Notes: a model not told the origin generated them from the sequence alone. 64,000 bases of DNA from Thermomicrobiales bacterium (GCA_037045155.1 JBAOIG010000003.1:1340111-1404110), one strand, 5' to 3'. Positions 1 to 64,000 are shown, numbered from the stretch's first letter. Numbers and translations: made by a program.

Positions 1-311
1 GTCAGCGCGACCGCCATGACGGCCACTCCTCCGGGGCCATAGCCCTCGTAGAACACGGTCTGGTAATCGAGCCCATCGGCGCTGGCGCCGTTCCCCTTGG
101 CGATCGCCCGCTCGACGGTATCGCCACTCATGCCCTCACGCTTGGCGCGCTCCATCGCGAATCGCAGTCGCACGTTGAGGTCCGGGCTGGGGCCGCTCTC
201 GCGCACCGCGACGTAGATCTCGCGCGCGAGCTTCGAGAAGATCTGACCCTTCTTGTGGTCGTTCGCGGCCTTCTGACGCTTGATCTGAGACCATTTGGAA
301 TGTCCGGCCAT
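1..311 (-). CDS. yebC: YebC/PmpR-family probable transcriptional regulator, N-terminal part (rest lies outside the window)
   Basis: Hand translation of the minus strand from ATG at 311-309 gives MAGHSKWSQIKRQKAANDHKKGQIFSKLAREIYVAVRESGPSPDLNVRLRFAMERAKREGMSGDTVERAI..., the hallmark YebC/TACO1 N-terminus. It is absent from the ORF track because it runs off the window edge. Confidence 0.85.
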   Translation of the reverse strand, partial: MAGHSKWSQIKRQKAANDHKKGQIFSKLAREIYVAVRESGPSPDLNVRLRFAMERAKREGMSGDTVERAIAKGNGASADGLDYQTVFYEGYGPGGVAVMAVAL

Positions 312-412
312 CGCGATCGTCCTCCCTCATCCGGAACGGCGCGGCGCGACGTCTGGAGCCGCATGCCGGCGGGTCGTAAAGCGACCTCCAATTATAGCAA
401 GTCGCGGTCTGC

Positions 413-1696
413 TCAGGCCGGCGCAGGCTGGAGACGGCGACTGGCCGAAGGTCGGCGCTCGTCGATCATCAGGCTGGCGGCGCTGCCGGCCAGCAGCAAG
501 ACAACGCATGGCGCGAGCGCCAGGTTGTACGAGCCGGTCAGGTCATAGGCAAGCCCGCCGGCGAACGCGCCCAGCGCGGCCGCGAGCTGGTGGAACATCG
601 TCGTATAGCCCAGGATCGACCCGACAGCCCGACGCCCGTAGAGATCAATCACAGCGGCTGATACGAGCGCCCCGTTGGCCCGCGAGAGACCGAACATCAC
701 CGCGAACAGATACAGCGCCTCGGTGCTGTGGGCGCCCATGAGAACGACAACCGAGGCGGCGCGTAGCAAATAGAGCCCCGCCAGCAGATGCTTCCGCCCA
801 ATCCGGTCGGAGAGTGACCCGACGATGACGCCGGAGACGAGGCTCGTGCCCCCGACCAGGCCAAGCGCGGTGCCCGCCTGTGTTGCGGAGATGCCCCGGT
901 CGGTCGCCAAGGCGGCGACATGCGTCATGAGCAGGTAGATGGTGAAGCCGCAACCCATGAAGCCGCCGATCAGCAGCCAGAAGGCGCGACTCCGAAAGGC
1001 AGCCTGTGTGTCGCGGCGAATCAGCTCGGCCGCCAAACAGGCGGTCTCGGGCAACTCGCTGACGGCGACGGAATCGTCAGCTTCGTGATGCCCGTCGGGC
1101 GGTTCGGGGCGACGCAGCACGAAGAAGCAGATCGGAACCATCACCAGCGACATCGACCCGATGACGATGAACGATATGCGCCACGAGAAGTTGATGATCA
1201 GCAACGTCGCCAGCGGCAGCAGAACAAGCTGGCCCATGCCAAGGCCGGTTGACGAGACGCTGAGCGCCATACCCCGTCGCTTGACGAACCAGCGCGCCAG
1301 CAGCGCCGCATTCGTGGACTGCCCCGCGACGCCAAATCCCAGACCAATGACGCCACCGTAGATGAGGTAGGCGTACCAGAGGCTCGAGGTGAACGCCATC
1401 AGGATCATGCCGATACCATTGAGCAGCGCGCCGACCGTCAGCACCAGCCGCGGGCCGTAACGGTCCGCCAGCCGGCCGGCAAACGGTGGCACGAGCGCCG
1501 AGACAATGGCGAAGAGCGACATCGCCAGCGCAAACGACGACCTGTCCCATCCGAAATCCTCGGTCATCGGCTTGAGGAAGATCCCGAACGCCTGCGACAG
1601 GCCGGCCGTGAAGAACATCAGCATCCAGGAAACGAGCAGAATCACCCAGCCGTAGTAGAATCCGCTCGCCGGCTTGCGCGTCGTATCTGACCCCAC
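413..1696 (-). CDS. MFS transporter
   Basis: 427-aa ORF with about 12 hydrophobic segments. It has the typical MFS loop motif GRLADRYGPR and a central hydrophilic loop. Confidence 0.8.
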   Translation of the reverse strand: MGSDTTRKPASGFYYGWVILLVSWMLMFFTAGLSQAFGIFLKPMTEDFGWDRSSFALAMSLFAIVSALVPPFAGRLADRYGPRLVLTVGALLNGIGMILMAFTSSLWYAYLIYGGVIGLGFGVAGQSTNAALLARWFVKRRGMALSVSSTGLGMGQLVLLPLATLLIINFSWRISFIVIGSMSLVMVPICFFVLRRPEPPDGHHEADDSVAVSELPETACLAAELIRRDTQAAFRSRAFWLLIGGFMGCGFTIYLLMTHVAALATDRGISATQAGTALGLVGGTSLVSGVIVGSLSDRIGRKHLLAGLYLLRAASVVVLMGAHSTEALYLFAVMFGLSRANGALVSAAVIDLYGRRAVGSILGYTTMFHQLAAALGAFAGGLAYDLTGSYNLALAPCVVLLLAGSAASLMIDERRPSASRRLQPAPA

Positions 1697-1789
1697 TATT
1701 CCCCCCGCGTTTCGGCGATACTTTCGAAGAGGTGTAGCACGGAGCGCCGCGCGCTGTCGAGCCTGGCCAGACCATGGAGGAGAAGCCCG

Positions 1790-2215
1790 ATGTCAGACAC
1801 GCCTGTGAGCAACCCCAAGCCCGCTATTGATGAGATCGCCAAGCTGACTGCGCCGAACGAATTTCGGCTGGCGATTACGATGGATCCGTTTTCGAGCACA
1901 TACACCTTTGACTATGACGCCTATCGCGGCGCGCCGATCGACCCCGCCTCGACCTGCCTCGGTGGCTCGATCGTGCCACTCAGCGGCTATTACATCGATA
2001 TCTCCGGCGCCGTGATCGATTTCTACAACGAGGGCGAACTCTTCCCCCACCTCGGCCCGGGCGAAGGCAGCGGCCACTACGTCTTCCTGACCGATCGACG
2101 GTCTGCCACTGTCTCCGACCTGCGCTTCATGGCGCTTCGGCGGGGATGGGCGGGCAACGTGCGCGAGCTGCACAGCTTCTGGGCCGGCCGGCCGCGCCAG
2201 TTGCACGTCCGCTAG
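1790..2215 (+). CDS. hypothetical protein
   Basis: 141-aa ORF with non-repetitive composition, in an intergenic-sized gap. No motif recognised. Confidence 0.35.
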   Translation: MSDTPVSNPKPAIDEIAKLTAPNEFRLAITMDPFSSTYTFDYDAYRGAPIDPASTCLGGSIVPLSGYYIDISGAVIDFYNEGELFPHLGPGEGSGHYVFLTDRRSATVSDLRFMALRRGWAGNVRELHSFWAGRPRQLHVR

Positions 2216-2243
2216 CTGCTCGTTGGCCGACGGTGTTCGGCGC

Positions 2244-3026
2244 TCAGTCTCCCCCACCGTATGCCTGGTGAGCGCGGACTGTTGCGACGAGCACCTGGTC
2301 CATAAAGTGGGTGAGATCGCCCGAAATGCGCGATGCGCGCTGGCTCGACAGATGCTCGTCGAGGATCTGGCCAGAAACCGTCTGAATCACTGGTGTGCGA
2401 AAGAAGAGAAACGCCTCCAGCGCGTCAGCGGTCGAAAGACCAACTCGCGCCGAGTAGTAGCCATATTCCCGCCCCAGATCACGCCCCTCATCGAGGAGGG
2501 ATTCGCGGTCGCCGCGGCCGCTGATATAGCGGATGGTGAGGTCGACCATGCGCCTCCCGAGCGGACGCATCTCATCGAGCGTGCGCGGGTCATAGGCGCG
2601 ATACCAGGCCCGGGTGCGGGCCTGCGCAAGGTAGTCGTGCTCGTAGGCCGACATCGAGCGATTGGTCAACACCCGTCGGTTGATGCCACTACGCTGCGGG
2701 TCGCCGGTAACGATCGCCTTCAGATCATCCTCGGCATAGCGTCGGTGGCCGCCGGGGGTGCGAAACACCGGCACCTTGCCACTGTCAGACCAGCGCCGAA
2801 GCGTGGATGGATCGACACCAAGCATCTGGCAGGCCTGGTCAATCGAGAGCCAGCGTGAGCCAACCGAGGCCGGTTGATCGGCCGGCGGGCTAGCGTCGCG
2901 GCGCGGACGCGCCTGCTGCGTTGTCGTCTCGTCGTCGGGGATCGGGAGATCGGCGTCGTAGGCAGAAGAGAAGGCGGTCATGTGCGCTCCAGACGCTGAC
3001 GCAGATATATCCACGCACCGCTGCAC
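2244..3026 (-). CDS. MerR/excisionase-type HTH transcriptional regulator with an uncharacterised C-terminal domain
   Basis: Segment WLSIDQACQMLGVDPSTLRRWSDSGKVPVFRTPGGHRRYAEDDL is a classic MerR-superfamily HTH. The start is uncertain (alternative ATG at 2981). Confidence 0.6.
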   Translation of the reverse strand: MQRCVDISASASGAHMTAFSSAYDADLPIPDDETTTQQARPRRDASPPADQPASVGSRWLSIDQACQMLGVDPSTLRRWSDSGKVPVFRTPGGHRRYAEDDLKAIVTGDPQRSGINRRVLTNRSMSAYEHDYLAQARTRAWYRAYDPRTLDEMRPLGRRMVDLTIRYISGRGDRESLLDEGRDLGREYGYYSARVGLSTADALEAFLFFRTPVIQTVSGQILDEHLSSQRASRISGDLTHFMDQVLVATVRAHQAYGGGD

Positions 3027-3101
3027 AATTGGGTACTGTCCGAGCGCGCATTGTCAACCCGCTATCCGGGTCTGTCAATGCCGTGGGAGGGAGCGAAGGT
3101 G

Positions 3102-3422
3102 ATGATGCCGCCGTTGACCGTTGTTCAGGCTCAGGTAGACGAGTGGGCCGCCCGCTACTGGAATGGCCAATACTGGCCGCCGCTCGCCAATCTCGCCCGG
3201 CTGGTCGAGGAGGTCGGGGAGGTTGCGCGCGCCGTCAATCAGGTGCACGGCCCCAAACGTGTGAAGCCCGACGAGGAGCAGGCCGAGATTGGCGGCGAGC
3301 TGGCCGATGCCCTGTTCACGCTCGTCTGCATCGCCAATAGCACCGGGGTCGATCTCCAGCGGGCGTTCGACGCTGCCCTGGAGAAGTACCAGGTCCGTGA
3401 CGAAGGACGATCGATCAGCTAG
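3102..3422 (+). CDS. MazG-like nucleotide pyrophosphohydrolase
   Basis: LARLVEEVGEVARAV ... IGGELADALFTLVCIAN matches the EExxE/ExxD helices of the MazG family. GGAGGG lies upstream of the ATG at 3102; the ORF is open from 3051. Confidence 0.7.
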   Translation: MMPPLTVVQAQVDEWAARYWNGQYWPPLANLARLVEEVGEVARAVNQVHGPKRVKPDEEQAEIGGELADALFTLVCIANSTGVDLQRAFDAALEKYQVRDEGRSIS

Positions 3423-3637
3423 AAATACGAGCCGATGTTGTGCAGGATAGACTCGCCGCCATCGACCACCATGATCGAGCCCGAGCAGAATGAGGCATCG
3501 TCGCTGGCCAGGTAAACTGCCATACCCGCCATCTCGTCTGGCTGAGCCTGACGCCCGATCGGCTGCATCGCTGCCTTCGCCTCGCGGGCGACGATCCCGG
3601 CGCAGCCCTCGATGTCCACTGACAGGTAGATCTTCAT
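3419..3637 (-). pseudogene. 72-aa remnant ORF: SDR C-terminal fragment preceded by a DppA-like N-terminal stub
   Basis: [16 protein letters not shown] resembles the N-terminus of D-aminopeptidase DppA (M55). MQPIGRQAQPDEMAGMAVYLASDDASFCSGSIMVVDGG is the canonical C-terminus of short-chain dehydrogenases. It is too short to be either enzyme. Confidence 0.4.
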
Positions 3638-3716
3638 TCTCATGCTCCTCTTCCGCTCCCCGATCGAAGTCGCTAGGGCATCATACGGGCAGGACGCGCA
3701 ATCCGGAGGAGGGACG

Positions 3717-4205
3717 ATGAACGACGAGCAGCGGTTGACGCATTTCGACGCAGCCGGCCGCGCGCGGATGGTCGATGTCGGCGAGAAGGCGGAGACTCGC
3801 CGGATCGCGGTCGCTCGCGGCCGCGTGGTGATGCAACCAGAAACGCTTCGACTCATCATCGAGGGTCGCGCCAGCAAAGGTGATGTCCTCGGCGTCGCAC
3901 AGGTGGCGGCGATCATGGGCGCCAAGCGGACAGCCGACCTGGTGCCGATGTGTCATCCATTGCCGATCACGTCGGTGGAGGTCGCCCTGACCCCGGACGA
4001 GGCCGGTCCGGCGGTCGAGATCGAGGCGCGGGTCGAGACGCGCGGCAAGACCGGCGTGGAGATGGAGGCGCTCACCGCCGTCACCGTCGCGGCGCTTACC
4101 GTCTACGATATGGTCAAGGCAGTCGATCGGGGAATGCGGATCGAGGGCGTCCGGCTGATTCACAAGAGCGGCGGACGTAGCGGCGAATGGAACGCGCCGG
4201 AGTAG
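3717..4205 (+). CDS. moaC: cyclic pyranopterin monophosphate synthase MoaC
   Basis: [18 protein letters not shown]...[11 protein letters not shown] and [25 protein letters not shown] are the conserved MoaC blocks. Confidence 0.9.
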
Positions 4206-4303
4206 ACTGTTGCGGGTGCGGCGTGCGACCGACGGCGGTGGCGACAGTCTGGCGACTAGCCGCGTGACGCCGTCCAGATGCCGGCCAACCATGTTGAATC
4301 GAG

Positions 4304-5131
4304 GTGCTGGTGCCACTACCGCAATACACGTGCGCGCGCTACGTCGTCCCGCTCCGCGAGGGGGGATCGCTTCCCGCCGTCGTCGATACCGTCGAGGACG
4401 GACAATACGTCGTCAAGCTGCGCGGCGCTGGGCAGGGAGAACGCGCCCTCATCGCCGAGGTGATCGTTGCCGAACTGAGTCATGCTCTGGGGCTGCCGAC
4501 GCCCGACGCAGCCATCCTCGAATTGGGCGAGGGGTTTGGCAAGGGCGAGCCGGATCCAGAGATCCAGGACGTCCTGCGGTGGAGTGTCGGCCTCAACTTC
4601 GGGTTGCGCTGGCTGCCGGGCGCGCTGCCGTTTGACCCGGCAGTCGACACAAACCTGTCGCCCGATCTCGCGGCCGAGATCGTCTGGCTCGACGCCTGGC
4701 TGACCAACATCGATCGGACACCGCGCAACCCCAACCTGCTCGTCTGGCAGGATCAGCTCTGGATGATCGACCATGGCGCCGCACTCTACATCCACCACAG
4801 CTGGGCGGGCTGGGAGGAACGCGTCCAGTCGCCGTTCCCGCAGATCAAGGATCACATCCTCCTGCCGGCGGCCGGCGATCTTCGCGCTGCCGACGAGCGC
4901 CTGCGTCCGCACGTAACGCCCGAGGTTCTGCGCGCGGCGGTCGCATCCATACCGGATGTATGGCTCGCGGGCGACGCGCAGTTCGCGACCGTGGCAGCGC
5001 ACCGTGAGCGCTACGTCACCTATCTCGACGCGCGCCTGAACGGACCGCGCGCCTGGCTACAGGAGGCGATCGATGCGAGAGAGCGCGGACCGGAGCGCTA
5101 CCAGCCACGGCTCACCCACCGGGTGGTATAG
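4304..5131 (+). CDS. HipA-like kinase-fold protein (family usually paired with DUF3037)
   Basis: 275 aa. WLTNIDRTPRNPNLLVW..LWMIDHGAAL resembles the catalytic-loop/DxG region of HipA-like kinases. It is immediately followed by, and overlaps, a DUF3037-like gene. Confidence 0.55.
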   Translation: MLVPLPQYTCARYVVPLREGGSLPAVVDTVEDGQYVVKLRGAGQGERALIAEVIVAELSHALGLPTPDAAILELGEGFGKGEPDPEIQDVLRWSVGLNFGLRWLPGALPFDPAVDTNLSPDLAAEIVWLDAWLTNIDRTPRNPNLLVWQDQLWMIDHGAALYIHHSWAGWEERVQSPFPQIKDHILLPAAGDLRAADERLRPHVTPEVLRAAVASIPDVWLAGDAQFATVAAHRERYVTYLDARLNGPRAWLQEAIDARERGPERYQPRLTHRVV

Positions 5132-5537
5132 CTACGCCATCGTCCGCGTCGTCCCGCGCGTCGAGCGCGGCGAATGCGTGAACGTCGGCATCATCCTGTT
5201 CGCGCGCGAGCAAGGCTACCTGGCAGCGCGGATCGAGCTGGACGCCGAGCGGCTGAGGGCGCTCGACCCGGCCGCCGATCTATCGCTGATCGAACGCCAC
5301 CTGGCGACGTTCCAGGCGATCGCGAGCGGAGACGCCACGGCGGGTGGCCCGATGGCCGGGTGGCCGCCCTCCGAACGGTTTCACTGGCTGACTGCGCCGC
5401 GCAGTACCATCATCCAGACCTCTCCGGTGCACGTCGGCACAACCGATAACCCGGAGGCGGTAGTTGAAACATTGCTCGATGAGCTCGTCCGCCGGAGCCA
5501 CCACGACGGACGGACAGCACATAACGGAGGACAATGA
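5073..5537 (+). CDS. DUF3037 domain protein
   Basis: YSYAIVRVVPRVERGECVNVGIILFAREQGYLAARIELD is the characteristic DUF3037 N-terminal block. The start is uncertain and overlaps the upstream gene by up to 59 nt. Confidence 0.6.
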   Translation: MRESADRSATSHGSPTGWYSYAIVRVVPRVERGECVNVGIILFAREQGYLAARIELDAERLRALDPAADLSLIERHLATFQAIASGDATAGGPMAGWPPSERFHWLTAPRSTIIQTSPVHVGTTDNPEAVVETLLDELVRRSHHDGRTAHNGGQ

Positions 5538-5538
5538 C

Positions 5539-6384
5539 ATGATTCGACGATCCCCCCTGCGGCCGGATCCCAACGCGCTCTATGCCGACTGGGCGACAAT
5601 CGTTGCGGCCGAAAAGGAGCAGGTCGAACGGCTGCGTGAGTGGCAGGAAGCCGATTATTACGCCCCGGTCGCTCACCATTTTCTGGACGATCCTCGCCGC
5701 CAGGGTGACCCGGTGCTGGACGCGCTGTTCGGCCTTGGCGGCCCGGGGACGCGCTGGCTCGATGTCGGCGCCGGGGGCGGACGCTACGCGCTGCCACTAG
5801 CCGCCTCTGGCCGGCCCGTCGTCGCGGTCGAGCCAAGCCCGGCGATGCGTGAGGTGCTTGACCAGGGCATGAGTCAGTACGACATCGGGGATATTGAAGT
5901 CATCCCCGGGCGCTGGCCAGCCTCGGCTGGTGGTATCGAGGTCGATGCCGCGCTGATGGCCCACGTTGGCTACGATCTGCCTGATATCGGCGACTTCCTC
6001 GATGCGTTCGAGGGCGCGACGCGCCACTGGTGCTGTGCGGTGACGATGGATCGCGCGCCATCGGGCGGCTTCGTCGACCTGTGGGAGGAAATCCACGGCG
6101 AGGAGCGGTATGTCCTGCCAGCCATGTGCGAGCTATTGCACGTGCTGCTGGCTCGCGGCGCAACGCCGGAAGTGCGCATCCTCGAGCGTCACATGCGGAT
6201 GATGGACGAGAACGACCTGCGCGATAGCGCGCGGCGACGGCTCTGGCTCAGCGAGGGCTCCGAGAAGGACCAGCAACTGCAACGCAAGCTCGACGGGATG
6301 CTGGCACGAGGCGATCGCGACTGGGGATTCCCACGCGCGGTCGCGATGATCATCTGGCAGCCGCCGTCCGCTAGCCGGCAGTAG
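5539..6384 (+). CDS. class I SAM-dependent methyltransferase
   Basis: Motif I WLDVGAGGGRYALPLA followed by VVAVEPSPAM. GGAGG lies 8 nt upstream of the ATG at 5539. Confidence 0.7.
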   Translation: MIRRSPLRPDPNALYADWATIVAAEKEQVERLREWQEADYYAPVAHHFLDDPRRQGDPVLDALFGLGGPGTRWLDVGAGGGRYALPLAASGRPVVAVEPSPAMREVLDQGMSQYDIGDIEVIPGRWPASAGGIEVDAALMAHVGYDLPDIGDFLDAFEGATRHWCCAVTMDRAPSGGFVDLWEEIHGEERYVLPAMCELLHVLLARGATPEVRILERHMRMMDENDLRDSARRRLWLSEGSEKDQQLQRKLDGMLARGDRDWGFPRAVAMIIWQPPSASRQ

Positions 6385-6395
6385 AGGGAGGGACG

Positions 6396-6869
6396 ATGCG
6401 GATCGAGCAACGTCTGACAGAGATGGGACTGGTCCTGCCGCCACAAGTGCCAGTCGCGCTCCCCTTCCCCTGGGTGCGGGTCCACGAGAATCGCGCATTC
6501 ATCTCCGGCCACGGCCCACAGTTGCCGGACGGCGCTCTGGCCGGCCCGTTCGGCAAGGTCGGTGATGATCTGACGTTGGAGCAGGGCTACCAGGCATCGC
6601 GGTTGACTGCGCTCGCGATACTCGGCAGCCTCCAGCGCGCCATCGGCGACCTCGATCGGGTGACCGCGTGGCTACGCGTGTTTGGAATGGTGAACGTCGC
6701 GCCCGGCTTCAACAACACTCCCGCTGTCATCAACGGATTTTCCGATCTGATCCTCGAGCTCTGGGGAGGCGAGGTCGGCCAGCACGCCCGCTCCGCCGTC
6801 GGCATGGCCGCCCTGCCCTTCGATATCCCGGTCGAGATCGAGGCGGAGGTTGAGATCGACGGGGGGTGA
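6396..6869 (+). CDS. RidA/YjgF-family protein
   Basis: 157 aa. FISGHGP, the C-terminal ARSAVGMAALPFDIPVEIEAEVEI and the overall size are typical of RidA-family proteins. Confidence 0.75.
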   Translation: MRIEQRLTEMGLVLPPQVPVALPFPWVRVHENRAFISGHGPQLPDGALAGPFGKVGDDLTLEQGYQASRLTALAILGSLQRAIGDLDRVTAWLRVFGMVNVAPGFNNTPAVINGFSDLILELWGGEVGQHARSAVGMAALPFDIPVEIEAEVEIDGG

Positions 6870-7106
6870 TGTGGAAGAGATGGCCACCGGCGTGCCGTCG
6901 ATAACGCGAGCGCGGTCTGGACGGCGTCCTCGCCGTGCTCGCGCCGAGCCAGCGGCCATCGACGTGTCACCCGTAGGCCATATACTGCGGCAGAGAGCAT
7001 AGCGGTCGAGTAGCGAACGACGGGCCGAGCGCTGACCGCCCAACTCGATCGGTGGCGCAAGGGGTTCTGAACGCAACTGCACGCAGCGCCGGCACAAGGA
7101 GACACC

Positions 7107-7883
7107 ATGAATATCTCTGCCGCTGATCTTCAGGTGATTGTTACTGCTGGGGCGGCCGGCATCGGCCTTGCCATCGCCACCACCTTCGCGGATGCCGGCG
7201 CCCGCGTCTTTGTGTGCGACATTGACCGCGACGCGCTCAGCGCGCTGCATTCCGCCCGTTCAGATATTGGAGTCGCGTACGCAGACGTGTCGAACCCTGA
7301 TGACGTCGAGGCGATGTTCGGAGAAGCGCTCGCATTCCTTGGGGGGATGAACGTCCTGGTCAACAATGCCGGCATCGCTGGACCGACAGCGCCAATTGAA
7401 GACATCAGCATTGACGAGTGGAACAGGACGGTCGCCATCGACCTGAACGGCATGTTCTACTGCACCCGTCTGGCCGTTCCGTTCCTGAAGACGGCGGGCG
7501 GCGGGAGCATCATCAACCTCTCGTCGATCGGCGGCCGGCTGGGCTATCCGCTCCGGACGCCCTACGCCGCCGCTAAATGGGGTGTGGTGGGATTGACCAA
7601 GAGCCTCGCCATCGAACTCGGACCGTTTAACGTGCGCGTCAATGCCATTCAACCGGGCGTCGTGGAAGGACAACGCATCGACCAGGTCGTTGCTGCGCGA
7701 GCGGCGATGCGCGGAATCGACGTTGACGAGGCGATGAAGCGGTTTCTAGCGCCGATCTCCCTTGGCCGCATGGTGAGCGCCCAGGACATCGCGAACATGG
7801 CCTTGTTCCTTGCAAGCCCAGCGGGCGCGAGCATCTCCGGGCAAGCGCTGTCGGTGTGCGGAGATCACGGCTACATGGCGTAG
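7107..7883 (+). CDS. SDR-family oxidoreductase
   Basis: TGAAAGIGLA (TGxxxGxG), NNAG, S...YAAAKWGV (YxxxK) and PG..EG motifs. AAGGAG RBS. Confidence 0.85.
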   Translation: MNISAADLQVIVTAGAAGIGLAIATTFADAGARVFVCDIDRDALSALHSARSDIGVAYADVSNPDDVEAMFGEALAFLGGMNVLVNNAGIAGPTAPIEDISIDEWNRTVAIDLNGMFYCTRLAVPFLKTAGGGSIINLSSIGGRLGYPLRTPYAAAKWGVVGLTKSLAIELGPFNVRVNAIQPGVVEGQRIDQVVAARAAMRGIDVDEAMKRFLAPISLGRMVSAQDIANMALFLASPAGASISGQALSVCGDHGYMA

Positions 7884-8125
7884 TCCCGGCCTCAGGCGAC
7901 CAGCGGCGGTGGCCCGTCATGTAGCGGCGTGGATAGCCCGCCAACTGATGCTGACGGTGACAGTGTCGATTCTCAGGCCAGCCCCAGCCTCCTGTGCCGC
8001 AGCCTGTCTCTCGGTGACCAGCGTTATCGCGACGGCCCCGTGACGGGTGGATGATCCGAACGGACCCTGTCTACGACGTTCCCGGCGTTCTCTGTCGTCC
8101 CAATAACCGGAATATGACGATTCTC

Positions 8126-8713
8126 CTACGTCTGCTCCCGCGCGGCCAGCGAAACACGCCAGGCGTCGCGGGCGACGACCCACTCGTCGCGCAGCAGGTC
8201 GAACAGCAGCGCGTCGCGGTGAACGCCGTGCTTGACATCCTCCCACTTCAACCGGCCGGCCGGCCGATACCCCTGCTTCTGAACCGCGGACGCCGAGCGC
8301 ACGTTCGGCTCCCAGACGTAGGAGTTGAGCGCGTGCAGCTGCAAGTGGTCGAAGGCGTACTCCAGCAGCAGGTGCTTCGCCTCGGTGCCATACCCCTGTC
8401 CACGGTAGGCCGGGTCGTAGATCCAGGCGCCGGTCTCGGCGGTGCGGTTGATCCAATCGATATCGAAGAGCTGAAACGCGCCAATCAGGGCGTCGCCCGC
8501 CTTCGCGCAGGCCGTGAGCCAGACTTCCGACGGCGGTTGCTGCTTGAAGATGTCGTCGATCAGCGCGTCGAAGGCCAACGGACTGAACGGGACGCGGCCG
8601 CGTTCCATGAACGTCTCCGGCTCGGTCGCCTGAAAGCGCGCGAGATCCCCGCCGTCCTCCTTCTCGCTGGGCCGCAGATAGAGCCGTGGCCCGACCACGA
8701 GCGCGTTACGCAT
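8126..8713 (-). CDS. GNAT-family N-acetyltransferase (RimJ/RimL-like)
   Basis: YRGQGYGTEAKHLLLEYAFDHLQLHALNSYVWEPNVRSASAVQKQGY is the acetyl-CoA-binding core. Its ATG overlaps the stop of the upstream GNAT (ATGCGTAA). Confidence 0.8.
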   Translation of the reverse strand: MRNALVVGPRLYLRPSEKEDGGDLARFQATEPETFMERGRVPFSPLAFDALIDDIFKQQPPSEVWLTACAKAGDALIGAFQLFDIDWINRTAETGAWIYDPAYRGQGYGTEAKHLLLEYAFDHLQLHALNSYVWEPNVRSASAVQKQGYRPAGRLKWEDVKHGVHRDALLFDLLRDEWVVARDAWRVSLAAREQT

Positions 8714-9260
8714 TGCCGGCCTCCTCGTCCTCGAACCGCCAGAGGCGATTGACCTTCTGATAATAGAGCTTGTCAGTTCGCCCCGAGGGCCGGGCAAAGT
8801 GCTGTCGTAGCCGGCCAGTCTGGTCCATGCCAGCCGCCTCGGCCGCGGCGATCCCCTCCCGGTCGTCGGCGGCCAACTCCAGCGTCGTTACCAGCATCTC
8901 GCGCTCCTCATGGAGCCAGGGAACGATGACACGGATCGCATCGGCGCGGATTGCCCCGGCATCCTCGACCCACGGCGCAATATGCAACGCCACCGACGCA
9001 TGCCGAGCGTCACTCCAGATCCTGGCCGATCCGACGATCTCGTCGTCGCTCGCTTCAGGTGTCGCCGCGCCTTCGATCCGCACCAACGCGTAATGCGCCT
9101 CACGCGACCAGAAGCTCTTGTGCTTCTCCTTCAGCCATTCCTCCGCTCGGGAGGCGTCGATCGGATATGGGGATGGGTGCCACGCGCTTGCAACCGCCTT
9201 GTCGCCCATGACGAGAGGCCGGAACGCGACCACAGTGCCTGTCAGGTAGCTCACGCGCAT
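8706..9260 (-). CDS. GNAT-family N-acetyltransferase (divergent)
   Basis: Same architecture as its neighbour, to which it is translationally coupled. AGGAG lies upstream of the ATG at 9260; the ORF is open to 9308. Confidence 0.6.
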   Translation of the reverse strand: MRVSYLTGTVVAFRPLVMGDKAVASAWHPSPYPIDASRAEEWLKEKHKSFWSREAHYALVRIEGAATPEASDDEIVGSARIWSDARHASVALHIAPWVEDAGAIRADAIRVIVPWLHEEREMLVTTLELAADDREGIAAAEAAGMDQTGRLRQHFARPSGRTDKLYYQKVNRLWRFEDEEAGNA

Positions 9261-9326
9261 CGGGGAGATGCTCCTGGTTCTTTCTCGCTTCATCGTTACC
9301 AAACCCATCGAGTATAGCGGCCCCGC

Positions 9327-10130
9327 ATGGCATGCGTGATGCGCGAGCCTGAATCAGCCGGCCTTCGCGGCCGCGCGGATTGGAGCGAGGGCGAAATGCC
9401 AGGCACAACAACTCCCGGCCCGCTCGTCGGGCTACGAGATGTCGATCCGAATGCGTTCAACATACCAGCCGCCCGCGATCAGCAGGATCGCGCAGAGTTG
9501 GCCGAACGACAGCGATTCGACTGGCGGCCGATCGCACTCGGAGGGGCGCTCGTCTGGATCGGGCTACGCCGTCGGTCGCTTCCCGGGTTCATCCTCGGCG
9601 CTGGCGGAAGCGGCCTTGCCCTGGCCGGGTTGATGGGCAAGGTCTGGTTGCGCGGTCCGCTCGCGCCGGAAGGTGAGATGAGCGTGCGGGTTGAGGAGTC
9701 AATCACGATCGACCGACCGCTCGAGCAGGTATATCGCGACTGGCACGATATCGAGAACCTGCCGCGTATCCTGTCGAACGTGATCTCGGTGCGCGACCAC
9801 GGTGACGGACGCTCGCGGTGGGTTGTGGCCGGCCCACTTGGCAGGACCGTTACCTGGGAGGCGGAAGCGATCAACGATGATGCGAATCGGGTGTTGTCGT
9901 GGCGCTCGGTCGGCAAGACGGCAGCGCCAAACGTCGGCGCGGTCCACTTCCACGCCACCCCAGACGCACGCGGCAGCGAGGTGCGGGTGCGGATCGAGTA
10001 CGACCCGCCGGGCGGTCCGGCCGGCGCCGCCATCGCCCGCCTGCTGGGCAGCACTGCGAGCGAGCAGGTCGCCAGCGATCTGCGCCGCTTCAAGACCTGG
10101 GTCGAGAGCAGCACTCCCACCGAGACTTGA
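9327..10130 (+). CDS. SRPBCC (cyclase/dehydrase-like) domain protein with N-terminal membrane segment
   Basis: N-terminal hydrophobic stretch ALGGALVWIGL..GFILGAGGSGLALAGL. This is followed by ITIDRPLEQVYRDWHDIENLPRILSNV...W.SV.., typical of SRPBCC/polyketide-cyclase folds. Confidence 0.6.
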   Translation: MACVMREPESAGLRGRADWSEGEMPGTTTPGPLVGLRDVDPNAFNIPAARDQQDRAELAERQRFDWRPIALGGALVWIGLRRRSLPGFILGAGGSGLALAGLMGKVWLRGPLAPEGEMSVRVEESITIDRPLEQVYRDWHDIENLPRILSNVISVRDHGDGRSRWVVAGPLGRTVTWEAEAINDDANRVLSWRSVGKTAAPNVGAVHFHATPDARGSEVRVRIEYDPPGGPAGAAIARLLGSTASEQVASDLRRFKTWVESSTPTET

Positions 10131-10790
10131 TCAGACCACAGTCGGGGATCGGAACGTCAGATTATTCGCGCGCATCATCTCCAGCAGGAGTGGACGCAAG
10201 GACGAGTGATCAAGCCGGATCACCGCTTCCCGGTCACATTGGAGCCCATCCATCGCACGTTCGTACAACATCAGCGCCGGTTCGTCATTATGCGCGTTCC
10301 GATACAGTACGCCATCGAGCGTGGAATAGGTTGTCGAGGTATCGTAGAAGTACCGCGACCATGGCTGTGAGTGCTGGTAAGGGCACTTCGCGACGGCGGC
10401 AATAGTGCCAGCACGCATGGCACCCCGCCCACGGAGATCCAGCAGATGGAGCGAGCGAGTCGCGCAAGGCATCGCGACCACACGATTAGCTAACTCAACG
10501 ATTCCGGTATCCCCGAATACCTCGACCAGCGCACTGGAAAACGCTTCCGCTGGCTTCCTGGACCACGCCGCGTAGTAGACGGCGCGGTCTGGATCATCGG
10601 CCGGTATCCGTTCGGGCCCCTCTCCTCGATGATGGTCGAAACGCTTCCGAGGACCATTATGACGAAAGGTCAGTGCGTTCGCGCCCCGTCGATCAGGATC
10701 AAAGATACGAACAATTGTCGCGCCCTGGGATAACGTGACGAACACCGGTCCAGGCTTTCGTGCCGGGGGCGGCGGCGCGATCCGGGCCAC
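10131..10790 (-). CDS. RES-domain toxin-like protein
   Basis: Size, position directly downstream of a DUF2384-type antitoxin, and blocks KRFDHH / VYYAAWS / ALVEVFG / VLYRNAH resemble RES toxins. A GTG at 10790 lies 1 nt after the upstream stop; the ORF is open to 10829. Confidence 0.6.
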   Translation of the reverse strand: MARIAPPPPARKPGPVFVTLSQGATIVRIFDPDRRGANALTFRHNGPRKRFDHHRGEGPERIPADDPDRAVYYAAWSRKPAEAFSSALVEVFGDTGIVELANRVVAMPCATRSLHLLDLRGRGAMRAGTIAAVAKCPYQHSQPWSRYFYDTSTTYSTLDGVLYRNAHNDEPALMLYERAMDGLQCDREAVIRLDHSSLRPLLLEMMRANNLTFRSPTVV

Positions 10791-10791
10791 G

Positions 10792-11403
10792 TCAGTCGAC
10801 ACCGACGCCTTGGGCGAGCGAGGTGACATCGGCGACTCGGCCGGCCTTCAGCGCCGCTAGCGGAGTCGCGCCAGAGAGCATCTCGTTGGGCTTCGTCAGC
10901 CAGCGCACCTTCGCCAGCGACGAAACGTTCAACGCCCGGAACACTCGCGGGAGATCGGCGATGACGCCATCCGGTCCGTCCGGGTCAAATTGCCAGGCAG
11001 GGAAGCGGAGCGCGCCGCGATCTCTCACCGCGAGCAGCGATCCACTGCCAACACGATCATGCGGCGTCTGGCGCGTAACATCCAGCAGACAAGCGACCTC
11101 CGCTGTCGTCAGCGCCCCGTCGAGCAGCTCGCGACGACGCTGAAACGAACGCATCAGCACATCGACCTCCACCGCCGCCCGCTCGGCTGGCGTCAGTTGG
11201 GCGCCACCGACCAATCTGCGGACGACGTCAGGAACATCATCTTCGACCGGCGCCAACGCGCGAGCAACGGCGCCGATGACGGCCGCGACCTCCTCCGGCG
11301 CGAGTGCGTTTAGCCGGTCCTGAAGCAGCCGCGCCGACTCGTCGATCTTCGGCTCGATCAACTCGAACGCAGGTGTCGCGCTGATCCGAACTGTCGCTAC
11401 CAT
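10792..11403 (-). CDS. Xre/MbcA/ParS-like antitoxin with C-terminal DUF2384 toxin-binding domain
   Basis: C-terminal KVRWLTKPNEMLSGATPLAALKAGRVADVTSLAQGV matches the DUF2384 signature (W..pn..LgG.tPlel). Confidence 0.65.
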   Translation of the reverse strand: MVATVRISATPAFELIEPKIDESARLLQDRLNALAPEEVAAVIGAVARALAPVEDDVPDVVRRLVGGAQLTPAERAAVEVDVLMRSFQRRRELLDGALTTAEVACLLDVTRQTPHDRVGSGSLLAVRDRGALRFPAWQFDPDGPDGVIADLPRVFRALNVSSLAKVRWLTKPNEMLSGATPLAALKAGRVADVTSLAQGVGVD

Positions 11404-11639
11404 CCATCACCTCTATATCATCGTTCGGTCATGAGCATAATGACCTGCGTAAGACATGTCAAGTCGCGATGATATCACTCCTGCATTCAGGTTGCGGCGC
11501 CATGTGGTCGCTTTCCGTGGAATGCGAATCGATCTCACCTCCACGACACCGAGGGTCTGCAGGTTCGTTGAAGGCTCGGTGTGACGGGCCGCGGGTATCG
11601 ACGTGCGCTGCCGGAGAGTAGAAGGAAGTGGCTCCCTCT

Positions 11640-12275
11640 CTACGGCACGATGATCTGCCCGGGGAACTCGACCTCCATCTCGGCCCCGTCGCGATAGATC
11701 TGGATTGTGCCAGTGACGCAAACGGTCTTACCCATAAACAGCTCCTCCGGCGGCGCGTCGAAGCGGTAGCGCGCGTCGATCCACATCAGCACCGTGAAGC
11801 GGCCGGGGTCGGGGTAGGCAGCGCCCAGATTGAGAAAGGTGGGCTTGCCGCGACTCGAGCTGGCCCAGGTGGCATCCATAACCTGGCCGATCACGGTGAT
11901 CTCCTGGCCGGCGTGGTCGATTGCCTGGTTCCAGGGGATCGCGCCGGGGCAGGGGTCAGGGGTTGGAGTCGGCGGCTCGGACGTCGGCGTCATTGTCGGA
12001 AGTTGCGTAGTGGGCGTGACGGTCGGGGGCAATGCGGTGGGGCTAGCCGTTGCTGTCGGCGCCGGTCGCTGGGTTGGCTGAGACGTGGCGAAGACGGCGG
12101 GCGGTTGGGTCGGATTCACCGCCGGTGGGGCAACTGTTGATCGAGCGTCGATCAAGGCGCTGGGTTGCGTGCCGCCGCAGCCGGCCAGCAGCATTGCGCC
12201 GAGGAGGACGAAGGCCCACATGGACAGCCATCTACTGGTCACCCGCACGCGCGCCTCCAACTCCCTGATGATCAA
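11640..12275 (-). CDS. putative lipoprotein with Pro/Thr-rich linker
   Basis: Lipobox LLAGC after a hydrophobic signal segment, then a PT-rich linker and a ~100-aa beta-rich C-terminal domain. The start is uncertain (12275 or 12221). Confidence 0.55.
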   Translation of the reverse strand: MIIRELEARVRVTSRWLSMWAFVLLGAMLLAGCGGTQPSALIDARSTVAPPAVNPTQPPAVFATSQPTQRPAPTATASPTALPPTVTPTTQLPTMTPTSEPPTPTPDPCPGAIPWNQAIDHAGQEITVIGQVMDATWASSSRGKPTFLNLGAAYPDPGRFTVLMWIDARYRFDAPPEELFMGKTVCVTGTIQIYRDGAEMEVEFPGQIIVP

Positions 12276-12401
12276 ACCTTGTCACTTGTGACGCGCAGCA
12301 TAGCACGCCAACACAGACTCCCGTCTATTGCTGGAAGCGATCTGTGTCTGCTATCTCGTTTCTGCAATCATTTGACGACCAGCGACGATGAAGGAGACAA
12401 C

Positions 12402-13112
12402 ATGAGCGACGAGCGACCCTTTGGCATTCCCCTCTCCGACGATGTGCTCGCGCGACGAGCGCGGCTGCCGATCAAGCCCGACCCGGTGACGTTGGAGGGC
12501 AAGCGGGTACGGCTACGGCCACTCGATCTGGAGCATGACGTCGCGCCGCTGCACGCCGTCTCAAACGGTGAGCCGGCCACGCTCGGGGAGCGCCGCGTCG
12601 GGGCCTACGACGCCGACGCCGAGATCTGGCGCTACATGCCGGCCGGCCCATTCGTCGACGCCGCCGGGCTGGGCGGGTATCTGCGCGGACTCGCCGAGAC
12701 GCCCAATCTGCTGCCGCTCTGTGTCGAGGACGTCGCAACCGGCCAGCCAGTCGGCGTCGTCACCTTCATGAGCAACTTCCCCGAGCATCTGAAGATCGAG
12801 CTCGGCAACATCTGGTACACCCCGCTCGTCCAGGGCACCGGCGCGAACCGCGAGGCGACGTACCTGATGCTGCGGCACGCCTTCGGCCTCGGCTACCGAC
12901 GGGTAGAGTGGAAGTGCGACGCGCTCAATGCCCGCTCGCGCCACACTGCCGAGCGCATGGGCTTCATCTTCGAGGGCATCCAGCAGGCGCACCTCATCGT
13001 CAAGGGCCGCAACCGCGACACCGCCTGGTTCCGCATCCTCGATCATGAGTGGCCGGCGGTTGAAGCACGGTTGCGGGCGATGATGTCGGGACGCAGGGTC
13101 GATCCCGCGTAG
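12402..13112 (+). CDS. GNAT-family N-acetyltransferase
   Basis: GTGANREATYLMLRHAFGLGYRRVEWKCDALNARSRHTAERMGFIFEG. AAGGAG RBS before the ATG at 12402. Confidence 0.8.
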   Translation: MSDERPFGIPLSDDVLARRARLPIKPDPVTLEGKRVRLRPLDLEHDVAPLHAVSNGEPATLGERRVGAYDADAEIWRYMPAGPFVDAAGLGGYLRGLAETPNLLPLCVEDVATGQPVGVVTFMSNFPEHLKIELGNIWYTPLVQGTGANREATYLMLRHAFGLGYRRVEWKCDALNARSRHTAERMGFIFEGIQQAHLIVKGRNRDTAWFRILDHEWPAVEARLRAMMSGRRVDPA

Positions 13113-13312
13113 GGAAGGGCGCCACGCGACCACGTCCGACACATCCGACGTTGGAACGCTCTCCCACGTTGGGGTTCTGGCCGGGCGTTGCCGCGGCGAG
13201 TCGTTATGCGGCTTGCCCCACGGCGGGCGGGCGGTCTCCGGTGTTCATGAGCCGACCGATCGTTCCGCGCCCGCCCCTACGCGGAACTCGCCCCTCGTCC
13301 CCTCATCCCTCG

Positions 13313-14731
13313 CTACCCGTACAACGCTTCCCGGATTGTGCTGACCTGCTGACGTAGCGCAGTGTTCGTCTCGATCTCGCGCTCGATCTTGCCGATGCCA
13401 TGCATGACCGTCGAGTGGTCGCGGCCGCCGAGCAGCGCGCCGATCTCGACCAGCGACGAGCCGGTCTCCTCGCGCAGCACGTACATCGCCACCTGGCGCG
13501 GCAGGACGACCTCCTTGCTGCGGCCGCGGCCGCGCAGGTCGGCCAGCGTCGCCTTGTAGTGCTTCATCACTTCAGCCAGCACCCGTTCGGGGGTGATCTG
13601 TGCGCGACGCGCCTCGAGCGCGGCGTCGTTGAGCGCCTGGCTGGCGATGTCCATCCGGATCGGGGCGTTGAAGAGCTGGGCCAGCGCGATGATCTTGTTG
13701 AGAGCCCCCTCCAGCTCGCGGATGTTCGACTGCACCTTGCGCGCAACGTATTCCAGCACGTCGTTCGGCACATGGACGCCGAGCGACTGGCCCTTGCGGG
13801 AGAGGATCGCCGTGCGCGTCTCGATGTCCGGCGGCTGGACGTCGACGATCAGGCCGCCCTCGAAGCGCGAGCGCAGCCGTTCGGCCAGTGTCGGGATCGC
13901 CTTGGGTGGGCGGTCGGAGGAGACGATGATCTGCCGGCCAGACTGGAACAGGTCGTTGAAGGTGTGGAAGAACTCCTCTTGCGTCGCCTCCTTACCGGCA
14001 ATGAACTGAATGTCGTCGATCATCAGGATGTCAGCCGAGCGGTAACGATCGCGGAACTCGTCGGTCCTCTGCCCCATGATCGACTTGATCAGATCGTTGG
14101 TGAATTTCTCGGAGGAGACGTAGAGCACGCGCGTCTCCGGCCGCTGGTCGATCGCGCGGTGGCCGACAGCGTGCATCAGGTGCGTCTTGCCCAACCCGAC
14201 GCCGCCGTAGATGAACAGCGGGTTGAATGCCTGGGCCGGTTTGTCGCCGACCGCCATCGACGCGGCGTGGGCTAGCCGGTTCGATGGACCAACGACGAAC
14301 GTCTCGAACGTGTAGCCGGGGTTCAGCCCCGGGCGGGCATCGGCAGAGAGCGTCATCTGGTGCGACTCCGGTCGTGGCGCAGGATCCTCCCTCAGCGAAC
14401 GCGAGGCCGGCGGGGTAGGCCGGGTCTTCGGCTTCGGCGCGCGAACCGGGGAGGCAGACCCCTGCCCGCCGACAACGTACTCGACTGTCAGCCGCCGGTT
14501 GGCGATCGCCGAGAGCGCAGCGACGATCTCATCGTCGAACTTCAGCCGCAGTTGGTCGACCGCGAAGGCATTCGGCGCGGCGACGGTCGCCACCCCGTTC
14601 TCGACACCGAGAAGGGTCGTCGAGCGCAGCCACGTCTCGTAATTCGCCCGCGAGATGCGCCCCTGCAAGTCGGACAGGGCCGATTGCCAGAGTTGCTGGT
14701 AGCGGGGATCGAGCGCGGCGCTGTCTGCCAT
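13313..14731 (-). CDS. dnaA: chromosomal replication initiator DnaA
   Basis: N-terminal [22 protein letters not shown], Walker [35 protein letters not shown], and C-terminal DNA-binding [12 protein letters not shown]. An alternative start at 14770 is possible. Confidence 0.95.
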
Positions 14732-14780
14732 CGGCACCCTCTCGCGATGAGTCGTCCGGTTCCTGGTCATCGTTGTACCC

Positions 14781-14800
14781 TGTGGACAGATTCATCCACA
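14781..14800. promoter_or_regulatory. pair of inverted DnaA-box-like 9-mers upstream of dnaA
   Basis: tgtggacag (reverse complement CTGTCCACA) at 14781-14789 and TCATCCACA at 14792-14800, against the consensus TTATCCACA. They lie 50-70 nt upstream of the dnaA start. Confidence 0.5.
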
Positions 14801-15066
14801 AGCTGTACGTACACTCATTCTAGCAGAGAAGCCGGTGATTGAGGTTGTGAAGAAGCAGACCGGGCCGTGGGGTGGCCCGGTCTGCGGGGAGGGGGTATGG
14901 AGCATAGGCGGCTCCACGCTCGACGGGGTCGGCGCGCATAACGCATTGCGACGCCGTCATTGACATATACGTTTCATCGGGCATTCTGGTTCCAACGATC
15001 GGGATCCAGCAATCCCCCGAATGCTCCGCCGGACGATGGCCGGAACGGGAAGAAAGCAGTGCCGCC

Positions 15067-15381
15067 ATGCAGCACCTGGACGAGTCATTGCTCCCTGAGA
15101 TCGAGGGCGCAAAGCAGGACCTCTCGACGCGGCTGGATCAACCAGCGTCCGTCATCGAGACAATCCGCGCGGAGCGCGTGACCTGGCCAGACGGCAGCCT
15201 CGGCTGCCCGCGCCCCGGACTGCTCTACACCCAGGCACTGGTGCGCGGCTATTTCATCCAGCTTCGCGCCGCCGGCCGCGACTGGAATTACCACGGCGGC
15301 CGTGGCCGTCTGCCCCGGCTATGCGACTCCGTCAACGAACGACTGCCCGAGGATCTCCGGAGCGGCGATCTCACGATGTGA
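15067..15381 (+). CDS. hypothetical protein
   Basis: 104-aa ORF with ordinary composition. No motif recognised. Confidence 0.3.
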   Translation: MQHLDESLLPEIEGAKQDLSTRLDQPASVIETIRAERVTWPDGSLGCPRPGLLYTQALVRGYFIQLRAAGRDWNYHGGRGRLPRLCDSVNERLPEDLRSGDLTM

Positions 15382-15476
15382 CTGGTCGGACGCGGGGAGC
15401 CGCGTCTGTCGATAGAATGCGTCCAGTATGCAGAGAGTCGGCCGGCCAGATCCGGCGACAGGAAGGGCACTGGACG

Positions 15477-16919
15477 ATGGTCGACACGCTGATCACTGGT
15501 GGGCATCTGCTGACGATGCAGGGGGATGGCGCCGGGTTCGTCGAGAATGGCGCGGTGGCGATCGAGGGGCGGCGGATCGTCGCCGTCGGGCCGCGGGAGA
15601 AGGTCGAGGCGCTCGGGCCGGCCAGACGCACGATCGACGCGACCGGCAAGCTGGTCATGCCCGGGCTGATCGACGCCCACACGCATTCTCACTCCGATCT
15701 CGGGCGTGGCTGGGCGCAGGAGGTCCAGCCCTGGATGGCCTCGTCCTATGGGCCGCTGATGCGCCACGCCGATGAGCGCGACAGCCCGATCGGCACGATG
15801 CTGATGCTGATGGAGGGCGTCGCCAACGGCACCACGACGTTCGGCGACTATGACCGCCCGATGGATGCGCTGCTCGCCGTCCATGAGCAATTCGGCAATC
15901 GCGCCGTCGTCTGCGAGAACATCTCCGAGCTGAACTGGGACAAGCGTGAAGAGTGGGTCGCGCAGGGCTGGAAGCCCGGAGATCCCACCCCGCTCGACCC
16001 TGAGACAGGGGAGAGGACGCTGGCGACCGCGCTGGCGCTCTACGATCGTTGGCACGGCCGGGACGAGGGGCGGCTCCGCGTGATCCTCGGCCCGCACGCC
16101 CCGGACTTCCTCTCGAAGGAGATGCTGCTACGGGTTCAGGAGGAGGCGCGTAAGCGCAACACGCTGATGCACCTCCACGTCGCCCAGGATCCGCGCGAGA
16201 ACAACGCGACCCTGCAGCGCTACGGGCTGCGGGCGATCCCGTTCCTCGACTCCATTGGCCTGCTGGCGCCCGATCTGATCGCCGTCCACCTCTGCTTCGC
16301 CGAGCCGGAAGAGGTCGAGATGGTCGTCCGTAGCGGCGCGCCGATGACCTGCTGCTCGAACTCGATCGGCATCATCGATGGCGTTGTCCCGCCGGCCTGG
16401 CAGTTCGTCCAACTGGGCGGCACCGTCGCGCTCGGCTCCGACCAGGCGCCGGGCAACAACTCGCACAACGTCTTCTCCGAGATGCGGGCGACGGCGATGT
16501 ACGCCAAGATCGCCGCCCGCAGCCCGCTGCCGATGCCGGCCTGGCAGGTGCTGCGGATGGCGACGATCGACGGCGCGAAGGTGCTGGGCATCGACGATGT
16601 CGTCGGCAGCCTGGAGGAGGGCAAGGAGGCCGACATCATCATGCTCGACCTGACCCGCCCGCCGCTGGCCCCGGTGCTGCTGCGGCCGGCCCGCAACATC
16701 GTCCCGAACCTCGTCTACGCCGAGACCGGATCCAACGTACTCATGACGATGGTCGCCGGCAACATCATCTACCAGGACGGCGAGTACACCAACATCGATC
16801 GCCACAAGGTCGCCGCCCGGGTCGCCGAGGCGTCCGCGCGCCTGCAGGACGCAGTCGCCGCCGACCCGCTCACCCACGACCTGGCGATCACCCGGCTGAC
16901 CAACGAGGGGAAGATCTAG
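15477..16919 (+). CDS. amidohydrolase-family deaminase/chlorohydrolase-like protein (MtaD/guanine-deaminase-like)
   Basis: N-terminal G.V.IEG.RIVAVG, metal ligands PGLIDAHTHS, HLHVAQ and a GSDQAPGNN-type region are typical of the amidohydrolase superfamily. Confidence 0.8.
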   Translation: MVDTLITGGHLLTMQGDGAGFVENGAVAIEGRRIVAVGPREKVEALGPARRTIDATGKLVMPGLIDAHTHSHSDLGRGWAQEVQPWMASSYGPLMRHADERDSPIGTMLMLMEGVANGTTTFGDYDRPMDALLAVHEQFGNRAVVCENISELNWDKREEWVAQGWKPGDPTPLDPETGERTLATALALYDRWHGRDEGRLRVILGPHAPDFLSKEMLLRVQEEARKRNTLMHLHVAQDPRENNATLQRYGLRAIPFLDSIGLLAPDLIAVHLCFAEPEEVEMVVRSGAPMTCCSNSIGIIDGVVPPAWQFVQLGGTVALGSDQAPGNNSHNVFSEMRATAMYAKIAARSPLPMPAWQVLRMATIDGAKVLGIDDVVGSLEEGKEADIIMLDLTRPPLAPVLLRPARNIVPNLVYAETGSNVLMTMVAGNIIYQDGEYTNIDRHKVAARVAEASARLQDAVAADPLTHDLAITRLTNEGKI

Positions 16920-16950
16920 CGGCCACGCGACGACGGGAGGCTCAAGGTGG

Positions 16951-17075
16951 CGCTCTGCGGAGCGTGGACAGGGCGAGCCCTGCCCCTACGAAACGGTTTC
17001 ATACCGGTCATACATCGACCCACCAGTACTGCGACTTCCCCTCTCCCACGGTTGGGAGAGGGGCGGGGCGCCCTC
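16951..17075. repeat. composite GC-rich hairpin repeat (two stem-loops)
   Basis: gcgctctgcggagcgtggacagggcgagccctgcccctacgaa recurs at 57840-57882. The CCCCTCTCCCAcggtTGGGAGAGGGG hairpin (17038-17063) plus gggtgagggcc recurs at 49373-49410 and, inverted, at 42035-42073. Confidence 0.7.
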
Positions 17076-17151
17076 TGGGCCGCGGGTGAGGGCCGCTCCC
17101 CAACGTGCTAGACTCGTCGGTTGACATATGAAGAGGGAGCGAGGACAGCGA

Positions 17152-18666
17152 ATGACGACTTCTGGCAGCGACGCAACCGCGGGTCGGGTGCGCGTCCGCT
17201 TCGCGCCGAGCCCGACCGGCGACCTGCACGTCGGCGGTCTGCGCTCGGCGCTATTCACCTGGCTGTTCGCCCGCAAGCACGGTGGCGACTTCATCCTGCG
17301 CATCGAGGACACCGATCGGCGGCGTTACAAGGAAGAGAGCGTCGGGACCATCATTGGCGCGCTGCGCTGGGTCGGGCTCGATTGGGATGAAGGGCCAGAA
17401 GTCGGTGGGGAGTACGGCCCGTACTTCCAGAGCGAGCGTCTGTCGCTCTACCAGCAGCATGCTCGCGCGCTGGTAGAGGCCGGCCTGGCGTACGAATGCT
17501 TCTGCTCGCCGGAGCGGCTCGACACACTGCGCGCCGAGCAGGTCGCTCGCAAAGTGCCGCCGGGCTACGACCGCCACTGCCGAAACCTGACCGACGAAGA
17601 GCGGGCGGCGAAGCACGCCGAGGGGATAACTCCGGTGATCCGCTTCAAGATCCCGGTGGAGGGCACGACGATCGTCCGCGACGAGCTGCGCGGCGAGATC
17701 AGCTACGAGAACCGGCTGCTCGAGGACGCAGTGCTGCTGAAGTCGGACGGCTTCCCGACCTACCACCTCGGCGTCGTGGTCGACGATCATCTGATGGAGA
17801 TCAGCCACGTGATGCGCGGCGAGGAGTGGATTCCCTCCTTCCCGTTGCACGTGCTGATCTACGCGGCGTTTGGCTGGGAGCTGCCAGCCTTCTACCACCT
17901 GCCGGTAATCCTCAGCCCGGAGGGCGGCAAGCTCTCCAAGCGCCACGGCGCGGCCGGCGCGCTACAGTACAAGCAGGAGGGCTATCTGCCGGAGGCGCTC
18001 CGCAACTATCTGGCGCTCCAGGGGTGGTCGTATGACGACCGCGAGGAGTTCTTCCCGACGCTGGACGACCTGGTCCAGAAGTTCTCGATGGAACGCGTCA
18101 GCTCCAGCCCCTCAAAGTACAACTTCGAGAAAGTGCTCTGGTTCAACCAGCAGTACATCAACCACATCGTCGAGCTGGATGACCTGACCCGCCGCACGCT
18201 GCCGTGGCTGCGGGAGGCCGGTCTCGTCGGCGACGTTGTCGAGGGCACGCCGGAGTACGCGCGCGTCCACGACGCGGTCGGGCTGATTAAGGACAAGATG
18301 CGGCTGCTCAGTGAAGCGCCGGACCTGCTGCGCTTCTTCTTCGCCGCGCCGGACGATTACGCCGCGGAGCTGCTGGTTCCGAAGAAGACCGAGCCGGCCC
18401 AGATCGCCGCGGCGCTGCCCCGCGTGCGCGAGATCATCGGTGAGACAGGTGTCGAGGACGAGGCTGGGCTGGAAGCGCGGCTACGGGCGGTGGGAGATGA
18501 GCTCGGGCTGAAGGCCGGCCAGCTGTTCATGCCGATCCGCGTCGCCATCAGTGGCCGGACCGTCTCGCCGGGCCTGTTCGGCACACTGCGTGTCCTCGGC
18601 CAGGATCGAGCATTGGAGCGTCTGGACGCCGCGATCGACAAGCTGGGGGCGACCGCCTCGGCATGA
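17152..18666 (+). CDS. gltX: glutamate--tRNA ligase
   Basis: RVRFAPSPTGDLHVGG (HIGH motif), the KLSKR (KMSKS) motif, and class I GluRS length. Confidence 0.95.
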   Translation: MTTSGSDATAGRVRVRFAPSPTGDLHVGGLRSALFTWLFARKHGGDFILRIEDTDRRRYKEESVGTIIGALRWVGLDWDEGPEVGGEYGPYFQSERLSLYQQHARALVEAGLAYECFCSPERLDTLRAEQVARKVPPGYDRHCRNLTDEERAAKHAEGITPVIRFKIPVEGTTIVRDELRGEISYENRLLEDAVLLKSDGFPTYHLGVVVDDHLMEISHVMRGEEWIPSFPLHVLIYAAFGWELPAFYHLPVILSPEGGKLSKRHGAAGALQYKQEGYLPEALRNYLALQGWSYDDREEFFPTLDDLVQKFSMERVSSSPSKYNFEKVLWFNQQYINHIVELDDLTRRTLPWLREAGLVGDVVEGTPEYARVHDAVGLIKDKMRLLSEAPDLLRFFFAAPDDYAAELLVPKKTEPAQIAAALPRVREIIGETGVEDEAGLEARLRAVGDELGLKAGQLFMPIRVAISGRTVSPGLFGTLRVLGQDRALERLDAAIDKLGATASA

Positions 18667-18693
18667 GCCTGCCGGGTCGATAGCGCGCCGCCC

Positions 18694-19035
18694 ACTTGTC
18701 ATCCTGAACCGCAGTGAAGGATCTCCTCTGCGTTCGACTGTATCGAATATCGGGGGAGATTCTTCGCGCGCACGCTCAGAATGACAACGGGCGGGGGATG
18801 CTGCCACCCTGCCAGCTTGTCATCCTGAACCGCAGTGAAGGATCTCTCACCCGTTCGATGCCAGTCCAACGCAGGAGAGATCTTTCGCGTGCGCGCTCAA
18901 GATGACAAAGAACCGGCAGGCTGCCGATCGGACAGTCTGACGTTGACAGCCCACCGAGCCGCAGCGAAGGATCTCCCCATCGTTCGTAACGGACAGGCGA
19001 GGAGACCCTTCGACTGCGCAGGCGCAATCACGTCT
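18694..19035. repeat. array A: three ~120-bp hairpin (REP/MITE-like) units
   Basis: Units start with TTGTCATCCTGA..GAAGGATCTC and end with GGAGAT..TT CG..CTCA(G/A)(A/G)ATGACAA. The two arms are imperfect reverse complements. Confidence 0.8.
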
Positions 19036-20125
19036 ACCCGAAGCGATCCGGCGAGAACGGCGCGAGCAGCGGATCTGTCTGGCCGTCGACGATCTGACGG
19101 GTGACGAGCGTCGCCAGCAATGGCCCGAGCGTGACGCCGGAGTGTGTGACTACCTCAGCATAGCCAGGGAGCACGCTGACAAGGCCGGCGCTCGTCCGGC
19201 CATCGGCCGGGATCGGCCGCGTGCCGACCGACCAGCGCGAGACGCGAGCCGCCTCAAGCGCCGGGAGGTAGTCGGCCGCGCGGCGCAGCAGCTCGACTGC
19301 CCACTCGGCCGGCGACTCGCCGCGCTCGATGCCCACATCGGCATCGCCGTGGTGCAGCATCAGGAGATCACCGTCCGGCCGCAGGTGCACTCGCGGTGTG
19401 TGGACGATGCGCCGAACCTGTCCGCTCGCGTGGCTGGCGCGAACGATCAGCCCGCGGGTCGGCGCTAGCGGCAACTCCCTGCCGGCCAGCCGGGCAATCG
19501 CATCCGCGGCAGGGCCGGCGCAGTTGACGACGAGGTCGGCGGGGATGCGCTCGCCGTTCGCCAACTGGACACCGCTGATTCGCCCGCCATCGCGCTCGAT
19601 CGCCGTCACCTGGCTGGCAACGTGAACCTCTGCGCCGTGTTTACGAGCCTCGTCGGCCATCGCTCGGGCCATGGCAGGCCCATCGACCCATGACTCGGTC
19701 GGGAAGTAGACCCCTTGCTCGACATCGTCCTCGACGCGGAGCGCTGGCTCCAGATTCGCCATCTCGGCCCGACTCAACCATTCAACCGGGTAGCTCCAGG
19801 CGCGGAGCCGCGCAACCTGCGCCTCGAGCCGGCCGCCATCGTCACCCACGATCCAGGCGAGGTTGCCCCCCTCGCTGTACCACGGGGCGTCGCCAAGCTC
19901 ATCGCGTAGCTCGCCCCAGGCACGCATTCCGGCAACGTTGAGGGCAAAGTAGTCTTCAGGCGTCTTGGTGTTTGAGTTGGTCCAAGCGAAGCTCGAGCCG
20001 GTTGTGCCCCAGCCCGGCTCGGCGGAGTCGAGCAGCGCAACTGCCTGGCCGGCCTGTGCCAGCCGGAAGGCAAGCGACGCGCCAACCACGCCAGCCCCGA
20101 TAACAACGATCCTTCGCATCCTCAC
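19034..20125 (-). CDS. FAD-dependent oxidoreductase (DAO/glycine oxidase-like)
   Basis: N-terminal Rossmann motif IVVIGAGVVGASLAFRLAQAG..V.LLD, with length and C-terminal blocks typical of the DAO family. Confidence 0.8.
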   Translation of the reverse strand: MRMRRIVVIGAGVVGASLAFRLAQAGQAVALLDSAEPGWGTTGSSFAWTNSNTKTPEDYFALNVAGMRAWGELRDELGDAPWYSEGGNLAWIVGDDGGRLEAQVARLRAWSYPVEWLSRAEMANLEPALRVEDDVEQGVYFPTESWVDGPAMARAMADEARKHGAEVHVASQVTAIERDGGRISGVQLANGERIPADLVVNCAGPAADAIARLAGRELPLAPTRGLIVRASHASGQVRRIVHTPRVHLRPDGDLLMLHHGDADVGIERGESPAEWAVELLRRAADYLPALEAARVSRWSVGTRPIPADGRTSAGLVSVLPGYAEVVTHSGVTLGPLLATLVTRQIVDGQTDPLLAPFSPDRFG

Positions 20126-20173
20126 CGCCCTTTCGTTCTCGCAGAGCTCTCTCCGCGGCAGGATACCGCAGGC

Positions 20174-20836
20174 TCAACTAGCATCGCGCAGGCGCTCACG
20201 AGCGATCGAAACGATCGCCGGCCAGTGACGATGGATGGTGCGGCGGTTGACTCCGATCAGCTCCGCGATCCGCGATGGACCGTGGCCATCCCGGACCGAG
20301 AGCTGGAAGATAGCCTGGTCGCGCGAGTTGAGGTAACCGCAGATCTCAACGATCACCTGGTTGGCCAGGACGATATCTTCGATATCGATCGAGTCCAGCG
20401 GGTCGTGCGGCGCTCCGTCTTGTGGCGCGACGATCGCGCCCTCGCGCAGCAGCGCGCGCACCCGGCCGGCCAGGCGCATCGGAAACACGCGCAGGAAGTA
20501 GTAGCCGAAGCCAGCCGGACCGTCCTGGCTCGTCAGCGGCTGCCACCCTGCCAACACATCGACGAACGCAAGAAACGCTTCCTGCTGGACATCGTCGATC
20601 TCCCACGGGTCAATGGCACGGCGGCGGTAGCGGGCACAGAATCGTGCCACCTTCCACGAGAGCATCGTCAGCAATCGGTCGCGGATGGCCAGGTCGTCGC
20701 GAGCGAGGAGCGCATAACGCGAGAGCGCCAGATCGAGATCCGGGGTCATCTCGACATCGCCGAGCGAGCGCGCAATGAGCGCGGTGAGCCAGTCGCTGGG
20801 GTCTGGGGTAGATCGTTCGGTACTGTTCATTGCCAC
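20174..20836 (-). CDS. sigma-70/ECF-like RNA polymerase sigma factor (divergent)
   Basis: Region-2-like DDVQQEAFLAFVDVL and a C-terminal region-4-like HTH SRIAELIGVNRRTIHRHW. Confidence 0.5.
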   Translation of the reverse strand: MAMNSTERSTPDPSDWLTALIARSLGDVEMTPDLDLALSRYALLARDDLAIRDRLLTMLSWKVARFCARYRRRAIDPWEIDDVQQEAFLAFVDVLAGWQPLTSQDGPAGFGYYFLRVFPMRLAGRVRALLREGAIVAPQDGAPHDPLDSIDIEDIVLANQVIVEICGYLNSRDQAIFQLSVRDGHGPSRIAELIGVNRRTIHRHWPAIVSIARERLRDAS

Positions 20837-20960
20837 TCCAGTGGCCGGGCAGCCCGGAGGGCGGGACGCGAGCGCACCGCCAGTCCGGGTTGTCCGGATG
20901 TCGTGGCGCTTGTGCGCTCAGTTCAGGAAGAACAGCATCAGGTGCTGTAGGTAGGGGGAA

Positions 20961-21224
20961 TCAGCGCCAGCCGCCATGGTCGCCGGCCAGGCTCTCTGGC
21001 AGGTCGCCGCTGGCAGACGCTGGCCGCAGATCGAGGATGTGCTGTGCGCCACAGCGTGGGCAGGTTGCATGGACACAACCCGACGCCTCGTAGAATCGGT
21101 CGCGGACCTTGATTTGAATCTGGCCGCCTGGCTCGTACATCCCCAACAGGATCGGGGGTTCGCCGCAGCGACACTCCCAGCGCTGCTTCGCCACCCGCCC
21201 GATGCGGGCTTGCCGTTCGGTCAT
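20961..21224 (-). CDS. small zinc-ribbon protein
   Basis: CRCG ... CPRCG cysteine pairs 37 residues apart. It overlaps the dinB stop by a few nt (ORF open to 21233). Confidence 0.45.
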   Translation of the reverse strand: MTERQARIGRVAKQRWECRCGEPPILLGMYEPGGQIQIKVRDRFYEASGCVHATCPRCGAQHILDLRPASASGDLPESLAGDHGGWR

Positions 21225-21229
21225 GCTCC

Positions 21230-22450
21230 TCACCTCCTTTCCTTCGTGTTGCTGGCTGCGTCGCGCCGCGCCGGATCGCGGGCGAAGCGGGCCGGCACGA
21301 TCATCGGCGCGCCGGTGCGTTCGGTGATCCGATCGATAGCTGCGTTCAGCTGGCGCAGCCGGACCCGATGGTCGTCGAACAGGTCGAGCTGGTGCGACGC
21401 CGACGCCAGGCTCGCGACCCGGACGCCAAGTAGCCGCACCGGCGCCCGCCGCTCGGCCAGCGCGCGATCGAGCAGCTCGGCCGCGACGACGTGGATAACC
21501 TGGTGGGCGTCGGTCGGCCGATCGAGCGACTGTTGGCGACTGATCGTCGCAAAGTCGTCGTAGCGGAGCTTCAGCGCGACCGTCGTCGCCATCAGTCCAC
21601 GGCGGCGCAACTCGGCCCCCGTCCGCTCGCAGAGCCGATAGAGCGTCGAATCGAGCTCGGCATGGGCGACGATGTCCCGGTCGAACGTCTGCTCGTGGCC
21701 GAGCGACTTGCGCTCGCCCGGCTCGCCACGCACTGCCCGGTCATCCTCCCCACGGGCGCGCGCTTGCAGCCGGCCGGCGTCGCTCCCAACGATGTCGAGC
21801 AGCAGCACGCCCGGCGCGACGGCCAGATCCGCCAGCGTCACGATCCCGGCGGCGCGTAGCCGCGCGGTCGCCTTCGGCCCGACTCCCGGCAACCGTTCGA
21901 CCGGCAACGGGCCCAGCGTCGCCGCCTCCTGCCCGCGGCGGACGATCCGCAGCCCGTCGGGCTTGTCGAGGTCGGAGGCGATCTTGGCTACCAGCTTGTT
22001 CGAGGCAACACCAAGCGAGACGGCCAGACCGACCTCGTCGCGAACTCGCTGCTTCAGCGCCCGCGAGAGCTGCTCGACGCTACCGAACAGCCGCTCCGAG
22101 TTGCTGATGTCGAGGTAGGCTTCGTCGATACTGACCACTTCGACCAGCGGCGAGAAGTCGTCGAGGACAAGTCGGAAGCGCTGTGACAGCTCGCGGTACA
22201 ACGCGCCGTCGGGCCGTACGATGACCGCTTGCGGACAGAGGCGGACCGCCTGCGCCATCGGCATCGCCGAGCAAACGCCGTGCTGGCGGGCTTCGTAGGT
22301 GGCCGAGGCAACCACACCGCGCCCCTCCGGCGACCCGCCGACGATAACCGGCCGGCCGCGCAGCTCGGGGCGACGCAGCACCTCGGCTGCGGCGAAGAAC
22401 GCGTCGAGGTCCGCATGGACGACCCAGCGGTCGGCGTCGTGCGCGTACAC
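21230..22450 (-). CDS. dinB: DNA polymerase IV (Y-family)
   Basis: HADLDAFFAAAE, SIDEAYLDI, SLGVASNKLVAKIASD and LPGVGPK blocks. GTG start. Confidence 0.9.
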   Translation of the reverse strand: MYAHDADRWVVHADLDAFFAAAEVLRRPELRGRPVIVGGSPEGRGVVASATYEARQHGVCSAMPMAQAVRLCPQAVIVRPDGALYRELSQRFRLVLDDFSPLVEVVSIDEAYLDISNSERLFGSVEQLSRALKQRVRDEVGLAVSLGVASNKLVAKIASDLDKPDGLRIVRRGQEAATLGPLPVERLPGVGPKATARLRAAGIVTLADLAVAPGVLLLDIVGSDAGRLQARARGEDDRAVRGEPGERKSLGHEQTFDRDIVAHAELDSTLYRLCERTGAELRRRGLMATTVALKLRYDDFATISRQQSLDRPTDAHQVIHVVAAELLDRALAERRAPVRLLGVRVASLASASHQLDLFDDHRVRLRQLNAAIDRITERTGAPMIVPARFARDPARRDAASNTKERR

Positions 22451-22476
22451 TTCATCCTCCCGGCTGCCAATACCAA

Positions 22477-22498
22477 GAATAGAACATATGTTCTATTC
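22477..22498. promoter_or_regulatory. LexA (SOS) box, Cheo type
   Basis: Perfect 22-nt palindrome gaatAGAACATATGTTCTattc containing GAAC-N4-GTTC, 27 nt upstream of the dinB start. Confidence 0.7.
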
Positions 22499-22640
22499 TG
22501 ACTCGATAGTAAAGCCCCGCGCCGCCGATGTCAACCATGTGTCACACAGATGTTGGCGGCGAACGCGGATATTGTCCGCGCGCCGCCCGTCGGGCTATTC
22601 TGGTCGCCAGCGGGCTAGTTGACAGAGAGGTAGACGTCAG

Positions 22641-23396
22641 ATGGCAGATGTAGCGCGAGTGGCGATCATTTCCGATGTCCATGGCAACCGACCGGCGTTT
22701 GAGGCAGTGCTGGCCGAGGTCGATCGGCGCGGCCCCTTCGACACGCTCGTCGGAGGCGGCGACTATGCGTTTGGCGGGGCGTTCCCCGACGACTCACTGG
22801 CGCTGGTTGTCGAGCGCGGGCTGACGTGCGTCCGCGGCAACACGGATGAGTGGATCATCGAGGCGGCCACCAATGGACGCCAGCCGGCCCACGGCTACGA
22901 GCCGGAGCAGGCGCACAGCGAGCTGCTGCGCTCGGTCGATGCCTGGGCCGCCGCCCGGTTGAGCGACGACCATCGGCGGCTTCTGGCCAACCTGCCGGTA
23001 AGTTGGGAGACGACGGGACCGAGCGGTCAGACACTCGCCTTCGTCCATTCCACGCCCTGGAGCACCCACCCGGTCATTCTCCCCGACGCGCCGGAGGAGA
23101 TGGCGCGCCGGATGCTCGACGCCGCCGGCGCTCAGATGCTGCTCTACGGTCACATCCACTACGCTTACACCAGGCAGGTCGACGATCGAACGCTGGCGTG
23201 TGTCGGCAGCGTCGGGATGCCGTTCGACGGGGACTGGCGGCCGTGCTTCGCGGTTGCCGAGGATGATGGCGCTGGCTGGCGTGTCGAGCACGTCCGGGTC
23301 GAGTATGACCGCGAGCCATATCTGGCAGCGCTGCTGGAATCGGGCGTGCCGAACGCGGCGGAATTCATCAGCTCGATCCGCCAGCGAGGCGGATGA
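22641..23396 (+). CDS. metallophosphoesterase (YfcE/MJ0936-like)
   Basis: ISDVHGN, GGGDY, RGNTDE and YGHIH metal-binding motifs in canonical order. Confidence 0.8.
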   Translation: MADVARVAIISDVHGNRPAFEAVLAEVDRRGPFDTLVGGGDYAFGGAFPDDSLALVVERGLTCVRGNTDEWIIEAATNGRQPAHGYEPEQAHSELLRSVDAWAAARLSDDHRRLLANLPVSWETTGPSGQTLAFVHSTPWSTHPVILPDAPEEMARRMLDAAGAQMLLYGHIHYAYTRQVDDRTLACVGSVGMPFDGDWRPCFAVAEDDGAGWRVEHVRVEYDREPYLAALLESGVPNAAEFISSIRQRGG

Positions 23397-23514
23397 GCCG
23401 GGCGGAGAGTCCGCGACCGCGTGGTATCATCGCCAGAATGTGGAGACTGGCGAACGATCTTGCACACACCGGTTGGGGCGGCTCGGTACCCGCGCTCCAC
23501 GGAGTCACCCAGAT

Positions 23515-24004
23515 ATGACCAGAGTGTTCTTCGGGCTCTCGCTGGCGCTGGTTGCGATGCTCCAGGCATCGTTTGTGCCGGCCCTCGGGCTGATTGCTAT
23601 CCAGCCGGATCTCGCGCTGATCCTGTTGCTCGCGTGGAGCGCGTCCCGTGGGATGGCCGAGGGAATGGCTTGGGCGCTGGGTCTCGGCATCTGGCTCGAC
23701 CTGCTGACACTTCGATCCTCTCGGAACCCATGCATTCTCGTTGCTGGTCGTTGCCGTTATCGGCGGGCTGGCCGGCCAACGGATATTCCGGTCGGGGATC
23801 GTCCTGCCGATCGTCCTGGTCGTCGTGGCGACACTGGCCTCCGGCCTGGTCGCATCGCTTGTGGCACGCTTCAGTGGGGATGCGGCCGGCGGGCTGGAGA
23901 TGATGCGGCCGATCGTCGCAGCCGTGTTTCTGAACACCATGTTCGTGCTCGTTGGCTGGGTCGTCCTGCTCATCGTGGATCGCTGGATACCGCGTCATGT
24001 TTAA
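23515..24004 (+). CDS. mreD: rod shape-determining protein MreD, interrupted by one +1 frame shift near 23705-23715
   Basis: The N-terminal half sits in the frame of ORF 23200..24225 (MTRVFFGLSLALVAMLQASFVP...WLDLLT). The C-terminal half sits in ORF 23741..24004 (hand-read join ..DPLGTHAFSLLVVAVIGGLAGQ..). Its stop overlaps the mrdA ATG. Confidence 0.65.
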
Positions 24005-26294
24005 GAAGAATAAGCGCATGGAGCTCGTCCGCCCCGGCGAGCGCCGCCGTCGCGAAGAGAGCGACGGCGATGACAATCGAATCACGCGCCGGGTCCTTCT
24101 GGCCCGCGGGACGATCGGGCTGGCGTTCGTCGGGCTGGGTGGCAAGCTCTGGCAGATGCAGATTGCCGAGGGCAACGAGTTCCGGCGTATCGCTCGCGAA
24201 AACGTCATCGAGTTCCAGCGGCTGAAAGCGCCGCGCGGGCGGATCCTCGATCGCGCAGGCGAGCCACTCGCCGAGAATCGTCGCTCGTGGAGCGTCCAGG
24301 TCACCCAGAGCCGGTTGCCGGACGACAAGGATCAGCGGGAGCACATCCTCGGCGTCGTGTCCCAGAAGCTGGCCCTCGGCAAGTCGCTCGTCATCGACCG
24401 GACTCTCGTCCCGGTCGGCTCCGAGGCGGCGGTTGTCAACGCGATCTCGAAGCGACTGGAGGTCGACAGCGCCACGCTGATCGCCCGCCTGACCGGCAGC
24501 GATATCGCGATGCTCATGCTTCGCGAGAATCTCTCCGAGCAGGACGCGGCAGGCTATGCGGCGAGCATGATCGATATCCCGGGCGTCCGCGTCGTGAATA
24601 CTATCGACTACCAGCTCGCGAATCACCCACTCCAGGATATGCCACTGATCGTCAAGAAGGACGTCGACCAGGCGATCGCGCTCGATCTGGCGTCGAACGC
24701 GCTCTACTTGCCCGGTGTCATCGTGGATGACGCGCTTCTGGTGCGTCACTACCCGGCCGGCCCGACCTTCTCGCACATCCTCGGCTACGTCGGTCCGATT
24801 ACCGAGGAGGAGTACGACCACGAGCTGACGCCCAGTGGCGGCCATCTCTACGAAACCGACGACCGGGTGGGGCGAGGCGGGATCGAGCAGGCACTCGAGA
24901 CGAGTCTGCGCGGAGAGAAGGGCGCCCGCTGGGTGCAGATCGACGCCAATGGGGTCGTCCGGGACGAGCTGCTCGACCAGCGCAAAGACCCACGCGCCGG
25001 CCTGAGCGCGCGGCTGACGCTCATTCGCGACTTCCAGATCGCCGCCGAGGCTGCGCTGCGCGATGGGATCGCCAACGCAAATGCCGACGCGCTGGAGAAC
25101 GGCCGCGACCCGGTTGGCGCAGGCGTCGCGATCGCAATGAACCCGCAGAACGGCGAGATCCTGGCGATGGCCTCGCTGCCGACCTTCGACAACCAGAAGT
25201 TCGTCGATGGGATCTCCGACGCCGACTACCAGGCCTATCTCGACGATCCGTTCGAGCCACTGCTCGACCGCTCGATCTCCGGCCAGTTCCCGCCAGGGTC
25301 GACATTCAAGCCGATGATGGCTGCGGCCGGCCTGCACGATGGCGCTCAGCGGCCCGACGGACTCAGGCCGGACACGAAATTCCGCTGTCTCGGCCGCATC
25401 CGGGTGCCATGGACCTGGGACGAGACGCAGGGCAACGACTACCCGTGCTGGGAATTGGAGACGGGCCATGGAGACGTCGATGTCTTCACGGGCATCTCAC
25501 ACTCCTGCGACGTCTATTTCTACAACGTCGGCGCGCCGGACTCTGTCGCCGACAATGGCGTGCGCGTCCACTTCTACATCCCCAACGACCCGAACCAGCA
25601 CTTCTTCATGGGCATGGGGGTCGAGAAGATGCATGCGTACATGACGAAAGTGTTCGGCTACGGTCGCGCGAGCGGCATCGAGCTGGCCGGCGAAGCGGAT
25701 GGCATCGTCCCCAACCCCAAGTGGCTCTTCCAGACACTCGACCAGAACTGGTCGATTGGTGACACGATTAATATGTCAATCGGCCAGGGACATCTGCTCT
25801 GCACACCGTTGCAACTGCTCAATAGCACCGCGTCGATCGCGGCCGGCGGGAAGCTCTTTCGTCCGCGACTGATCCGCGACCTCATCCGCGAGGATGGCGT
25901 CGTCGACCGCACGTTCCAGCCCGAGATGATCAACGACATGACGATCGACAAAGGCCCGAACGACCCGTGGATCGCCGCCGAACACCTGGCGACGGTTCGC
26001 GAGGGAATGCGCCGGACGGTGACAGAAGGCACAGGCATGGGCAAGGTCGATGTGCCGGGGATCGAGATCGGCGCGAAGTCGGGCACCGCCGAGTATGGCG
26101 AGGCAATCGAGGGCAAGTACAAGCAGGGGCACGCCTGGTTCACCGCATTCGGGCCGTTCGAAAACCCCGAGATCTGCGTCGCGGTGATGATCTCCGGCGG
26201 CGGCGCGGGATCGGTCTACTCCGGCCCGATTGCCAACAGCATCCTGCGGACCTACTTCGAGAATCAGTCGATTCGCGACGCCGCGCGGGCGTGA
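23997..26294 (+). CDS. mrdA: penicillin-binding protein 2 (elongasome transpeptidase)
   Basis: N-terminal TM segment, GSTFKP (SxxK), KSGTAE (KTG), and position after mreD. Confidence 0.9.
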   Translation: MFKKNKRMELVRPGERRRREESDGDDNRITRRVLLARGTIGLAFVGLGGKLWQMQIAEGNEFRRIARENVIEFQRLKAPRGRILDRAGEPLAENRRSWSVQVTQSRLPDDKDQREHILGVVSQKLALGKSLVIDRTLVPVGSEAAVVNAISKRLEVDSATLIARLTGSDIAMLMLRENLSEQDAAGYAASMIDIPGVRVVNTIDYQLANHPLQDMPLIVKKDVDQAIALDLASNALYLPGVIVDDALLVRHYPAGPTFSHILGYVGPITEEEYDHELTPSGGHLYETDDRVGRGGIEQALETSLRGEKGARWVQIDANGVVRDELLDQRKDPRAGLSARLTLIRDFQIAAEAALRDGIANANADALENGRDPVGAGVAIAMNPQNGEILAMASLPTFDNQKFVDGISDADYQAYLDDPFEPLLDRSISGQFPPGSTFKPMMAAAGLHDGAQRPDGLRPDTKFRCLGRIRVPWTWDETQGNDYPCWELETGHGDVDVFTGISHSCDVYFYNVGAPDSVADNGVRVHFYIPNDPNQHFFMGMGVEKMHAYMTKVFGYGRASGIELAGEADGIVPNPKWLFQTLDQNWSIGDTINMSIGQGHLLCTPLQLLNSTASIAAGGKLFRPRLIRDLIREDGVVDRTFQPEMINDMTIDKGPNDPWIAAEHLATVREGMRRTVTEGTGMGKVDVPGIEIGAKSGTAEYGEAIEGKYKQGHAWFTAFGPFENPEICVAVMISGGGAGSVYSGPIANSILRTYFENQSIRDAARA

Positions 26295-26347
26295 CCGCTT
26301 CGGCGCACAGAGAGGAACGCCGGCACGTGGCCGAGACGCACGCTACA

Positions 26348-26797
26348 ATGAGCCAGCAGTCACCAAACCACGTCGAGGCCGCAAGCGTCGCCCCTGGCCC
26401 GATCCATCACCTCGGCATCGTTGTTCGCGACATCACGGTTGCCGTCGAGCAGTACCGCGCGCTGGGATTCACCGGCGGCGAGGTGACGCGGGTGGCCGAG
26501 CAGAACGCCGACATCGCCGCGCTGCGGGCCGGCGAGAGCTGGGTCGAGATCCTCGCGCCGATCGAGCACGACTCGCCAATCGGCCGATTCCTCGACGCAC
26601 GCGGCCCCGGCGTCCACCACATCGCCTACCTCGTCGACGACCTGCCGGCCACGCTCGACCAGCTGGCGGCAGCCGGCGTCGAGCTGATCGACCGTCAGCC
26701 TCGCCGCGGCCTGCACGACTGGCTGATCGCGTTCGTCCACCCGCGCGCCTGCGCCGGGGTGCTGACCGAGCTGGTGGACCGGGCGAGCGTGGAGTAG
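26348..26797 (+). CDS. mce: methylmalonyl-CoA epimerase (VOC/glyoxalase fold)
   Basis: IHHLGIVVRDI..A...Y..LGF, VEILAP....SPIGRFL...GPGVHHIAY.V.D and GV.LID are typical epimerase blocks. It lies upstream of the mutase. Confidence 0.75.
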   Translation: MSQQSPNHVEAASVAPGPIHHLGIVVRDITVAVEQYRALGFTGGEVTRVAEQNADIAALRAGESWVEILAPIEHDSPIGRFLDARGPGVHHIAYLVDDLPATLDQLAAAGVELIDRQPRRGLHDWLIAFVHPRACAGVLTELVDRASVE

Positions 26798-26837
26798 CGA
26801 CGCGGCGGGCGCAGCGCATCGACAAGCGTAACGCGTC

Positions 26838-27330
26838 GGGATGGCAGCATCCCCGCCCGTTGTCATTCTGAGCGCGCACGCGAGGAATCTCTCCTCCGGT
26901 GGAATGGGTCGAACGTGGGGGAGATCTTTCGCTGCGGCTCAAGATGACAAAGACACGGGATGGCAGCATCCCCCGCCCGTTGTCATTCTGAGTGCGCACG
27001 CGAGGAATCTCTCCTCCGGTGGAATGGGTCGAACGTGGGGGAGATCCTTCACTGCGGCTCAAGATGACAAAGACACGGGGTGGCAGCATCCCCCGCCCGT
27101 TGTCATTCTGAGCGCGCACGCGAGGAATCTCTCCTCCGTTGGAATGGGTCGAACGTGGGGGAGATCTTTCGCTGCGGCTCAAGATGACAAAGACACGGGG
27201 TGGCAGCATCCCCCGCTCGTTGTCATTCTGAGCGCGCACGCGAGGAATCTCTCCTCCGGTGGAATGGGTCGAACGTGGGGGAGATCTTTCGCTGCGGCTC
27301 AAGATGACAAAGACGCAGGGTGGCTGCCAC
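26838..27330. repeat. array B: four near-identical 120-bp tandem hairpin units
   Basis: Period is exactly 120 nt (26841, 26960/1, 27081, 27201) with only a few substitutions between units. Each unit contains GTCATTCTGAGCGCGCACGCGAGGAATCTCTCC ... GGAGATCTTTCGCTGCGGCTCAAGATGAC. Confidence 0.9.
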
Positions 27331-27429
27331 CTTGACGCTTTATGCCAGCCGGAGCGCTGAGTGCTATGCCACTGTCGATCCCGATGGTACGCTCCCCGCG
27401 GCAACAGGACGCGACAGGAGGCGGGCGGC

Positions 27430-29016
27430 ATGAGCACCAGCAAGAAGACCGACCAGCGGGTGACGACCTCGGGGATCGAGATCAGGCCGGTCTATCGGCC
27501 GGCCGACATCGCCAGCGAGCCAGCGCCGGATCCCGGCGAGTTCCCCTACACACGCGGGCCGTACCCGACGATGTATCGCGGCCGGCTCTGGACGATGCGC
27601 CAGTATGCCGGGTTCTCCTCAGCCGAGGAGACGAACACGCGCTTCAAGCTGCTGCTCGAACGCGGGCAGACCGGGCTCTCCGTGCGCCTTCGACCTGCCG
27701 ACCCAGTTGGGGCTGGACGCCGACGACCCACGCGCGCAGGCCGAGGTCGGCCTGGTCGGCGTCTCGATCTCGACGCTCGACGACATGCGACGTCTGCTGG
27801 ATGGCATCCAGCTGGACAGCGTCACCACCTCGATGACGATCAACGCGCCCGCCTCGGTCCTGCTGTTGATGTACCAGATCGTCGGCGAGGAGCAGGGGGC
27901 CGACCTGTCGAAGCTGGGCGGGACGATTCAGAACGACATCCTCAAGGAATACGCCGCCCGCGGCACTTACATCTTCCCACCACGCCCGTCGATGCGGCTC
28001 GTCACCGATACCTTCCGCTATTGCGCGGAGGCGCTGCCGAGCTGGAACACGATCTCGATCTCCGGTTACCACATCCGCGAGGCCGGCTCGTCAGCAGTCC
28101 AGGAGGTCGCCTTCACGCTGGCCAACGGGGTCGCCTACGTCCAGGCTGCGATTGACGCCGGCCTCGCAATCGACGACTTCGCCCCGCGCCTGTCGTTCTT
28201 CTTCAACGCCCACAACGGCTTCCTGGAGGAGGTCGCCAAGTACCGCGCAGCGCGCAGGATGTGGGCGACGATCATGCGCGACCGCTTCGGCGCGCGCGAC
28301 TCGAAGTCGCTGACGCTGCGCTTCCACACCCAGACGGGCGGCTCGACGCTGACCGCCCAGCAGCCGCTCAACAACGTCGTCCGCGTCGCGATCCAGGCGC
28401 TCTCGGCAGTGCTGGGCGGGACGCAGTCGCTGCACACTAACGGCTACGACGAGGCGCTCTCGCTGCCGACCGACCGAGGCGGCGACGCTGGCGCTGCGAA
28501 CGCAGCAGATTATCGCCCACGAGGCAGGCGTGATCGACGACGGCCGACCCGCTGGCCGGGTCCTACGCCATCGAGGCGCTCACCGACGAGATCGAGCGGC
28601 GGGCATACGAGCTGATGGACGCTGTTGAGTCGATGGGCGGCGCGGTCGCAGCGATCGAGAGCGGCTTCATGCAGGACCAGATCGCCGAGACGGCCTACCG
28701 GTGGGAGGAGGCGGTCGACAGCGGCGAACGGGTCATCGTCGGCGTCAACTACCAGCGCGAGGAGGAGGAAGCTGGCGTCCCGCTGCACCACATCGACCGC
28801 GAGCTCGTCCAGCGCCAGATCGACCGCACCACGCACTACAAGGCAGAGCGCGCGTCCCCAGAGGTCGACAACGTTCTGGCGAGGGTCAGCGCCGCGGCTA
28901 GCGCGACCGACAACCTGCTGCCTGTCATGCGCGAGGCGCTATTGGCTGGCGCGACCCTCGGTCAGATCTGCAACGCGCTGCGCGCCGAGTGGGGCGAGTA
29001 TCGGCCAGTTGGGTAG
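27430..29016 (+). CDS. methylmalonyl-CoA mutase catalytic (large) subunit without fused B12-binding domain; three +1 frame shifts
   Basis: [36 protein letters not shown] (hand-joined), [18 protein letters not shown] and HTQTGG blocks. Frames change near 27685, 28472 and 28540, spanning ORFs 27361, 27605 and 28615. Confidence 0.85.
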
Positions 29017-29103
29017 GAGACCGCACTCCCGACATCCCGACAGGAACACCCGATGAGCGAGCCAGAGCGGCTCAGCCACTCGACGCGGCGCGTCTGGACT
29101 GAT

Positions 29104-30045
29104 CTACCCTCGATCCAGCGCCTCCAGCACCGGAACAAAGCGCTCGACACCCTCGATGTTCAGCGGTTCGGTGTAGACCTGCACGTGCGAGACGCCGAGA
29201 TCTGCGTATCGACGCAGCGCGTCGGCAATCTGCTCCGGCTCGCCGCTGATCGGCGGGACGCCGGTCGGATTGACCGACGACGCGCTGCCGGCCGACCCGG
29301 TGAAATCGACGTAGACGGTCGCCGAGCGGGCCAGCGTGGCTGGGTCGCGGCCGGCTGCCTCGCAGGCCGCGTCGACTCGCTCCAGCAGCGGGAGCATCCC
29401 CTCCGGCGTATTGCCAGTGCGCGAGAAGTAGACGTTCCAGCTATCGGCGTAGCGGGCGGTCAGCCCCAGCATCCGCTCGCCTGTCGTGCCCATCATGATC
29501 GGCGGGCCGTGCTTGCGCGGGCCGCGTGGGTGCAGGGCGCAGTCTCGTGCCTGATAGTAGCGTCCCTCGAAATCGACCTTACCGTCGTGCAACAACCCGT
29601 GGATGATCTGCAGCGCCTCCTCGAAGCGCGACACGCGGTGGTCGAAGGGGTAGCCGAACGCGCGATACTCCGGCTCGTGCCAGCCAGCGCCGAGCCCGAG
29701 GATCACGCGGCCACCGCTGATCTCGTCGATCGTGTCGGCGATCTTCGCCGTCAGCGCAGGGTTGCGGAACGACGTGCAGGTCACCAGCGTGCCGACCTCG
29801 ACGCGGCTGGTGATGGCGGCTAGCGCAGAGAGCATCGAGAACGACTCCCAGACACCTTCGGTCTTGCCGTCTGCCAGCCGGAAGAGCAGATGGTCCTGGA
29901 CCCAGACCGAATCGAAGCCGGCCGCCTCCGCGCGCAGCGCCACCGCCGCGATCTCGCGCCACGACGCCGTCGTTCCCGTCCGAGCATCCTCCGAATCCGG
30001 CAGCCCGAACCCGATCTTTAGCGGCCTGCGCCGTCCATCAACCAT
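29104..30045 (-). CDS. LLM-class (luciferase-like) flavin/F420-dependent oxidoreductase
   Basis: AEAAGFDSVWVQDHL and ILGLGAGWHEPEYRAFGYPFD are typical LLM blocks. Confidence 0.8.
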   Translation of the reverse strand: MVDGRRRPLKIGFGLPDSEDARTGTTASWREIAAVALRAEAAGFDSVWVQDHLLFRLADGKTEGVWESFSMLSALAAITSRVEVGTLVTCTSFRNPALTAKIADTIDEISGGRVILGLGAGWHEPEYRAFGYPFDHRVSRFEEALQIIHGLLHDGKVDFEGRYYQARDCALHPRGPRKHGPPIMMGTTGERMLGLTARYADSWNVYFSRTGNTPEGMLPLLERVDAACEAAGRDPATLARSATVYVDFTGSAGSASSVNPTGVPPISGEPEQIADALRRYADLGVSHVQVYTEPLNIEGVERFVPVLEALDRG

Positions 30046-30190
30046 CGTCCCTCCTCACAAGAACCCGCGACACACGCCGATCATCGCACGAATTGGCCTC
30101 CCGAGTTTGCCCCAGCGCAATGAATATGCCTGGTCGACGGCGCATGATGGCTGAGGAAGGCGGACCTGGAGGCAGGAAAGGAACAACGCC

Positions 30191-30433
30191 ATGTCTGCAA
30201 CGATCACGAGTCCCAACCCCGATCACTTCGAGATGTGCCTGGACACTGGCAACTGCCTGGTTGAGTACTACCTGACCCAGCCGGCCGCGACTCAGTGGGT
30301 GGCCGTTGGCCTGGCGAGGCCGGCCAACGACGGCTCCTGCTGCGACGCCCACCGCCGCATGGTCGCTGGCTCCGGCCCAACCGAGACTGATGCCATCCGC
30401 GCGATGCTCGGCCGGTGCGCGGGGCAGGGGTGA
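30191..30433 (+). CDS. hypothetical small protein
   Basis: 80-aa ORF in an otherwise empty gap. No motif recognised. Confidence 0.25.
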   Translation: MSATITSPNPDHFEMCLDTGNCLVEYYLTQPAATQWVAVGLARPANDGSCCDAHRRMVAGSGPTETDAIRAMLGRCAGQG

Positions 30434-30655
30434 CGGCAAGCGAGGCAGCCCGGGCAGACGCGAGCCGGTTATGTCAGCTATCGCGGGCAGGGCGTCCGCT
30501 CCAGAGGGTGGCAGACGCCGCCGGACTGGCAAACGAGCGCACGGATGCCACCGGTAACTGCGGCTCTCCTGGGTGAGCTGCCCGGCAAACGCGAAGCGCT
30601 GACGAATCGGCTCGCGCCTGCCCCGGCATGGGGCGGAGCTGGCAGGGATCTGTCT

Positions 30656-31933
30656 CTACGCGATGCCCTCGCGCACAGCACGTCCTGCCGTCGTCCCCCG
30701 ACCGGACCCCATGCAGACCAACGCCGCAGCCAGCGCAACGAGCGGGAGGCCCAACCCCAGCGCCGAATAATTGCCAACCGCCAGCAGCAGGCCGCCGGTC
30801 AGTGCGCCGACCGCGGTGCCAAAGCGGGTGATCGACGAGTTGAGCGCCATCGTTGTCCCCTGTGTGGTCGGCGTTTCGCCAGACATGATCGTCACCGCCG
30901 TCACCTCGGCGATTCCGCCAAAGAACGCCGCGCCCAGCAGCGTTGCCCATGTCAGCAGAATCGGTGGTTGGACAACGAAGACGACCGCGATCAACGCCCC
31001 CATCGCCAGAACCGTGACAAAGAACGTGCGCCGCGCCGGAATATGGCGCAGAGGCCCGCTGACCAGCAGGCTGCCAGTCATGAACCCAGGCCCAAGCGCC
31101 AGCCAGATCAGGCCGGCCTCCTGCAGCGATCGCCCCATCTGCTCGACCAGAAACGCGCCGATGTAGGTCAGCAATCCCGTCCAGGCAACGCCGCGGCAGA
31201 ACTGGGCGGCGTACACGAGCGCAACCGGTGGGTGCCGCAATAGCGGGACATAGGTCGCCAGCAGCGCGCGGAGCCGCAACGGCTCGTGGGCGGAGATGAC
31301 ATCGGCATCGAGCGTGGCAGCGGTGAACACCAGGCCGGCCACAGCAATGAACGCCAGCGCCACAAACGACCAGCGCCACGACGACTGGCTCGCGATGAAG
31401 GTCAGAATCGGGAAGCCAACGATGCTGGCGACCGAGGCCGAGGCGAACATTCTGCTGATCACCTGACGGCGGACATCGCCATGGTAGCGGATCCCCGCGA
31501 TCGCAAACGCCATCGGCGAGATCGTCGCCGCGCTGAGCCCGCTCAGCAGCTGGGCCGCGACGAGGAAGCCGAACGCGGGGGCCAGCGCAATTCCGACGTT
31601 GCACATCACCAGCGCGATCAGGCCAAGCAACAGCAAGCGGCGGTAGCCGAGCCACTCGGCCGACGGGCCGATCGCCAGCCCGACGATCCCGCCGACCAGC
31701 GAGGAGACCATCACCGCCTGGCCGAGCAGGGCTGTCGAGGTGTTGAGATCCCCGCCGATCGCTGGCAGGAACGGCGAGAGCGAGAGCGATGTGAGGACGC
31801 TGAGCGACGTTGCAAGGCAGAGAGTCAGAAAGACCGTCCGGTCCTCGCCGATGCTGACAACCCCCTCGCGCACGCGCCCGCCCCTCTCCCAACGTCTACC
31901 GCCCGGCGGATGATCGTTGGCGAGCGCTCGCAC
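30656..31933 (-). CDS. MFS transporter
   Basis: 425-aa ORF with about 12 hydrophobic segments. The start is uncertain. Confidence 0.75.
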   Translation of the reverse strand: MRALANDHPPGGRRWERGGRVREGVVSIGEDRTVFLTLCLATSLSVLTSLSLSPFLPAIGGDLNTSTALLGQAVMVSSLVGGIVGLAIGPSAEWLGYRRLLLLGLIALVMCNVGIALAPAFGFLVAAQLLSGLSAATISPMAFAIAGIRYHGDVRRQVISRMFASASVASIVGFPILTFIASQSSWRWSFVALAFIAVAGLVFTAATLDADVISAHEPLRLRALLATYVPLLRHPPVALVYAAQFCRGVAWTGLLTYIGAFLVEQMGRSLQEAGLIWLALGPGFMTGSLLVSGPLRHIPARRTFFVTVLAMGALIAVVFVVQPPILLTWATLLGAAFFGGIAEVTAVTIMSGETPTTQGTTMALNSSITRFGTAVGALTGGLLLAVGNYSALGLGLPLVALAAALVCMGSGRGTTAGRAVREGIA

Positions 31934-31963
31934 GTCAAGACACTCGGGGCTGCCTGTTCGCGC

Positions 31964-32119
31964 TTACGGCCGTCGCTCGCCCGTCAGCGTGCGGAGAACG
32001 AGCACCAGCACGACGACGACCAGCAATACCAGCAGCACGCGGCTCAGCAGACCAACAACCGCGCCAAGCAGCCAGATGGTCAAAACCACCGCAACAACGA
32101 TCAGGATGACCCGCGCCAT
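31964..32119 (-). CDS. small hydrophobic membrane protein (51 aa)
   Basis: MARVILIVVAVVLTIWLLGAVVGLLSRVLLVLLVVVVLVLVLR: two TM-like helices. Confidence 0.35.
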   Translation of the reverse strand: MARVILIVVAVVLTIWLLGAVVGLLSRVLLVLLVVVVLVLVLRTLTGERRP

Positions 32120-32361
32120 CGCCACCCCCGATTCACTCCGAGGAATAGCGTAGCACGAGACCCCCTCCTTCCCTGCGGGGGAGGGTGTCTCGGTGGCGCC
32201 GAACGTCGCGCCGGGGGTGGATCCTGCAGCGAAGCGTTGTCTTCGGTCGGCTGTGAACGCTGTGGGTGGGCAGCCTGCGCGCTCGGGGGAGGCTGGAGCC
32301 ATCCTTGCGTCTGCGCTAGGATAGGCGAAGATGTCAGCTTCAGTCGGGCGAGGGGGCGACG

Positions 32362-35108
32362 ATGGTGAAGAAGCCGGAGAAGTTGGTCAGCGCGTATCGG
32401 TATGACGAGACGCGGAAGAACAACCCGCCGATCGGGCTGGCCGGCTACGAGCCGGCCCTCCAGGAGCCGCAGACGCGGCAGTACGCCTACGACCCACACC
32501 TCTCGCCGCAGCTCATCTGGGCCGGCAAGCCGGGGCTGGAGAGCATCGAGGTCGCTGATGCAGCGGGCGTTGATGTCGAAACCGTCTCGCTCCACGTCCA
32601 CGAGCGCATCTCGACACAGGCGATCATCGACGCTGTTCGTCGCCCGGAGGTCAAGCAGCTCGGCCTGTTCTCCGATCCGCAACTGCCGCTCGGCGAAGCG
32701 GTGAAGTTCTATCAGCACGATGTCGATTGGGCGAACCGCCTCATTCTGGGCGACTCGCTCGTCGTCATGAACTCGCTGCTGGAACGCGAGGGCATGGCCG
32801 GCAAAGTCCAGATGATCTACATGGACCCGCCCTATGGCGTGAAGTACAGCAGCAACTTCCAGCCACGCATCAACCAGCGCGACGTCAGGGAGGACGACGC
32901 CTCCCTCTCGCGCGAGCCGGAGATGATCAAGGCATATCGCGATACCTGGACGCTCGGCATCCACTCCTACTTGACCTACATACGCGACCGCCTGCGGGTT
33001 GCCCGCGAACTCCTCACCGACTCAGGCAGCATCTTCGTCCAGATCTCCGATGAGAACGTGCATCGCGTGCGGGCGGTGCTGGACGAGGTGTTTGGTGCGG
33101 AGAATTTCTGCCGCCTCATATCCGTTTGCTAAGACAGCATCCACCGCGTCGAGCAATTCTGAGCGATGGCACGTTCGACTACCTGCTTTGGTACGCCAGA
33201 GACGATCACCGCAGTCAAGTACTTGTCAGTTATGGTTGCCGACAGGTGTTGGGCACCTTCAACGATGCTATAGTGCGACGTCGAAGTACCAGACGAGACG
33301 CTACGTACGTATAAGGTCAGAAGAGTATGCCAATCCCAACTCGCTTTCCTGAAGGAGCACGAGTGCTTCGGCGTGAGCTTCGTAGCTTCTCAGGACCCTG
33401 GTAATCCAGACGAACGTTACTACGTACTTACTGAAGGTGTCAAGATACGACTGCGGTGCCCATCGAGCGATTGGAAGACGACTAATCCAAAAGGATTAGA
33501 TAGGCTTCGCGGCTGCAGGACGACTTGGTAGGCCTTGGCATCCCAGCTCAACTACAAACGCTACCTTGATGACTTTCCTGCCACACCGATGACTAACGCT
33601 TGGACAGATACGGGAAGTGCAGGCTTTTCTAGTTCCGACCCGAAGGTCTACGTCGTACAGACCGCATACGTCCGTAATCGCCCGCTGCCTCCTCATGACC
33701 ACCGATCCTGGCGACCTCGTGCTCGATCCAACCTGCGGCAGCGGAACGACCGCCTACGTCGCGGAGCAGTGGGGGCGGCGCTGGATCACCATCGACACCA
33801 GCCGCGTGGCGCTGTCGTTGGCTCGACAACGATTGATGACAGCGAGCTTTCCCGTATTACCGGCTCGCGAACGCCGAAGACGGAGTGGATGGCGGGTTCA
33901 TCTACAAGACAGTTCCGCACATCATGCTCAAGTCGATCGCGCAGAACACGCGCATCGACCCTGTCGCTGAAAAGTACAAGGCGAAGATCGACGCACTTCT
34001 GGCGGGGGGGGCAAATCCTGAATCTGAAGATATCCGGCAACTCAGGCTGGCCCAGAAGCGCGAGATTGACGCGATCATCGCTGAGGACGCCGAACAGGAA
34101 ACGCTGTACGACCAGCCGGAGATTGACAACGACTTCGTGCGCGTGTCCGGCCCGTTCACTGTCGAAGCAATCCCACCGGCTGTGCTGTCGGTTCAGATGG
34201 AATCGCCGATCGGCGGCGCGCCCGAACCCGGCGACGACATCATCGCCAGCATCGAAAGCAACGCGCTCAGCGACGCCAACGACGACGGTGCGGTCATCGA
34301 CCGGCTCATCGACCTGCTGGGCCAAGACGGCATCACGTTCCCCAATAACAAGAAGTTGACCCTCGACGATCTCCGACCCGTCTCCGGCGGCGTCATCCAC
34401 GCCGAAGGCGAGGCCAGCGCCGACAGTGCGCTCGGACGCGTGGCCATCTCGTTTGGCCCGCAAAACGGCGCGGTTTCCGCCCGACAGGTGGAGGATGGGT
34501 TGTACGCCGCCCGCCGAGGTGGCTACGATGCAATTGTCTTTGCCGGCTTCGGCTTCCAGGCCGAGGCGCAGCAGGCGATCAGCGAAATGCGGCACCCGAA
34601 CCTCACCGCGCTGATGTCGCAGATCCGCCCGGACGTCATCATGACCGACGCGCGCGGCGAGAGCCTGCTCAAGACAACAGCCAATTCGCAACTCTTTGCC
34701 GTCTTCGGTGAGCCAGATGTCCGGCTGCATGCGGGCGAGGACGGGCTATACACGGTCGAGTTGCGTGGTGTCGATGTCTACAACCCACTCGACGGCACCG
34801 TCGCCTCGGCGCGCGCTGAGCAAGTCGCCGCCTGGTTCCTGGACACCGATTACGACGGACGCACGTTCGCGATCTGCCAGGCATCGTTCCCCAACTCGAA
34901 CGCGTGGGAGAAGCTGGAGCGTGCGCTAAAGGGCACGCTCGACGCTGATCGGTTTGAGCAACTGACGAGTACGACGTCGTTGTCATTCCTGCCGGGCGAA
35001 CACAAGCGCGTTGCCGCCAAGGTCATCGATCAGCGTGGCAACGAGGTCATGCGCGTGTTGCATCTCGATCAGCAAGCCGGCTACAGCGAACGCGAGGCCA
35101 CCCGATGA
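32362..35108 (+). pseudogene. mod: type III-like R-M adenine methyltransferase (Mod, beta-class N6/N4), disrupted many times in the central segment
   Basis: Motif IV IYMDPPYG in intact ORF 32362..33132. Motif [25 protein letters not shown] is in ORF 33617. The C-terminal 407 aa are intact in ORF 33885..35108. Between 33120 and 33900, recognisable blocks (FDYLLWYARD, LPEGARV, WKTTNPKGLDRL, YKRYLDDFP, VYVVQT) are scattered over all three frames. Confidence 0.8.
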
Positions 35109-38029
35109 GCCTTGCCGTCGACAAACCGATCCTGAACAATCCCTTTCGCGAGCCCAAGCGCTACTGGCTTTATGAGCAGGATACCGGCCTGCCGCGCGTC
35201 GCTCCGGGTCGGCGGCCTGCTGGCTACTACTACCGCGATCCATCGCGGGCGCGCGAGGCATCGGCCCAAATGTCGATGCTGGCCGACGAGACCTTCGTCC
35301 AGCTGGAGATCGTCAATGAGATTCGCGAGCGCGTCGGGCGCTGGCGCGAGCAAGGCTATCCAGGCGCGACGAGCATCACCAAACGGCTGCTAGAGCACTG
35401 GCAGCAGTCGGAGCGGGAGCGGCAGCTCTTCTTCTGCCAACGCGAGGCAGCCGAGACGATCGTCTGGCTGACAGAGACGGAGGCCGGCCGCCGGATGGCG
35501 AACCGGGTTCCGACCGACGTTCCCGCCGATCCGGACAGCGTCGAGCGCGGCTACGGCCCGCTCACTCGCTACTGCGCCAAGATGGCGACCGGCAGCGGCA
35601 AGACGGTCGTCATGGCGATGGTCATCGCCTGGTCGGTGCTGAACAAGGTCCACGGGTCGCGATCGAACCGGTACTCGGACGCTGTCCTCATTCTCTGCCC
35701 GAACCTTACAATCAAGGAGCGGCTCGGCGGCGCGCCACGCGACCTGACGCTGGATGGGCAGGAGCCGGAGCGCGCGCTCATCCCCGGCGCGCGGGGCAAC
35801 TACTACGAACGCTTCGACCTCGTCCCGGCCGGTCTGCTCGCCGACCTCGGCCAGGCGCGCATCCACATTACAAACTGGCACGCGCTGGCGATCGCCGACG
35901 ACAGCGGCCGGCGAGGTGTGGTCCAGCGCGGCCGCGAGAGCGACGCGGCGTTCTGCTCACGAGTCCTGCGCAACCTTGGCAGCCGCAACAACCTGCTGGT
36001 CATCAATGACGAGGCACACCACGCCTATCGTCCCAGGCCGCTCGACGAGGAGGACGACAAGCTCAGCGGGCTGTCGGCAGAGGACAAGAACGCCCTACGT
36101 CGTGACAAGGAGGAAGCCACCGTCTGGGTCTCCGGCATCGACCGGATCAAGAGCGTGCGCGGTATCAACTTCTGCCTCGATCTGTCGGCAACCCCGTTCT
36201 ACATCAAGGGCAGCGGCTACGAGGAGAGCACGCCGTTCCCGTGGGTCGTGTCCGACTTCGGCCTAGTGGACGCGATCGAGTCGGGGATCGTGAAGATCCC
36301 GCGCGTGCCGGTGGCCGACGACACCGGAGCACCTGAGCCGCGCTACTTCCGGCTCTGGAAATGGATCATGGACAACCTGCCAGCGGCAGAGCGCGGTACT
36401 GCTCGGCGCAAACCGAAGCCAGAAGCAGTCCTTCGCGAGGCAGAAGGCGCACTCCAGCAACTGGCCGGGCTCTGGGTCGCCAACGCCGATGCATGGGCGG
36501 GCAGCGGCTATGCAGTACCTCCGTGCATGATCGTCGTCTGCGACAACACCGACATCTCGAAGGTTGTCTACGAGTACATCGCGAACGACGGCAAGGGAGC
36601 GCTGGAGCGGCTGCGAAACGAACCCGGCGAGGAGAACACGCTGCGGATCGATTCGAAGCTGCTGGCCGACGCGGACTTTGCTGAAGGCTCATCCAATAAG
36701 GCCGTTGCCGCCGAGGAGTTGCGGCGTAAAGTCTCGACCGTTGGCAAGCTGGAAGAGCCCGGCGCGGATGTCCGCTGCGTCGTCTCAGTCGGCATGCTGA
36801 CCGAAGGGTGGGACGCGAACAACGTCACTCAGATACTCGGGCTACGGGCGTTCGACTCGCAGCTCCTGTGCGAGCAGGTCGTCGGACGCGGATTGCGGCG
36901 GTCCTCGTACGACTTCGACCTCGACGAAGACGGCGTCCCGATGAACGAGGAATACGTTGATGTCTATGGCATCCCGTTCGAAGTCATCCCAATTAAGAAG
37001 CGCGCGGCAGGCCCGCCGCCAGCGCCGAAGCCGTCCACGTTGATTCAGGCGCTCAAGGAGCGCGAGCACCTCAAGATCGAGTTCCCTCGCGTCGACGGGT
37101 TCGTATTTGCGGCCACCGACAAGATCGCCGTGAATCTGGCCGACGTCGAGCCGATCAGCGTTACCCCCTCGGTCGAGCCGACCACTGTCATCGCCCGAGC
37201 GAGAGTGGGCTACGAAACAGGCGGCACTGCGCTGCACGGGGTCGGCGAGCCGGTGACGCAGACACGCCAGGAGTTCTACGAATCCGTCCGACTCCAGGAG
37301 ATCGAATACGAGATCGCGCGTCTCGTCACCGAACAGATGGTTACTCGCGACGAGTTCCGATTCCGCGCTCGTCACCTGCTCTTTCCTCAGGTGCTCGCGA
37401 TCGTCCGTACCTATGTCCGCCGGAGCGTGCGCTTCAACGGGGCCGACCAGCGCGAGATTGGCCTACTCACCTACGTCGAGGCGATCGTTAGCCGTCTCGG
37501 CACGGCGATCCGTCCTGTCAGCGACGACGGCTCAGCGAAGTTGCTGCCACGCATCGAACGCTTCCGGCCGACTGGCTCGACCGACGAGGTCTCCTTCCGC
37601 ACCGGCAGGGACGTGCGCGGGACGATCAAGAGCCATATCAGCCACGTCGTCCTCGATACGACGACCTGGGAGGCGTCCGTCGCGTTCCAACTAGAGACGT
37701 CGTCGCTCGTGCGAACCTATGCCCGAAACGACCACCTCGACCTGACCATCCCTTACGACTTCGCGGGCGCCCAGCATCACTTTCTGCCCGACTTCGTCGT
37801 CACGCTCGACAACGGGGCGCACCTGCTTCTCGAAGTCAAGGGATATGAGGACGAGCAAGACCGGCAGAAGTACGAAGCGGCCAAGCGCTGGTGTGACGCC
37901 GTTAACAATCTGGGCAGTAAGGGTCTTTGGGTCTTTCGACCTTGCCGAACCACCACCGAGGTTCCGACGATACTCATGGAAGTCGTGAACCTGTCATCGC
38001 CTTCCATCCCCGTGCGCCAGACGTCGTAA
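35105..38029 (+). CDS. res: type III-like restriction endonuclease Res subunit (SF2 helicase + PD-(D/E)xK nuclease)
   Basis: Walker A MATGSGKTVVMAM, DEAH box LVINDEAHHAY, a motif VI-like QVVGRGLRR, and C-terminal PDFVV...LLLEVKG. Its ATG overlaps the Mod stop (ATGA). Confidence 0.85.
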   Translation: MSLAVDKPILNNPFREPKRYWLYEQDTGLPRVAPGRRPAGYYYRDPSRAREASAQMSMLADETFVQLEIVNEIRERVGRWREQGYPGATSITKRLLEHWQQSERERQLFFCQREAAETIVWLTETEAGRRMANRVPTDVPADPDSVERGYGPLTRYCAKMATGSGKTVVMAMVIAWSVLNKVHGSRSNRYSDAVLILCPNLTIKERLGGAPRDLTLDGQEPERALIPGARGNYYERFDLVPAGLLADLGQARIHITNWHALAIADDSGRRGVVQRGRESDAAFCSRVLRNLGSRNNLLVINDEAHHAYRPRPLDEEDDKLSGLSAEDKNALRRDKEEATVWVSGIDRIKSVRGINFCLDLSATPFYIKGSGYEESTPFPWVVSDFGLVDAIESGIVKIPRVPVADDTGAPEPRYFRLWKWIMDNLPAAERGTARRKPKPEAVLREAEGALQQLAGLWVANADAWAGSGYAVPPCMIVVCDNTDISKVVYEYIANDGKGALERLRNEPGEENTLRIDSKLLADADFAEGSSNKAVAAEELRRKVSTVGKLEEPGADVRCVVSVGMLTEGWDANNVTQILGLRAFDSQLLCEQVVGRGLRRSSYDFDLDEDGVPMNEEYVDVYGIPFEVIPIKKRAAGPPPAPKPSTLIQALKEREHLKIEFPRVDGFVFAATDKIAVNLADVEPISVTPSVEPTTVIARARVGYETGGTALHGVGEPVTQTRQEFYESVRLQEIEYEIARLVTEQMVTRDEFRFRARHLLFPQVLAIVRTYVRRSVRFNGADQREIGLLTYVEAIVSRLGTAIRPVSDDGSAKLLPRIERFRPTGSTDEVSFRTGRDVRGTIKSHISHVVLDTTTWEASVAFQLETSSLVRTYARNDHLDLTIPYDFAGAQHHFLPDFVVTLDNGAHLLLEVKGYEDEQDRQKYEAAKRWCDAVNNLGSKGLWVFRPCRTTTEVPTILMEVVNLSSPSIPVRQTS

Positions 38030-38455
38030 CTCGTTTTCCGTCAACCTGACCCTGCGTCTCGTCCGGTTCGGCACGATCCATGCTCAGCGCCGCCGATTCG
38101 GTGCGTATCGGGGTGGCCGGCCGCCGATTTGGATGATCGGCAGATCGGCCAATTCAGGCCAGCCATAGACCCGTCTGGAATCGGTGGCGTACAATCGGTG
38201 GGGAGATGGCGGAGCGCCGTTGCGCAGCCGACATCCTGGCTGGGATCGGGGGAGTGACACGCGAAACCAGCCATGTCTGGCGCTATTGTTACGCGATTCA
38301 CAAGGTCGCGAGGCGAGCGCCGCGGAGGTATCGGAAGGCTGGACGGGTTGCCGCGATCATCGCCCAACAAGCAGGGCACAACGGCCAGATCCGCGCCGGC
38401 CAATGCGGACACGACAACAGGAACCAACCGGGCGAACCGGGTGAAAGGACGTGGC

Positions 38456-39472
38456 ATGGCTAGCAAGGCTGAGCCGGCCGTACGGGCTGGCGACGTGGCC
38501 CTCGGCTCGATGAGCAAGGACGAGCTACTCGAGCTCTACCGCCAGATGGTCCTCATCCGCAGGTTCGAGGAACACTCGGCCGAACAGTACGCCTTCGCCA
38601 AGATCGGCGGGTTCCTCCACCTCTATATCGGAGAGGAAGCTGTCGCCGTCGGCGCGATCCACGCCATGCGCCAGCAGGATCACCTCATCACCCACTATCG
38701 CGACCACGGCTACGCCCTGGCGATCGGGTCCGACCCGAACGCCGTTATGGCGGAGCTGTTCGGCCGCTCGACTGGCACGACCGGCGGACGCGGCGGCTCG
38801 ATGCACCTGATCCACCCCGAGCGAAACTTCTGGGGCGGCTATGCGATCGTCTCTGGCCATATTCTGATCGGCGCGGGCATCGGACTGGCGCTCCAGTACC
38901 AGGAGATCGACGGGATCGCCGTGGTCATCTTCGGCGATGGGGCAACCAACGGCGGCGCGTTCTTCGAGGCGCTCAACATGGCCTCACTCTGGAAGCTGCC
39001 AGTTGTCTTCCTCTGCGAGAACAACCTCTATGCGATGGGCACCGCCAGCGAATATCACTCGGCCGTCCCGCAGATGGCCACCAAGGCTGCCGGGCTGGGG
39101 ATCACGTCCGAGATCATCGACGGACAGGATGTCCTGGCGATGTACGAAGCCACCCAGCGCGCGCGGGAATACTGCACGGCCGGCAACGGTCCCTACTTTA
39201 TCGAGGCGATGACGTATCGCTTCCGCGGCCACTCGCTCGCCGACCCGGAGACATATCGGGACAAGGACGAGATCGAGGAGCACCGCGCCGATGACCCGAT
39301 CTCGCTGTACCGCGAGCGCCTGTTGCAGGCCGACAAGGCCGCGCAGGCCGACTTCGACAGCATCGACGCGGCGATCGAGCTGGTTGTCGACGAGGCGGTC
39401 GAGTTTGCCGACAAGAGCCCCTGGCCGGATCCATCGACCCTGCGGGACTTTGTCTACGCGGACGAGTACTAG
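38456..39472 (+). CDS. pdhA: pyruvate/2-oxoacid dehydrogenase E1 alpha subunit (TPP-dependent)
   Basis: LYRQMVLIRRFEE, HLYIGEEAVAVG, GDGATNGGAFFEALNMA and YRFRGHS blocks. Confidence 0.9.
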   Translation: MASKAEPAVRAGDVALGSMSKDELLELYRQMVLIRRFEEHSAEQYAFAKIGGFLHLYIGEEAVAVGAIHAMRQQDHLITHYRDHGYALAIGSDPNAVMAELFGRSTGTTGGRGGSMHLIHPERNFWGGYAIVSGHILIGAGIGLALQYQEIDGIAVVIFGDGATNGGAFFEALNMASLWKLPVVFLCENNLYAMGTASEYHSAVPQMATKAAGLGITSEIIDGQDVLAMYEATQRAREYCTAGNGPYFIEAMTYRFRGHSLADPETYRDKDEIEEHRADDPISLYRERLLQADKAAQADFDSIDAAIELVVDEAVEFADKSPWPDPSTLRDFVYADEY

Positions 39473-39529
39473 CGCGGCCGGCCGTCGCTGGCTTCGACCT
39501 TTGAGCGATCGAAACGGAGTAGGAACACC

Positions 39530-40576
39530 GTGGCAAGCACGCTGGCTGAGCTGGAGGATATGCAACGCAGGGCCCAGGAGGCCGTCGCCCAGAACGAACA
39601 GGGCGAGCGCGAGATCACCTATCGCGACGCGCTGCGCGAAGCAATCACCGAGGAGATGGATCGCAACAAGAACGTCCTGCTGATGGGCGAGGACATCGGG
39701 GCCTATGGGGGATCCTACGTCGTCACCCGCGGCTTTCAGGAGCAATACGGACGCAAGCGCGTCATCGACACCCCGATCGCCGAGCTGGGCATCGTCGGGA
39801 TGGCAGTCGGCGCATCGATGGCCGGCCTGCGGCCGATTGTCGAGCTGATGACGATCAACTTCTCGCTGCTGGCGATCGACCAGATCGTCAACCACGCCGC
39901 GAAGATCCACTATATGTTCGACGGCAAGTTCACCGCCCCGATCGTCGTCCGCACCGCCTCCGGCTGGGGGCAGCTCGGCGCGACACACTCGCAGACCTTC
40001 GAGGGCTGGTTCGCCCACATCCCCGGCCTGCGCGTCGTGATGCCGGCCACCCCGAAGGACGCCAAGGGCTTCCTCAAGTCGGCCATTCGCGGCAACGACC
40101 CTGTCGTATTCATCGAGCATTCGCTGATCTACCGCAACCGCGGGCTGGTGCCGGCCGGCGACTATACACTGCCGCTGGAGGGCGCCGAGGTGCGCCGCGA
40201 AGGGACCGACGTCACCCTCGTCTCCTGGTCGCGCGGCCTCTACCTGGCTCTCGGCGCGGCCGAGGAGCTGGCCGAGCAGGGCATCTCCGCCGAGGTGATC
40301 GACATGCGCGTCCTGCGCCCGCTGGACACCGAGACGGTGATTGAGTCGGTCAGGAAGACCAGCCGCTGCGTGATCGTCGAAGAGTCGTGGCGCACGATGG
40401 GCCTCGGCGCAGAGATCGCCGCCGCCGTCCAGGAGCACGCGTTCGACTATCTCGACGCCCCAGTCGGCCGCGTCGGCAGCATCGAGGTGCCGATGCCGTA
40501 TGCCCGGAACCTTGAACGGCTGGTCATTCCTGGCAAGGACGAGGTCGTCGCCGCAGCCAAGCAGGCGCTGGCGTAA
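39530..40576 (+). CDS. pdhB: pyruvate/2-oxoacid dehydrogenase E1 beta subunit
   Basis: REA..EEMDRN..V.LMGEDIG.YGG, DTPIAE and HSQ.FE.WFAHIPGLRVV blocks. GTG start. Confidence 0.9.
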   Translation: MASTLAELEDMQRRAQEAVAQNEQGEREITYRDALREAITEEMDRNKNVLLMGEDIGAYGGSYVVTRGFQEQYGRKRVIDTPIAELGIVGMAVGASMAGLRPIVELMTINFSLLAIDQIVNHAAKIHYMFDGKFTAPIVVRTASGWGQLGATHSQTFEGWFAHIPGLRVVMPATPKDAKGFLKSAIRGNDPVVFIEHSLIYRNRGLVPAGDYTLPLEGAEVRREGTDVTLVSWSRGLYLALGAAEELAEQGISAEVIDMRVLRPLDTETVIESVRKTSRCVIVEESWRTMGLGAEIAAAVQEHAFDYLDAPVGRVGSIEVPMPYARNLERLVIPGKDEVVAAAKQALA

Positions 40577-40603
40577 CCTCACCGCTGCCCAGAGGGCTCC
40601 CTG

Positions 40604-40630
40604 CCCCCTCTCCTCGCGAGGAGAGGGGGG
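40604..40630. repeat. GC-rich hairpin CCCCCTCTCCtcgcgaGGAGAGGGGG just after the pdhB stop
   Basis: 10-bp perfect stem. It belongs to the same family as the hairpins at 17038, 42048 and 49373. There is no U-tract. Confidence 0.6.
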
Positions 40631-40688
40631 AGATTGAATTGATAGATTGACGGACCCCGCAGACGGGGAATGGGGAGAGGCAAGCAAG

Positions 40689-42026
40689 ATGGCGAAGACG
40701 GTCGTCATGCCCCAGATGGGCTACGACATGGATGCCGGGACGCTGCTGCGCTGGCTGAAGAACGTCGGCGACCCGGTCGCGCGCGGCGAGGCGATCGCCG
40801 AAATCGAGACCGACAAGGTCAATATCGAGATCGAGGCGTTCGAGGGCGGCGTGCTGCGCAAGACGCTCATCACCGAGGGGCAGACCGTCCCGGTCGGCGA
40901 GCCAATCGCGATCATCGGCGGGGCCGACGAGGTGATCCCGGAGGTCGAGACCGCCGCGCAGGCCGCGCCGCCGGCTGCCGCCGCGCCAACCCCTGCGCCT
41001 GCGCCGGCCCCTGTAGTTGAAGCCGCGCCCGTCGCTGCGGCAGCGCCAGCTATCGCCGAGCCGGTCGCGCAAGCGCCCCAGGTCGTGAGCCACGAGCCGG
41101 GAGAGCGCATCCGCGCGTCACCCCTGGTTCGTCGCCTCGCCGCCGAGCACGCAATCGACCTCTCCCAGGTTCGTGGCACTGGTCCGCAGGGCCGCATCGT
41201 CAAGCGCGACGTCGACCCGTACCTGACCGGCGCGAAGCCGATGCCGCAGGCCGCTCCGACGCAAGCCCCCGTCGCCCCGGCCCCCGCGCCGGCGCCCGTC
41301 GCAGCTGCGGCTGCCGAGCCGATTCCGACCGTCGGCGGCGAGCTGAAGGATCTGCCGCGCATTCGCCAGACGATCGGCAAGCGGATGAGCCAGTCCTTCC
41401 AGGAAGCGCCGCACTTCTACGTCACGATGGCGATCGGCATGGACAAGGCGCTGCAGCTGCGCAAGCAGGTCAACGGCGATCTCGACGAAGCCAGCCAGGT
41501 GTCGGTCAACGATCTCATCGTCAAGGCTGCCGCGCTGGCGCTGCGCGACTTCCCGGTGCTGAACTCCGCCTGGAACAACGGCCAGATGGAGCTGCACGAC
41601 CACATCGATGTCGGGATCGCGATCGCCATCGAGGGCGGGCTGATCTCGCCGTTCGTCCCCAGCGCCGACGAGAAGTCGCTCGGCGCAATCGCCCGGCTGA
41701 CCAAGGATCTGGCCAGGCGGGCCCGCGAGGGTGGCCTGAAGCCGGAGGAGTACCACGGCGGGACGTTCACGACCTCGAACCTCGGTATGTTCGGGGTGGA
41801 GGAGTTCATCGCGATCATCAACCCGCCGCAGGCCGCCATCCTCGCCATCGGCGCGGCGAAGGCCCAGCCGGTCTGGAACGCGGACAAGGGCAAGTTCAAG
41901 CCCGAGACGATCATGAAGGTCACAATGTCCGCCGACCACCGCCTCACCGACGGCGCCGAAGTCGCGCGCTACCTGCAGAAGCTCAAGGCCCTGCTGGAAG
42001 CGCCGATGACGCTGCTGGTGGGGTAG
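40689..42026 (+). CDS. pdhC: dihydrolipoamide acyltransferase E2
   Basis: Lipoyl domain (EIETDKVNIEIEA), an Ala/Pro linker, a PSBD (ASPLVRRLAAEHAIDL), and a catalytic domain ending in the DHRLTDGA motif. Confidence 0.9.
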   Translation: MAKTVVMPQMGYDMDAGTLLRWLKNVGDPVARGEAIAEIETDKVNIEIEAFEGGVLRKTLITEGQTVPVGEPIAIIGGADEVIPEVETAAQAAPPAAAAPTPAPAPAPVVEAAPVAAAAPAIAEPVAQAPQVVSHEPGERIRASPLVRRLAAEHAIDLSQVRGTGPQGRIVKRDVDPYLTGAKPMPQAAPTQAPVAPAPAPAPVAAAAAEPIPTVGGELKDLPRIRQTIGKRMSQSFQEAPHFYVTMAIGMDKALQLRKQVNGDLDEASQVSVNDLIVKAAALALRDFPVLNSAWNNGQMELHDHIDVGIAIAIEGGLISPFVPSADEKSLGAIARLTKDLARRAREGGLKPEEYHGGTFTTSNLGMFGVEEFIAIINPPQAAILAIGAAKAQPVWNADKGKFKPETIMKVTMSADHRLTDGAEVARYLQKLKALLEAPMTLLVG

Positions 42027-42034
42027 GAGGGCTG

Positions 42035-42073
42035 GCCCTCACCCCTGCCCCTCTCCCAATGCTGGGAGAGGGG
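42035..42073. repeat. GC-rich hairpin repeat (inverted orientation) after the E2 stop
   Basis: ggccctcacccc + CCCCTCTCCCAatgcTGGGAGAGGGG. Confidence 0.6.
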
Positions 42074-42181
42074 TTCTCTTGCGCGCCGGACTTCGCTTTA
42101 GTTGTGAATTGCTTGCATCCGGCGGGCGGCGGGGCTAGGATGATCGCGCGACCTGGGGCAAGCGAACGACGATGGTGATGC

Positions 42182-44173
42182 GTGGGGGGTGGCGTGAGCA
42201 ACGGGAACCTGAGCTGGGTCACGAACTTCATCTGGGGGATCGCCGACGACGTCCTGCGCGACGTCTACGTGCGCGGCAAGTACCGCGACGTGATCCTGCC
42301 GATGGTGGTGATCCGGCGGCTCGACGCGGTGCTGGAGCCGACCAAGCCGGCCGTGCTGGAGATGAAGAAGTCACTCGACGCGGCCGGGTTCGTCAACCAG
42401 GATTCCGCCCTTCGCACGGCAGCCGGCCAGGCGTTCTACAACACGTCGCCGTTCCTGCTGCGCGACCTCCGTTCCCGCGCTCGCATCCAGCAACTGCGCG
42501 CCGACTTCGAGGCATACCTGGATGGCTTCTCGCCGAACGTCCAGGAGATCCTCGACAAGTTCAAGTTCCGCAACCAGATTCAGACGCTGATTGACGCCGA
42601 GGTGTTGGGCGCGCTGATCGAGAAGTTCCTCGACCACTCGATCAACGTCGCGCCGACACCGGTCTTCGCCAGCGACGGCACGGTCCGGCTGCCGGGGCTG
42701 GACAACCACGCGATGGGCACCATCTTCGAGGAGCTGATCCGGCGCTTCAACGAGGAAAACAACGAGGAGGCCGGCGAGCACTTCACCCCGCGCGATGTCG
42801 TCCGGCTGATGGCCGACCTCATCTTCCTGCCGGTTGCCGAGCAGATCGAGTCCGGCACCTACCTCGTCTACGACGGAGCGTGCGGGACCGGCGGGATGCT
42901 GACCGTCGCCGAGGAGCGGCTGGCCGAGCTGGCCGATGAGCACGACAAGGAAGTCTCGATCCACCTGTTCGGGCAGGAGATCAACCCGGAGACGTTCGCG
43001 ATCTCGAAGGCCGACCTGCTGATCAAGGGCGAGGGGGAGGAGGCCGAGAACTTCCGCTTCGGCTCGACCCTCTCGCAGGACGGCTTCCCGTCACACGAGT
43101 TCGACTTCATGCTCTCCAACCCGCCCTATGGCAAGAGCTGGAAGACCGATCTGGAGAAGATGGGCGGCAAGAGCGGCCTCAACGACCCGCGCTTCGTCGT
43201 CCACCACGCTGGCGACCCGGAGCACAGCCTCGTCACCCGCACGAGCGACGGCCAGATGATGTTCCTGGCCAACATGCTGTCGAAGATGAAGCACAACACG
43301 CCGCTCGGCAGCCGCATCGCCGAGGTGCACAACGGCTCGGCGCTCTTCACCGGCGACGCCGGACAGGGCGAGAGCAACATCCGCCGCTGGATCATCGAGA
43401 ACGACTGGCTGGAGGCGATCGTCGCGCTGCCGCTGAACATCTTCTATAACACCGGCATCGCCACCTACATCTGGGTGCTGAGCAACCGCAAGCCGGCCCA
43501 CCGGCGCGGCAAGGCGCAGCTGATCGACGCGACCGGCTGGCGCCAGCCACTGCGCAAGAACCTGGGCAAGAAGAACTGCGAGCTCTCCGCCGACGACATC
43601 CGGCGTATCGTCGATCGCTACCTGGCGTTCGAGGAAGACGAGCAGTCGAAGATCTTCCCGAACGAGGCGTTCGGCTACTGGAAGGTGACGGTCGAACGCC
43701 CGCTGCGGCTGCGCGGCATCGACCCCGGCCGCGCCTACAGCGCCAAGGAGATCCGCGAGCTGAAGGAGACGGCCGAGCGGGCCGAGGACGCGCCGCCGGT
43801 CATCCGCAAGGTGCTGGCGCGCGGGAACGCCGCCCGATCCGCTCCACGGTCGCTTCGAGGCCGTCATCAACGGCCGGCCGGCGATCGTCGAGTACGAGCC
43901 GGACAGCGACCTGCGCGACACCGAGCAGGTGCCGCTGCTGGAGGAGGGCGGCATCGACGCCTTCATCGCGCGCGAGGTCCTGCCGTTCGCGCCCGACGCC
44001 TGGGTCGTGCCGGACGCGACGAAGGTGGGCTACGAGATCTCGTTCACGCGCTACTTCTACAAGCCCCAGCCGCTGCGGACGCTGGCCGAGATCCGCGCCG
44101 ACATCGAGGCGCTGGAGCGCGAGACGGACGGGCTTGCTCGACCAGGTGCTGGTGACAGTCGGAGACGGGCGAT
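42182..44173 (+). pseudogene. hsdM: type I R-M methyltransferase HsdM, with two +1 frame shifts in the C-terminal quarter
   Basis: N-terminal HsdM domain (IWGIADDVLRD), motif I YDGACGTGGML, and motif IV LSNPPYG. The frame changes near 43815-43825 (continuing TPPDPLHGRFEAVINGRPAIVEYEPDSDLRDTEQVPLLEEGGIDAFIAREVLP...). A likely second change is near 44135 (ETDGLLDQVLVTVGDGR-stop). The pseudogene status could be an assembly artefact. Confidence 0.8.
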
Positions 44174-45663
44174 GAGCCTGGAGCTGCGATCCGTATCCTG
44201 AGTACGATGCGCGATGACGAGCCATGGCCGCGATCGCGCACGCTCACCGGCGCACTCGAGAAGCTGACAGTTCGTGATCGAGCAGTTTGCTCGGCGGGAC
44301 CGACGACCGAATTGCACGCAACCGGATACTGAGACGGTGATATCGCTGTCGGTACGACAGCCTCGAGCTGTTAGCCGACCTCAACGCGCTTCACGATCAA
44401 GCGCAATCAGCCTGTCGATCGAGCGGCTGGCATCGTGTACAAGCGTCAGTCGTTCCCGGATGGTAGCGTAGTCTACGAATCGCGAGCGCCAGTTGGCAAG
44501 GTCGCCATAGCGGCGCGCTGGAGCTGGGCTCATTAGCCCAGGCTGTAAAGCGATCGTTCCGCGACCGATCGACGATAGTTGACACGCCTATGCTGACTAT
44601 TCACTGTTGCGGTCCGCGATGCAGGCAGCACTATCGGAGTCGATCTCGAACGGACTCGGCACTGGATCAGCCGAGCTATCAATCGACTCTACTGAGTCGA
44701 GCGCTACCAAACGATTCCTGTGCCCTCCGCCCATCCGAACAGGTGCACCATAGCTGGCTTCCTGACGCACCATGTGACGCCGAATCCACCCGCCTCATCC
44801 GCGCCAAGCGCCGCCAGATCGAGCTGCTGAACGAGCAGAAGCAGGCGATCATCCACCAGGCGGTGACGCGCGGCCTCGACCCGGCACGTGCCGCTCAAGC
44901 CGTCGGGCATCGACTGGCTCGGCGACGTGCCGGCGCATTGGTACACGCATACACCTCGGCAAGATGCGTCGACGTCGAAGCGAATTACCGGTCGCTCATC
45001 TTGTCCCGTACTAACGGAACGCCCGATAGTCCAGTGGGACCGCGTGAACACCGTCGGATCATGCCGATGATGGACATCGAGCCGCGTGAGTACGACCGAT
45101 ATACGACTCCAAGACGGTGATCTGCTCGTGGTGTGAAGGTGGGGAAGTCAGCCGCTCATGCGTTCTGGAATGGGTCGTTGCCCGTCTGTGGCTCTCAGCA
45201 AGGCGTTACATCGCTGTGATGCGCCCAGCAACACACTGCAGCGCGACGTAGGCGCGATCTCCTGTATCACTTGAGTCCGGATGATAGCGATAGCGTGGAG
45301 TGTTCTCTCGGTACGGAAGTGAAAACACCGATCTTGCAGACACCTGACCGATATGAGAAGCTCCGACGGTACCGGATGGTTTGTCCTCCGGTACAAAGAG
45401 CAGATGCGACATCGCTGAGTACCTGGATACCGAAACCGAAACGCATCGACTGATGCAGTCGATCGCCGTATCGAACGAGAGATCGACCTCATCCGCGAGT
45501 ACCGCACGCGGTTGATCGCCGATGTCGTGACTGGCAAGCTGGACGTACGCGGGATTGAACTGTCGGAGGGCGACGCGGCGTGGGACGAGGACGACGAGCT
45601 CGACGAACCCGATGACGGCGACGAGACGCTGGACGACGCGGAGGGCGAAGGGGGGTTCGAATG
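44171..45663 (+). pseudogene. hsdS: type I R-M specificity subunit HsdS, full-length remnant riddled with stops and frameshifts
   Basis: The ATG overlaps the hsdM stop, but the frame is open for only 9 codons. The central conserved region RLIRAKRRQIELLNEQKQAIIHQAVTRGLDP / VPLKPSGIDWLGDVPAHW is split between two frames. The C-terminal conserved region IDLIREYRTRLIADVVTGKLDVRG is intact and ends in ATGA at 45660-45663. TRD-like pieces (PDGSVVYESRAPVGKVAI, DGDLLVV) are interrupted by stops. Confidence 0.7.
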
Positions 45664-45885
45664 AGCGAGCTGGGACGCATCACGGTCGCGCCGGGGCAGG
45701 CCGGCGGGAGGCCCTGCATCCGCGGGACGCGCGTGCGAGTGAAGGATGTCCTGGAGCTGCTGGCGGCCGGGGCGAGCCGTGAGGAGATCATCGAGGACTA
45801 CCCGTACCTGGAGCCGGGCGACATCACGGCCGCGCTCGAATTCGCCGCCCAACAGGCCGACCACCCGGTCCTGCGCGTCGCCTGA
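45661..45885 (+). CDS. DUF433 domain protein (putative antitoxin)
   Basis: GRPCIRGTRVRVKDVLELLAAGASREEIIEDYPYLEPGDITAALEFA is the DUF433 signature. Confidence 0.75.
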   Translation: MSELGRITVAPGQAGGRPCIRGTRVRVKDVLELLAAGASREEIIEDYPYLEPGDITAALEFAAQQADHPVLRVA

Positions 45886-46214
45886 TGCGCTTTCTGGTCG
45901 ACGCGCAGCTCCCGCCGGCCCTGGCGCGGTGGCTGGCGGAACGTGGCCATGACGGCGAGCACGTCGCGGACGTCGGGCTGCTCTTGGCGACCGACCAGGA
46001 GATCTGGGACTACGCGCGCAGCGTCGGAGCGGCCGTGGTGACGAAGGACGAGGATTTCGCCCTCCGTCGGGGGCTGGCGTCGGATGGTCCGGCCGTCGTC
46101 TGGGTCCGGCGCGGCAACACGACGCGACGCGAGCTGCTGGCGTGGTTCGAGCCGCTGTTGCCGGCCATCCTGGCGGCGCTCGCCGACGGAGAAGCACTGA
46201 TCGAGATTGTCTGA
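45885..46214 (+). CDS. DUF5615 (PIN-like/Mut7-C-like) protein (putative toxin)
   Basis: MRFLVDAQLPPALARWL...GH...V and VVTKDEDF match the DUF5615 pattern. Its start overlaps the DUF433 stop (TGATG). Confidence 0.75.
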   Translation: MRFLVDAQLPPALARWLAERGHDGEHVADVGLLLATDQEIWDYARSVGAAVVTKDEDFALRRGLASDGPAVVWVRRGNTTRRELLAWFEPLLPAILAALADGEALIEIV

Positions 46215-46222
46215 GGACGACG

Positions 46223-49216
46223 ATGCCGACCGACACCACCGAGCACGGGCTTGAGGATCTGATTGTCGCGACGATGACTGGCCACCGAACGACCGCGGAA
46301 TCGGGCGGGCTGAACGACGAACGGCCGGCCTACGGCGGCGCGGGTTACATGCTGGGACACTCGGCCGACTACGACCGCGCCCACGCCGTCGACCTGGACA
46401 AGCTGCTGGCGTTCCTGCGCCCGACCCAGCCGGCCGTCTACGACCGGCTCGACCTCGCCGAGGACACGCCGTCGCGCGGGAAGTTTCTGGGGCGGTTGCA
46501 GGGCGAGATCGAGCGGCGCGGGGTTATCGACGTGCTGCGCAAGGGCATCGACGACCGCTCGGCGCACATCGACCTGTTCTACGGAACGCCCTCGCCGGGC
46601 AACGAGTCGGCCGCCGCGCGCTACGCGGCCAACATCTTCAGCGTCACCCGCCAGCTGCGCTACAGCGCCGACGAGACGCAGCTGGCGCTCGACCTCGTCC
46701 TGTTCATCAACGGGCTGCCGGTCGCCACGTTCGAATTGAAGAACAGCCTCACCAAGCAGACCGTCACCGACGCCGTCGAGCAGTACAAGCGCGACCGCGA
46801 CCCGCGCGAGCTGCTGTTTCACCTCGGGCGCTGCCTGGCCCACTTCGCGGTAGACGACAGCCAGGTTCAGTTCACGACCGAGCTGCGCGGCGAAAGCTCG
46901 TGGTTCCTGCCGTTCGACAAGGGCTACGACGACGGCGCCGGCAACCCGCCGAATCCGAGCGGGCTCAAGACCGACTACCTCTGGCGCGAGATCCTCACCC
47001 GCGACGGCCTGACCGACATCATCGAGAACTACGCCCAGATCGTCGCGGAGAAGGACGACCGCTCCCGGCGCAAGTCGCGCAGGCAGATCTTCCCGCGCTA
47101 CCACCAGCTCGACGTCGTGCGGAAGCTGCTGGCCGATGTGTCGGCGCGGGGAGCGGGGCGGCGCTACCTGATCCAGCACTCGGCCGGCAGCGGCAAGAGC
47201 AACTCGATCGCCTGGCTCGTCCATCAGATGGTCGGCCTGCAGCGCGATGGTGGTGAGGTCTTCGACTCCATCATCGTCGTCACCGACCGGCGGGTGCTCG
47301 ACAAGCAGATCCGCGACACGATCAGGCAGTTCGCGCAGGTTGGCAACACCGTCGGCCACGCCGAACAATCCGGCGATCTGCGCCGCTTCATCAGCAGCGG
47401 CAAGAAGATCATCATCACCACGATCCAGAAGTTCCCCTTCATCCTCGACGAGATCGGCGACGAACACAGCGGCCGTCGGTTCGCCATCGTCATCGACGAG
47501 GCGCACTCCAGCCAGGGCGGTCGCACAGCAGCCCAGATGCATCGCGCGCTGGCGGGTGTGACCGCTGAGGATGATGACACCTACGAAGACCAGATCAACC
47601 GCATCATGGAGACGCGCAAGATGCTGCCGAACGCCAGCTATTTCGCGTTCACGGCAACGCCGAAGAACAAGACACTGGAGATCTTTGGCGAGCGCGACAA
47701 CGCCAGCGGTATCGTCAAGCCACGTCCGTTCCACAGCTACACGATGAAGCAGGCCATTCAGGAAGGGTTCATCCTCGACGTCCTCAAGAACTACACGCCC
47801 GTCCAGAGCTACTATCGCCTGATGAAGACGGTCGAGGACGACCCGGAGTACGACGTTCGCAAGGCGAAGAAGAAGTTACGCCGTTACGTCGAATCGCACG
47901 ATCGGGCCATCCGCAGCAAGGCCGAGATCATGGTCGACCACTTCCACGAGCAGGTCATCGACCGACGAAAGATCGGCGGAGCGGCTCGGGCAATGGTCGT
48001 CACCGGCAGCATCGAGCGGGCAATCGACTACTACATGGCGTTCACCGACTACCTTCGCGAGCGTAAGAGCCCATACCGGGCGATCGTCGCCTTCTCAGGT
48101 GAGCCGGAATATCAGGGCGAGAAGGTCACCGAGGCGTCGCTCAACGGGTTCCCGAGTAGCAAGATCGAGGAGCGGATTCGTGAGGATCCGTACCGCTTCC
48201 TGATCTGCGCCGACAAGTTCCAGACCGGCTACGACGAGCCGCTGCTGCACACGATGTACGTCGATAAGCCGCTATCCGGTGTCAAGGCGGTCCAGACCCT
48301 CTCGCGGCTGAACCGCGCGCACCCGCAGAAGCACGACACGTTCGTGCTGGACTTCCAGAACAACGCCGACATGATTCGCGCCTCGTTCGAGCCGTACTAC
48401 CGCACGACGATCCTTAGCGAGGAGACCGACCCGAACAAGCTCCACGACCTCAAGGCCGACCTGGACGGCTATCAGGTCTACGAACAGGGGCAGGTCGACG
48501 CGCTGGTCGAGCGCTACCTCGGCGGCGCAGACCGCGACAAGCTCGACCCGATCCTCGACACCTGCGTGGCGACCTACAATGAGGAACTGGACGAGGACGG
48601 CCAGGTCGACTTCAAGGCCAAGGCCAAGGCGTTCCCACGGACCTACGAGTTCCTGTCGTCGATCCTGCCCTATTCCAACGTCGGCTGGGAGAAGCTGTCG
48701 ATCTTCCTGAACTTTCTGACGCCGAAGCTGCCGGCCCCGAAGGAGGACGACCTCTCAAAGGGCATCCTCGAAGCGATCGACATGGACAGCTACCGCGTCG
48801 AGGTTCGCTCAGCGCTGGCGATTGCGCTGGCCGACGCAGACGGCCCCATTGGGCCAGTGCCGATGTCAGTGGGCGGTTATGTTCCCGAGCCGGAGATTGA
48901 GCCGCTCAGCAGCATCATCAAGACGTTCAACGACCTGTTCGGCAATATCGAATGGCACGACGACGACAAGATTCGCTACCTGATTGCCGAGGAGATCCCG
49001 CGCAAGGTCGCCGCCAATCGAGCGTATCAAAACGCAATAAGAAACTCCGACAAGCAGAACGCAGAGATTGAGCACGAGAAGGCGCTAAAGGGCGTTATCA
49101 CTGACCTGATGTCAGATCATCTCGAACTGTTCAAGCAGTTTCAGGACAATCAGGCGTTCCGCAAGTGGCTCAGGGACACCGTCTTCGCCGCGACGTATAC
49201 CGGGCCGCCATCCTAG
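46223..49216 (+). CDS. hsdR: type I restriction endonuclease HsdR
   Basis: N-terminal PD-(D/E)xK region (LDLVLFINGLPVATFELKN), helicase motif I QHSAGSGKSNS, DEAH box VIDEAHSSQ, and motif VI QTLSRLNR. The 997-aa frame is uninterrupted. Confidence 0.9.
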   Translation: MPTDTTEHGLEDLIVATMTGHRTTAESGGLNDERPAYGGAGYMLGHSADYDRAHAVDLDKLLAFLRPTQPAVYDRLDLAEDTPSRGKFLGRLQGEIERRGVIDVLRKGIDDRSAHIDLFYGTPSPGNESAAARYAANIFSVTRQLRYSADETQLALDLVLFINGLPVATFELKNSLTKQTVTDAVEQYKRDRDPRELLFHLGRCLAHFAVDDSQVQFTTELRGESSWFLPFDKGYDDGAGNPPNPSGLKTDYLWREILTRDGLTDIIENYAQIVAEKDDRSRRKSRRQIFPRYHQLDVVRKLLADVSARGAGRRYLIQHSAGSGKSNSIAWLVHQMVGLQRDGGEVFDSIIVVTDRRVLDKQIRDTIRQFAQVGNTVGHAEQSGDLRRFISSGKKIIITTIQKFPFILDEIGDEHSGRRFAIVIDEAHSSQGGRTAAQMHRALAGVTAEDDDTYEDQINRIMETRKMLPNASYFAFTATPKNKTLEIFGERDNASGIVKPRPFHSYTMKQAIQEGFILDVLKNYTPVQSYYRLMKTVEDDPEYDVRKAKKKLRRYVESHDRAIRSKAEIMVDHFHEQVIDRRKIGGAARAMVVTGSIERAIDYYMAFTDYLRERKSPYRAIVAFSGEPEYQGEKVTEASLNGFPSSKIEERIREDPYRFLICADKFQTGYDEPLLHTMYVDKPLSGVKAVQTLSRLNRAHPQKHDTFVLDFQNNADMIRASFEPYYRTTILSEETDPNKLHDLKADLDGYQVYEQGQVDALVERYLGGADRDKLDPILDTCVATYNEELDEDGQVDFKAKAKAFPRTYEFLSSILPYSNVGWEKLSIFLNFLTPKLPAPKEDDLSKGILEAIDMDSYRVEVRSALAIALADADGPIGPVPMSVGGYVPEPEIEPLSSIIKTFNDLFGNIEWHDDDKIRYLIAEEIPRKVAANRAYQNAIRNSDKQNAEIEHEKALKGVITDLMSDHLELFKQFQDNQAFRKWLRDTVFAATYTGPPS

Positions 49217-49372
49217 AGGCCGACGCCTGCATCGCGACCCGCCGACGGATACGGCTCACCTGAGCTGGCTCGTCGATATCCTGCGGGACAGCGACTGGCC
49301 CCGCGTAGGCCCTCTCCAGGGCGCCGGCCAGGCCAGAGGCGCTGTCCCTACGGGCCGGTTGCTCGCTCGTCT

Positions 49373-49410
49373 CCCCTCTCCCAGGGTTGGGAGAGGGGCG
49401 GGGGGTGAGG
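49373..49410. repeat. GC-rich hairpin repeat between the convergent hsdR and CHAT genes
   Basis: CCCCTCTCCCAgggtTGGGAGAGGGG followed by cggggggtgagggcc. Confidence 0.6.
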
Positions 49411-49424
49411 GCCGTCCCCCCGGC

Positions 49425-51449
49425 TCACTCCATCGTCGCGCCCGGGTCGCCGTACACGAGGAAGGCGAGCCAGGTGGCGTCGCCGAGGGTCTTGGCGGCG
49501 GCGCGGGCGGTGGTGGTGGCTGCGCCGAGGGTGGCGCCGGCCAGCAGGGCGTCGTAGAAGGCGCGAGCGAACGCGGTGGCCGGCTTCTCGTGGACCGACC
49601 AGGAGGCGCCGACGAACGCGCCGGCCCCGGCGGCCCAGAACGCGGCCGGCCAGCCACCCAGCCGCGTCAGGCTGGATCCCTCGCGGCCCGACTGGCAGGC
49701 GTTCAGGAAGACGAGCGGCGACCGCGCGCTCAGGTTCGCGGTCTGCTGGACGGTCAGCGCGTCGATCGCGACCGGCTGGATGCCGTGGCGGACGGTCTGG
49801 CGGTCGCCGATGATCAGCCGGGCGTCGTCGGCCCTGGCCGGGTCGGTCTGGCCGTGGCAGGCGATGTGGAGCACGTCGAACGCGCCGGCCTGGAGCGCCA
49901 GCAGCGCGTCCTTTTCGGTTGCGTCAATCTTTGCCGGGTGGATGCCGCGGCCTGGCAGTGTCGTCGCCAGGTAGCTCACGTCCTCGGAGAGCGTCGCTTG
50001 CGTCTTGTTCGGATATTCGCCGGCGAGATAGGCCCAGGCGGCTTTGCCGATCTTCCGTGGGCGCATCGTGCCGCCGAGGTTGCGCACCAGCCCGTATTCG
50101 CAGAGGTAGCGGTCGTCCACCTCGCCCGTATCCGGGTGGCGCAGGCGGACGAGCTCCCACGGGATCGACGGCTCGCGGGAGTAGACCTTGATGCCGTGGA
50201 TGGCGTCGCGATGCTCCCAGATGGCGCGGACGAAGACAGGGTCGAAGAGCTGGTCGGACATGTCGGTGCTGATCGCCCGTAGCTTGATGTCGAACACCGC
50301 GAAGTCGTCGTACGTCTCCAGCACCTGCGACTCGATGCGCGTGTAGATGCCGTCGACGTAGCCCTGCGCGGCCGTGCCGCCGGAGCCGGCCAGCCGCCCG
50401 AACGGCTTCGACTGGAACGGCGCATGGTCCAGCTTGAGCGCGTCGGACGAGACGGAGTAGGCGAAGACCAGTCCGTCGCCGAAGGGAAACTCGGTGATCA
50501 GGAGCACGAGGTAGTCGGCATCTTGCGGGGCGGGGGGCTGGGCGGTCGTCTGCGCAGCCTGGCGGACGGCGCGCGGTCGTGACGCGGTGATCGTCACCGG
50601 GAAGGAGAGGGCGCCGAGGTCGGACATTCCCTGCTGGAACAGCACGTCGATCGTCGTTGCGCCAGCCACCCGGCCGGAGACGGCGAACGCGCCGAGGCTG
50701 GGGGCGTTGGGAGCCGGCGGCGAAAGCCGGAGCTGGTATGGCCCGTCGATCGACACCTTCGTCGCGTCGACCGAGAGGGTGGCGACGACGTCGGTGGTTG
50801 ACGCAATCGTCACTTCTGGCAATGCGGTCGGCAGCGGGGTGGCGCCCGCGGCAATCTCCAGCCGGATGTCGATGACTGCCTTCTTGCCGACCCCAAGCTT
50901 CCTCGGCGCGTCACCGGAGAGGATGACATCGAGCGATTCGGACGGGTCTGGAGCGGGGGTGGGGAGCGTGGCCGGCAGCTCGTCATCGATGCCCATCGCC
51001 GGGCCGAGGTCGGGCGCGATGGCGGCAGCCTCGGCAATATACGCCTCGAAACGCCCGGCGACCTGACCTTCCCAGCCGACCATCTCGCCGATCGCCGTGA
51101 CCCGCCGGGCCGAGCGAAGCTGGATGATCCGCAGCGCCGATGGCTGGCGCGCCTCGGTGGGCGGGATGATGGTGGACTCCGGCTGCCCGGGTGGCGCTTC
51201 GATGCTGCGGTCGTCTTCATGCAGATCGAGCGCGATCGTCGCTGGCTGCGGGCCAGACCCGACCACCCGCCAGCGGAAGGCCGCAAGCTCGCGAGGGCGA
51301 AAGGCATAGAGCGCGCCTGCTTCCGGCCGGCGCAGGATTACCCAGTCTGGTGGATGCTCGGCAGCCTCAAGCTCGTCGACGATCTCATCGAGCGTCTGGC
51401 TGGCTTCGAAGAAGCGGAACGTCGCGCCGACGTGCCACTCGATCCGCAT
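49425..51449 (-). CDS. CHAT-domain (caspase-like) protease with ~330-aa uncharacterised N-terminal region
   Basis: C-terminal half carries the CHAT catalytic dyad contexts DVLHIACHG (His) and LVFLNACQSG (Cys). The N-terminal 1-130 and the beta-rich 190-320 segments were not recognised. Confidence 0.8.
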   Translation of the reverse strand: MRIEWHVGATFRFFEASQTLDEIVDELEAAEHPPDWVILRRPEAGALYAFRPRELAAFRWRVVGSGPQPATIALDLHEDDRSIEAPPGQPESTIIPPTEARQPSALRIIQLRSARRVTAIGEMVGWEGQVAGRFEAYIAEAAAIAPDLGPAMGIDDELPATLPTPAPDPSESLDVILSGDAPRKLGVGKKAVIDIRLEIAAGATPLPTALPEVTIASTTDVVATLSVDATKVSIDGPYQLRLSPPAPNAPSLGAFAVSGRVAGATTIDVLFQQGMSDLGALSFPVTITASRPRAVRQAAQTTAQPPAPQDADYLVLLITEFPFGDGLVFAYSVSSDALKLDHAPFQSKPFGRLAGSGGTAAQGYVDGIYTRIESQVLETYDDFAVFDIKLRAISTDMSDQLFDPVFVRAIWEHRDAIHGIKVYSREPSIPWELVRLRHPDTGEVDDRYLCEYGLVRNLGGTMRPRKIGKAAWAYLAGEYPNKTQATLSEDVSYLATTLPGRGIHPAKIDATEKDALLALQAGAFDVLHIACHGQTDPARADDARLIIGDRQTVRHGIQPVAIDALTVQQTANLSARSPLVFLNACQSGREGSSLTRLGGWPAAFWAAGAGAFVGASWSVHEKPATAFARAFYDALLAGATLGAATTTARAAAKTLGDATWLAFLVYGDPGATME

Positions 51450-51468
51450 CTCACGCTCCTTCGCTTGC

Positions 51469-52887
51469 TCAGGCCGGCGGGGTCAGTGTCGTGAAGATGT
51501 CCGCAACCTGCTCTACTGCCGTCCCGCCGCTGACGGTGACGCGGTAGACATCCGGTGGCAGCGGATCGAAGGTTGCCTCCTGCCAGGTGTCGCCGGCCGG
51601 CGCGAGCGTCTTGCGAACGACCACAGCGCCGGTGGTCGTGCTGGAGATGGTTGCATCGATGGCAGTGCCATCGACGCTTGGCCGAACGCGGACGGGGATC
51701 GTGTCGTCGGTCCAGTAGATATCGTCGAGATCGAGCGAGAGGGTGATATTGACGACGGCGGGGGCGAGGTATTCGCCGAGCGGATCGTAGAGGCCGAAGA
51801 TGGCGCCCTTGAGGTGCGTCAGGCCGGCGTCGGCGTTCTGCAATGAGGCGTGCCGGTCGGCAGCGTACATCCCGCGGGCAGACCCCTCCAGCTCGATTGG
51901 CGTCGCCGAGGCGCGCGGCACGGTGCCATCGCCGAGATCGTCGTGGACGCTGCCATCGGCGTAGGTGTATTCGCGCAGCAGCTCCACCCGGCCATCCGTC
52001 AGCCGGCCGGACTGGTTCGTCGGCTGCTCGATGCCGACGATCGGGAAGATCTTGTAGCCGCGCTGGCGGTATTCGTCGTCCTGCTGGTTGCGCGTCACCG
52101 CGTCGCGGATTTCGTGGTGGAAGGCGAGCGCAGCGGCGGCGCGGCCGGGGTCGACGTTCGGGATGCCGGTGGTCTCGCCGATCCGCACCCACGGGCTGCC
52201 CGGGCCGGCCGCATAGCAGCGGTAGGTCGGCAGCAGCTGGTATGTTGAGGTGAAGGAGCGCACCGTCTCGGACAGGTCGAGTAGTTGTCGCGGGCCTTTG
52301 TAGCAGCCGTTGGCCAGCGTGTCGAGCGAGTTGACCGAGCCGCGGTAGGGCGTGCCGAAGGTCAGCAGCGCCCGCGTGTCGCGCCAGCCCTCCATGCATT
52401 CGAGGTAGTAGCGCGCGACGAGCCCGCCCATCGAGTGGCCGACGATGATCAGCTTTGCGTCGGGGTTGTTGGTGTCCTGCCTCCATCGACGCAGGAGGCC
52501 TTCGCCCAGCTCGGTCTGCAGCCGCTTCGCCGCCAGTCGGTTGTCGAGCCGCCAGTCGTAGGGGAATTCGACGAAGTTGACGCCGGGGCTGACCTCGAAA
52601 ACCGCCTGGATCGTGTCACTGGCCTTGCGGTAACCGTCGATCTTCCACAGGCCGGGGATGATGTGGACATCGGGCATCAGCCGCTTCGGGGTGATGCCAT
52701 CCTGTGGGTCCAGGCCATCGCTGCCGGCCGGCAGGCGCAGCTCCTGGAGGCTGTCGCCCCGGCTGAAGAGCGCAGACAGCACCGCGCCGGTCGAGACGTC
52801 CCAGACGTCCTTGCCGCCCTTCCGCAGCGCGCTGCCCATGATCCCGGGGATGAGGACGATGACATCAGGCATCGGTATGCGAGACAT
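51469..52887 (-). CDS. LCAT/PGAP1-like alpha/beta-hydrolase (putative phospholipase/acyltransferase) with beta-rich C-terminal domain
   Basis: VIVLIPGIMGS, FPYDWR (an LCAT-family hallmark), nucleophile elbow GHSMGG, GDGTVP (acid residue), and a late His (ADRHASL). The last ~110 aa look like an Ig-like beta domain. It lies 19 nt upstream of the CHAT gene. Confidence 0.7.
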   Translation of the reverse strand: MSRIPMPDVIVLIPGIMGSALRKGGKDVWDVSTGAVLSALFSRGDSLQELRLPAGSDGLDPQDGITPKRLMPDVHIIPGLWKIDGYRKASDTIQAVFEVSPGVNFVEFPYDWRLDNRLAAKRLQTELGEGLLRRWRQDTNNPDAKLIIVGHSMGGLVARYYLECMEGWRDTRALLTFGTPYRGSVNSLDTLANGCYKGPRQLLDLSETVRSFTSTYQLLPTYRCYAAGPGSPWVRIGETTGIPNVDPGRAAAALAFHHEIRDAVTRNQQDDEYRQRGYKIFPIVGIEQPTNQSGRLTDGRVELLREYTYADGSVHDDLGDGTVPRASATPIELEGSARGMYAADRHASLQNADAGLTHLKGAIFGLYDPLGEYLAPAVVNITLSLDLDDIYWTDDTIPVRVRPSVDGTAIDATISSTTTGAVVVRKTLAPAGDTWQEATFDPLPPDVYRVTVSGGTAVEQVADIFTTLTPPA

Positions 52888-53002
52888 GGTTGCCTCCTGA
52901 TGCGTGGTGCGAAGACGTATAGCTTCATCATAGGGAGAGTCAGGTCGATGTCAATGATTTCTCACACGCGCCACTTTGCGCAGCCGAACAGGCAGACGCG
53001 CG

Positions 53003-53524
53003 TTACTCCGGGTGATCCAGCTCGTACAGCGCCACCTGGTTGCCGTGGTAGATCGTCTGTCCTGCGTTTCGCATGCCGGCCTTCTCCAGCACGCGGCACG
53101 AGGCGGCGTTCGCCGGGATAGTCACCGCGACGATGCGATCCAGCCCGAGGGCGCCGAACCCGTGCCGCAGCAGTCCGATGGTCAGCTCGGTCGCGTACCC
53201 CCGGCCCCAGACGGACCGCGCGAAGTAGTAGCCGACCTGGACCGGGTTGTCGTCGCCGATCGCCGCGTGGTCGAGCACCGCGCCGCCGACTGTCTGCCCC
53301 GTCTCTGTCTCGATCGCCGCCCAGAAGCCCAGCCCGCTGGATGGATCGTGGCGGGCGATACGCGCGTCCAGCCAGGCGCGGGCTTCGTCGCGGGTGGCGC
53401 AGGACATGTGGTCGGGCAGGTAGCGTGTGACGTCGGGGTCGCGGTTCATCGCGTAGACGGCGTCGAGGTCGCCGGCCTGCCATGGGCGGACGACGAGGCG
53501 GTCGGTGCGGAAGATCTCGGTCAC
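53003..53524 (-). CDS. GNAT-family N-acetyltransferase
   Basis: LVVRPW...D........D..V..YL and WGRGYATELTIGLLRHGF..LGLDRIVAVT...N..S.RVLEK.GM are RimJ-like blocks. Confidence 0.8.
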   Translation of the reverse strand: MTEIFRTDRLVVRPWQAGDLDAVYAMNRDPDVTRYLPDHMSCATRDEARAWLDARIARHDPSSGLGFWAAIETETGQTVGGAVLDHAAIGDDNPVQVGYYFARSVWGRGYATELTIGLLRHGFGALGLDRIVAVTIPANAASCRVLEKAGMRNAGQTIYHGNQVALYELDHPE

Positions 53525-53613
53525 GGCGGCGCCCCTTCAACGAGCGACAGTGGAGATGGCAACCACCGTTATACTGGCTTGGCGCGGTATTGGACAGCGG
53601 TGAGGAGGAGAGT

Positions 53614-54510
53614 ATGAAGATCGGGATCATGCTGCTCTCGGGCGGGTCGCCGGCCGAGATCGGGGCGCAGGTCGCCGACGCCGAGCGGCGCGGATTCTCC
53701 AGCGCCTGGCTGGCGAATATCCGCGGGGTGGATGCGCTGACTGCGCTGGCGGTGGCCGGCGCGCAGACGGAGCGGATCGAGCTCGGCACGTTTATCGTCC
53801 CGACCTTTCCACGCCATCCGACGGCAATGGCGCAGCAGGCGCTGACCGTTCAGGCGGCGACGGGCAACCGGCTGGCGCTCGGCATCGGCCTCAGCCATCG
53901 GGTGTCGATGGAGCAGGGGCTAGGCTTCGACTGGAGCCACCCGATCCGGCACACCCGCGAGTACCTGGCGACGCTCATCCCGTTGCTGGCGCAGGAGCTG
54001 GTGAGCTTCGAGGGCGAGGAGTACACCGTCCGCGGCTTCCAGCTGGCAATCCCCGGCGCGACGCCGCCGCCGGTGCTGGTCGCCGCGCTTGGCCCGCAGA
54101 TGTTGCGTCTGACCGGCGCGATGGCCGACGGCACGGCGATCTGGCTGGGCGGGGCGCGGTACATCGCCGAGACGGCGACGCCGACGATCCGCGAGGCTGC
54201 CGCGCGGGCTGGCCGGCCGGAACCGCGCGTCGTCGCCGGACTGCCGATCTGTGTCACCGACAACGCCGGGAAAGTTCGCGACAAGATGGCCCAGGCGTTC
54301 TCGCGCTATGGCGAGCTGCCGTCGTATCGCGCGATCCTCGACCGCGAGGGCGCCGCGGGGCCGGCCGACGTCGCGATCGTTGGCGACGAGGCGGAGGTCC
54401 GCGCCGGGCTGGCTGACCTTGCCGCGGCCGGCGTCACCGACTTCGCCGCCTCCCTCTTCGTCCCCCGTGGCGAGGACATCGAACGCACGATGGCGGCGTT
54501 GCTGGGGTGA
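53614..54510 (+). CDS. LLM-class F420/flavin-dependent oxidoreductase
   Basis: AERRGFSSAWL and LALGIGLSH blocks. GGAGGAG RBS. Confidence 0.8.
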   Translation: MKIGIMLLSGGSPAEIGAQVADAERRGFSSAWLANIRGVDALTALAVAGAQTERIELGTFIVPTFPRHPTAMAQQALTVQAATGNRLALGIGLSHRVSMEQGLGFDWSHPIRHTREYLATLIPLLAQELVSFEGEEYTVRGFQLAIPGATPPPVLVAALGPQMLRLTGAMADGTAIWLGGARYIAETATPTIREAAARAGRPEPRVVAGLPICVTDNAGKVRDKMAQAFSRYGELPSYRAILDREGAAGPADVAIVGDEAEVRAGLADLAAAGVTDFAASLFVPRGEDIERTMAALLG

Positions 54511-54520
54511 GGGGTGAGCC

Positions 54521-54570
54521 ATTCCCAATTCCCAACCCCTTAGGGGTCAGGAAATTAGGAATTTGGGAAT
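54521..54570. repeat. palindromic element P1 (TTCCCAA..CCCCTTAGGGG..)
   Basis: attcccaattcccaaCCCCTTAGGGGtcaggaaattaggaatttgggaat. It is nearly the reverse complement of P2 and P4. Confidence 0.85.
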
Positions 54571-54579
54571 GACCGTCGC

Positions 54580-55335
54580 GGCAGACCGGCAGCCACCCGG
54601 CATGGTTTGTCATCCTGAGGCGCGCACGCCGAAGGATCTCTCCTGCGTTCGGACGTGTATCGAGCGTGGTGGGAGATGCTTCGCTGAGGCTCAGCATGAC
54701 AAAGGGTGGGGTCGGCAGCCACCCGGCATGCCTTGTCATCCTGAGGCCGCAGCCGAAGGATCTCTCCTGCGTTCGGACTGTGATCTGGCGTGGAGGGAGA
54801 TGCTTCGCTGAGGCTCAGCATGACAAAGGGCGGGGTCGGCTGCCACCCGGCTGGCTTGTCATCCTGAGGCGCGCACGCCGAAGGATCTCTCCTGCGTTCG
54901 AACGTGGCATCCGGCGTGGGGGAGATGCTTCGCTGAGGCTCAGCATGACAAAGGGCGGGGTCGGCTGCCACCCGGCTGGTTTGTCATCCTGAGCGCGCAC
55001 GCGAAGGATCTCTCCTGCGTTCGAGTGGCATCCAGCGTAGGGAGATGCTTCGCTGAGGCTCAGCATGACAAAGGGCGGGGTCGGCAGCCACCCGGCTGGT
55101 TTGTCATCCTGAGGCCGCAGCCGAAGGATCTCTCCTGCGTTCGAACGTGACTGGCGTGGAGGAGATGCTTCGCTGAGGCTCAGCATGACAAAGGGCGGAC
55201 CGGCAGCCACCCCGTATGGCTTGTCATCCTGAGCGCGCACGCGAAGGATCTCTCCTGCGTTGGACTGTCACATGCCTGTGGGAGATCCTTCACTGCCGGG
55301 CGCCCTCTGGGCGGAGGAAGACAGGACAAAAGGCA
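54580..55335. repeat. array C: six ~120-125-bp hairpin (REP/MITE-like) units with conserved arms and variable loops
   Basis: Each unit reads GGCAGCCACCCGGC.GG.TTGTCATCCTGAG...GAAGGATCTCTCCTGCGTTCG, then 16-20 variable nt, then GGGAGATGCTTCGCTGAGGCTCAGCATGACAAAGGGCGGGGTC. The last unit has a degenerate 3' arm. Confidence 0.9.
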
Positions 55336-55379
55336 GGCTGCCAGACCCGACAGTCTTTGGTCGCAGCGTGCTCAGGACG

Positions 55380-55431
55380 ATTCCCAAATTCCCAAATTCC
55401 TGACCCCTAAGGGGTTGGGAATTAGGAATCC
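55380..55431. repeat. palindromic element P2
   Basis: attcccaaattcccaaattcctgaCCCCTAAGGGGttgggaattaggaatcc. Confidence 0.85.
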
Positions 55432-55530
55432 GGACGGCGTTTGACGAAGATGTCTCAATCATCGTACCATCGCCACAAACACGAGCAACATTTACGCGAT
55501 CCAGCGATCCAGCGGAGGGCATCAGCGGCG

Positions 55531-57491
55531 ATGAACGTCGAGACGATCCTGTCCCAAATTGAGCTTGGGGCAATGGCACTGCCCGAGTTTCAACGCGGCT
55601 ACGTCTGGAACAGAGATCAGGTGCGCGGGCTGATGGACTCGCTCTACCGGCAACACCCGGTCGGCGGTCTGCTTGTCTGGGTAACGAAGACGGAGCACGC
55701 GTCTGCCCGCGGTGATGGTCCGCTCTCGGCCGGCACCGTCGAGCTCCTGCTCGATGGCCAACAGCGGATTACGTCCCTCTACGGGATCATCCGCGGTAAT
55801 CCACCCCGCTTCTTCGAGGGCAACAAGCAGGCGTTCACCGATCTGTACTTCAACCTCGACGACCAGACGTTCGAGTTCTACGGCCCGGTCAAGATGCGCG
55901 ACAATCCGGCCTGGATCAGTGTCACGCAGGTGATGCAGGAGGGTGCCGGCCCGACGATCCGTCGCCTTGCCCGGCTGCCAGATCTCGCCGACGATGTCGC
56001 GGATCTGTACTTCGAGCGCGTGAATCGAATCGACAACATCAAGCAGATCGACCTCCACATCGAGAAGGTCATCGGTGATGACAAGACGATCGACGTGGTG
56101 GTCGATATCTTCAACAAGGTCAACAGTGGCGGGACGAAGCTCTCGAAGGGCGACCTTGCGCTCGCCAAGATCTGCGCCGAGTGGCCCGAGGCGCGAAACG
56201 AGATGCGGACGAGACTGGACAAGTGGGAAGCGGCTGGCTTCTCCTTCCGGCTGGAGTGGCTGCTGCGGTGCGTCAATGCGATCGTCACCGGCGAGGCGAT
56301 GTTCACGGCGCTGGCGAACGTCGGGCCCGCCGAGGTGAATCAGGGCCTGCGACAAGCCGAAGGCGCGATCGACGCGCTGCTGAACCTCGTGTCATCGCGA
56401 CTGGGTATCGACCACGACCGTGTGCTCGGCAGCCGCTACTCGTTCCCGCTGCTGGCACGCTACCTCACCCAGCGGGGTGGCCGGCTGAGCGACTACCGCG
56501 AGCGCGACAAGCTGCTCTACTGGTACGTCCACACGTTCCTCTGGGGTCGCTACGCCGGGTCGACCGAGACTGCTCTGAATCAGGATCTCGCGTTGGTCGA
56601 GAATCTGGATGGCGGGCTGGATCGGCTGATCGAGCACTGCGCCGAAACCGTGGCGACCTGACGATTCACCCGAACGACTTCCTCGGCTGGAGTCGCGGCG
56701 CCAGGTTCTACCCGCTGCTGTATATGCTGACCCGCGTCTACCATGCGCGAGACTGGGAGACCGGCTTCGAGCTGTCCAACAATCTGCTTGGCCGGCTGAG
56801 CTCGCTGCAGATGCACCACATCTTCCCGAAGGCGCTGCTCTACAAGCACGGCTACGAGTTGGCGGAGGTCAACGCGCTGGCGAACTTCACCTTCCTGACG
56901 CAGGAGACGAACCTGCTTGTCTCGGACAAAGACCCGGCCGAGTACCTCCTGCGCTACGAGCAGCTACATCCCGGCGCTATCGCCTCGCACTGGATTCCGA
57001 CGGATCCACGACTCTGGCGGGTCGAGAACTATCGCGAATTCCTGGCCGTCCGTCGGGAGCTTCTGGCGAACGCTGCCAATACGTTTCTCGACAGTCTGCT
57101 CTCGGGGGCGGCTGCTGATACTGCGTCCGTGCCATCGGTGCTCGACCACGGGCCGCTGTCGATCGCGGCGAACGTTCCGCTCGAAGACGAGGAACAACTG
57201 ATCCTCGACACCGCGGAGTGGGTGACGCAGCAGGGCCTGCCGATGGGCGAGATGCTCTACGAGTTGGCGAATCCCGAGACGGGGGAACCGCTCGCTATCT
57301 TCGATCTCGCCTGGCCCCTTGGGTTGCAGGAGGGTCTGAGCCAGCCAGTTGCACTGCTGCTGAACGAGGCTGAGACGATGGAGCGGCTAGCCAACGACGC
57401 CGGCTTTCGCTACTTCACGTCGGCCGGCGCGTTCCGTGTCTACGTCCAGCGCGAGATCCTCGCCGAGGCGTTGGAGGACGTCGCCGACTGA
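55531..57491 (+). pseudogene. GmrSD-like type IV restriction-type protein (DUF262 + DUF1524 His-Me finger), split by one frame shift near 56635-56645
   Basis: DUF262 blocks LPEFQRGYVW and LLLDGQQRITSLYGI lie in ORF 55441..56661. The DUF1524-like QMHHIFPKALL...N.L.NFTFL lies in ORF 56181..57491. Joining them reads ..LDRLIEH/ALRRNRGDLTIHPNDF... The pseudogene status could be an assembly artefact. Confidence 0.75.
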
Positions 57492-57504
57492 TGCCACCGA
57501 GGCC

Positions 57505-57548
57505 ATTCCCAAATTCCCAACCCCTAAGGGATTGGGAAATTAGGAATC
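57505..57548. repeat. palindromic element P3 (shorter, nearly symmetric)
   Basis: attcccaaattcccaaCCCCTAAGGGattgggaaattaggaatcc, starting 14 nt after the GmrSD-like stop. Confidence 0.8.
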
Positions 57549-57559
57549 CCGCCGTCGCA

Positions 57560-57700
57560 GACCGGCAGCATCCCCTGCCTCCTGTCATTCACTGCCCGGA
57601 GGGCGCCCGCGCAGCCGAAGAATCTCCCCCAGCGCAGATGGTGATCGAACCCAGGGGAGATCCCTCGCTGAGACTCGGGATGACAAAGGCACGGGGTGGC
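57560..57700. repeat. single hairpin (REP/MITE-like) unit D
   Basis: ggcagcatcccctgcctcctGTCATTCACTGCC...GAAGAATCTCCCC...GGGGAGATCCCTCGCTGAGACTCGGGATGACAAagg. Confidence 0.75.
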
Positions 57701-57741
57701 TACCGGAACCAACTGCTTGTGGTAGCAGCGTGATCAGGGCG

Positions 57742-57792
57742 ATTCCCAAATTCCTAAATTCCTGACCCCTAAGGGGTTGGGAATTAGGAATC
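57742..57792. repeat. palindromic element P4
   Basis: attcccaaattcctaaattcctgaCCCCTAAGGGGttgggaattaggaatcc. Together with its flanks it forms a direct repeat of ~85 bp with the P2 region (55355-55439 versus 57716-57801). Confidence 0.85.
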
Positions 57793-57922
57793 CGGACGGC
57801 GCGTTCTCATCCGACATGCCATGGATCGACGCGGGGGGTGCGCTCTGCGGAGCGCGGACAGGCCGGGTCCTGTCCCTACGAACTACGAACCGGTATCCCC
57901 CGTCCCCCGTCCCTCGTCCCGC

Positions 57923-58796
57923 CTACCGTCCCAACGCCCGCCCGATGATGTCGGCGACGCCGGCCGGGCTGTCGGCGACCTCGACGCCGGCGGCGTTGAG
58001 CGCGTCGATCTTCTCCTGCGCGGTGCCGGTCCCACCGGAGATGATCGCGCCGGCGTGGCCCATGCGCTTGCCCGGCGGCGCGGTGCGTCCGGCGATGAAG
58101 CCGGCCATCGGCTTGGTCACGTTCGCCTTGATGTACTCGGCCGCGTCGTTCTCGTCCGTCCCGCCGATCTCACCGATCATCACGATCGCCTCGGTGCCGG
58201 GGTCGTTCTGGAACATCTCCAGCACGTCGATGAACTTGGTGCCGATGATCGGGTCGCCGCCGATGCCAACGACGGTGGATTGCCCCAGGCCGGCCTGCGT
58301 CAGCGCCCAGACCGCCTCGTAGGTGAGCGTGCCGGAGCGCGAGACGAGCCCAACCGGGCCGGGGGTGTGGATGTAGGCGGGCATGATCCCGATCTTCGCC
58401 TGCGACGGCGTGATGAGCCCCGGGCAGTTCGGCCCGATCAGCCGCGCGCCAACCCGCGACACGTGGTCGTAGACCTTGACCATCTCGTTGATCGGGATGT
58501 TCTCGGTGATGCAGATGATCAGCTCGATGCCGTTGTCGGCTGCTTCGAGGATCGCGTCCGGCGCGAAGGCGGCCGGCACGAAGATGATCGACGTGTTGGC
58601 GCCGGTCGCTGCCACGGCCTGGGCAGCGGTGTCGAACACCGGCACGCCGGCGACCTCGCGCGCCGCCCCGCCCGGGTGTGACGCCGGCCACCACCGGCGT
58701 GCCGTACTCGACCATCTGGGTGGTGTGGAAGGTGGCCTCGCGCCCGGTGATGCCCTGGACCAGCAGCCGCGTGTTGTTGCCGACTAAGATACTCAT
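57923..58796 (-). CDS. sucD: succinyl-CoA synthetase alpha subunit, with one +1 frame shift near 58650-58665
   Basis: The N-terminus [45 protein letters not shown] is in one frame. The remainder ([11 protein letters not shown]...[12 protein letters not shown]..) is in ORF 57923..58645. Its ATG overlaps the sucC stop (ATGA). Confidence 0.9.
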
Positions 58797-59944
58797 CTGT
58801 TCTCCTGTTGCGCGGCTGCCACCGCCTGCTGGGCCGCCTCGGCCATCGTCTCGTAGCTGCTCAGGCCGGCGTCGGCCAGGATCTGTCGGCCCTCTGCCTG
58901 GTTCGTGCCAACCAGCCGGATGACCATCGGCACGTTGACGCCGACGGTGTGCATCGCCTCGACGATCCCCTGCGCCACGAGATCGCCGCGGGTGATGCCG
59001 CCGAAGATGTTGAACAGGATCGCCTTCACGTTCGGGTCGGCCAGGATCATCTCCAGCGCCAGCTGAACCTGCGCCGCGCTGGCCCCGCCGCCGACGTCGA
59101 GGAAGTTGGCCGGCTCGCCGCCGTAGAGCTTGACGGCGTCCATCGTCGCCATCGCCAGGCCTGCGCCGTTGACAACGCAGCCGATGTCGCCGTCCAGCTT
59201 GACAAAGGAGATGCCATGCGCCTTGGCCTGCAGCTCGGTCTCGTTCTCCTCGGCCATGTCGCGCAGCTCCTCGAAGTCGGGATGCCGCGGCAGGGCGTTG
59301 TCGTCGATCGTCACCTTCGAGTCGAGTGCCATCCACTGCCGATCCCTGGTCAGGATCAGCGGGTTGATCTCGGCCAGCGAGGCGTCCGCGCCGATGAACG
59401 CGGCGTAGAGCTGCTTGGCGATCTTCGCGAACCCGTTGACGAGGTCCGGCTCGATGCCGAGGTCGAACGCCACCTGCCGCGCCTGGTAGTCCAGCAGGCC
59501 CATCTGGCGATCTGCCGTCATCCGGACGATCTTCTCCGGCGTGTCGCGAGCGACTTCCTCGATGTCGACGCCCCCCTCGGCGCTGGCCATCAGGGTGATG
59601 CCCCGCGCGCCGCGGTCGAGGATGATACCCAGATAGTATTCGCGCTCGATCCCGACGGCCGGAACAACGTAGACCCTGTTGACGATGTGGCCGCGGATAT
59701 CCATCCCGAGGATCTGGCCGGCCCGCTCGCTAGCCTCGGCCGGCGACGACGCCAGCTTGATCCCCCCGGCCTTGCCCCGGCCGCCAGTATGGACCTGCGC
59801 CTTGATCGCAACCGTCCCGGCCGGCCCGACCAGCCGCTCGGCCGCGGCGCTGGCTGCGTCTGCCGTTGTCACAACCTCGCCCGCGTTGACCGGGATGCCA
59901 TAGCCGGCCAATAGTTCTGCCGCCTGATATTCGTGGATATTCAC
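58793..59944 (-). CDS. sucC: succinyl-CoA synthetase beta subunit
   Basis: (V)[31 protein letters not shown] and NIFGGITR blocks. GTG start at 59944. Confidence 0.92.
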
Positions 59945-60115
59945 GCGGTGGCGTCTCCTTCCCCATGGGAGCTGGACAAGACCTGTCCAACATCCCGATG
60001 ATAGCATCGTGCCTTTGCAGACTGCTTGCCGCAATGCTATACGGCGCGATTCCTGATATTCTCTTCTGTTATCGCACTCGCGCGGCGCAGCGCGAACAGA
60101 GAAAGGGTTCACGAG

Positions 60116-60775
60116 ATGATCAAACGAGAAGAAAGTCGCCATGATCTGGCGTTCCTGGCCGGCGTCGTCGTCGGCGCAATCTCCGGCGCGCTTGCCGCGC
60201 TGGCGCTGACACCGATGTCTGGCGCCCAGACACGCGAGAAGCTGAAGGATACAACCAGCAACCTGACGCCGGTTCGGGAGAAGGTCGCCGAATCAGCCAG
60301 CCACGCTGTCGCGACGAGCAAGGAGAAGTCAGCCGGCTTCACCGCCGCCGCCAGTCAGGCCCTGGTCACTGGCAAGGAAAAGGCCGCCGACGCAGCCAGC
60401 CACGCCGTCGCGACGAGCAAGGAGATGGCCGCCAGCGCCACAGCCGCCGCCGGCCAGGCCATGGCCACCGGCAAGGAAAAGGCCGCCGACGCCACGACCG
60501 CCGCTAGTCAGGCCCTGGCCACCGGCAAGGAAAAGGCCGCCGACGCAGCCAGCCACGCCGTCGCAACGAGCAAGGAGATGGCTGCCAGCGCCACAGCCGC
60601 CGCCGGCCAGGCAGTCGCCACCGGCAAGGACAAAGCCGCGGAGGTGGCAGCGAGATCACCGCTGCCAGTCGGCCAGAAGGAAGCCGAGCAGGACGTGGTC
60701 GTGCGCGAGGACATCGCCACGCATGCCCCTGAGCCGGACGGCGCCGCCAAGCCCGGGGACACGGAAGACGCCTAG
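60116..60775 (+). CDS. YtxH-like membrane-anchored protein with tandem Ala/Lys-rich repeats
   Basis: The N-terminal FLAGVVVGAISGALAALALTPMSGAQTREKL is a YtxH-type segment. It is followed by repeated TGKEKAADAASHAVATSKEMAASATAAAGQA units. Confidence 0.6.
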   Translation: MIKREESRHDLAFLAGVVVGAISGALAALALTPMSGAQTREKLKDTTSNLTPVREKVAESASHAVATSKEKSAGFTAAASQALVTGKEKAADAASHAVATSKEMAASATAAAGQAMATGKEKAADATTAASQALATGKEKAADAASHAVATSKEMAASATAAAGQAVATGKDKAAEVAARSPLPVGQKEAEQDVVVREDIATHAPEPDGAAKPGDTEDA

Positions 60776-60849
60776 CGCGGGCACACGCACGCCGGCCGAC
60801 CTCATGAGCCGTCCGCAGCGACTATGGCAGGGTACAGGCCAACCCCTGC

Positions 60850-60958
60850 ACCCTGCCATCCCGAGCGCACGCGCGAGAGATCTCCCCTTGTGATTGACTG
60901 CATCGAGCGAGGAGAGATTCTTCGGCTGCGGCCTCAGAATGACAAAGGGTGAAGAGTG
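60850..60958. repeat. single hairpin (REP/MITE-like) unit E
   Basis: ccctGCCATCCCGAGCGCACGCGCGAGAGATCTCC...GGAGAGATTCTTCGGCTGCGGCCTCAGAATGACAAagg. Confidence 0.7.
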
Positions 60959-61068
60959 GCGATCAAGGTTGACACGATCACTGCGGACGACTACTCATTA
61001 GTCGACCGTAGTGGATGTGTCAGGCTGGCAGCTTCCTATTTCTCTGTCATTCTTCGCTCCGCTCAGTG

Positions 61069-61259
61069 CATCGACTAGCATGATGTGTCAGGTTGGCAGG
61101 CTCCCCGCATCTTGTCATCCTGAGCCGCAGCGAAGGATCTCTCCTGTGTCTGAATGCATCGAGCCATGGGGAGATGCTTCGCTGCCGGGCGCCGCTTTGC
61201 GCAGAGCATGGCCAGGGTAATTGTCGAAGGCATATCGACGTGACACATCATGCTAGTCG
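61069..61259. mobile_element. MITE-like element with IS630-related terminal inverted repeats enclosing one hairpin repeat unit (F)
   Basis: tcgactagcatgatgtgtcaggttggcagg (61069-) and its reverse complement cgtgacacatcatgctagtcgg (-61259). By my count, 23 of 28 positions match the left TIR of the adjacent IS. A further degenerate copy lies at about 61001-61031. Confidence 0.45.
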
Positions 61260-61271
61260 GAGCACTCAGTA

Positions 61272-62513
61272 CAGCGACTAGCATGAAGTGACTTGTTGGC
61301 ACAGAACTGGCTGATGGGATGCAACGCAGTTGTGTGCACCAGCGGGAGGGTCTGGCATGAGTAATAAGCAACACGTGGTACGGCTGACGGCAGCGGAACG
61401 AACGGAATTGCGCCAGCTCATTGAGACAGGGTCCGCCCATGCCAGGCGCCTTAAACGCGCCCGCATCCTGCTCAAAGCCGATGCCAGTATCGCCGGACCA
61501 CGGTGGACCGATGTCCAGATTGCGGAGGCACTGGAATGCAGTCCCCGGACGGTCGCGCGACTCCGGGAACGATGCTGTCGTGAGGGTCTGGCCGCCAGTC
61601 TGGGGCGACGTCCCTCGACACGGGTCTATCGGCGACGCTTTGATGGCGCAGCGGAAGCCCGGCTGACCACGCTTGCTTGTAGTCCTGCACCAGCGGGTGC
61701 TGCCCGCTGGACGCTGCGCTTGCTGGCCGATACCGTGGTGGAGCAGGAGATTGTCCCCCAGGTGTGCCCGGAGACGGTCCGCATGACACTTAAAAAAACG
61801 TCCTCAAGCCGTGGCTGAAACGCAGCTGGTGTCTGTCCGGGAAGCCTGATGCGGGATTCGTCGCAGCCATGGAAGATGTGCTCGACGTCTATGCTCGACC
61901 GATCGACCCACTGCGTCCACTAGTCTGCTTTGACGAGAGTGGCAAAGCACTCCGGGGCGATGTCCGTCCCAGTCAGCCAGCTGGACCCGGTCACGCGCTG
62001 CGGGAAGATCCGGCCTATATCCGCCACGGCAGTGCCAACCTCTTTCTCTGGTGTGCGCCCCATCTTGGACAGCGAGGCATCACCGTCACCGAGCGGCGCA
62101 CCCGGGTCGACTGGGCCGTCGCCATGCGCCATCTCGTCGATGAGGTCTTCCCGACGGCGGAGCGGATCGTGGTGGTGCTCGACAATCTCAACATCCATGC
62201 CGACCACTCACTCTATGCGGCGTTCCCGCCCCGGGAGGCAAAGCGCATTCGCGACAAGCTGGAACTGCATTACACCCCCAAGCATGCTTCGTGGCTGAAC
62301 ATCGCCGAACTGGAGTTTAGTGCGCTGGTGCGCCAATGTCTGGATCAGCGCATCCCCACGCCGACGGACTTGCAGCAGGCGGTTGATGCCTGGACAACCC
62401 GGCGCAACAGCCGCGCCAAACCGGTGCAATGGCACTTCATGGTGGAGCACGCACGCATCAAATTGCGCCGGCTGTATCCGGTCCCTGAACTGGACACTTC
62501 ATGCTAGTCGCTG
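61272..62513 (+). mobile_element. IS630-family insertion sequence (1242 bp) with TA target-site duplication
   Basis: 19-nt perfect terminal inverted repeats: cagcgactagcatgaagtg (61272-61290) and cacttcatgctagtcgctg (62495-62513). TA flanks both ends at 61270-61271 and 62514-62515. Confidence 0.85.
61357..62507 (+). CDS. IS630-family DDE transposase produced via -1 ribosomal frameshift at A AAA AAA C (about 61788-61796)
   Basis: ORF1 (HTH domains) ends ..RMTLKKTSSSRG. After a -1 slip on the A7 run the reading becomes TLKKNVLKPWLKRSWC.., continuing into ORF 61869..62507. That ORF carries DDE-type blocks (VCFDESG, VVLDNLNIH, ASWLNIAELEF). Confidence 0.85.
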
Positions 62514-62743
62514 TACTCAGAATGACAGAACCACTGCGGTCGACTACTCATCGTGACAATGGAAGGACCCCCCTCATGCTCGGCCGAGTCCGGACGGCAC
62601 TGAAGTTCTTCACGGTCTGCCTCGCGGCCGGAGTGATCCTCGCTCCGCGTAGCGGCGCAGACACACGAGGCCGGTTCCGCGCCTGGGTGAGACGCGAGCA
62701 TCGCTGACCTGGTCGATCGGGGCTGCGCGATAACGGAACGTCT

Positions 62744-63457
62744 GTGATCCCCATTGGCGACGACAATCGGGCGCGACGCCGGTCGCCGGTCGTCGTCATC
62801 GCGCTGATCCTCCTCAACGCCGCCGTCTTCATCTACGAGCTGTCGCTGCAGCGGCAGGGAAGCGATGTCCTCGGCCACTTCATCTACTCGTGGGGCGCAG
62901 TGCCGATCGAGCTGCTTCACCTGCGCGATTATCCTCCGACGATCCCGCTGCCGATCTGGGTTACCGGGCTTACCTCGATGTTCATCCACGGTGGCTGGCT
63001 GCACCTGCTCGGCAACATGCTCTTTCTCTGGGTCTTCGGCGACAATGTCGAGGACAATATGGGCCATGCGCGGTTTGCGGTGTTCTACCTGCTCTCCGGC
63101 ATCGGCGCTGTTGCCCTCCAGATGCTGATCGACCCCAGCTCGGCCCAGCCGATGATCGGCGCCAGCGGCGCGATCTCGGGCGTGCTGGCCGCCTACCTCG
63201 TGCTCTTTCCCAGAGGTCGCATCCGGGTGCTTATCTGGCTGGGGTTCTTCGTCACGATCATCTCGCTACCCGCGCTGATCGTCATCGGCTTCTGGATCGC
63301 GCTGCAATTCATCAGCGGGCTCGCCTCGGTCGGGCCGGACACCACGCAGACCGGCGGGATCGCCTACTTCGCGCACATCGGCGGCTTCCTGACGGGGCTC
63401 GTGGCCGTCTTCTTCTTCCGCCGTCAACCCCGGCGTCGCCTCGCGCGTTCGCGCTAG
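62744..63457 (+). CDS. rhomboid-family intramembrane serine protease
   Basis: FIHGGWLHLLGNMLFLWVFG, catalytic GASGAISGV, and HIGGFLTG. GTG start. Confidence 0.85.
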   Translation: MIPIGDDNRARRRSPVVVIALILLNAAVFIYELSLQRQGSDVLGHFIYSWGAVPIELLHLRDYPPTIPLPIWVTGLTSMFIHGGWLHLLGNMLFLWVFGDNVEDNMGHARFAVFYLLSGIGAVALQMLIDPSSAQPMIGASGAISGVLAAYLVLFPRGRIRVLIWLGFFVTIISLPALIVIGFWIALQFISGLASVGPDTTQTGGIAYFAHIGGFLTGLVAVFFFRRQPRRRLARSR

Positions 63458-63472
63458 TAGGCGACCAGAAGC

Positions 63473-64000
63473 TCAGCGCGATGGGCGAATAACGTAGAGC
63501 GCGTCTCGGCCGGCATCCAGGACGTAGAGCGAGCCGTCCAGGCCGGACGCGGCAGCCACTGGCCGGTCGAAGCCGGACGCGAACTCGACAACCGCGCCGG
63601 CCGGCACAGCCAGACGAGGCTGATCCGCCGGCAGCAGCCGCACCAGCCGCGCGCCAGAGTCCCCATCGCGCACCACCGCAAGGATGTCGCTAGCTGTCGC
63701 GCCCGCCGTCCCGTCGGCTCGGTAGAGCATCAGCCTGACGACCGACGCATTCGCGCCGAGAGACGACAGATCGATCCTGGCGGTCACATCACCCGTCGCG
63801 GGGTCGAAGCTCGACAACTGGCGGTCTGCCCCGACGAACCAGACGCTGCCGTCCGGCGCGACCAGCATCGGCCCCGAGCCACCTGGCAGATCCTCGGCCC
63901 GCAGGAGGTCGCCCTTGCCATCGATGATGCGCAGAAGGCGTGCGGCGTCGGCAGCTTCCGGGGTGCCGCCTGGCGAGAGCGGCCGGCCCAGCACGACGAC
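63473..64000 (-). CDS. hypothetical beta-propeller-like repeat protein, C-terminal part (N-terminus outside the window)
   Basis: The frame is open to the window edge. Repeated DGS.(W/Y)(F/V).D motifs (APDGSVWFVGAD, GLDGSLYVLDAG) suggest NHL/propeller-type blades. Confidence 0.35.
   Translation of the reverse strand, partial: VVVLGRPLSPGGTPEAADAARLLRIIDGKGDLLRAEDLPGGSGPMLVAPDGSVWFVGADRQLSSFDPATGDVTARIDLSSLGANASVVRLMLYRADGTAGATASDILAVVRDGDSGARLVRLLPADQPRLAVPAGAVVEFASGFDRPVAAASGLDGSLYVLDAGRDALYVIRPSR

Follow-up and report, generated by a model that had tools for sequence, protein, structure and literature searches.

Does a lipase gene next to a CHAT protease gene form one functional unit with it, and could the protease license the lipase as a suicide effector? 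The question is raised by a locus in a window of 64,000 nucleotides (the whole stretch of DNA analysed) from a Thermomicrobiales bacterium, for which an undescribed defence or abortive-infection module had been proposed from the sequence. The two co-directional genes named in that original prediction were confirmed as intact minus-strand ORFs separated by 19 nt. The genes and their putative expression signals are as follows.

51469..52887, minus strand: gene 1, LCAT/LPLA2-like alpha/beta-hydrolase of 472 aa with a C-terminal Ig-like domain
49425..51449, minus strand: gene 2, multidomain CHAT (caspase-superfamily) protease of 674 aa
52927..52954, minus strand: sigma-70-like promoter TTGACA-16 nt-TATGAT, with 11/12 consensus matches
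52893..52898, minus strand: Shine-Dalgarno AGGAGG, read from the sequence, with the lipase ATG after a 5-nt spacer
51456..51461, minus strand: Shine-Dalgarno AAGGAG in the 19-nt gap, with the protease ATG after a 6-nt spacer
49373..49398, minus strand: 10-bp GC-rich perfect hairpin CCCCTCTCCC-aaccct-GGGAGAGGGG, read from the sequence

The promoter-like site, which is defined by its consensus match only, lies upstream of the lipase gene, within the 115 nt that separate this gene from the preceding GNAT gene. It was the sole site found within 49100-53700, where shuffled sequences gave an expectation of 0.4. The hairpin is located 27 nt past the protease stop codon, between the convergent hsdR and protease genes; it has no U-tract and was not called by the terminator scan.

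The lipase could be divided into three segments.

51793..52887, minus strand: catalytic alpha/beta-hydrolase domain, residues 1-365, from invariant residues and AF2 secondary structure
51742..51792, minus strand: inter-domain linker, residues 366-382, containing GLYDPLGEYLAPAVVN; candidate protease recognition or cleavage segment
51472..51741, minus strand: C-terminal Ig-like beta-sandwich, residues 383-472, from the AF2 model

In the Pfam search, gene 1 matched LCAT PF02450 above its cutoff (E = 4.2e-13, 49.7 bits versus a cutoff of 21), PGAP1 (7.6e-8) and, weakly, palmitoyl-protein thioesterase (E = 0.0019), and its best PDB sequence matches in a profile search were PLA2G15 (1e-7) and LCAT (1e-3). 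The predicted FPYDWR, GHSMGG and GDGTVP motifs correspond to invariant residues of the family (Y110-D111-W112-R113, H151-S152-M153-G154-G155 and G319-D320-x-T322-V323-P324, plus H346). The putative triad of Ser152 (codon 52432-52434), Asp320 (51928-51930) and His346 (51850-51852) was invariant in 85 sequences and is kept across ~1,145 clusters. No signal peptide was evident in the window lipase, and no PADLOC or NCBIfam model matched it. The AF2 model (pLDDT 90.7, pTM 0.81) resolved the ~110-aa beta-rich tail noted earlier as an Ig-like beta-sandwich, modelled confidently at residues 383-468, for which Foldseek returned CARDB/SoxY/FN3/complement-MG-like matches. This domain is the most variable and most partner-correlated part of the family and, from the model, is a candidate autoinhibitory, docking or membrane-binding domain. 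With the whole lipase as query, Foldseek matched the two-domain lipases BlEst2 (propeptide form 6wpx), PlaB (6zti) and an A. fulgidus lipase; because the C-terminal beta-domain is a propeptide or regulatory in the BlEst2 propeptide form and PlaB, we counted these two matches in favour of a gated lipase.

The domains of the protease were assigned as follows.

51075..51449, minus strand: TCAD7-like N-terminal alpha/beta domain, residues 1-125, by homology to P0012 and the L006 partner
50586..50936, minus strand: DUF7363 Ig-like beta-sandwich, residues 172-288, from Pfam and AF2
49428..50192, minus strand: CHAT domain, residues 420-674, from Pfam, AF2 and Foldseek

The Pfam CHAT domain PF12770 matched residues 481-652 (9.7e-22, 78.2 bits versus a cutoff of 24), accompanied by a Peptidase_C25 match (3.2e-7). 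The predicted His/Cys dyad in HIACHG and LNACQSG was borne out as His532 (codon 49854-49856) and Cys585 (49695-49697), both invariant among 11 family members, and Foldseek placed the protease with the DdvA CHAT, Csx29/Craspase, separase and SAVED-CHAT (E = 5e-10 to 1e-7). Homology and structure prediction divided the ~330 aa before the CHAT domain, which the original prediction could not assign, into four parts. Residues 1-125 aligned with the Pfam TCAD7 regions of two homologues, the fusion protein P0012 (1.6e-10) and the protease partner at L006 (6e-6), and the direct TCAD7 match in the window protease was below significance; this domain is a candidate sensor or adaptor. Residues 135-169 form a disordered linker, residues 172-288 fold as a beta-sandwich in the AF2 model with a DUF7363 match that is weak in the window protease (E = 0.008) and strong in homologues (4e-23, P0012), and residues 314-411 form a beta/helical region. 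PADLOC v2 has no model for the lipase-CHAT pair. Its matches to the protease were only domain-level ones to Borvo (BovA) and SAVED-CHAT (4e-5 and 7e-5, residues 509-655), and membership of Borvo or of SAVED-CHAT (CBASS Cap4-like) systems was rejected, as there was no full-length match and no cyclase or SAVED domain.

Both proteins keep intact catalytic residues. The lipase and protease also show tight co-conservation and translational coupling, fusions between them recur, and the suggested synteny held across phyla. In relatives, the lipase gene was followed by a window-type CHAT gene at 83/72, 54/37, 52/38 and 49/36% identity (lipase/CHAT), the two genes being spaced by -17 to +27 nt and frequently overlapping by 4 nt. 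We surveyed 80 lipase loci from GTDB species representatives, drawn from at least 565 matching genomes, and counted CHAT, Peptidase_C14 and an unnamed caspase-like family as the caspase superfamily. A caspase-superfamily gene was present within 1.5 kb of the lipase at 52 of the 80 loci, and truncated-gene, cluster or fusion evidence added six, so that at least 58/80 were paired or fused, in more than eight phyla. Uninterrupted LCAT+CHAT fusion ORFs were found at L022 (Archangium minus, 1026 aa) and L053 (977 aa), and the same combination was present in 7/9 long representatives tested; P0012 fuses a related hydrolase (DUF7379) to TCAD7-DUF7363-CHAT. Many of the hosts are actinomycetes, myxobacteria and cyanobacteria. 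The lipase family is a dedicated partner of proteases. In every case the lipase was more conserved than its protease, and the partner proteases were of several types, as one would expect if a single effector were shared by activators that diversify. The partners also include NACHT/STAND and TPR sensor architectures. At four loci (L010-L012 and L014) the lipase heads an operon with a gasdermin and a caspase-like protease, the gasdermin directly following it and carrying a conserved N-terminal Cys3, which places the family in known cell-death circuitry. Gasdermin was present in only these 4/80 loci and is lacking in the window pair. Because the protease of such a triad has an effector already, the lipase might serve another role there.

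The best explanation of these features, with a probability of roughly 55%, is that the lipase is a protease-licensed membrane-lipid effector for abortive infection, a reading based on analogy and comparative data. The pair would constitute a self-contained protease-effector module, in which the cell would produce the LCAT/LPLA2-like enzyme in latent form, as a cytosolic (phospho)lipase, and the TCAD7-like and Ig-like (DUF7363) N-terminal domains would hold the CHAT protease off or switch it on. Upon a stress or infection cue, the protease would cleave the lipase, most likely in the flexible linker that joins the catalytic domain to the C-terminal Ig-like domain, and the freed lipase would degrade membrane lipids and kill or arrest the cell. 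We infer the direction of this cascade (protease on lipase), as we do the place where the lipase is cut, its lipid substrate, what triggers the module and its role against phage. Of the two relations that the original prediction offered, a protease-licensed lipase and a lipase-coupled protease, the former is the better supported, by analogy with the hydrolase-caspase pair of Evans et al. 2025 (PMC12642450) and with the gasdermin systems. The Evans et al. module and the obligate hydrolase-caspase pairing of Kaur et al. 2020 serve as precedents.

The inter-domain linker is the leading candidate for a cleavage site in the lipase. It holds the lowest-confidence block of the AF2 model (residues 371-380, pLDDT 56), and which motif it carries co-varies with protease partner class. 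An aromatic/Leu-[RK] motif was present in 42/48 lipases with CHAT or C14 partners versus 0/9 with a gasdermin-type protease (Fisher p = 5.6e-7, calculated without phylogenetic correction), whereas [IV]RGP occupied the linker in 6/6 NACHT-partnered lipases. In the window lipase the proposed P1 residue is Leu (GEY-L-APA) rather than Arg or Lys, which makes the site uncertain in this protein.

The pairing had been considered undescribed, and this claim did not hold. Hydrolase-caspase modules are a known kind, noted in 2020 through comparative genomics and put to a first test in 2025, and it is the lipase family that differs here. Kaur, Burroughs, Iyer and Aravind (eLife 2020, PMC7159879) reported, computationally, that caspase-superfamily domains in conflict systems (MoxR-vWA-VMAP and GAP1) always occur with a neighbouring alpha/beta-hydrolase gene, and proposed only that the two 'operate together'. 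The window pair shares this arrangement. TCAD7 ('ternary complex associated domain 7'), looked for as a feature of the MoxR-vWA-VMAP systems, matches significantly in homologues of its protease but not in the window protease, and no MoxR, vWA or VMAP gene flanks the window pair or its relatives L001, L005, L006 and L008. Evans et al. (bioRxiv Nov 2025, PMC12642450) found alpha/beta-hydrolase-protease pairs among the most abundant protease-effector modules and showed that LcHydrolase of Lysobacter capsici AZ78 is a zymogen: cleavage by LcCaspase, its partner caspase, activates it, and the resulting fragments are toxic in E. coli. Both pairs are two-gene units with a hydrolase gene adjacent to and co-inherited with a caspase-superfamily protease gene, both families combine a lipase-like hydrolase with proteases fused to varied sensor domains, and the logic proposed for both is a zymogen for which site-specific proteolysis is the licence for cell death. 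They differ in the hydrolase. LcHydrolase, as published, has ~295 aa (8.1 + 4.7 + 19.8 kDa) and is cut twice inside the hydrolase fold, at conserved R|G sites (Arg73 and Arg117), while the window lipase has 472 aa, is LCAT/LPLA2-like, contains two domains including the extra Ig-like one, and has its candidate cleavage segment between them. The R|G motifs are not conserved in the window lipase, where position 73 holds Asp and the Arg at position 117 precedes Leu/Val/Ala in the family; its sole conserved R-G, R182-G183, belongs to the structural GTPYRGS motif.

Other systems resemble the pair in part. In bacterial gasdermin systems (Johnson et al. 2022), a latent membrane-damaging effector is likewise encoded beside a CHAT or C14 protease, and removal of a C-terminal inhibitory segment releases it; members of the lipase family share operons with such genes, but the window pair contains no gasdermin gene and its putative effector is an enzyme rather than a pore former. 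The canu caspase-nuclease and trypsin-MBL nuclease pairs (Tuck et al., Science 2025, PMC12799240) show a pro-enzyme gated by a partner protease, as proposed here, and include caspase proteins with Ig-like domains; the effector in them has a metallo-beta-lactamase fold and acts as a DNase rather than a lipase. DUF7379 hydrolases are paired or fused with the same TCAD7-DUF7363-CHAT architecture (the P0012 fusion; L091, beside McrBC) and belong to the same broad LCAT/PGAP1-like clade (hhalign probability 94%, E = 9e-8, 167 columns). They are nevertheless a distinct family, much rarer (34 matches) than the window lipase family, with differing N-terminal extensions (DUF7362) and similarity confined to the nucleophile-elbow region. 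Eukaryotic LCAT and PLA2G15 (lysosomal phospholipase A2) share YDWR, GHSxG, GxPxxGS and GDGTV with the lipase over a match limited to ~120 core residues, whereas the bacterial enzyme is probably cytosolic, with no signal peptide evident, and has a different cap region and the added Ig-like domain.

The genomic argument for defence proved weaker than claimed. The pair does converge on hsdR (46142..49216, plus strand), and hsdM, a DUF433/DUF5615 (PIN-like) pair and a GmrSD_N gene lie near it; the flanking genes encode a GNAT, a luciferase-like oxidoreductase, GmrSD, HsdR and a TA-like pair. However, hsdM and the GmrSD gene carry frameshifts, hsdS is only a fragment, and the supposed type III-like R-M system consists only of a ResIII helicase and a weak TnsA-like endonuclease match. 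Housekeeping BCKDH E1/E2 genes (38273-42026) break up the 'island', the type I R-M system is absent at this locus in the closest relative, and only a handful of the 108 neighbouring ORFs from 40 loci matched PADLOC families. The window locus and several relatives adjoin R-M, GmrSD, McrBC, integrase or IS elements. Across the lipase family, the indication of defence-island enrichment is weak. Some family members adjoin unrelated genes, namely those for an OPT transporter, an aromatic-amino-acid lyase and an amylase.

Could the protease itself be the executioner, acting on host or phage proteins like the type IV Thoeris caspase-like proteases or 'effector-less' caspases, with a lipase that is not activated by cleavage but serves as co-effector, uses its Ig-like domain as a membrane anchor or adaptor, or is an upstream sensor that switches the protease on by its lipid product or by binding? 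Defence by a caspase-like protease with no effector dedicated to it has been reported (Evans et al., PMC12642450), Csx29 and SAVED-CHAT, structural relatives of the window CHAT, cleave non-enzyme targets, the gasdermin-triad protease already has a substrate, and the window lipase is missing the basic residue of the linker motif. We nonetheless consider this reading unlikely: an invariant triad in ~1,145 clusters indicates that lipase catalysis matters, a lipase that is the most conserved component while the proteases diversify is the reverse of what a sensor predicts, and the fusions and the linker co-variation with protease class fit a substrate relationship better. Somewhat less likely still is a regulated cell-death or stress device unrelated to phage, serving development, kin conflict or the response to membrane or proteotoxic stress, the last two in filamentous or aggregating bacteria. 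The many actinomycetes, myxobacteria and cyanobacteria among the hosts, the scarcity of known anti-phage families among flanking genes, DnaK-fused, stress-linked variants of sister modules (Evans et al., PMC12642450) and the association of these systems with multicellular prokaryotes made by Kaur et al. 2020 (PMC7159879) agree with it. Sister protease-effector modules and gasdermin systems protect against phage, however, the restriction, GmrSD, McrBC, integrase and IS neighbours point the other way, and NACHT/STAND and TPR partners are typical of antiviral NLR-like proteins.

An extension of the protease-gated lipase reading is more doubtful than either, namely that the Ig-tailed LCAT-like enzyme acts universally as a lipid-directed death effector gated by at least four protease types (CHAT, C14 caspases, the gasdermin-linked caspase-like family and STAND-fused cysteine proteases), cooperating with gasdermin where the two share an operon and activated by removal of a single domain. 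If true, the lipase would assist the pore former through lipid remodelling or the gasdermin palmitoyl-cysteine in a bacterial two-effector pathway of lipid hydrolysis and pyroptosis, and loss of one C-terminal domain would replace the double internal cleavage of LcHydrolase. Transacylase activity is a trait of the LCAT family. This trait, the weak palmitoyl-protein-thioesterase match and the position of the lipase gene directly before a Cys3-bearing gasdermin at four loci would suit an acyltransferase or thioesterase acting on proteins in place of a membrane-destroying lipase, for example one that adds or removes the gasdermin palmitoyl group or (de)lipidates the protease or its targets. Johnson et al. 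found that gasdermin in its inactive form is stabilised by palmitoylation, but attributed this modification to autocatalysis, and with most loci, including the window, having no gasdermin, we regard such an enzyme as improbable. That a housekeeping enzyme of lipid metabolism and a protease unrelated to it are neighbours by chance might be suggested by the transporter, lyase and amylase genes beside some family members, but this reading is effectively refuted by the census of paired loci, the 4-nt overlaps and the repeated fusions.

The original prediction had described two adjacent genes with lipase and CHAT protease motifs, and this description held: both ORFs are intact, they match Pfam LCAT and CHAT, and their catalytic residues are invariant. 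The two are co-directional with 19 nt between them and are convergent with hsdR (46142..49216).

Features of the lipase-CHAT pair
51469..52887, minus strand: lipase gene, 472 aa, intact ORF
49425..51449, minus strand: CHAT protease gene, 674 aa, intact ORF
115-nt gap 5′ of the lipase gene: σ70-like promoter TTGACA-16-TATGAT, 11/12 consensus positions, a consensus match only
5 nt ahead of the lipase ATG: Shine-Dalgarno AGGAGG
6 nt ahead of the protease ATG: Shine-Dalgarno AAGGAG
3′ of the protease gene: perfect 10-bp GC-rich hairpin

The promoter was the single σ70-like match in a scan of 49100-53700, where 0.4 would be expected by chance. With its own promoter match, two Shine-Dalgarno sequences and a 3′ hairpin, the pair looks, from these sequence elements, like an autonomous bicistronic operon, and its transcription looks separate from that of the upstream GNAT gene (53003..53524).

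The lipase-CHAT pairing is real, as shown by four independent lines of evidence: synteny, a census, fusions and evolutionary rates. In the closest relative, locus L001, the lipase was followed by CHAT after a 17-nt gap (83 and 72 % identity, respectively). The gene order was kept in three other loci (L005, L006 and L008) and ten GTDB genomes, frequently with 4-nt overlaps, at identities of 42-54 % for the lipase and 23-43 % for CHAT. Synteny across genomes, proposed as a check with the original prediction, was also borne out by the census, in which one genome per GTDB species was scanned, lipase relatives were found in at least 565 genomes and the best 80 loci were classified. A caspase-superfamily ORF lay ≤1.5 kb from the lipase in 52 of these 80 loci, and six more were recognized through truncated genes, cluster membership or fusion, so that at least 58 were paired; in ~7 of the loci without such a partner the contigs were too short to judge. 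Partner types were window-type CHAT, TPR- or Sel1-CHAT, Peptidase_C14 and a 469-aa caspase-like family with SHGG/ACYSGG motifs and no Pfam family. A NACHT/STAND gene adjoined the lipase in six census loci and a trypsin-like protease in one.

The lipase and the CHAT domain also formed one uninterrupted ORF in Archangium minus Cbm 6 (NZ_CP043494; L022:10001-13081, 1026 aa) and in an Actinomycetota MAG (L053:10001-12934, 977 aa). Of the top 150 family representatives, ~16, or about one-tenth, proved to be long forms in an exhaustive HMM search, and seven of the nine tested contained both LCAT and CHAT (P0175, P0179, P0181, P0184, P0185, P0205 and P0211). These fusions of 977-1197 aa consist of an Ig-tailed LCAT-like lipase followed by a C-terminal CHAT domain. 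The lipase was more conserved than its protease in every pair compared, and its large family comprises 1,145 clusters at 50 % identity (E ≤ 1e-30), whereas close homologues of the window-type protease were few (12 matches). This asymmetry fits a conserved, shared effector with fast-diversifying activators or sensors. Four loci of another kind (L021, L026, L039 and L043) had, upstream of the lipase, a conserved protein of ~810 aa that matches no Pfam family, with an OPT transporter gene downstream and no detectable protease; this protein could be an unrecognised partner class.

The lipase matched Pfam LCAT above threshold (4.2e-13) and also PGAP1 (7.6e-8), and the nearest solved structures by family profile were lysosomal phospholipase A2 (PLA2G15, 1e-7) and LCAT (1e-3), which share the YDWR, GHSMGG, GTPYRGS and GDGTVP motifs with it. 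S152, D320 and H346 were invariant in an 85-sequence alignment. The window lipase is 84 % identical to one assigned to a Thermomicrobiales MAG, which makes a Thermomicrobiales (Chloroflexota) source probable. Its AlphaFold2 (AF2) model was confident (pLDDT 90.7, pTM 0.81), and Foldseek matched it to the two-domain lipases BlEst2 (propeptide form 6wpx), Legionella PlaB and A. fulgidus lipase, whose C-terminal β-domain serves as a propeptide or has a regulatory function. The tail alone matched CARDB/FN3/SoxY-like sandwiches. Because the first β-strand begins directly at the N-terminus, leaving no evident signal peptide in the sequence, the lipase is probably cytosolic.

Domains of the two proteins in the AF2 models
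Lipase, residues 1 to ~365: α/β-hydrolase domain
Lipase, residues 371-380: linker, low confidence (pLDDT 56)
Lipase, residues 383-468: Ig-like β-sandwich
Protease, residues 1-125: α/β domain
Protease, residues 135-169: disordered linker
Protease, residues 172-288: Ig-like sandwich, DUF7363
Protease, residues 314-411: β/helical region
Protease, residues 420-674: CHAT fold

The protease matched Pfam CHAT (9.7e-22, residues 481-652) and Peptidase_C25, and H532 (HIACHG) and C585 (NACQSG) were invariant across the family. Its AF2 model (pLDDT 76) resolved the previously unassigned N-terminal half into domains, and Foldseek matches included the CHAT domains of DdvA, Csx29 (Craspase), separase and SAVED-CHAT. 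Homologues that align over the whole N-terminal half also carry DUF7363. Pfam TCAD7 (“ternary complex associated domain 7”) was matched in two aligned homologues, P0012, a DUF7379 hydrolase fused to TCAD7-DUF7363-CHAT (1.6e-10), and the L006 partner (6e-6); on the window protease itself it was below significance, and a full-text literature search found no mention of TCAD7. Homology between the lipase tail and DUF7363, which would have pointed to homotypic docking, was not supported: hhalign gave no signal (probability <1 %).

The catalytic core of the lipase is strongly conserved, and the last helix, linker and Ig-like tail are its most variable parts. These parts also correlated most with partner class, although the per-column mutual-information scan mostly followed overall variability and is suggestive at best. 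In the region corresponding to window lipase residues 362-384, an aromatic/Leu-[Arg/Lys] motif was present in 42 of 48 lipases with a CHAT or C14 partner and in none of nine with a gasdermin-type protease, where FF, AF or IY stands in its place (Fisher p = 5.6e-7, uncorrected for phylogeny). All six NACHT-partnered lipases had [IV]-R-G-P in the linker, resembling the R↓G sites of LcHydrolase, the hydrolase of the Lysobacter capsici hydrolase-caspase module. The window linker reads GEY-L-APA, with Leu in place of the nearest relatives' Arg. On these grounds we propose that the protease would cut the inter-domain linker and so release the Ig-like domain.

The reading of the pair with the best support, at a probability of roughly 0.55, is that the protease licenses the lipase as a suicide effector. 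Death effectors licensed by proteases are increasingly recognized as a central principle of immunity in bacteria, in parallel with the animal caspase-gasdermin and caspase-CAD pathways. For their hydrolase branch, the clear kinship of the lipase with LCAT and lysosomal PLA2 offers a concrete candidate substrate, membrane phospholipids. The lipase-CHAT fusions, gasdermin triads and partner-specific linker motifs are handles for mapping the cleavage site and trigger. If confirmed, the lipase family would add a membrane-lipid-degrading arm to bacterial caspase-type immunity.

The suggestion that the system is undescribed was only partly right. PADLOC v2 has no model for the pair, and PADLOC and NCBIfam scans of both proteins returned no named system, only domain-level CHAT matches; however, the concept of a protease-licensed hydrolase is already known. 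An obligate α/β-hydrolase-caspase pairing was described from comparative genomics, and a related hydrolase also occurs in GAP1 GTPase systems (Kaur et al., PMC7159879). Such hydrolases have been treated as membrane-lipid effectors (Kaur et al. 2021); the words ‘hydrolase’ and ‘TCAD’ are absent from the Kaur et al. supplement. Evans et al. 2025 (PMC12642450) placed α/β-hydrolases among the most abundant protease-associated effectors and reported that LcCaspase cuts the ~295-aa LcHydrolase at two sites, R73↓G and R117↓G, and that its N- and C-terminal fragments are lethal to E. coli in combination. The same gating logic was found in caspase-nuclease pairs (Tuck et al. 2025). Unlike the Kaur et al. 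systems, the window pair is solitary: its neighbourhood contains no gene of the MoxR, vWA, VMAP or STAND type. It differs from LcHydrolase, as published, in its two-domain LCAT/LPLA2-like hydrolase, which has no conserved R-G at the corresponding positions.

DUF7379 hydrolases, often with an N-terminal DUF7362, form a rarer second family fused or adjacent to DUF7363-CHAT (L004:10001-13024, encoding P0012; L091:7001-10396). In L091 this family adjoins McrBC genes, and in L004 a gene for a 1156-aa patatin and one for TPR-CHAT are near it. The kinship of the window lipase with these hydrolases is confined to the region of the nucleophile elbow (hhalign probability 94 %). The ~300-aa hydrolase of P0012, used as a query, returned 420-520-aa proteins and no ~295-aa Lysobacter entry.

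In Armatimonadota-type loci (L010-L012 and L014), the lipase (53-56 % identical) heads an operon in which a bacterial gasdermin (PF26164, N-terminal Cys3) and then a caspase-like protease follow (operon at L010:6001-9686; lipase at 10001-11395 in both L011 and L012). This protease belongs to the 469-aa SHGG/ACYSGG family, also encountered directly 3′ of the lipase in L040 and, in L034, as a fusion with other domains. In the literature searched, no gasdermin operon was described with a lipase as its third member. On Streptomyces and Rhizobium plasmids the lipase adjoins STAND “ATP-binding” and WD40 proteins, with integrase, IS or RES genes near. NACHT/STAND partners lie downstream of the lipase in L060, L063, L080, L082, L084 and L085 and at L095:7422-9377. 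At their N-termini the NACHT partners have in common an unassigned domain of ~250 aa in which Cys96, His122 and Glu171 are invariant (GTCLDLA…GHA…ECTGFA) and which we only tentatively regard as a papain-like protease; Transglut_core matched only below threshold (E = 0.02, 2/4 sequences), and a PDB sequence search gave no match.

Window neighbours of the pair
35105-38029: ‘type III-like’ ResIII helicase protein
38273-42026: housekeeping BCKDH (branched-chain 2-oxoacid dehydrogenase) E1a/E1b/E2 genes
42182-44201: hsdM
44590-45120: hsdS fragment
45661-46214: DUF433 (74 aa) and DUF5615/PIN_10 (109 aa, PIN-like) pair sharing one base, 45885
46142..49216: hsdR
55441-57491: GmrSD_N gene

The restriction neighbourhood that had been noted beside the pair was present in part: hsdM, hsdR, the toxin-antitoxin-like DUF433/DUF5615 pair (between the hsdS remnant and hsdR) and GmrSD_N were found, but several genes are frameshifted or fragmentary. 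hsdM appears frameshifted near 43,820, its canonical C-terminus (…EYEPDSDLRDTEQVPLLEEGGIDAFIAREVLPF…) resuming in another frame (ORF 43929-44201), through either a pseudogene or an assembly indel. hsdS is apparently reduced to a fragment (…RLIRAKRRQIELLNEQKQAIIHQAVTRGLDP…) with no Pfam hit, and the type I R-M may be non-functional. A frameshift near 56,620-56,640 divides the GmrSD-like gene between two frames; residues 1-370 of its 653-aa L001 orthologue match frame 1 and residues 361-653 match frame 3. For the type III-like R-M, the ResIII helicase stood, but its nuclease was only a weak C-terminal TnsA-like match; the ORF upstream (33885-35108) had no Pfam match, and the BCKDH genes separate the helicase from the type I R-M. 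L001 has a DUF6508 gene in place of the type I R-M, which by this comparison is a lineage-specific insertion beside a resident lipase-CHAT pair. The expected enrichment beside defence genes did not emerge: of the 108 ORFs that neighbour the lipase at 40 family loci, PADLOC recognized just a handful, namely two caspases, a single type III R-M pair, AbiEii and some type II methyltransferases, and we claim no enrichment. Together, the frameshifted or fragmentary genes, the BCKDH interruption, the L001 locus and the few PADLOC matches weaken the island argument. A phage genome collection contained no lipase homologue. The case for a putative anti-phage role is drawn chiefly from analogy and from the kinds of partner found (gasdermin, NACHT, TPR) rather than from island statistics. 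Between the luciferase-like and GmrSD genes lies a tandem repeat (54587-55261; 120 bp x 5.5 copies, 89 % matches) that yields spurious repeated ORFs on both strands.
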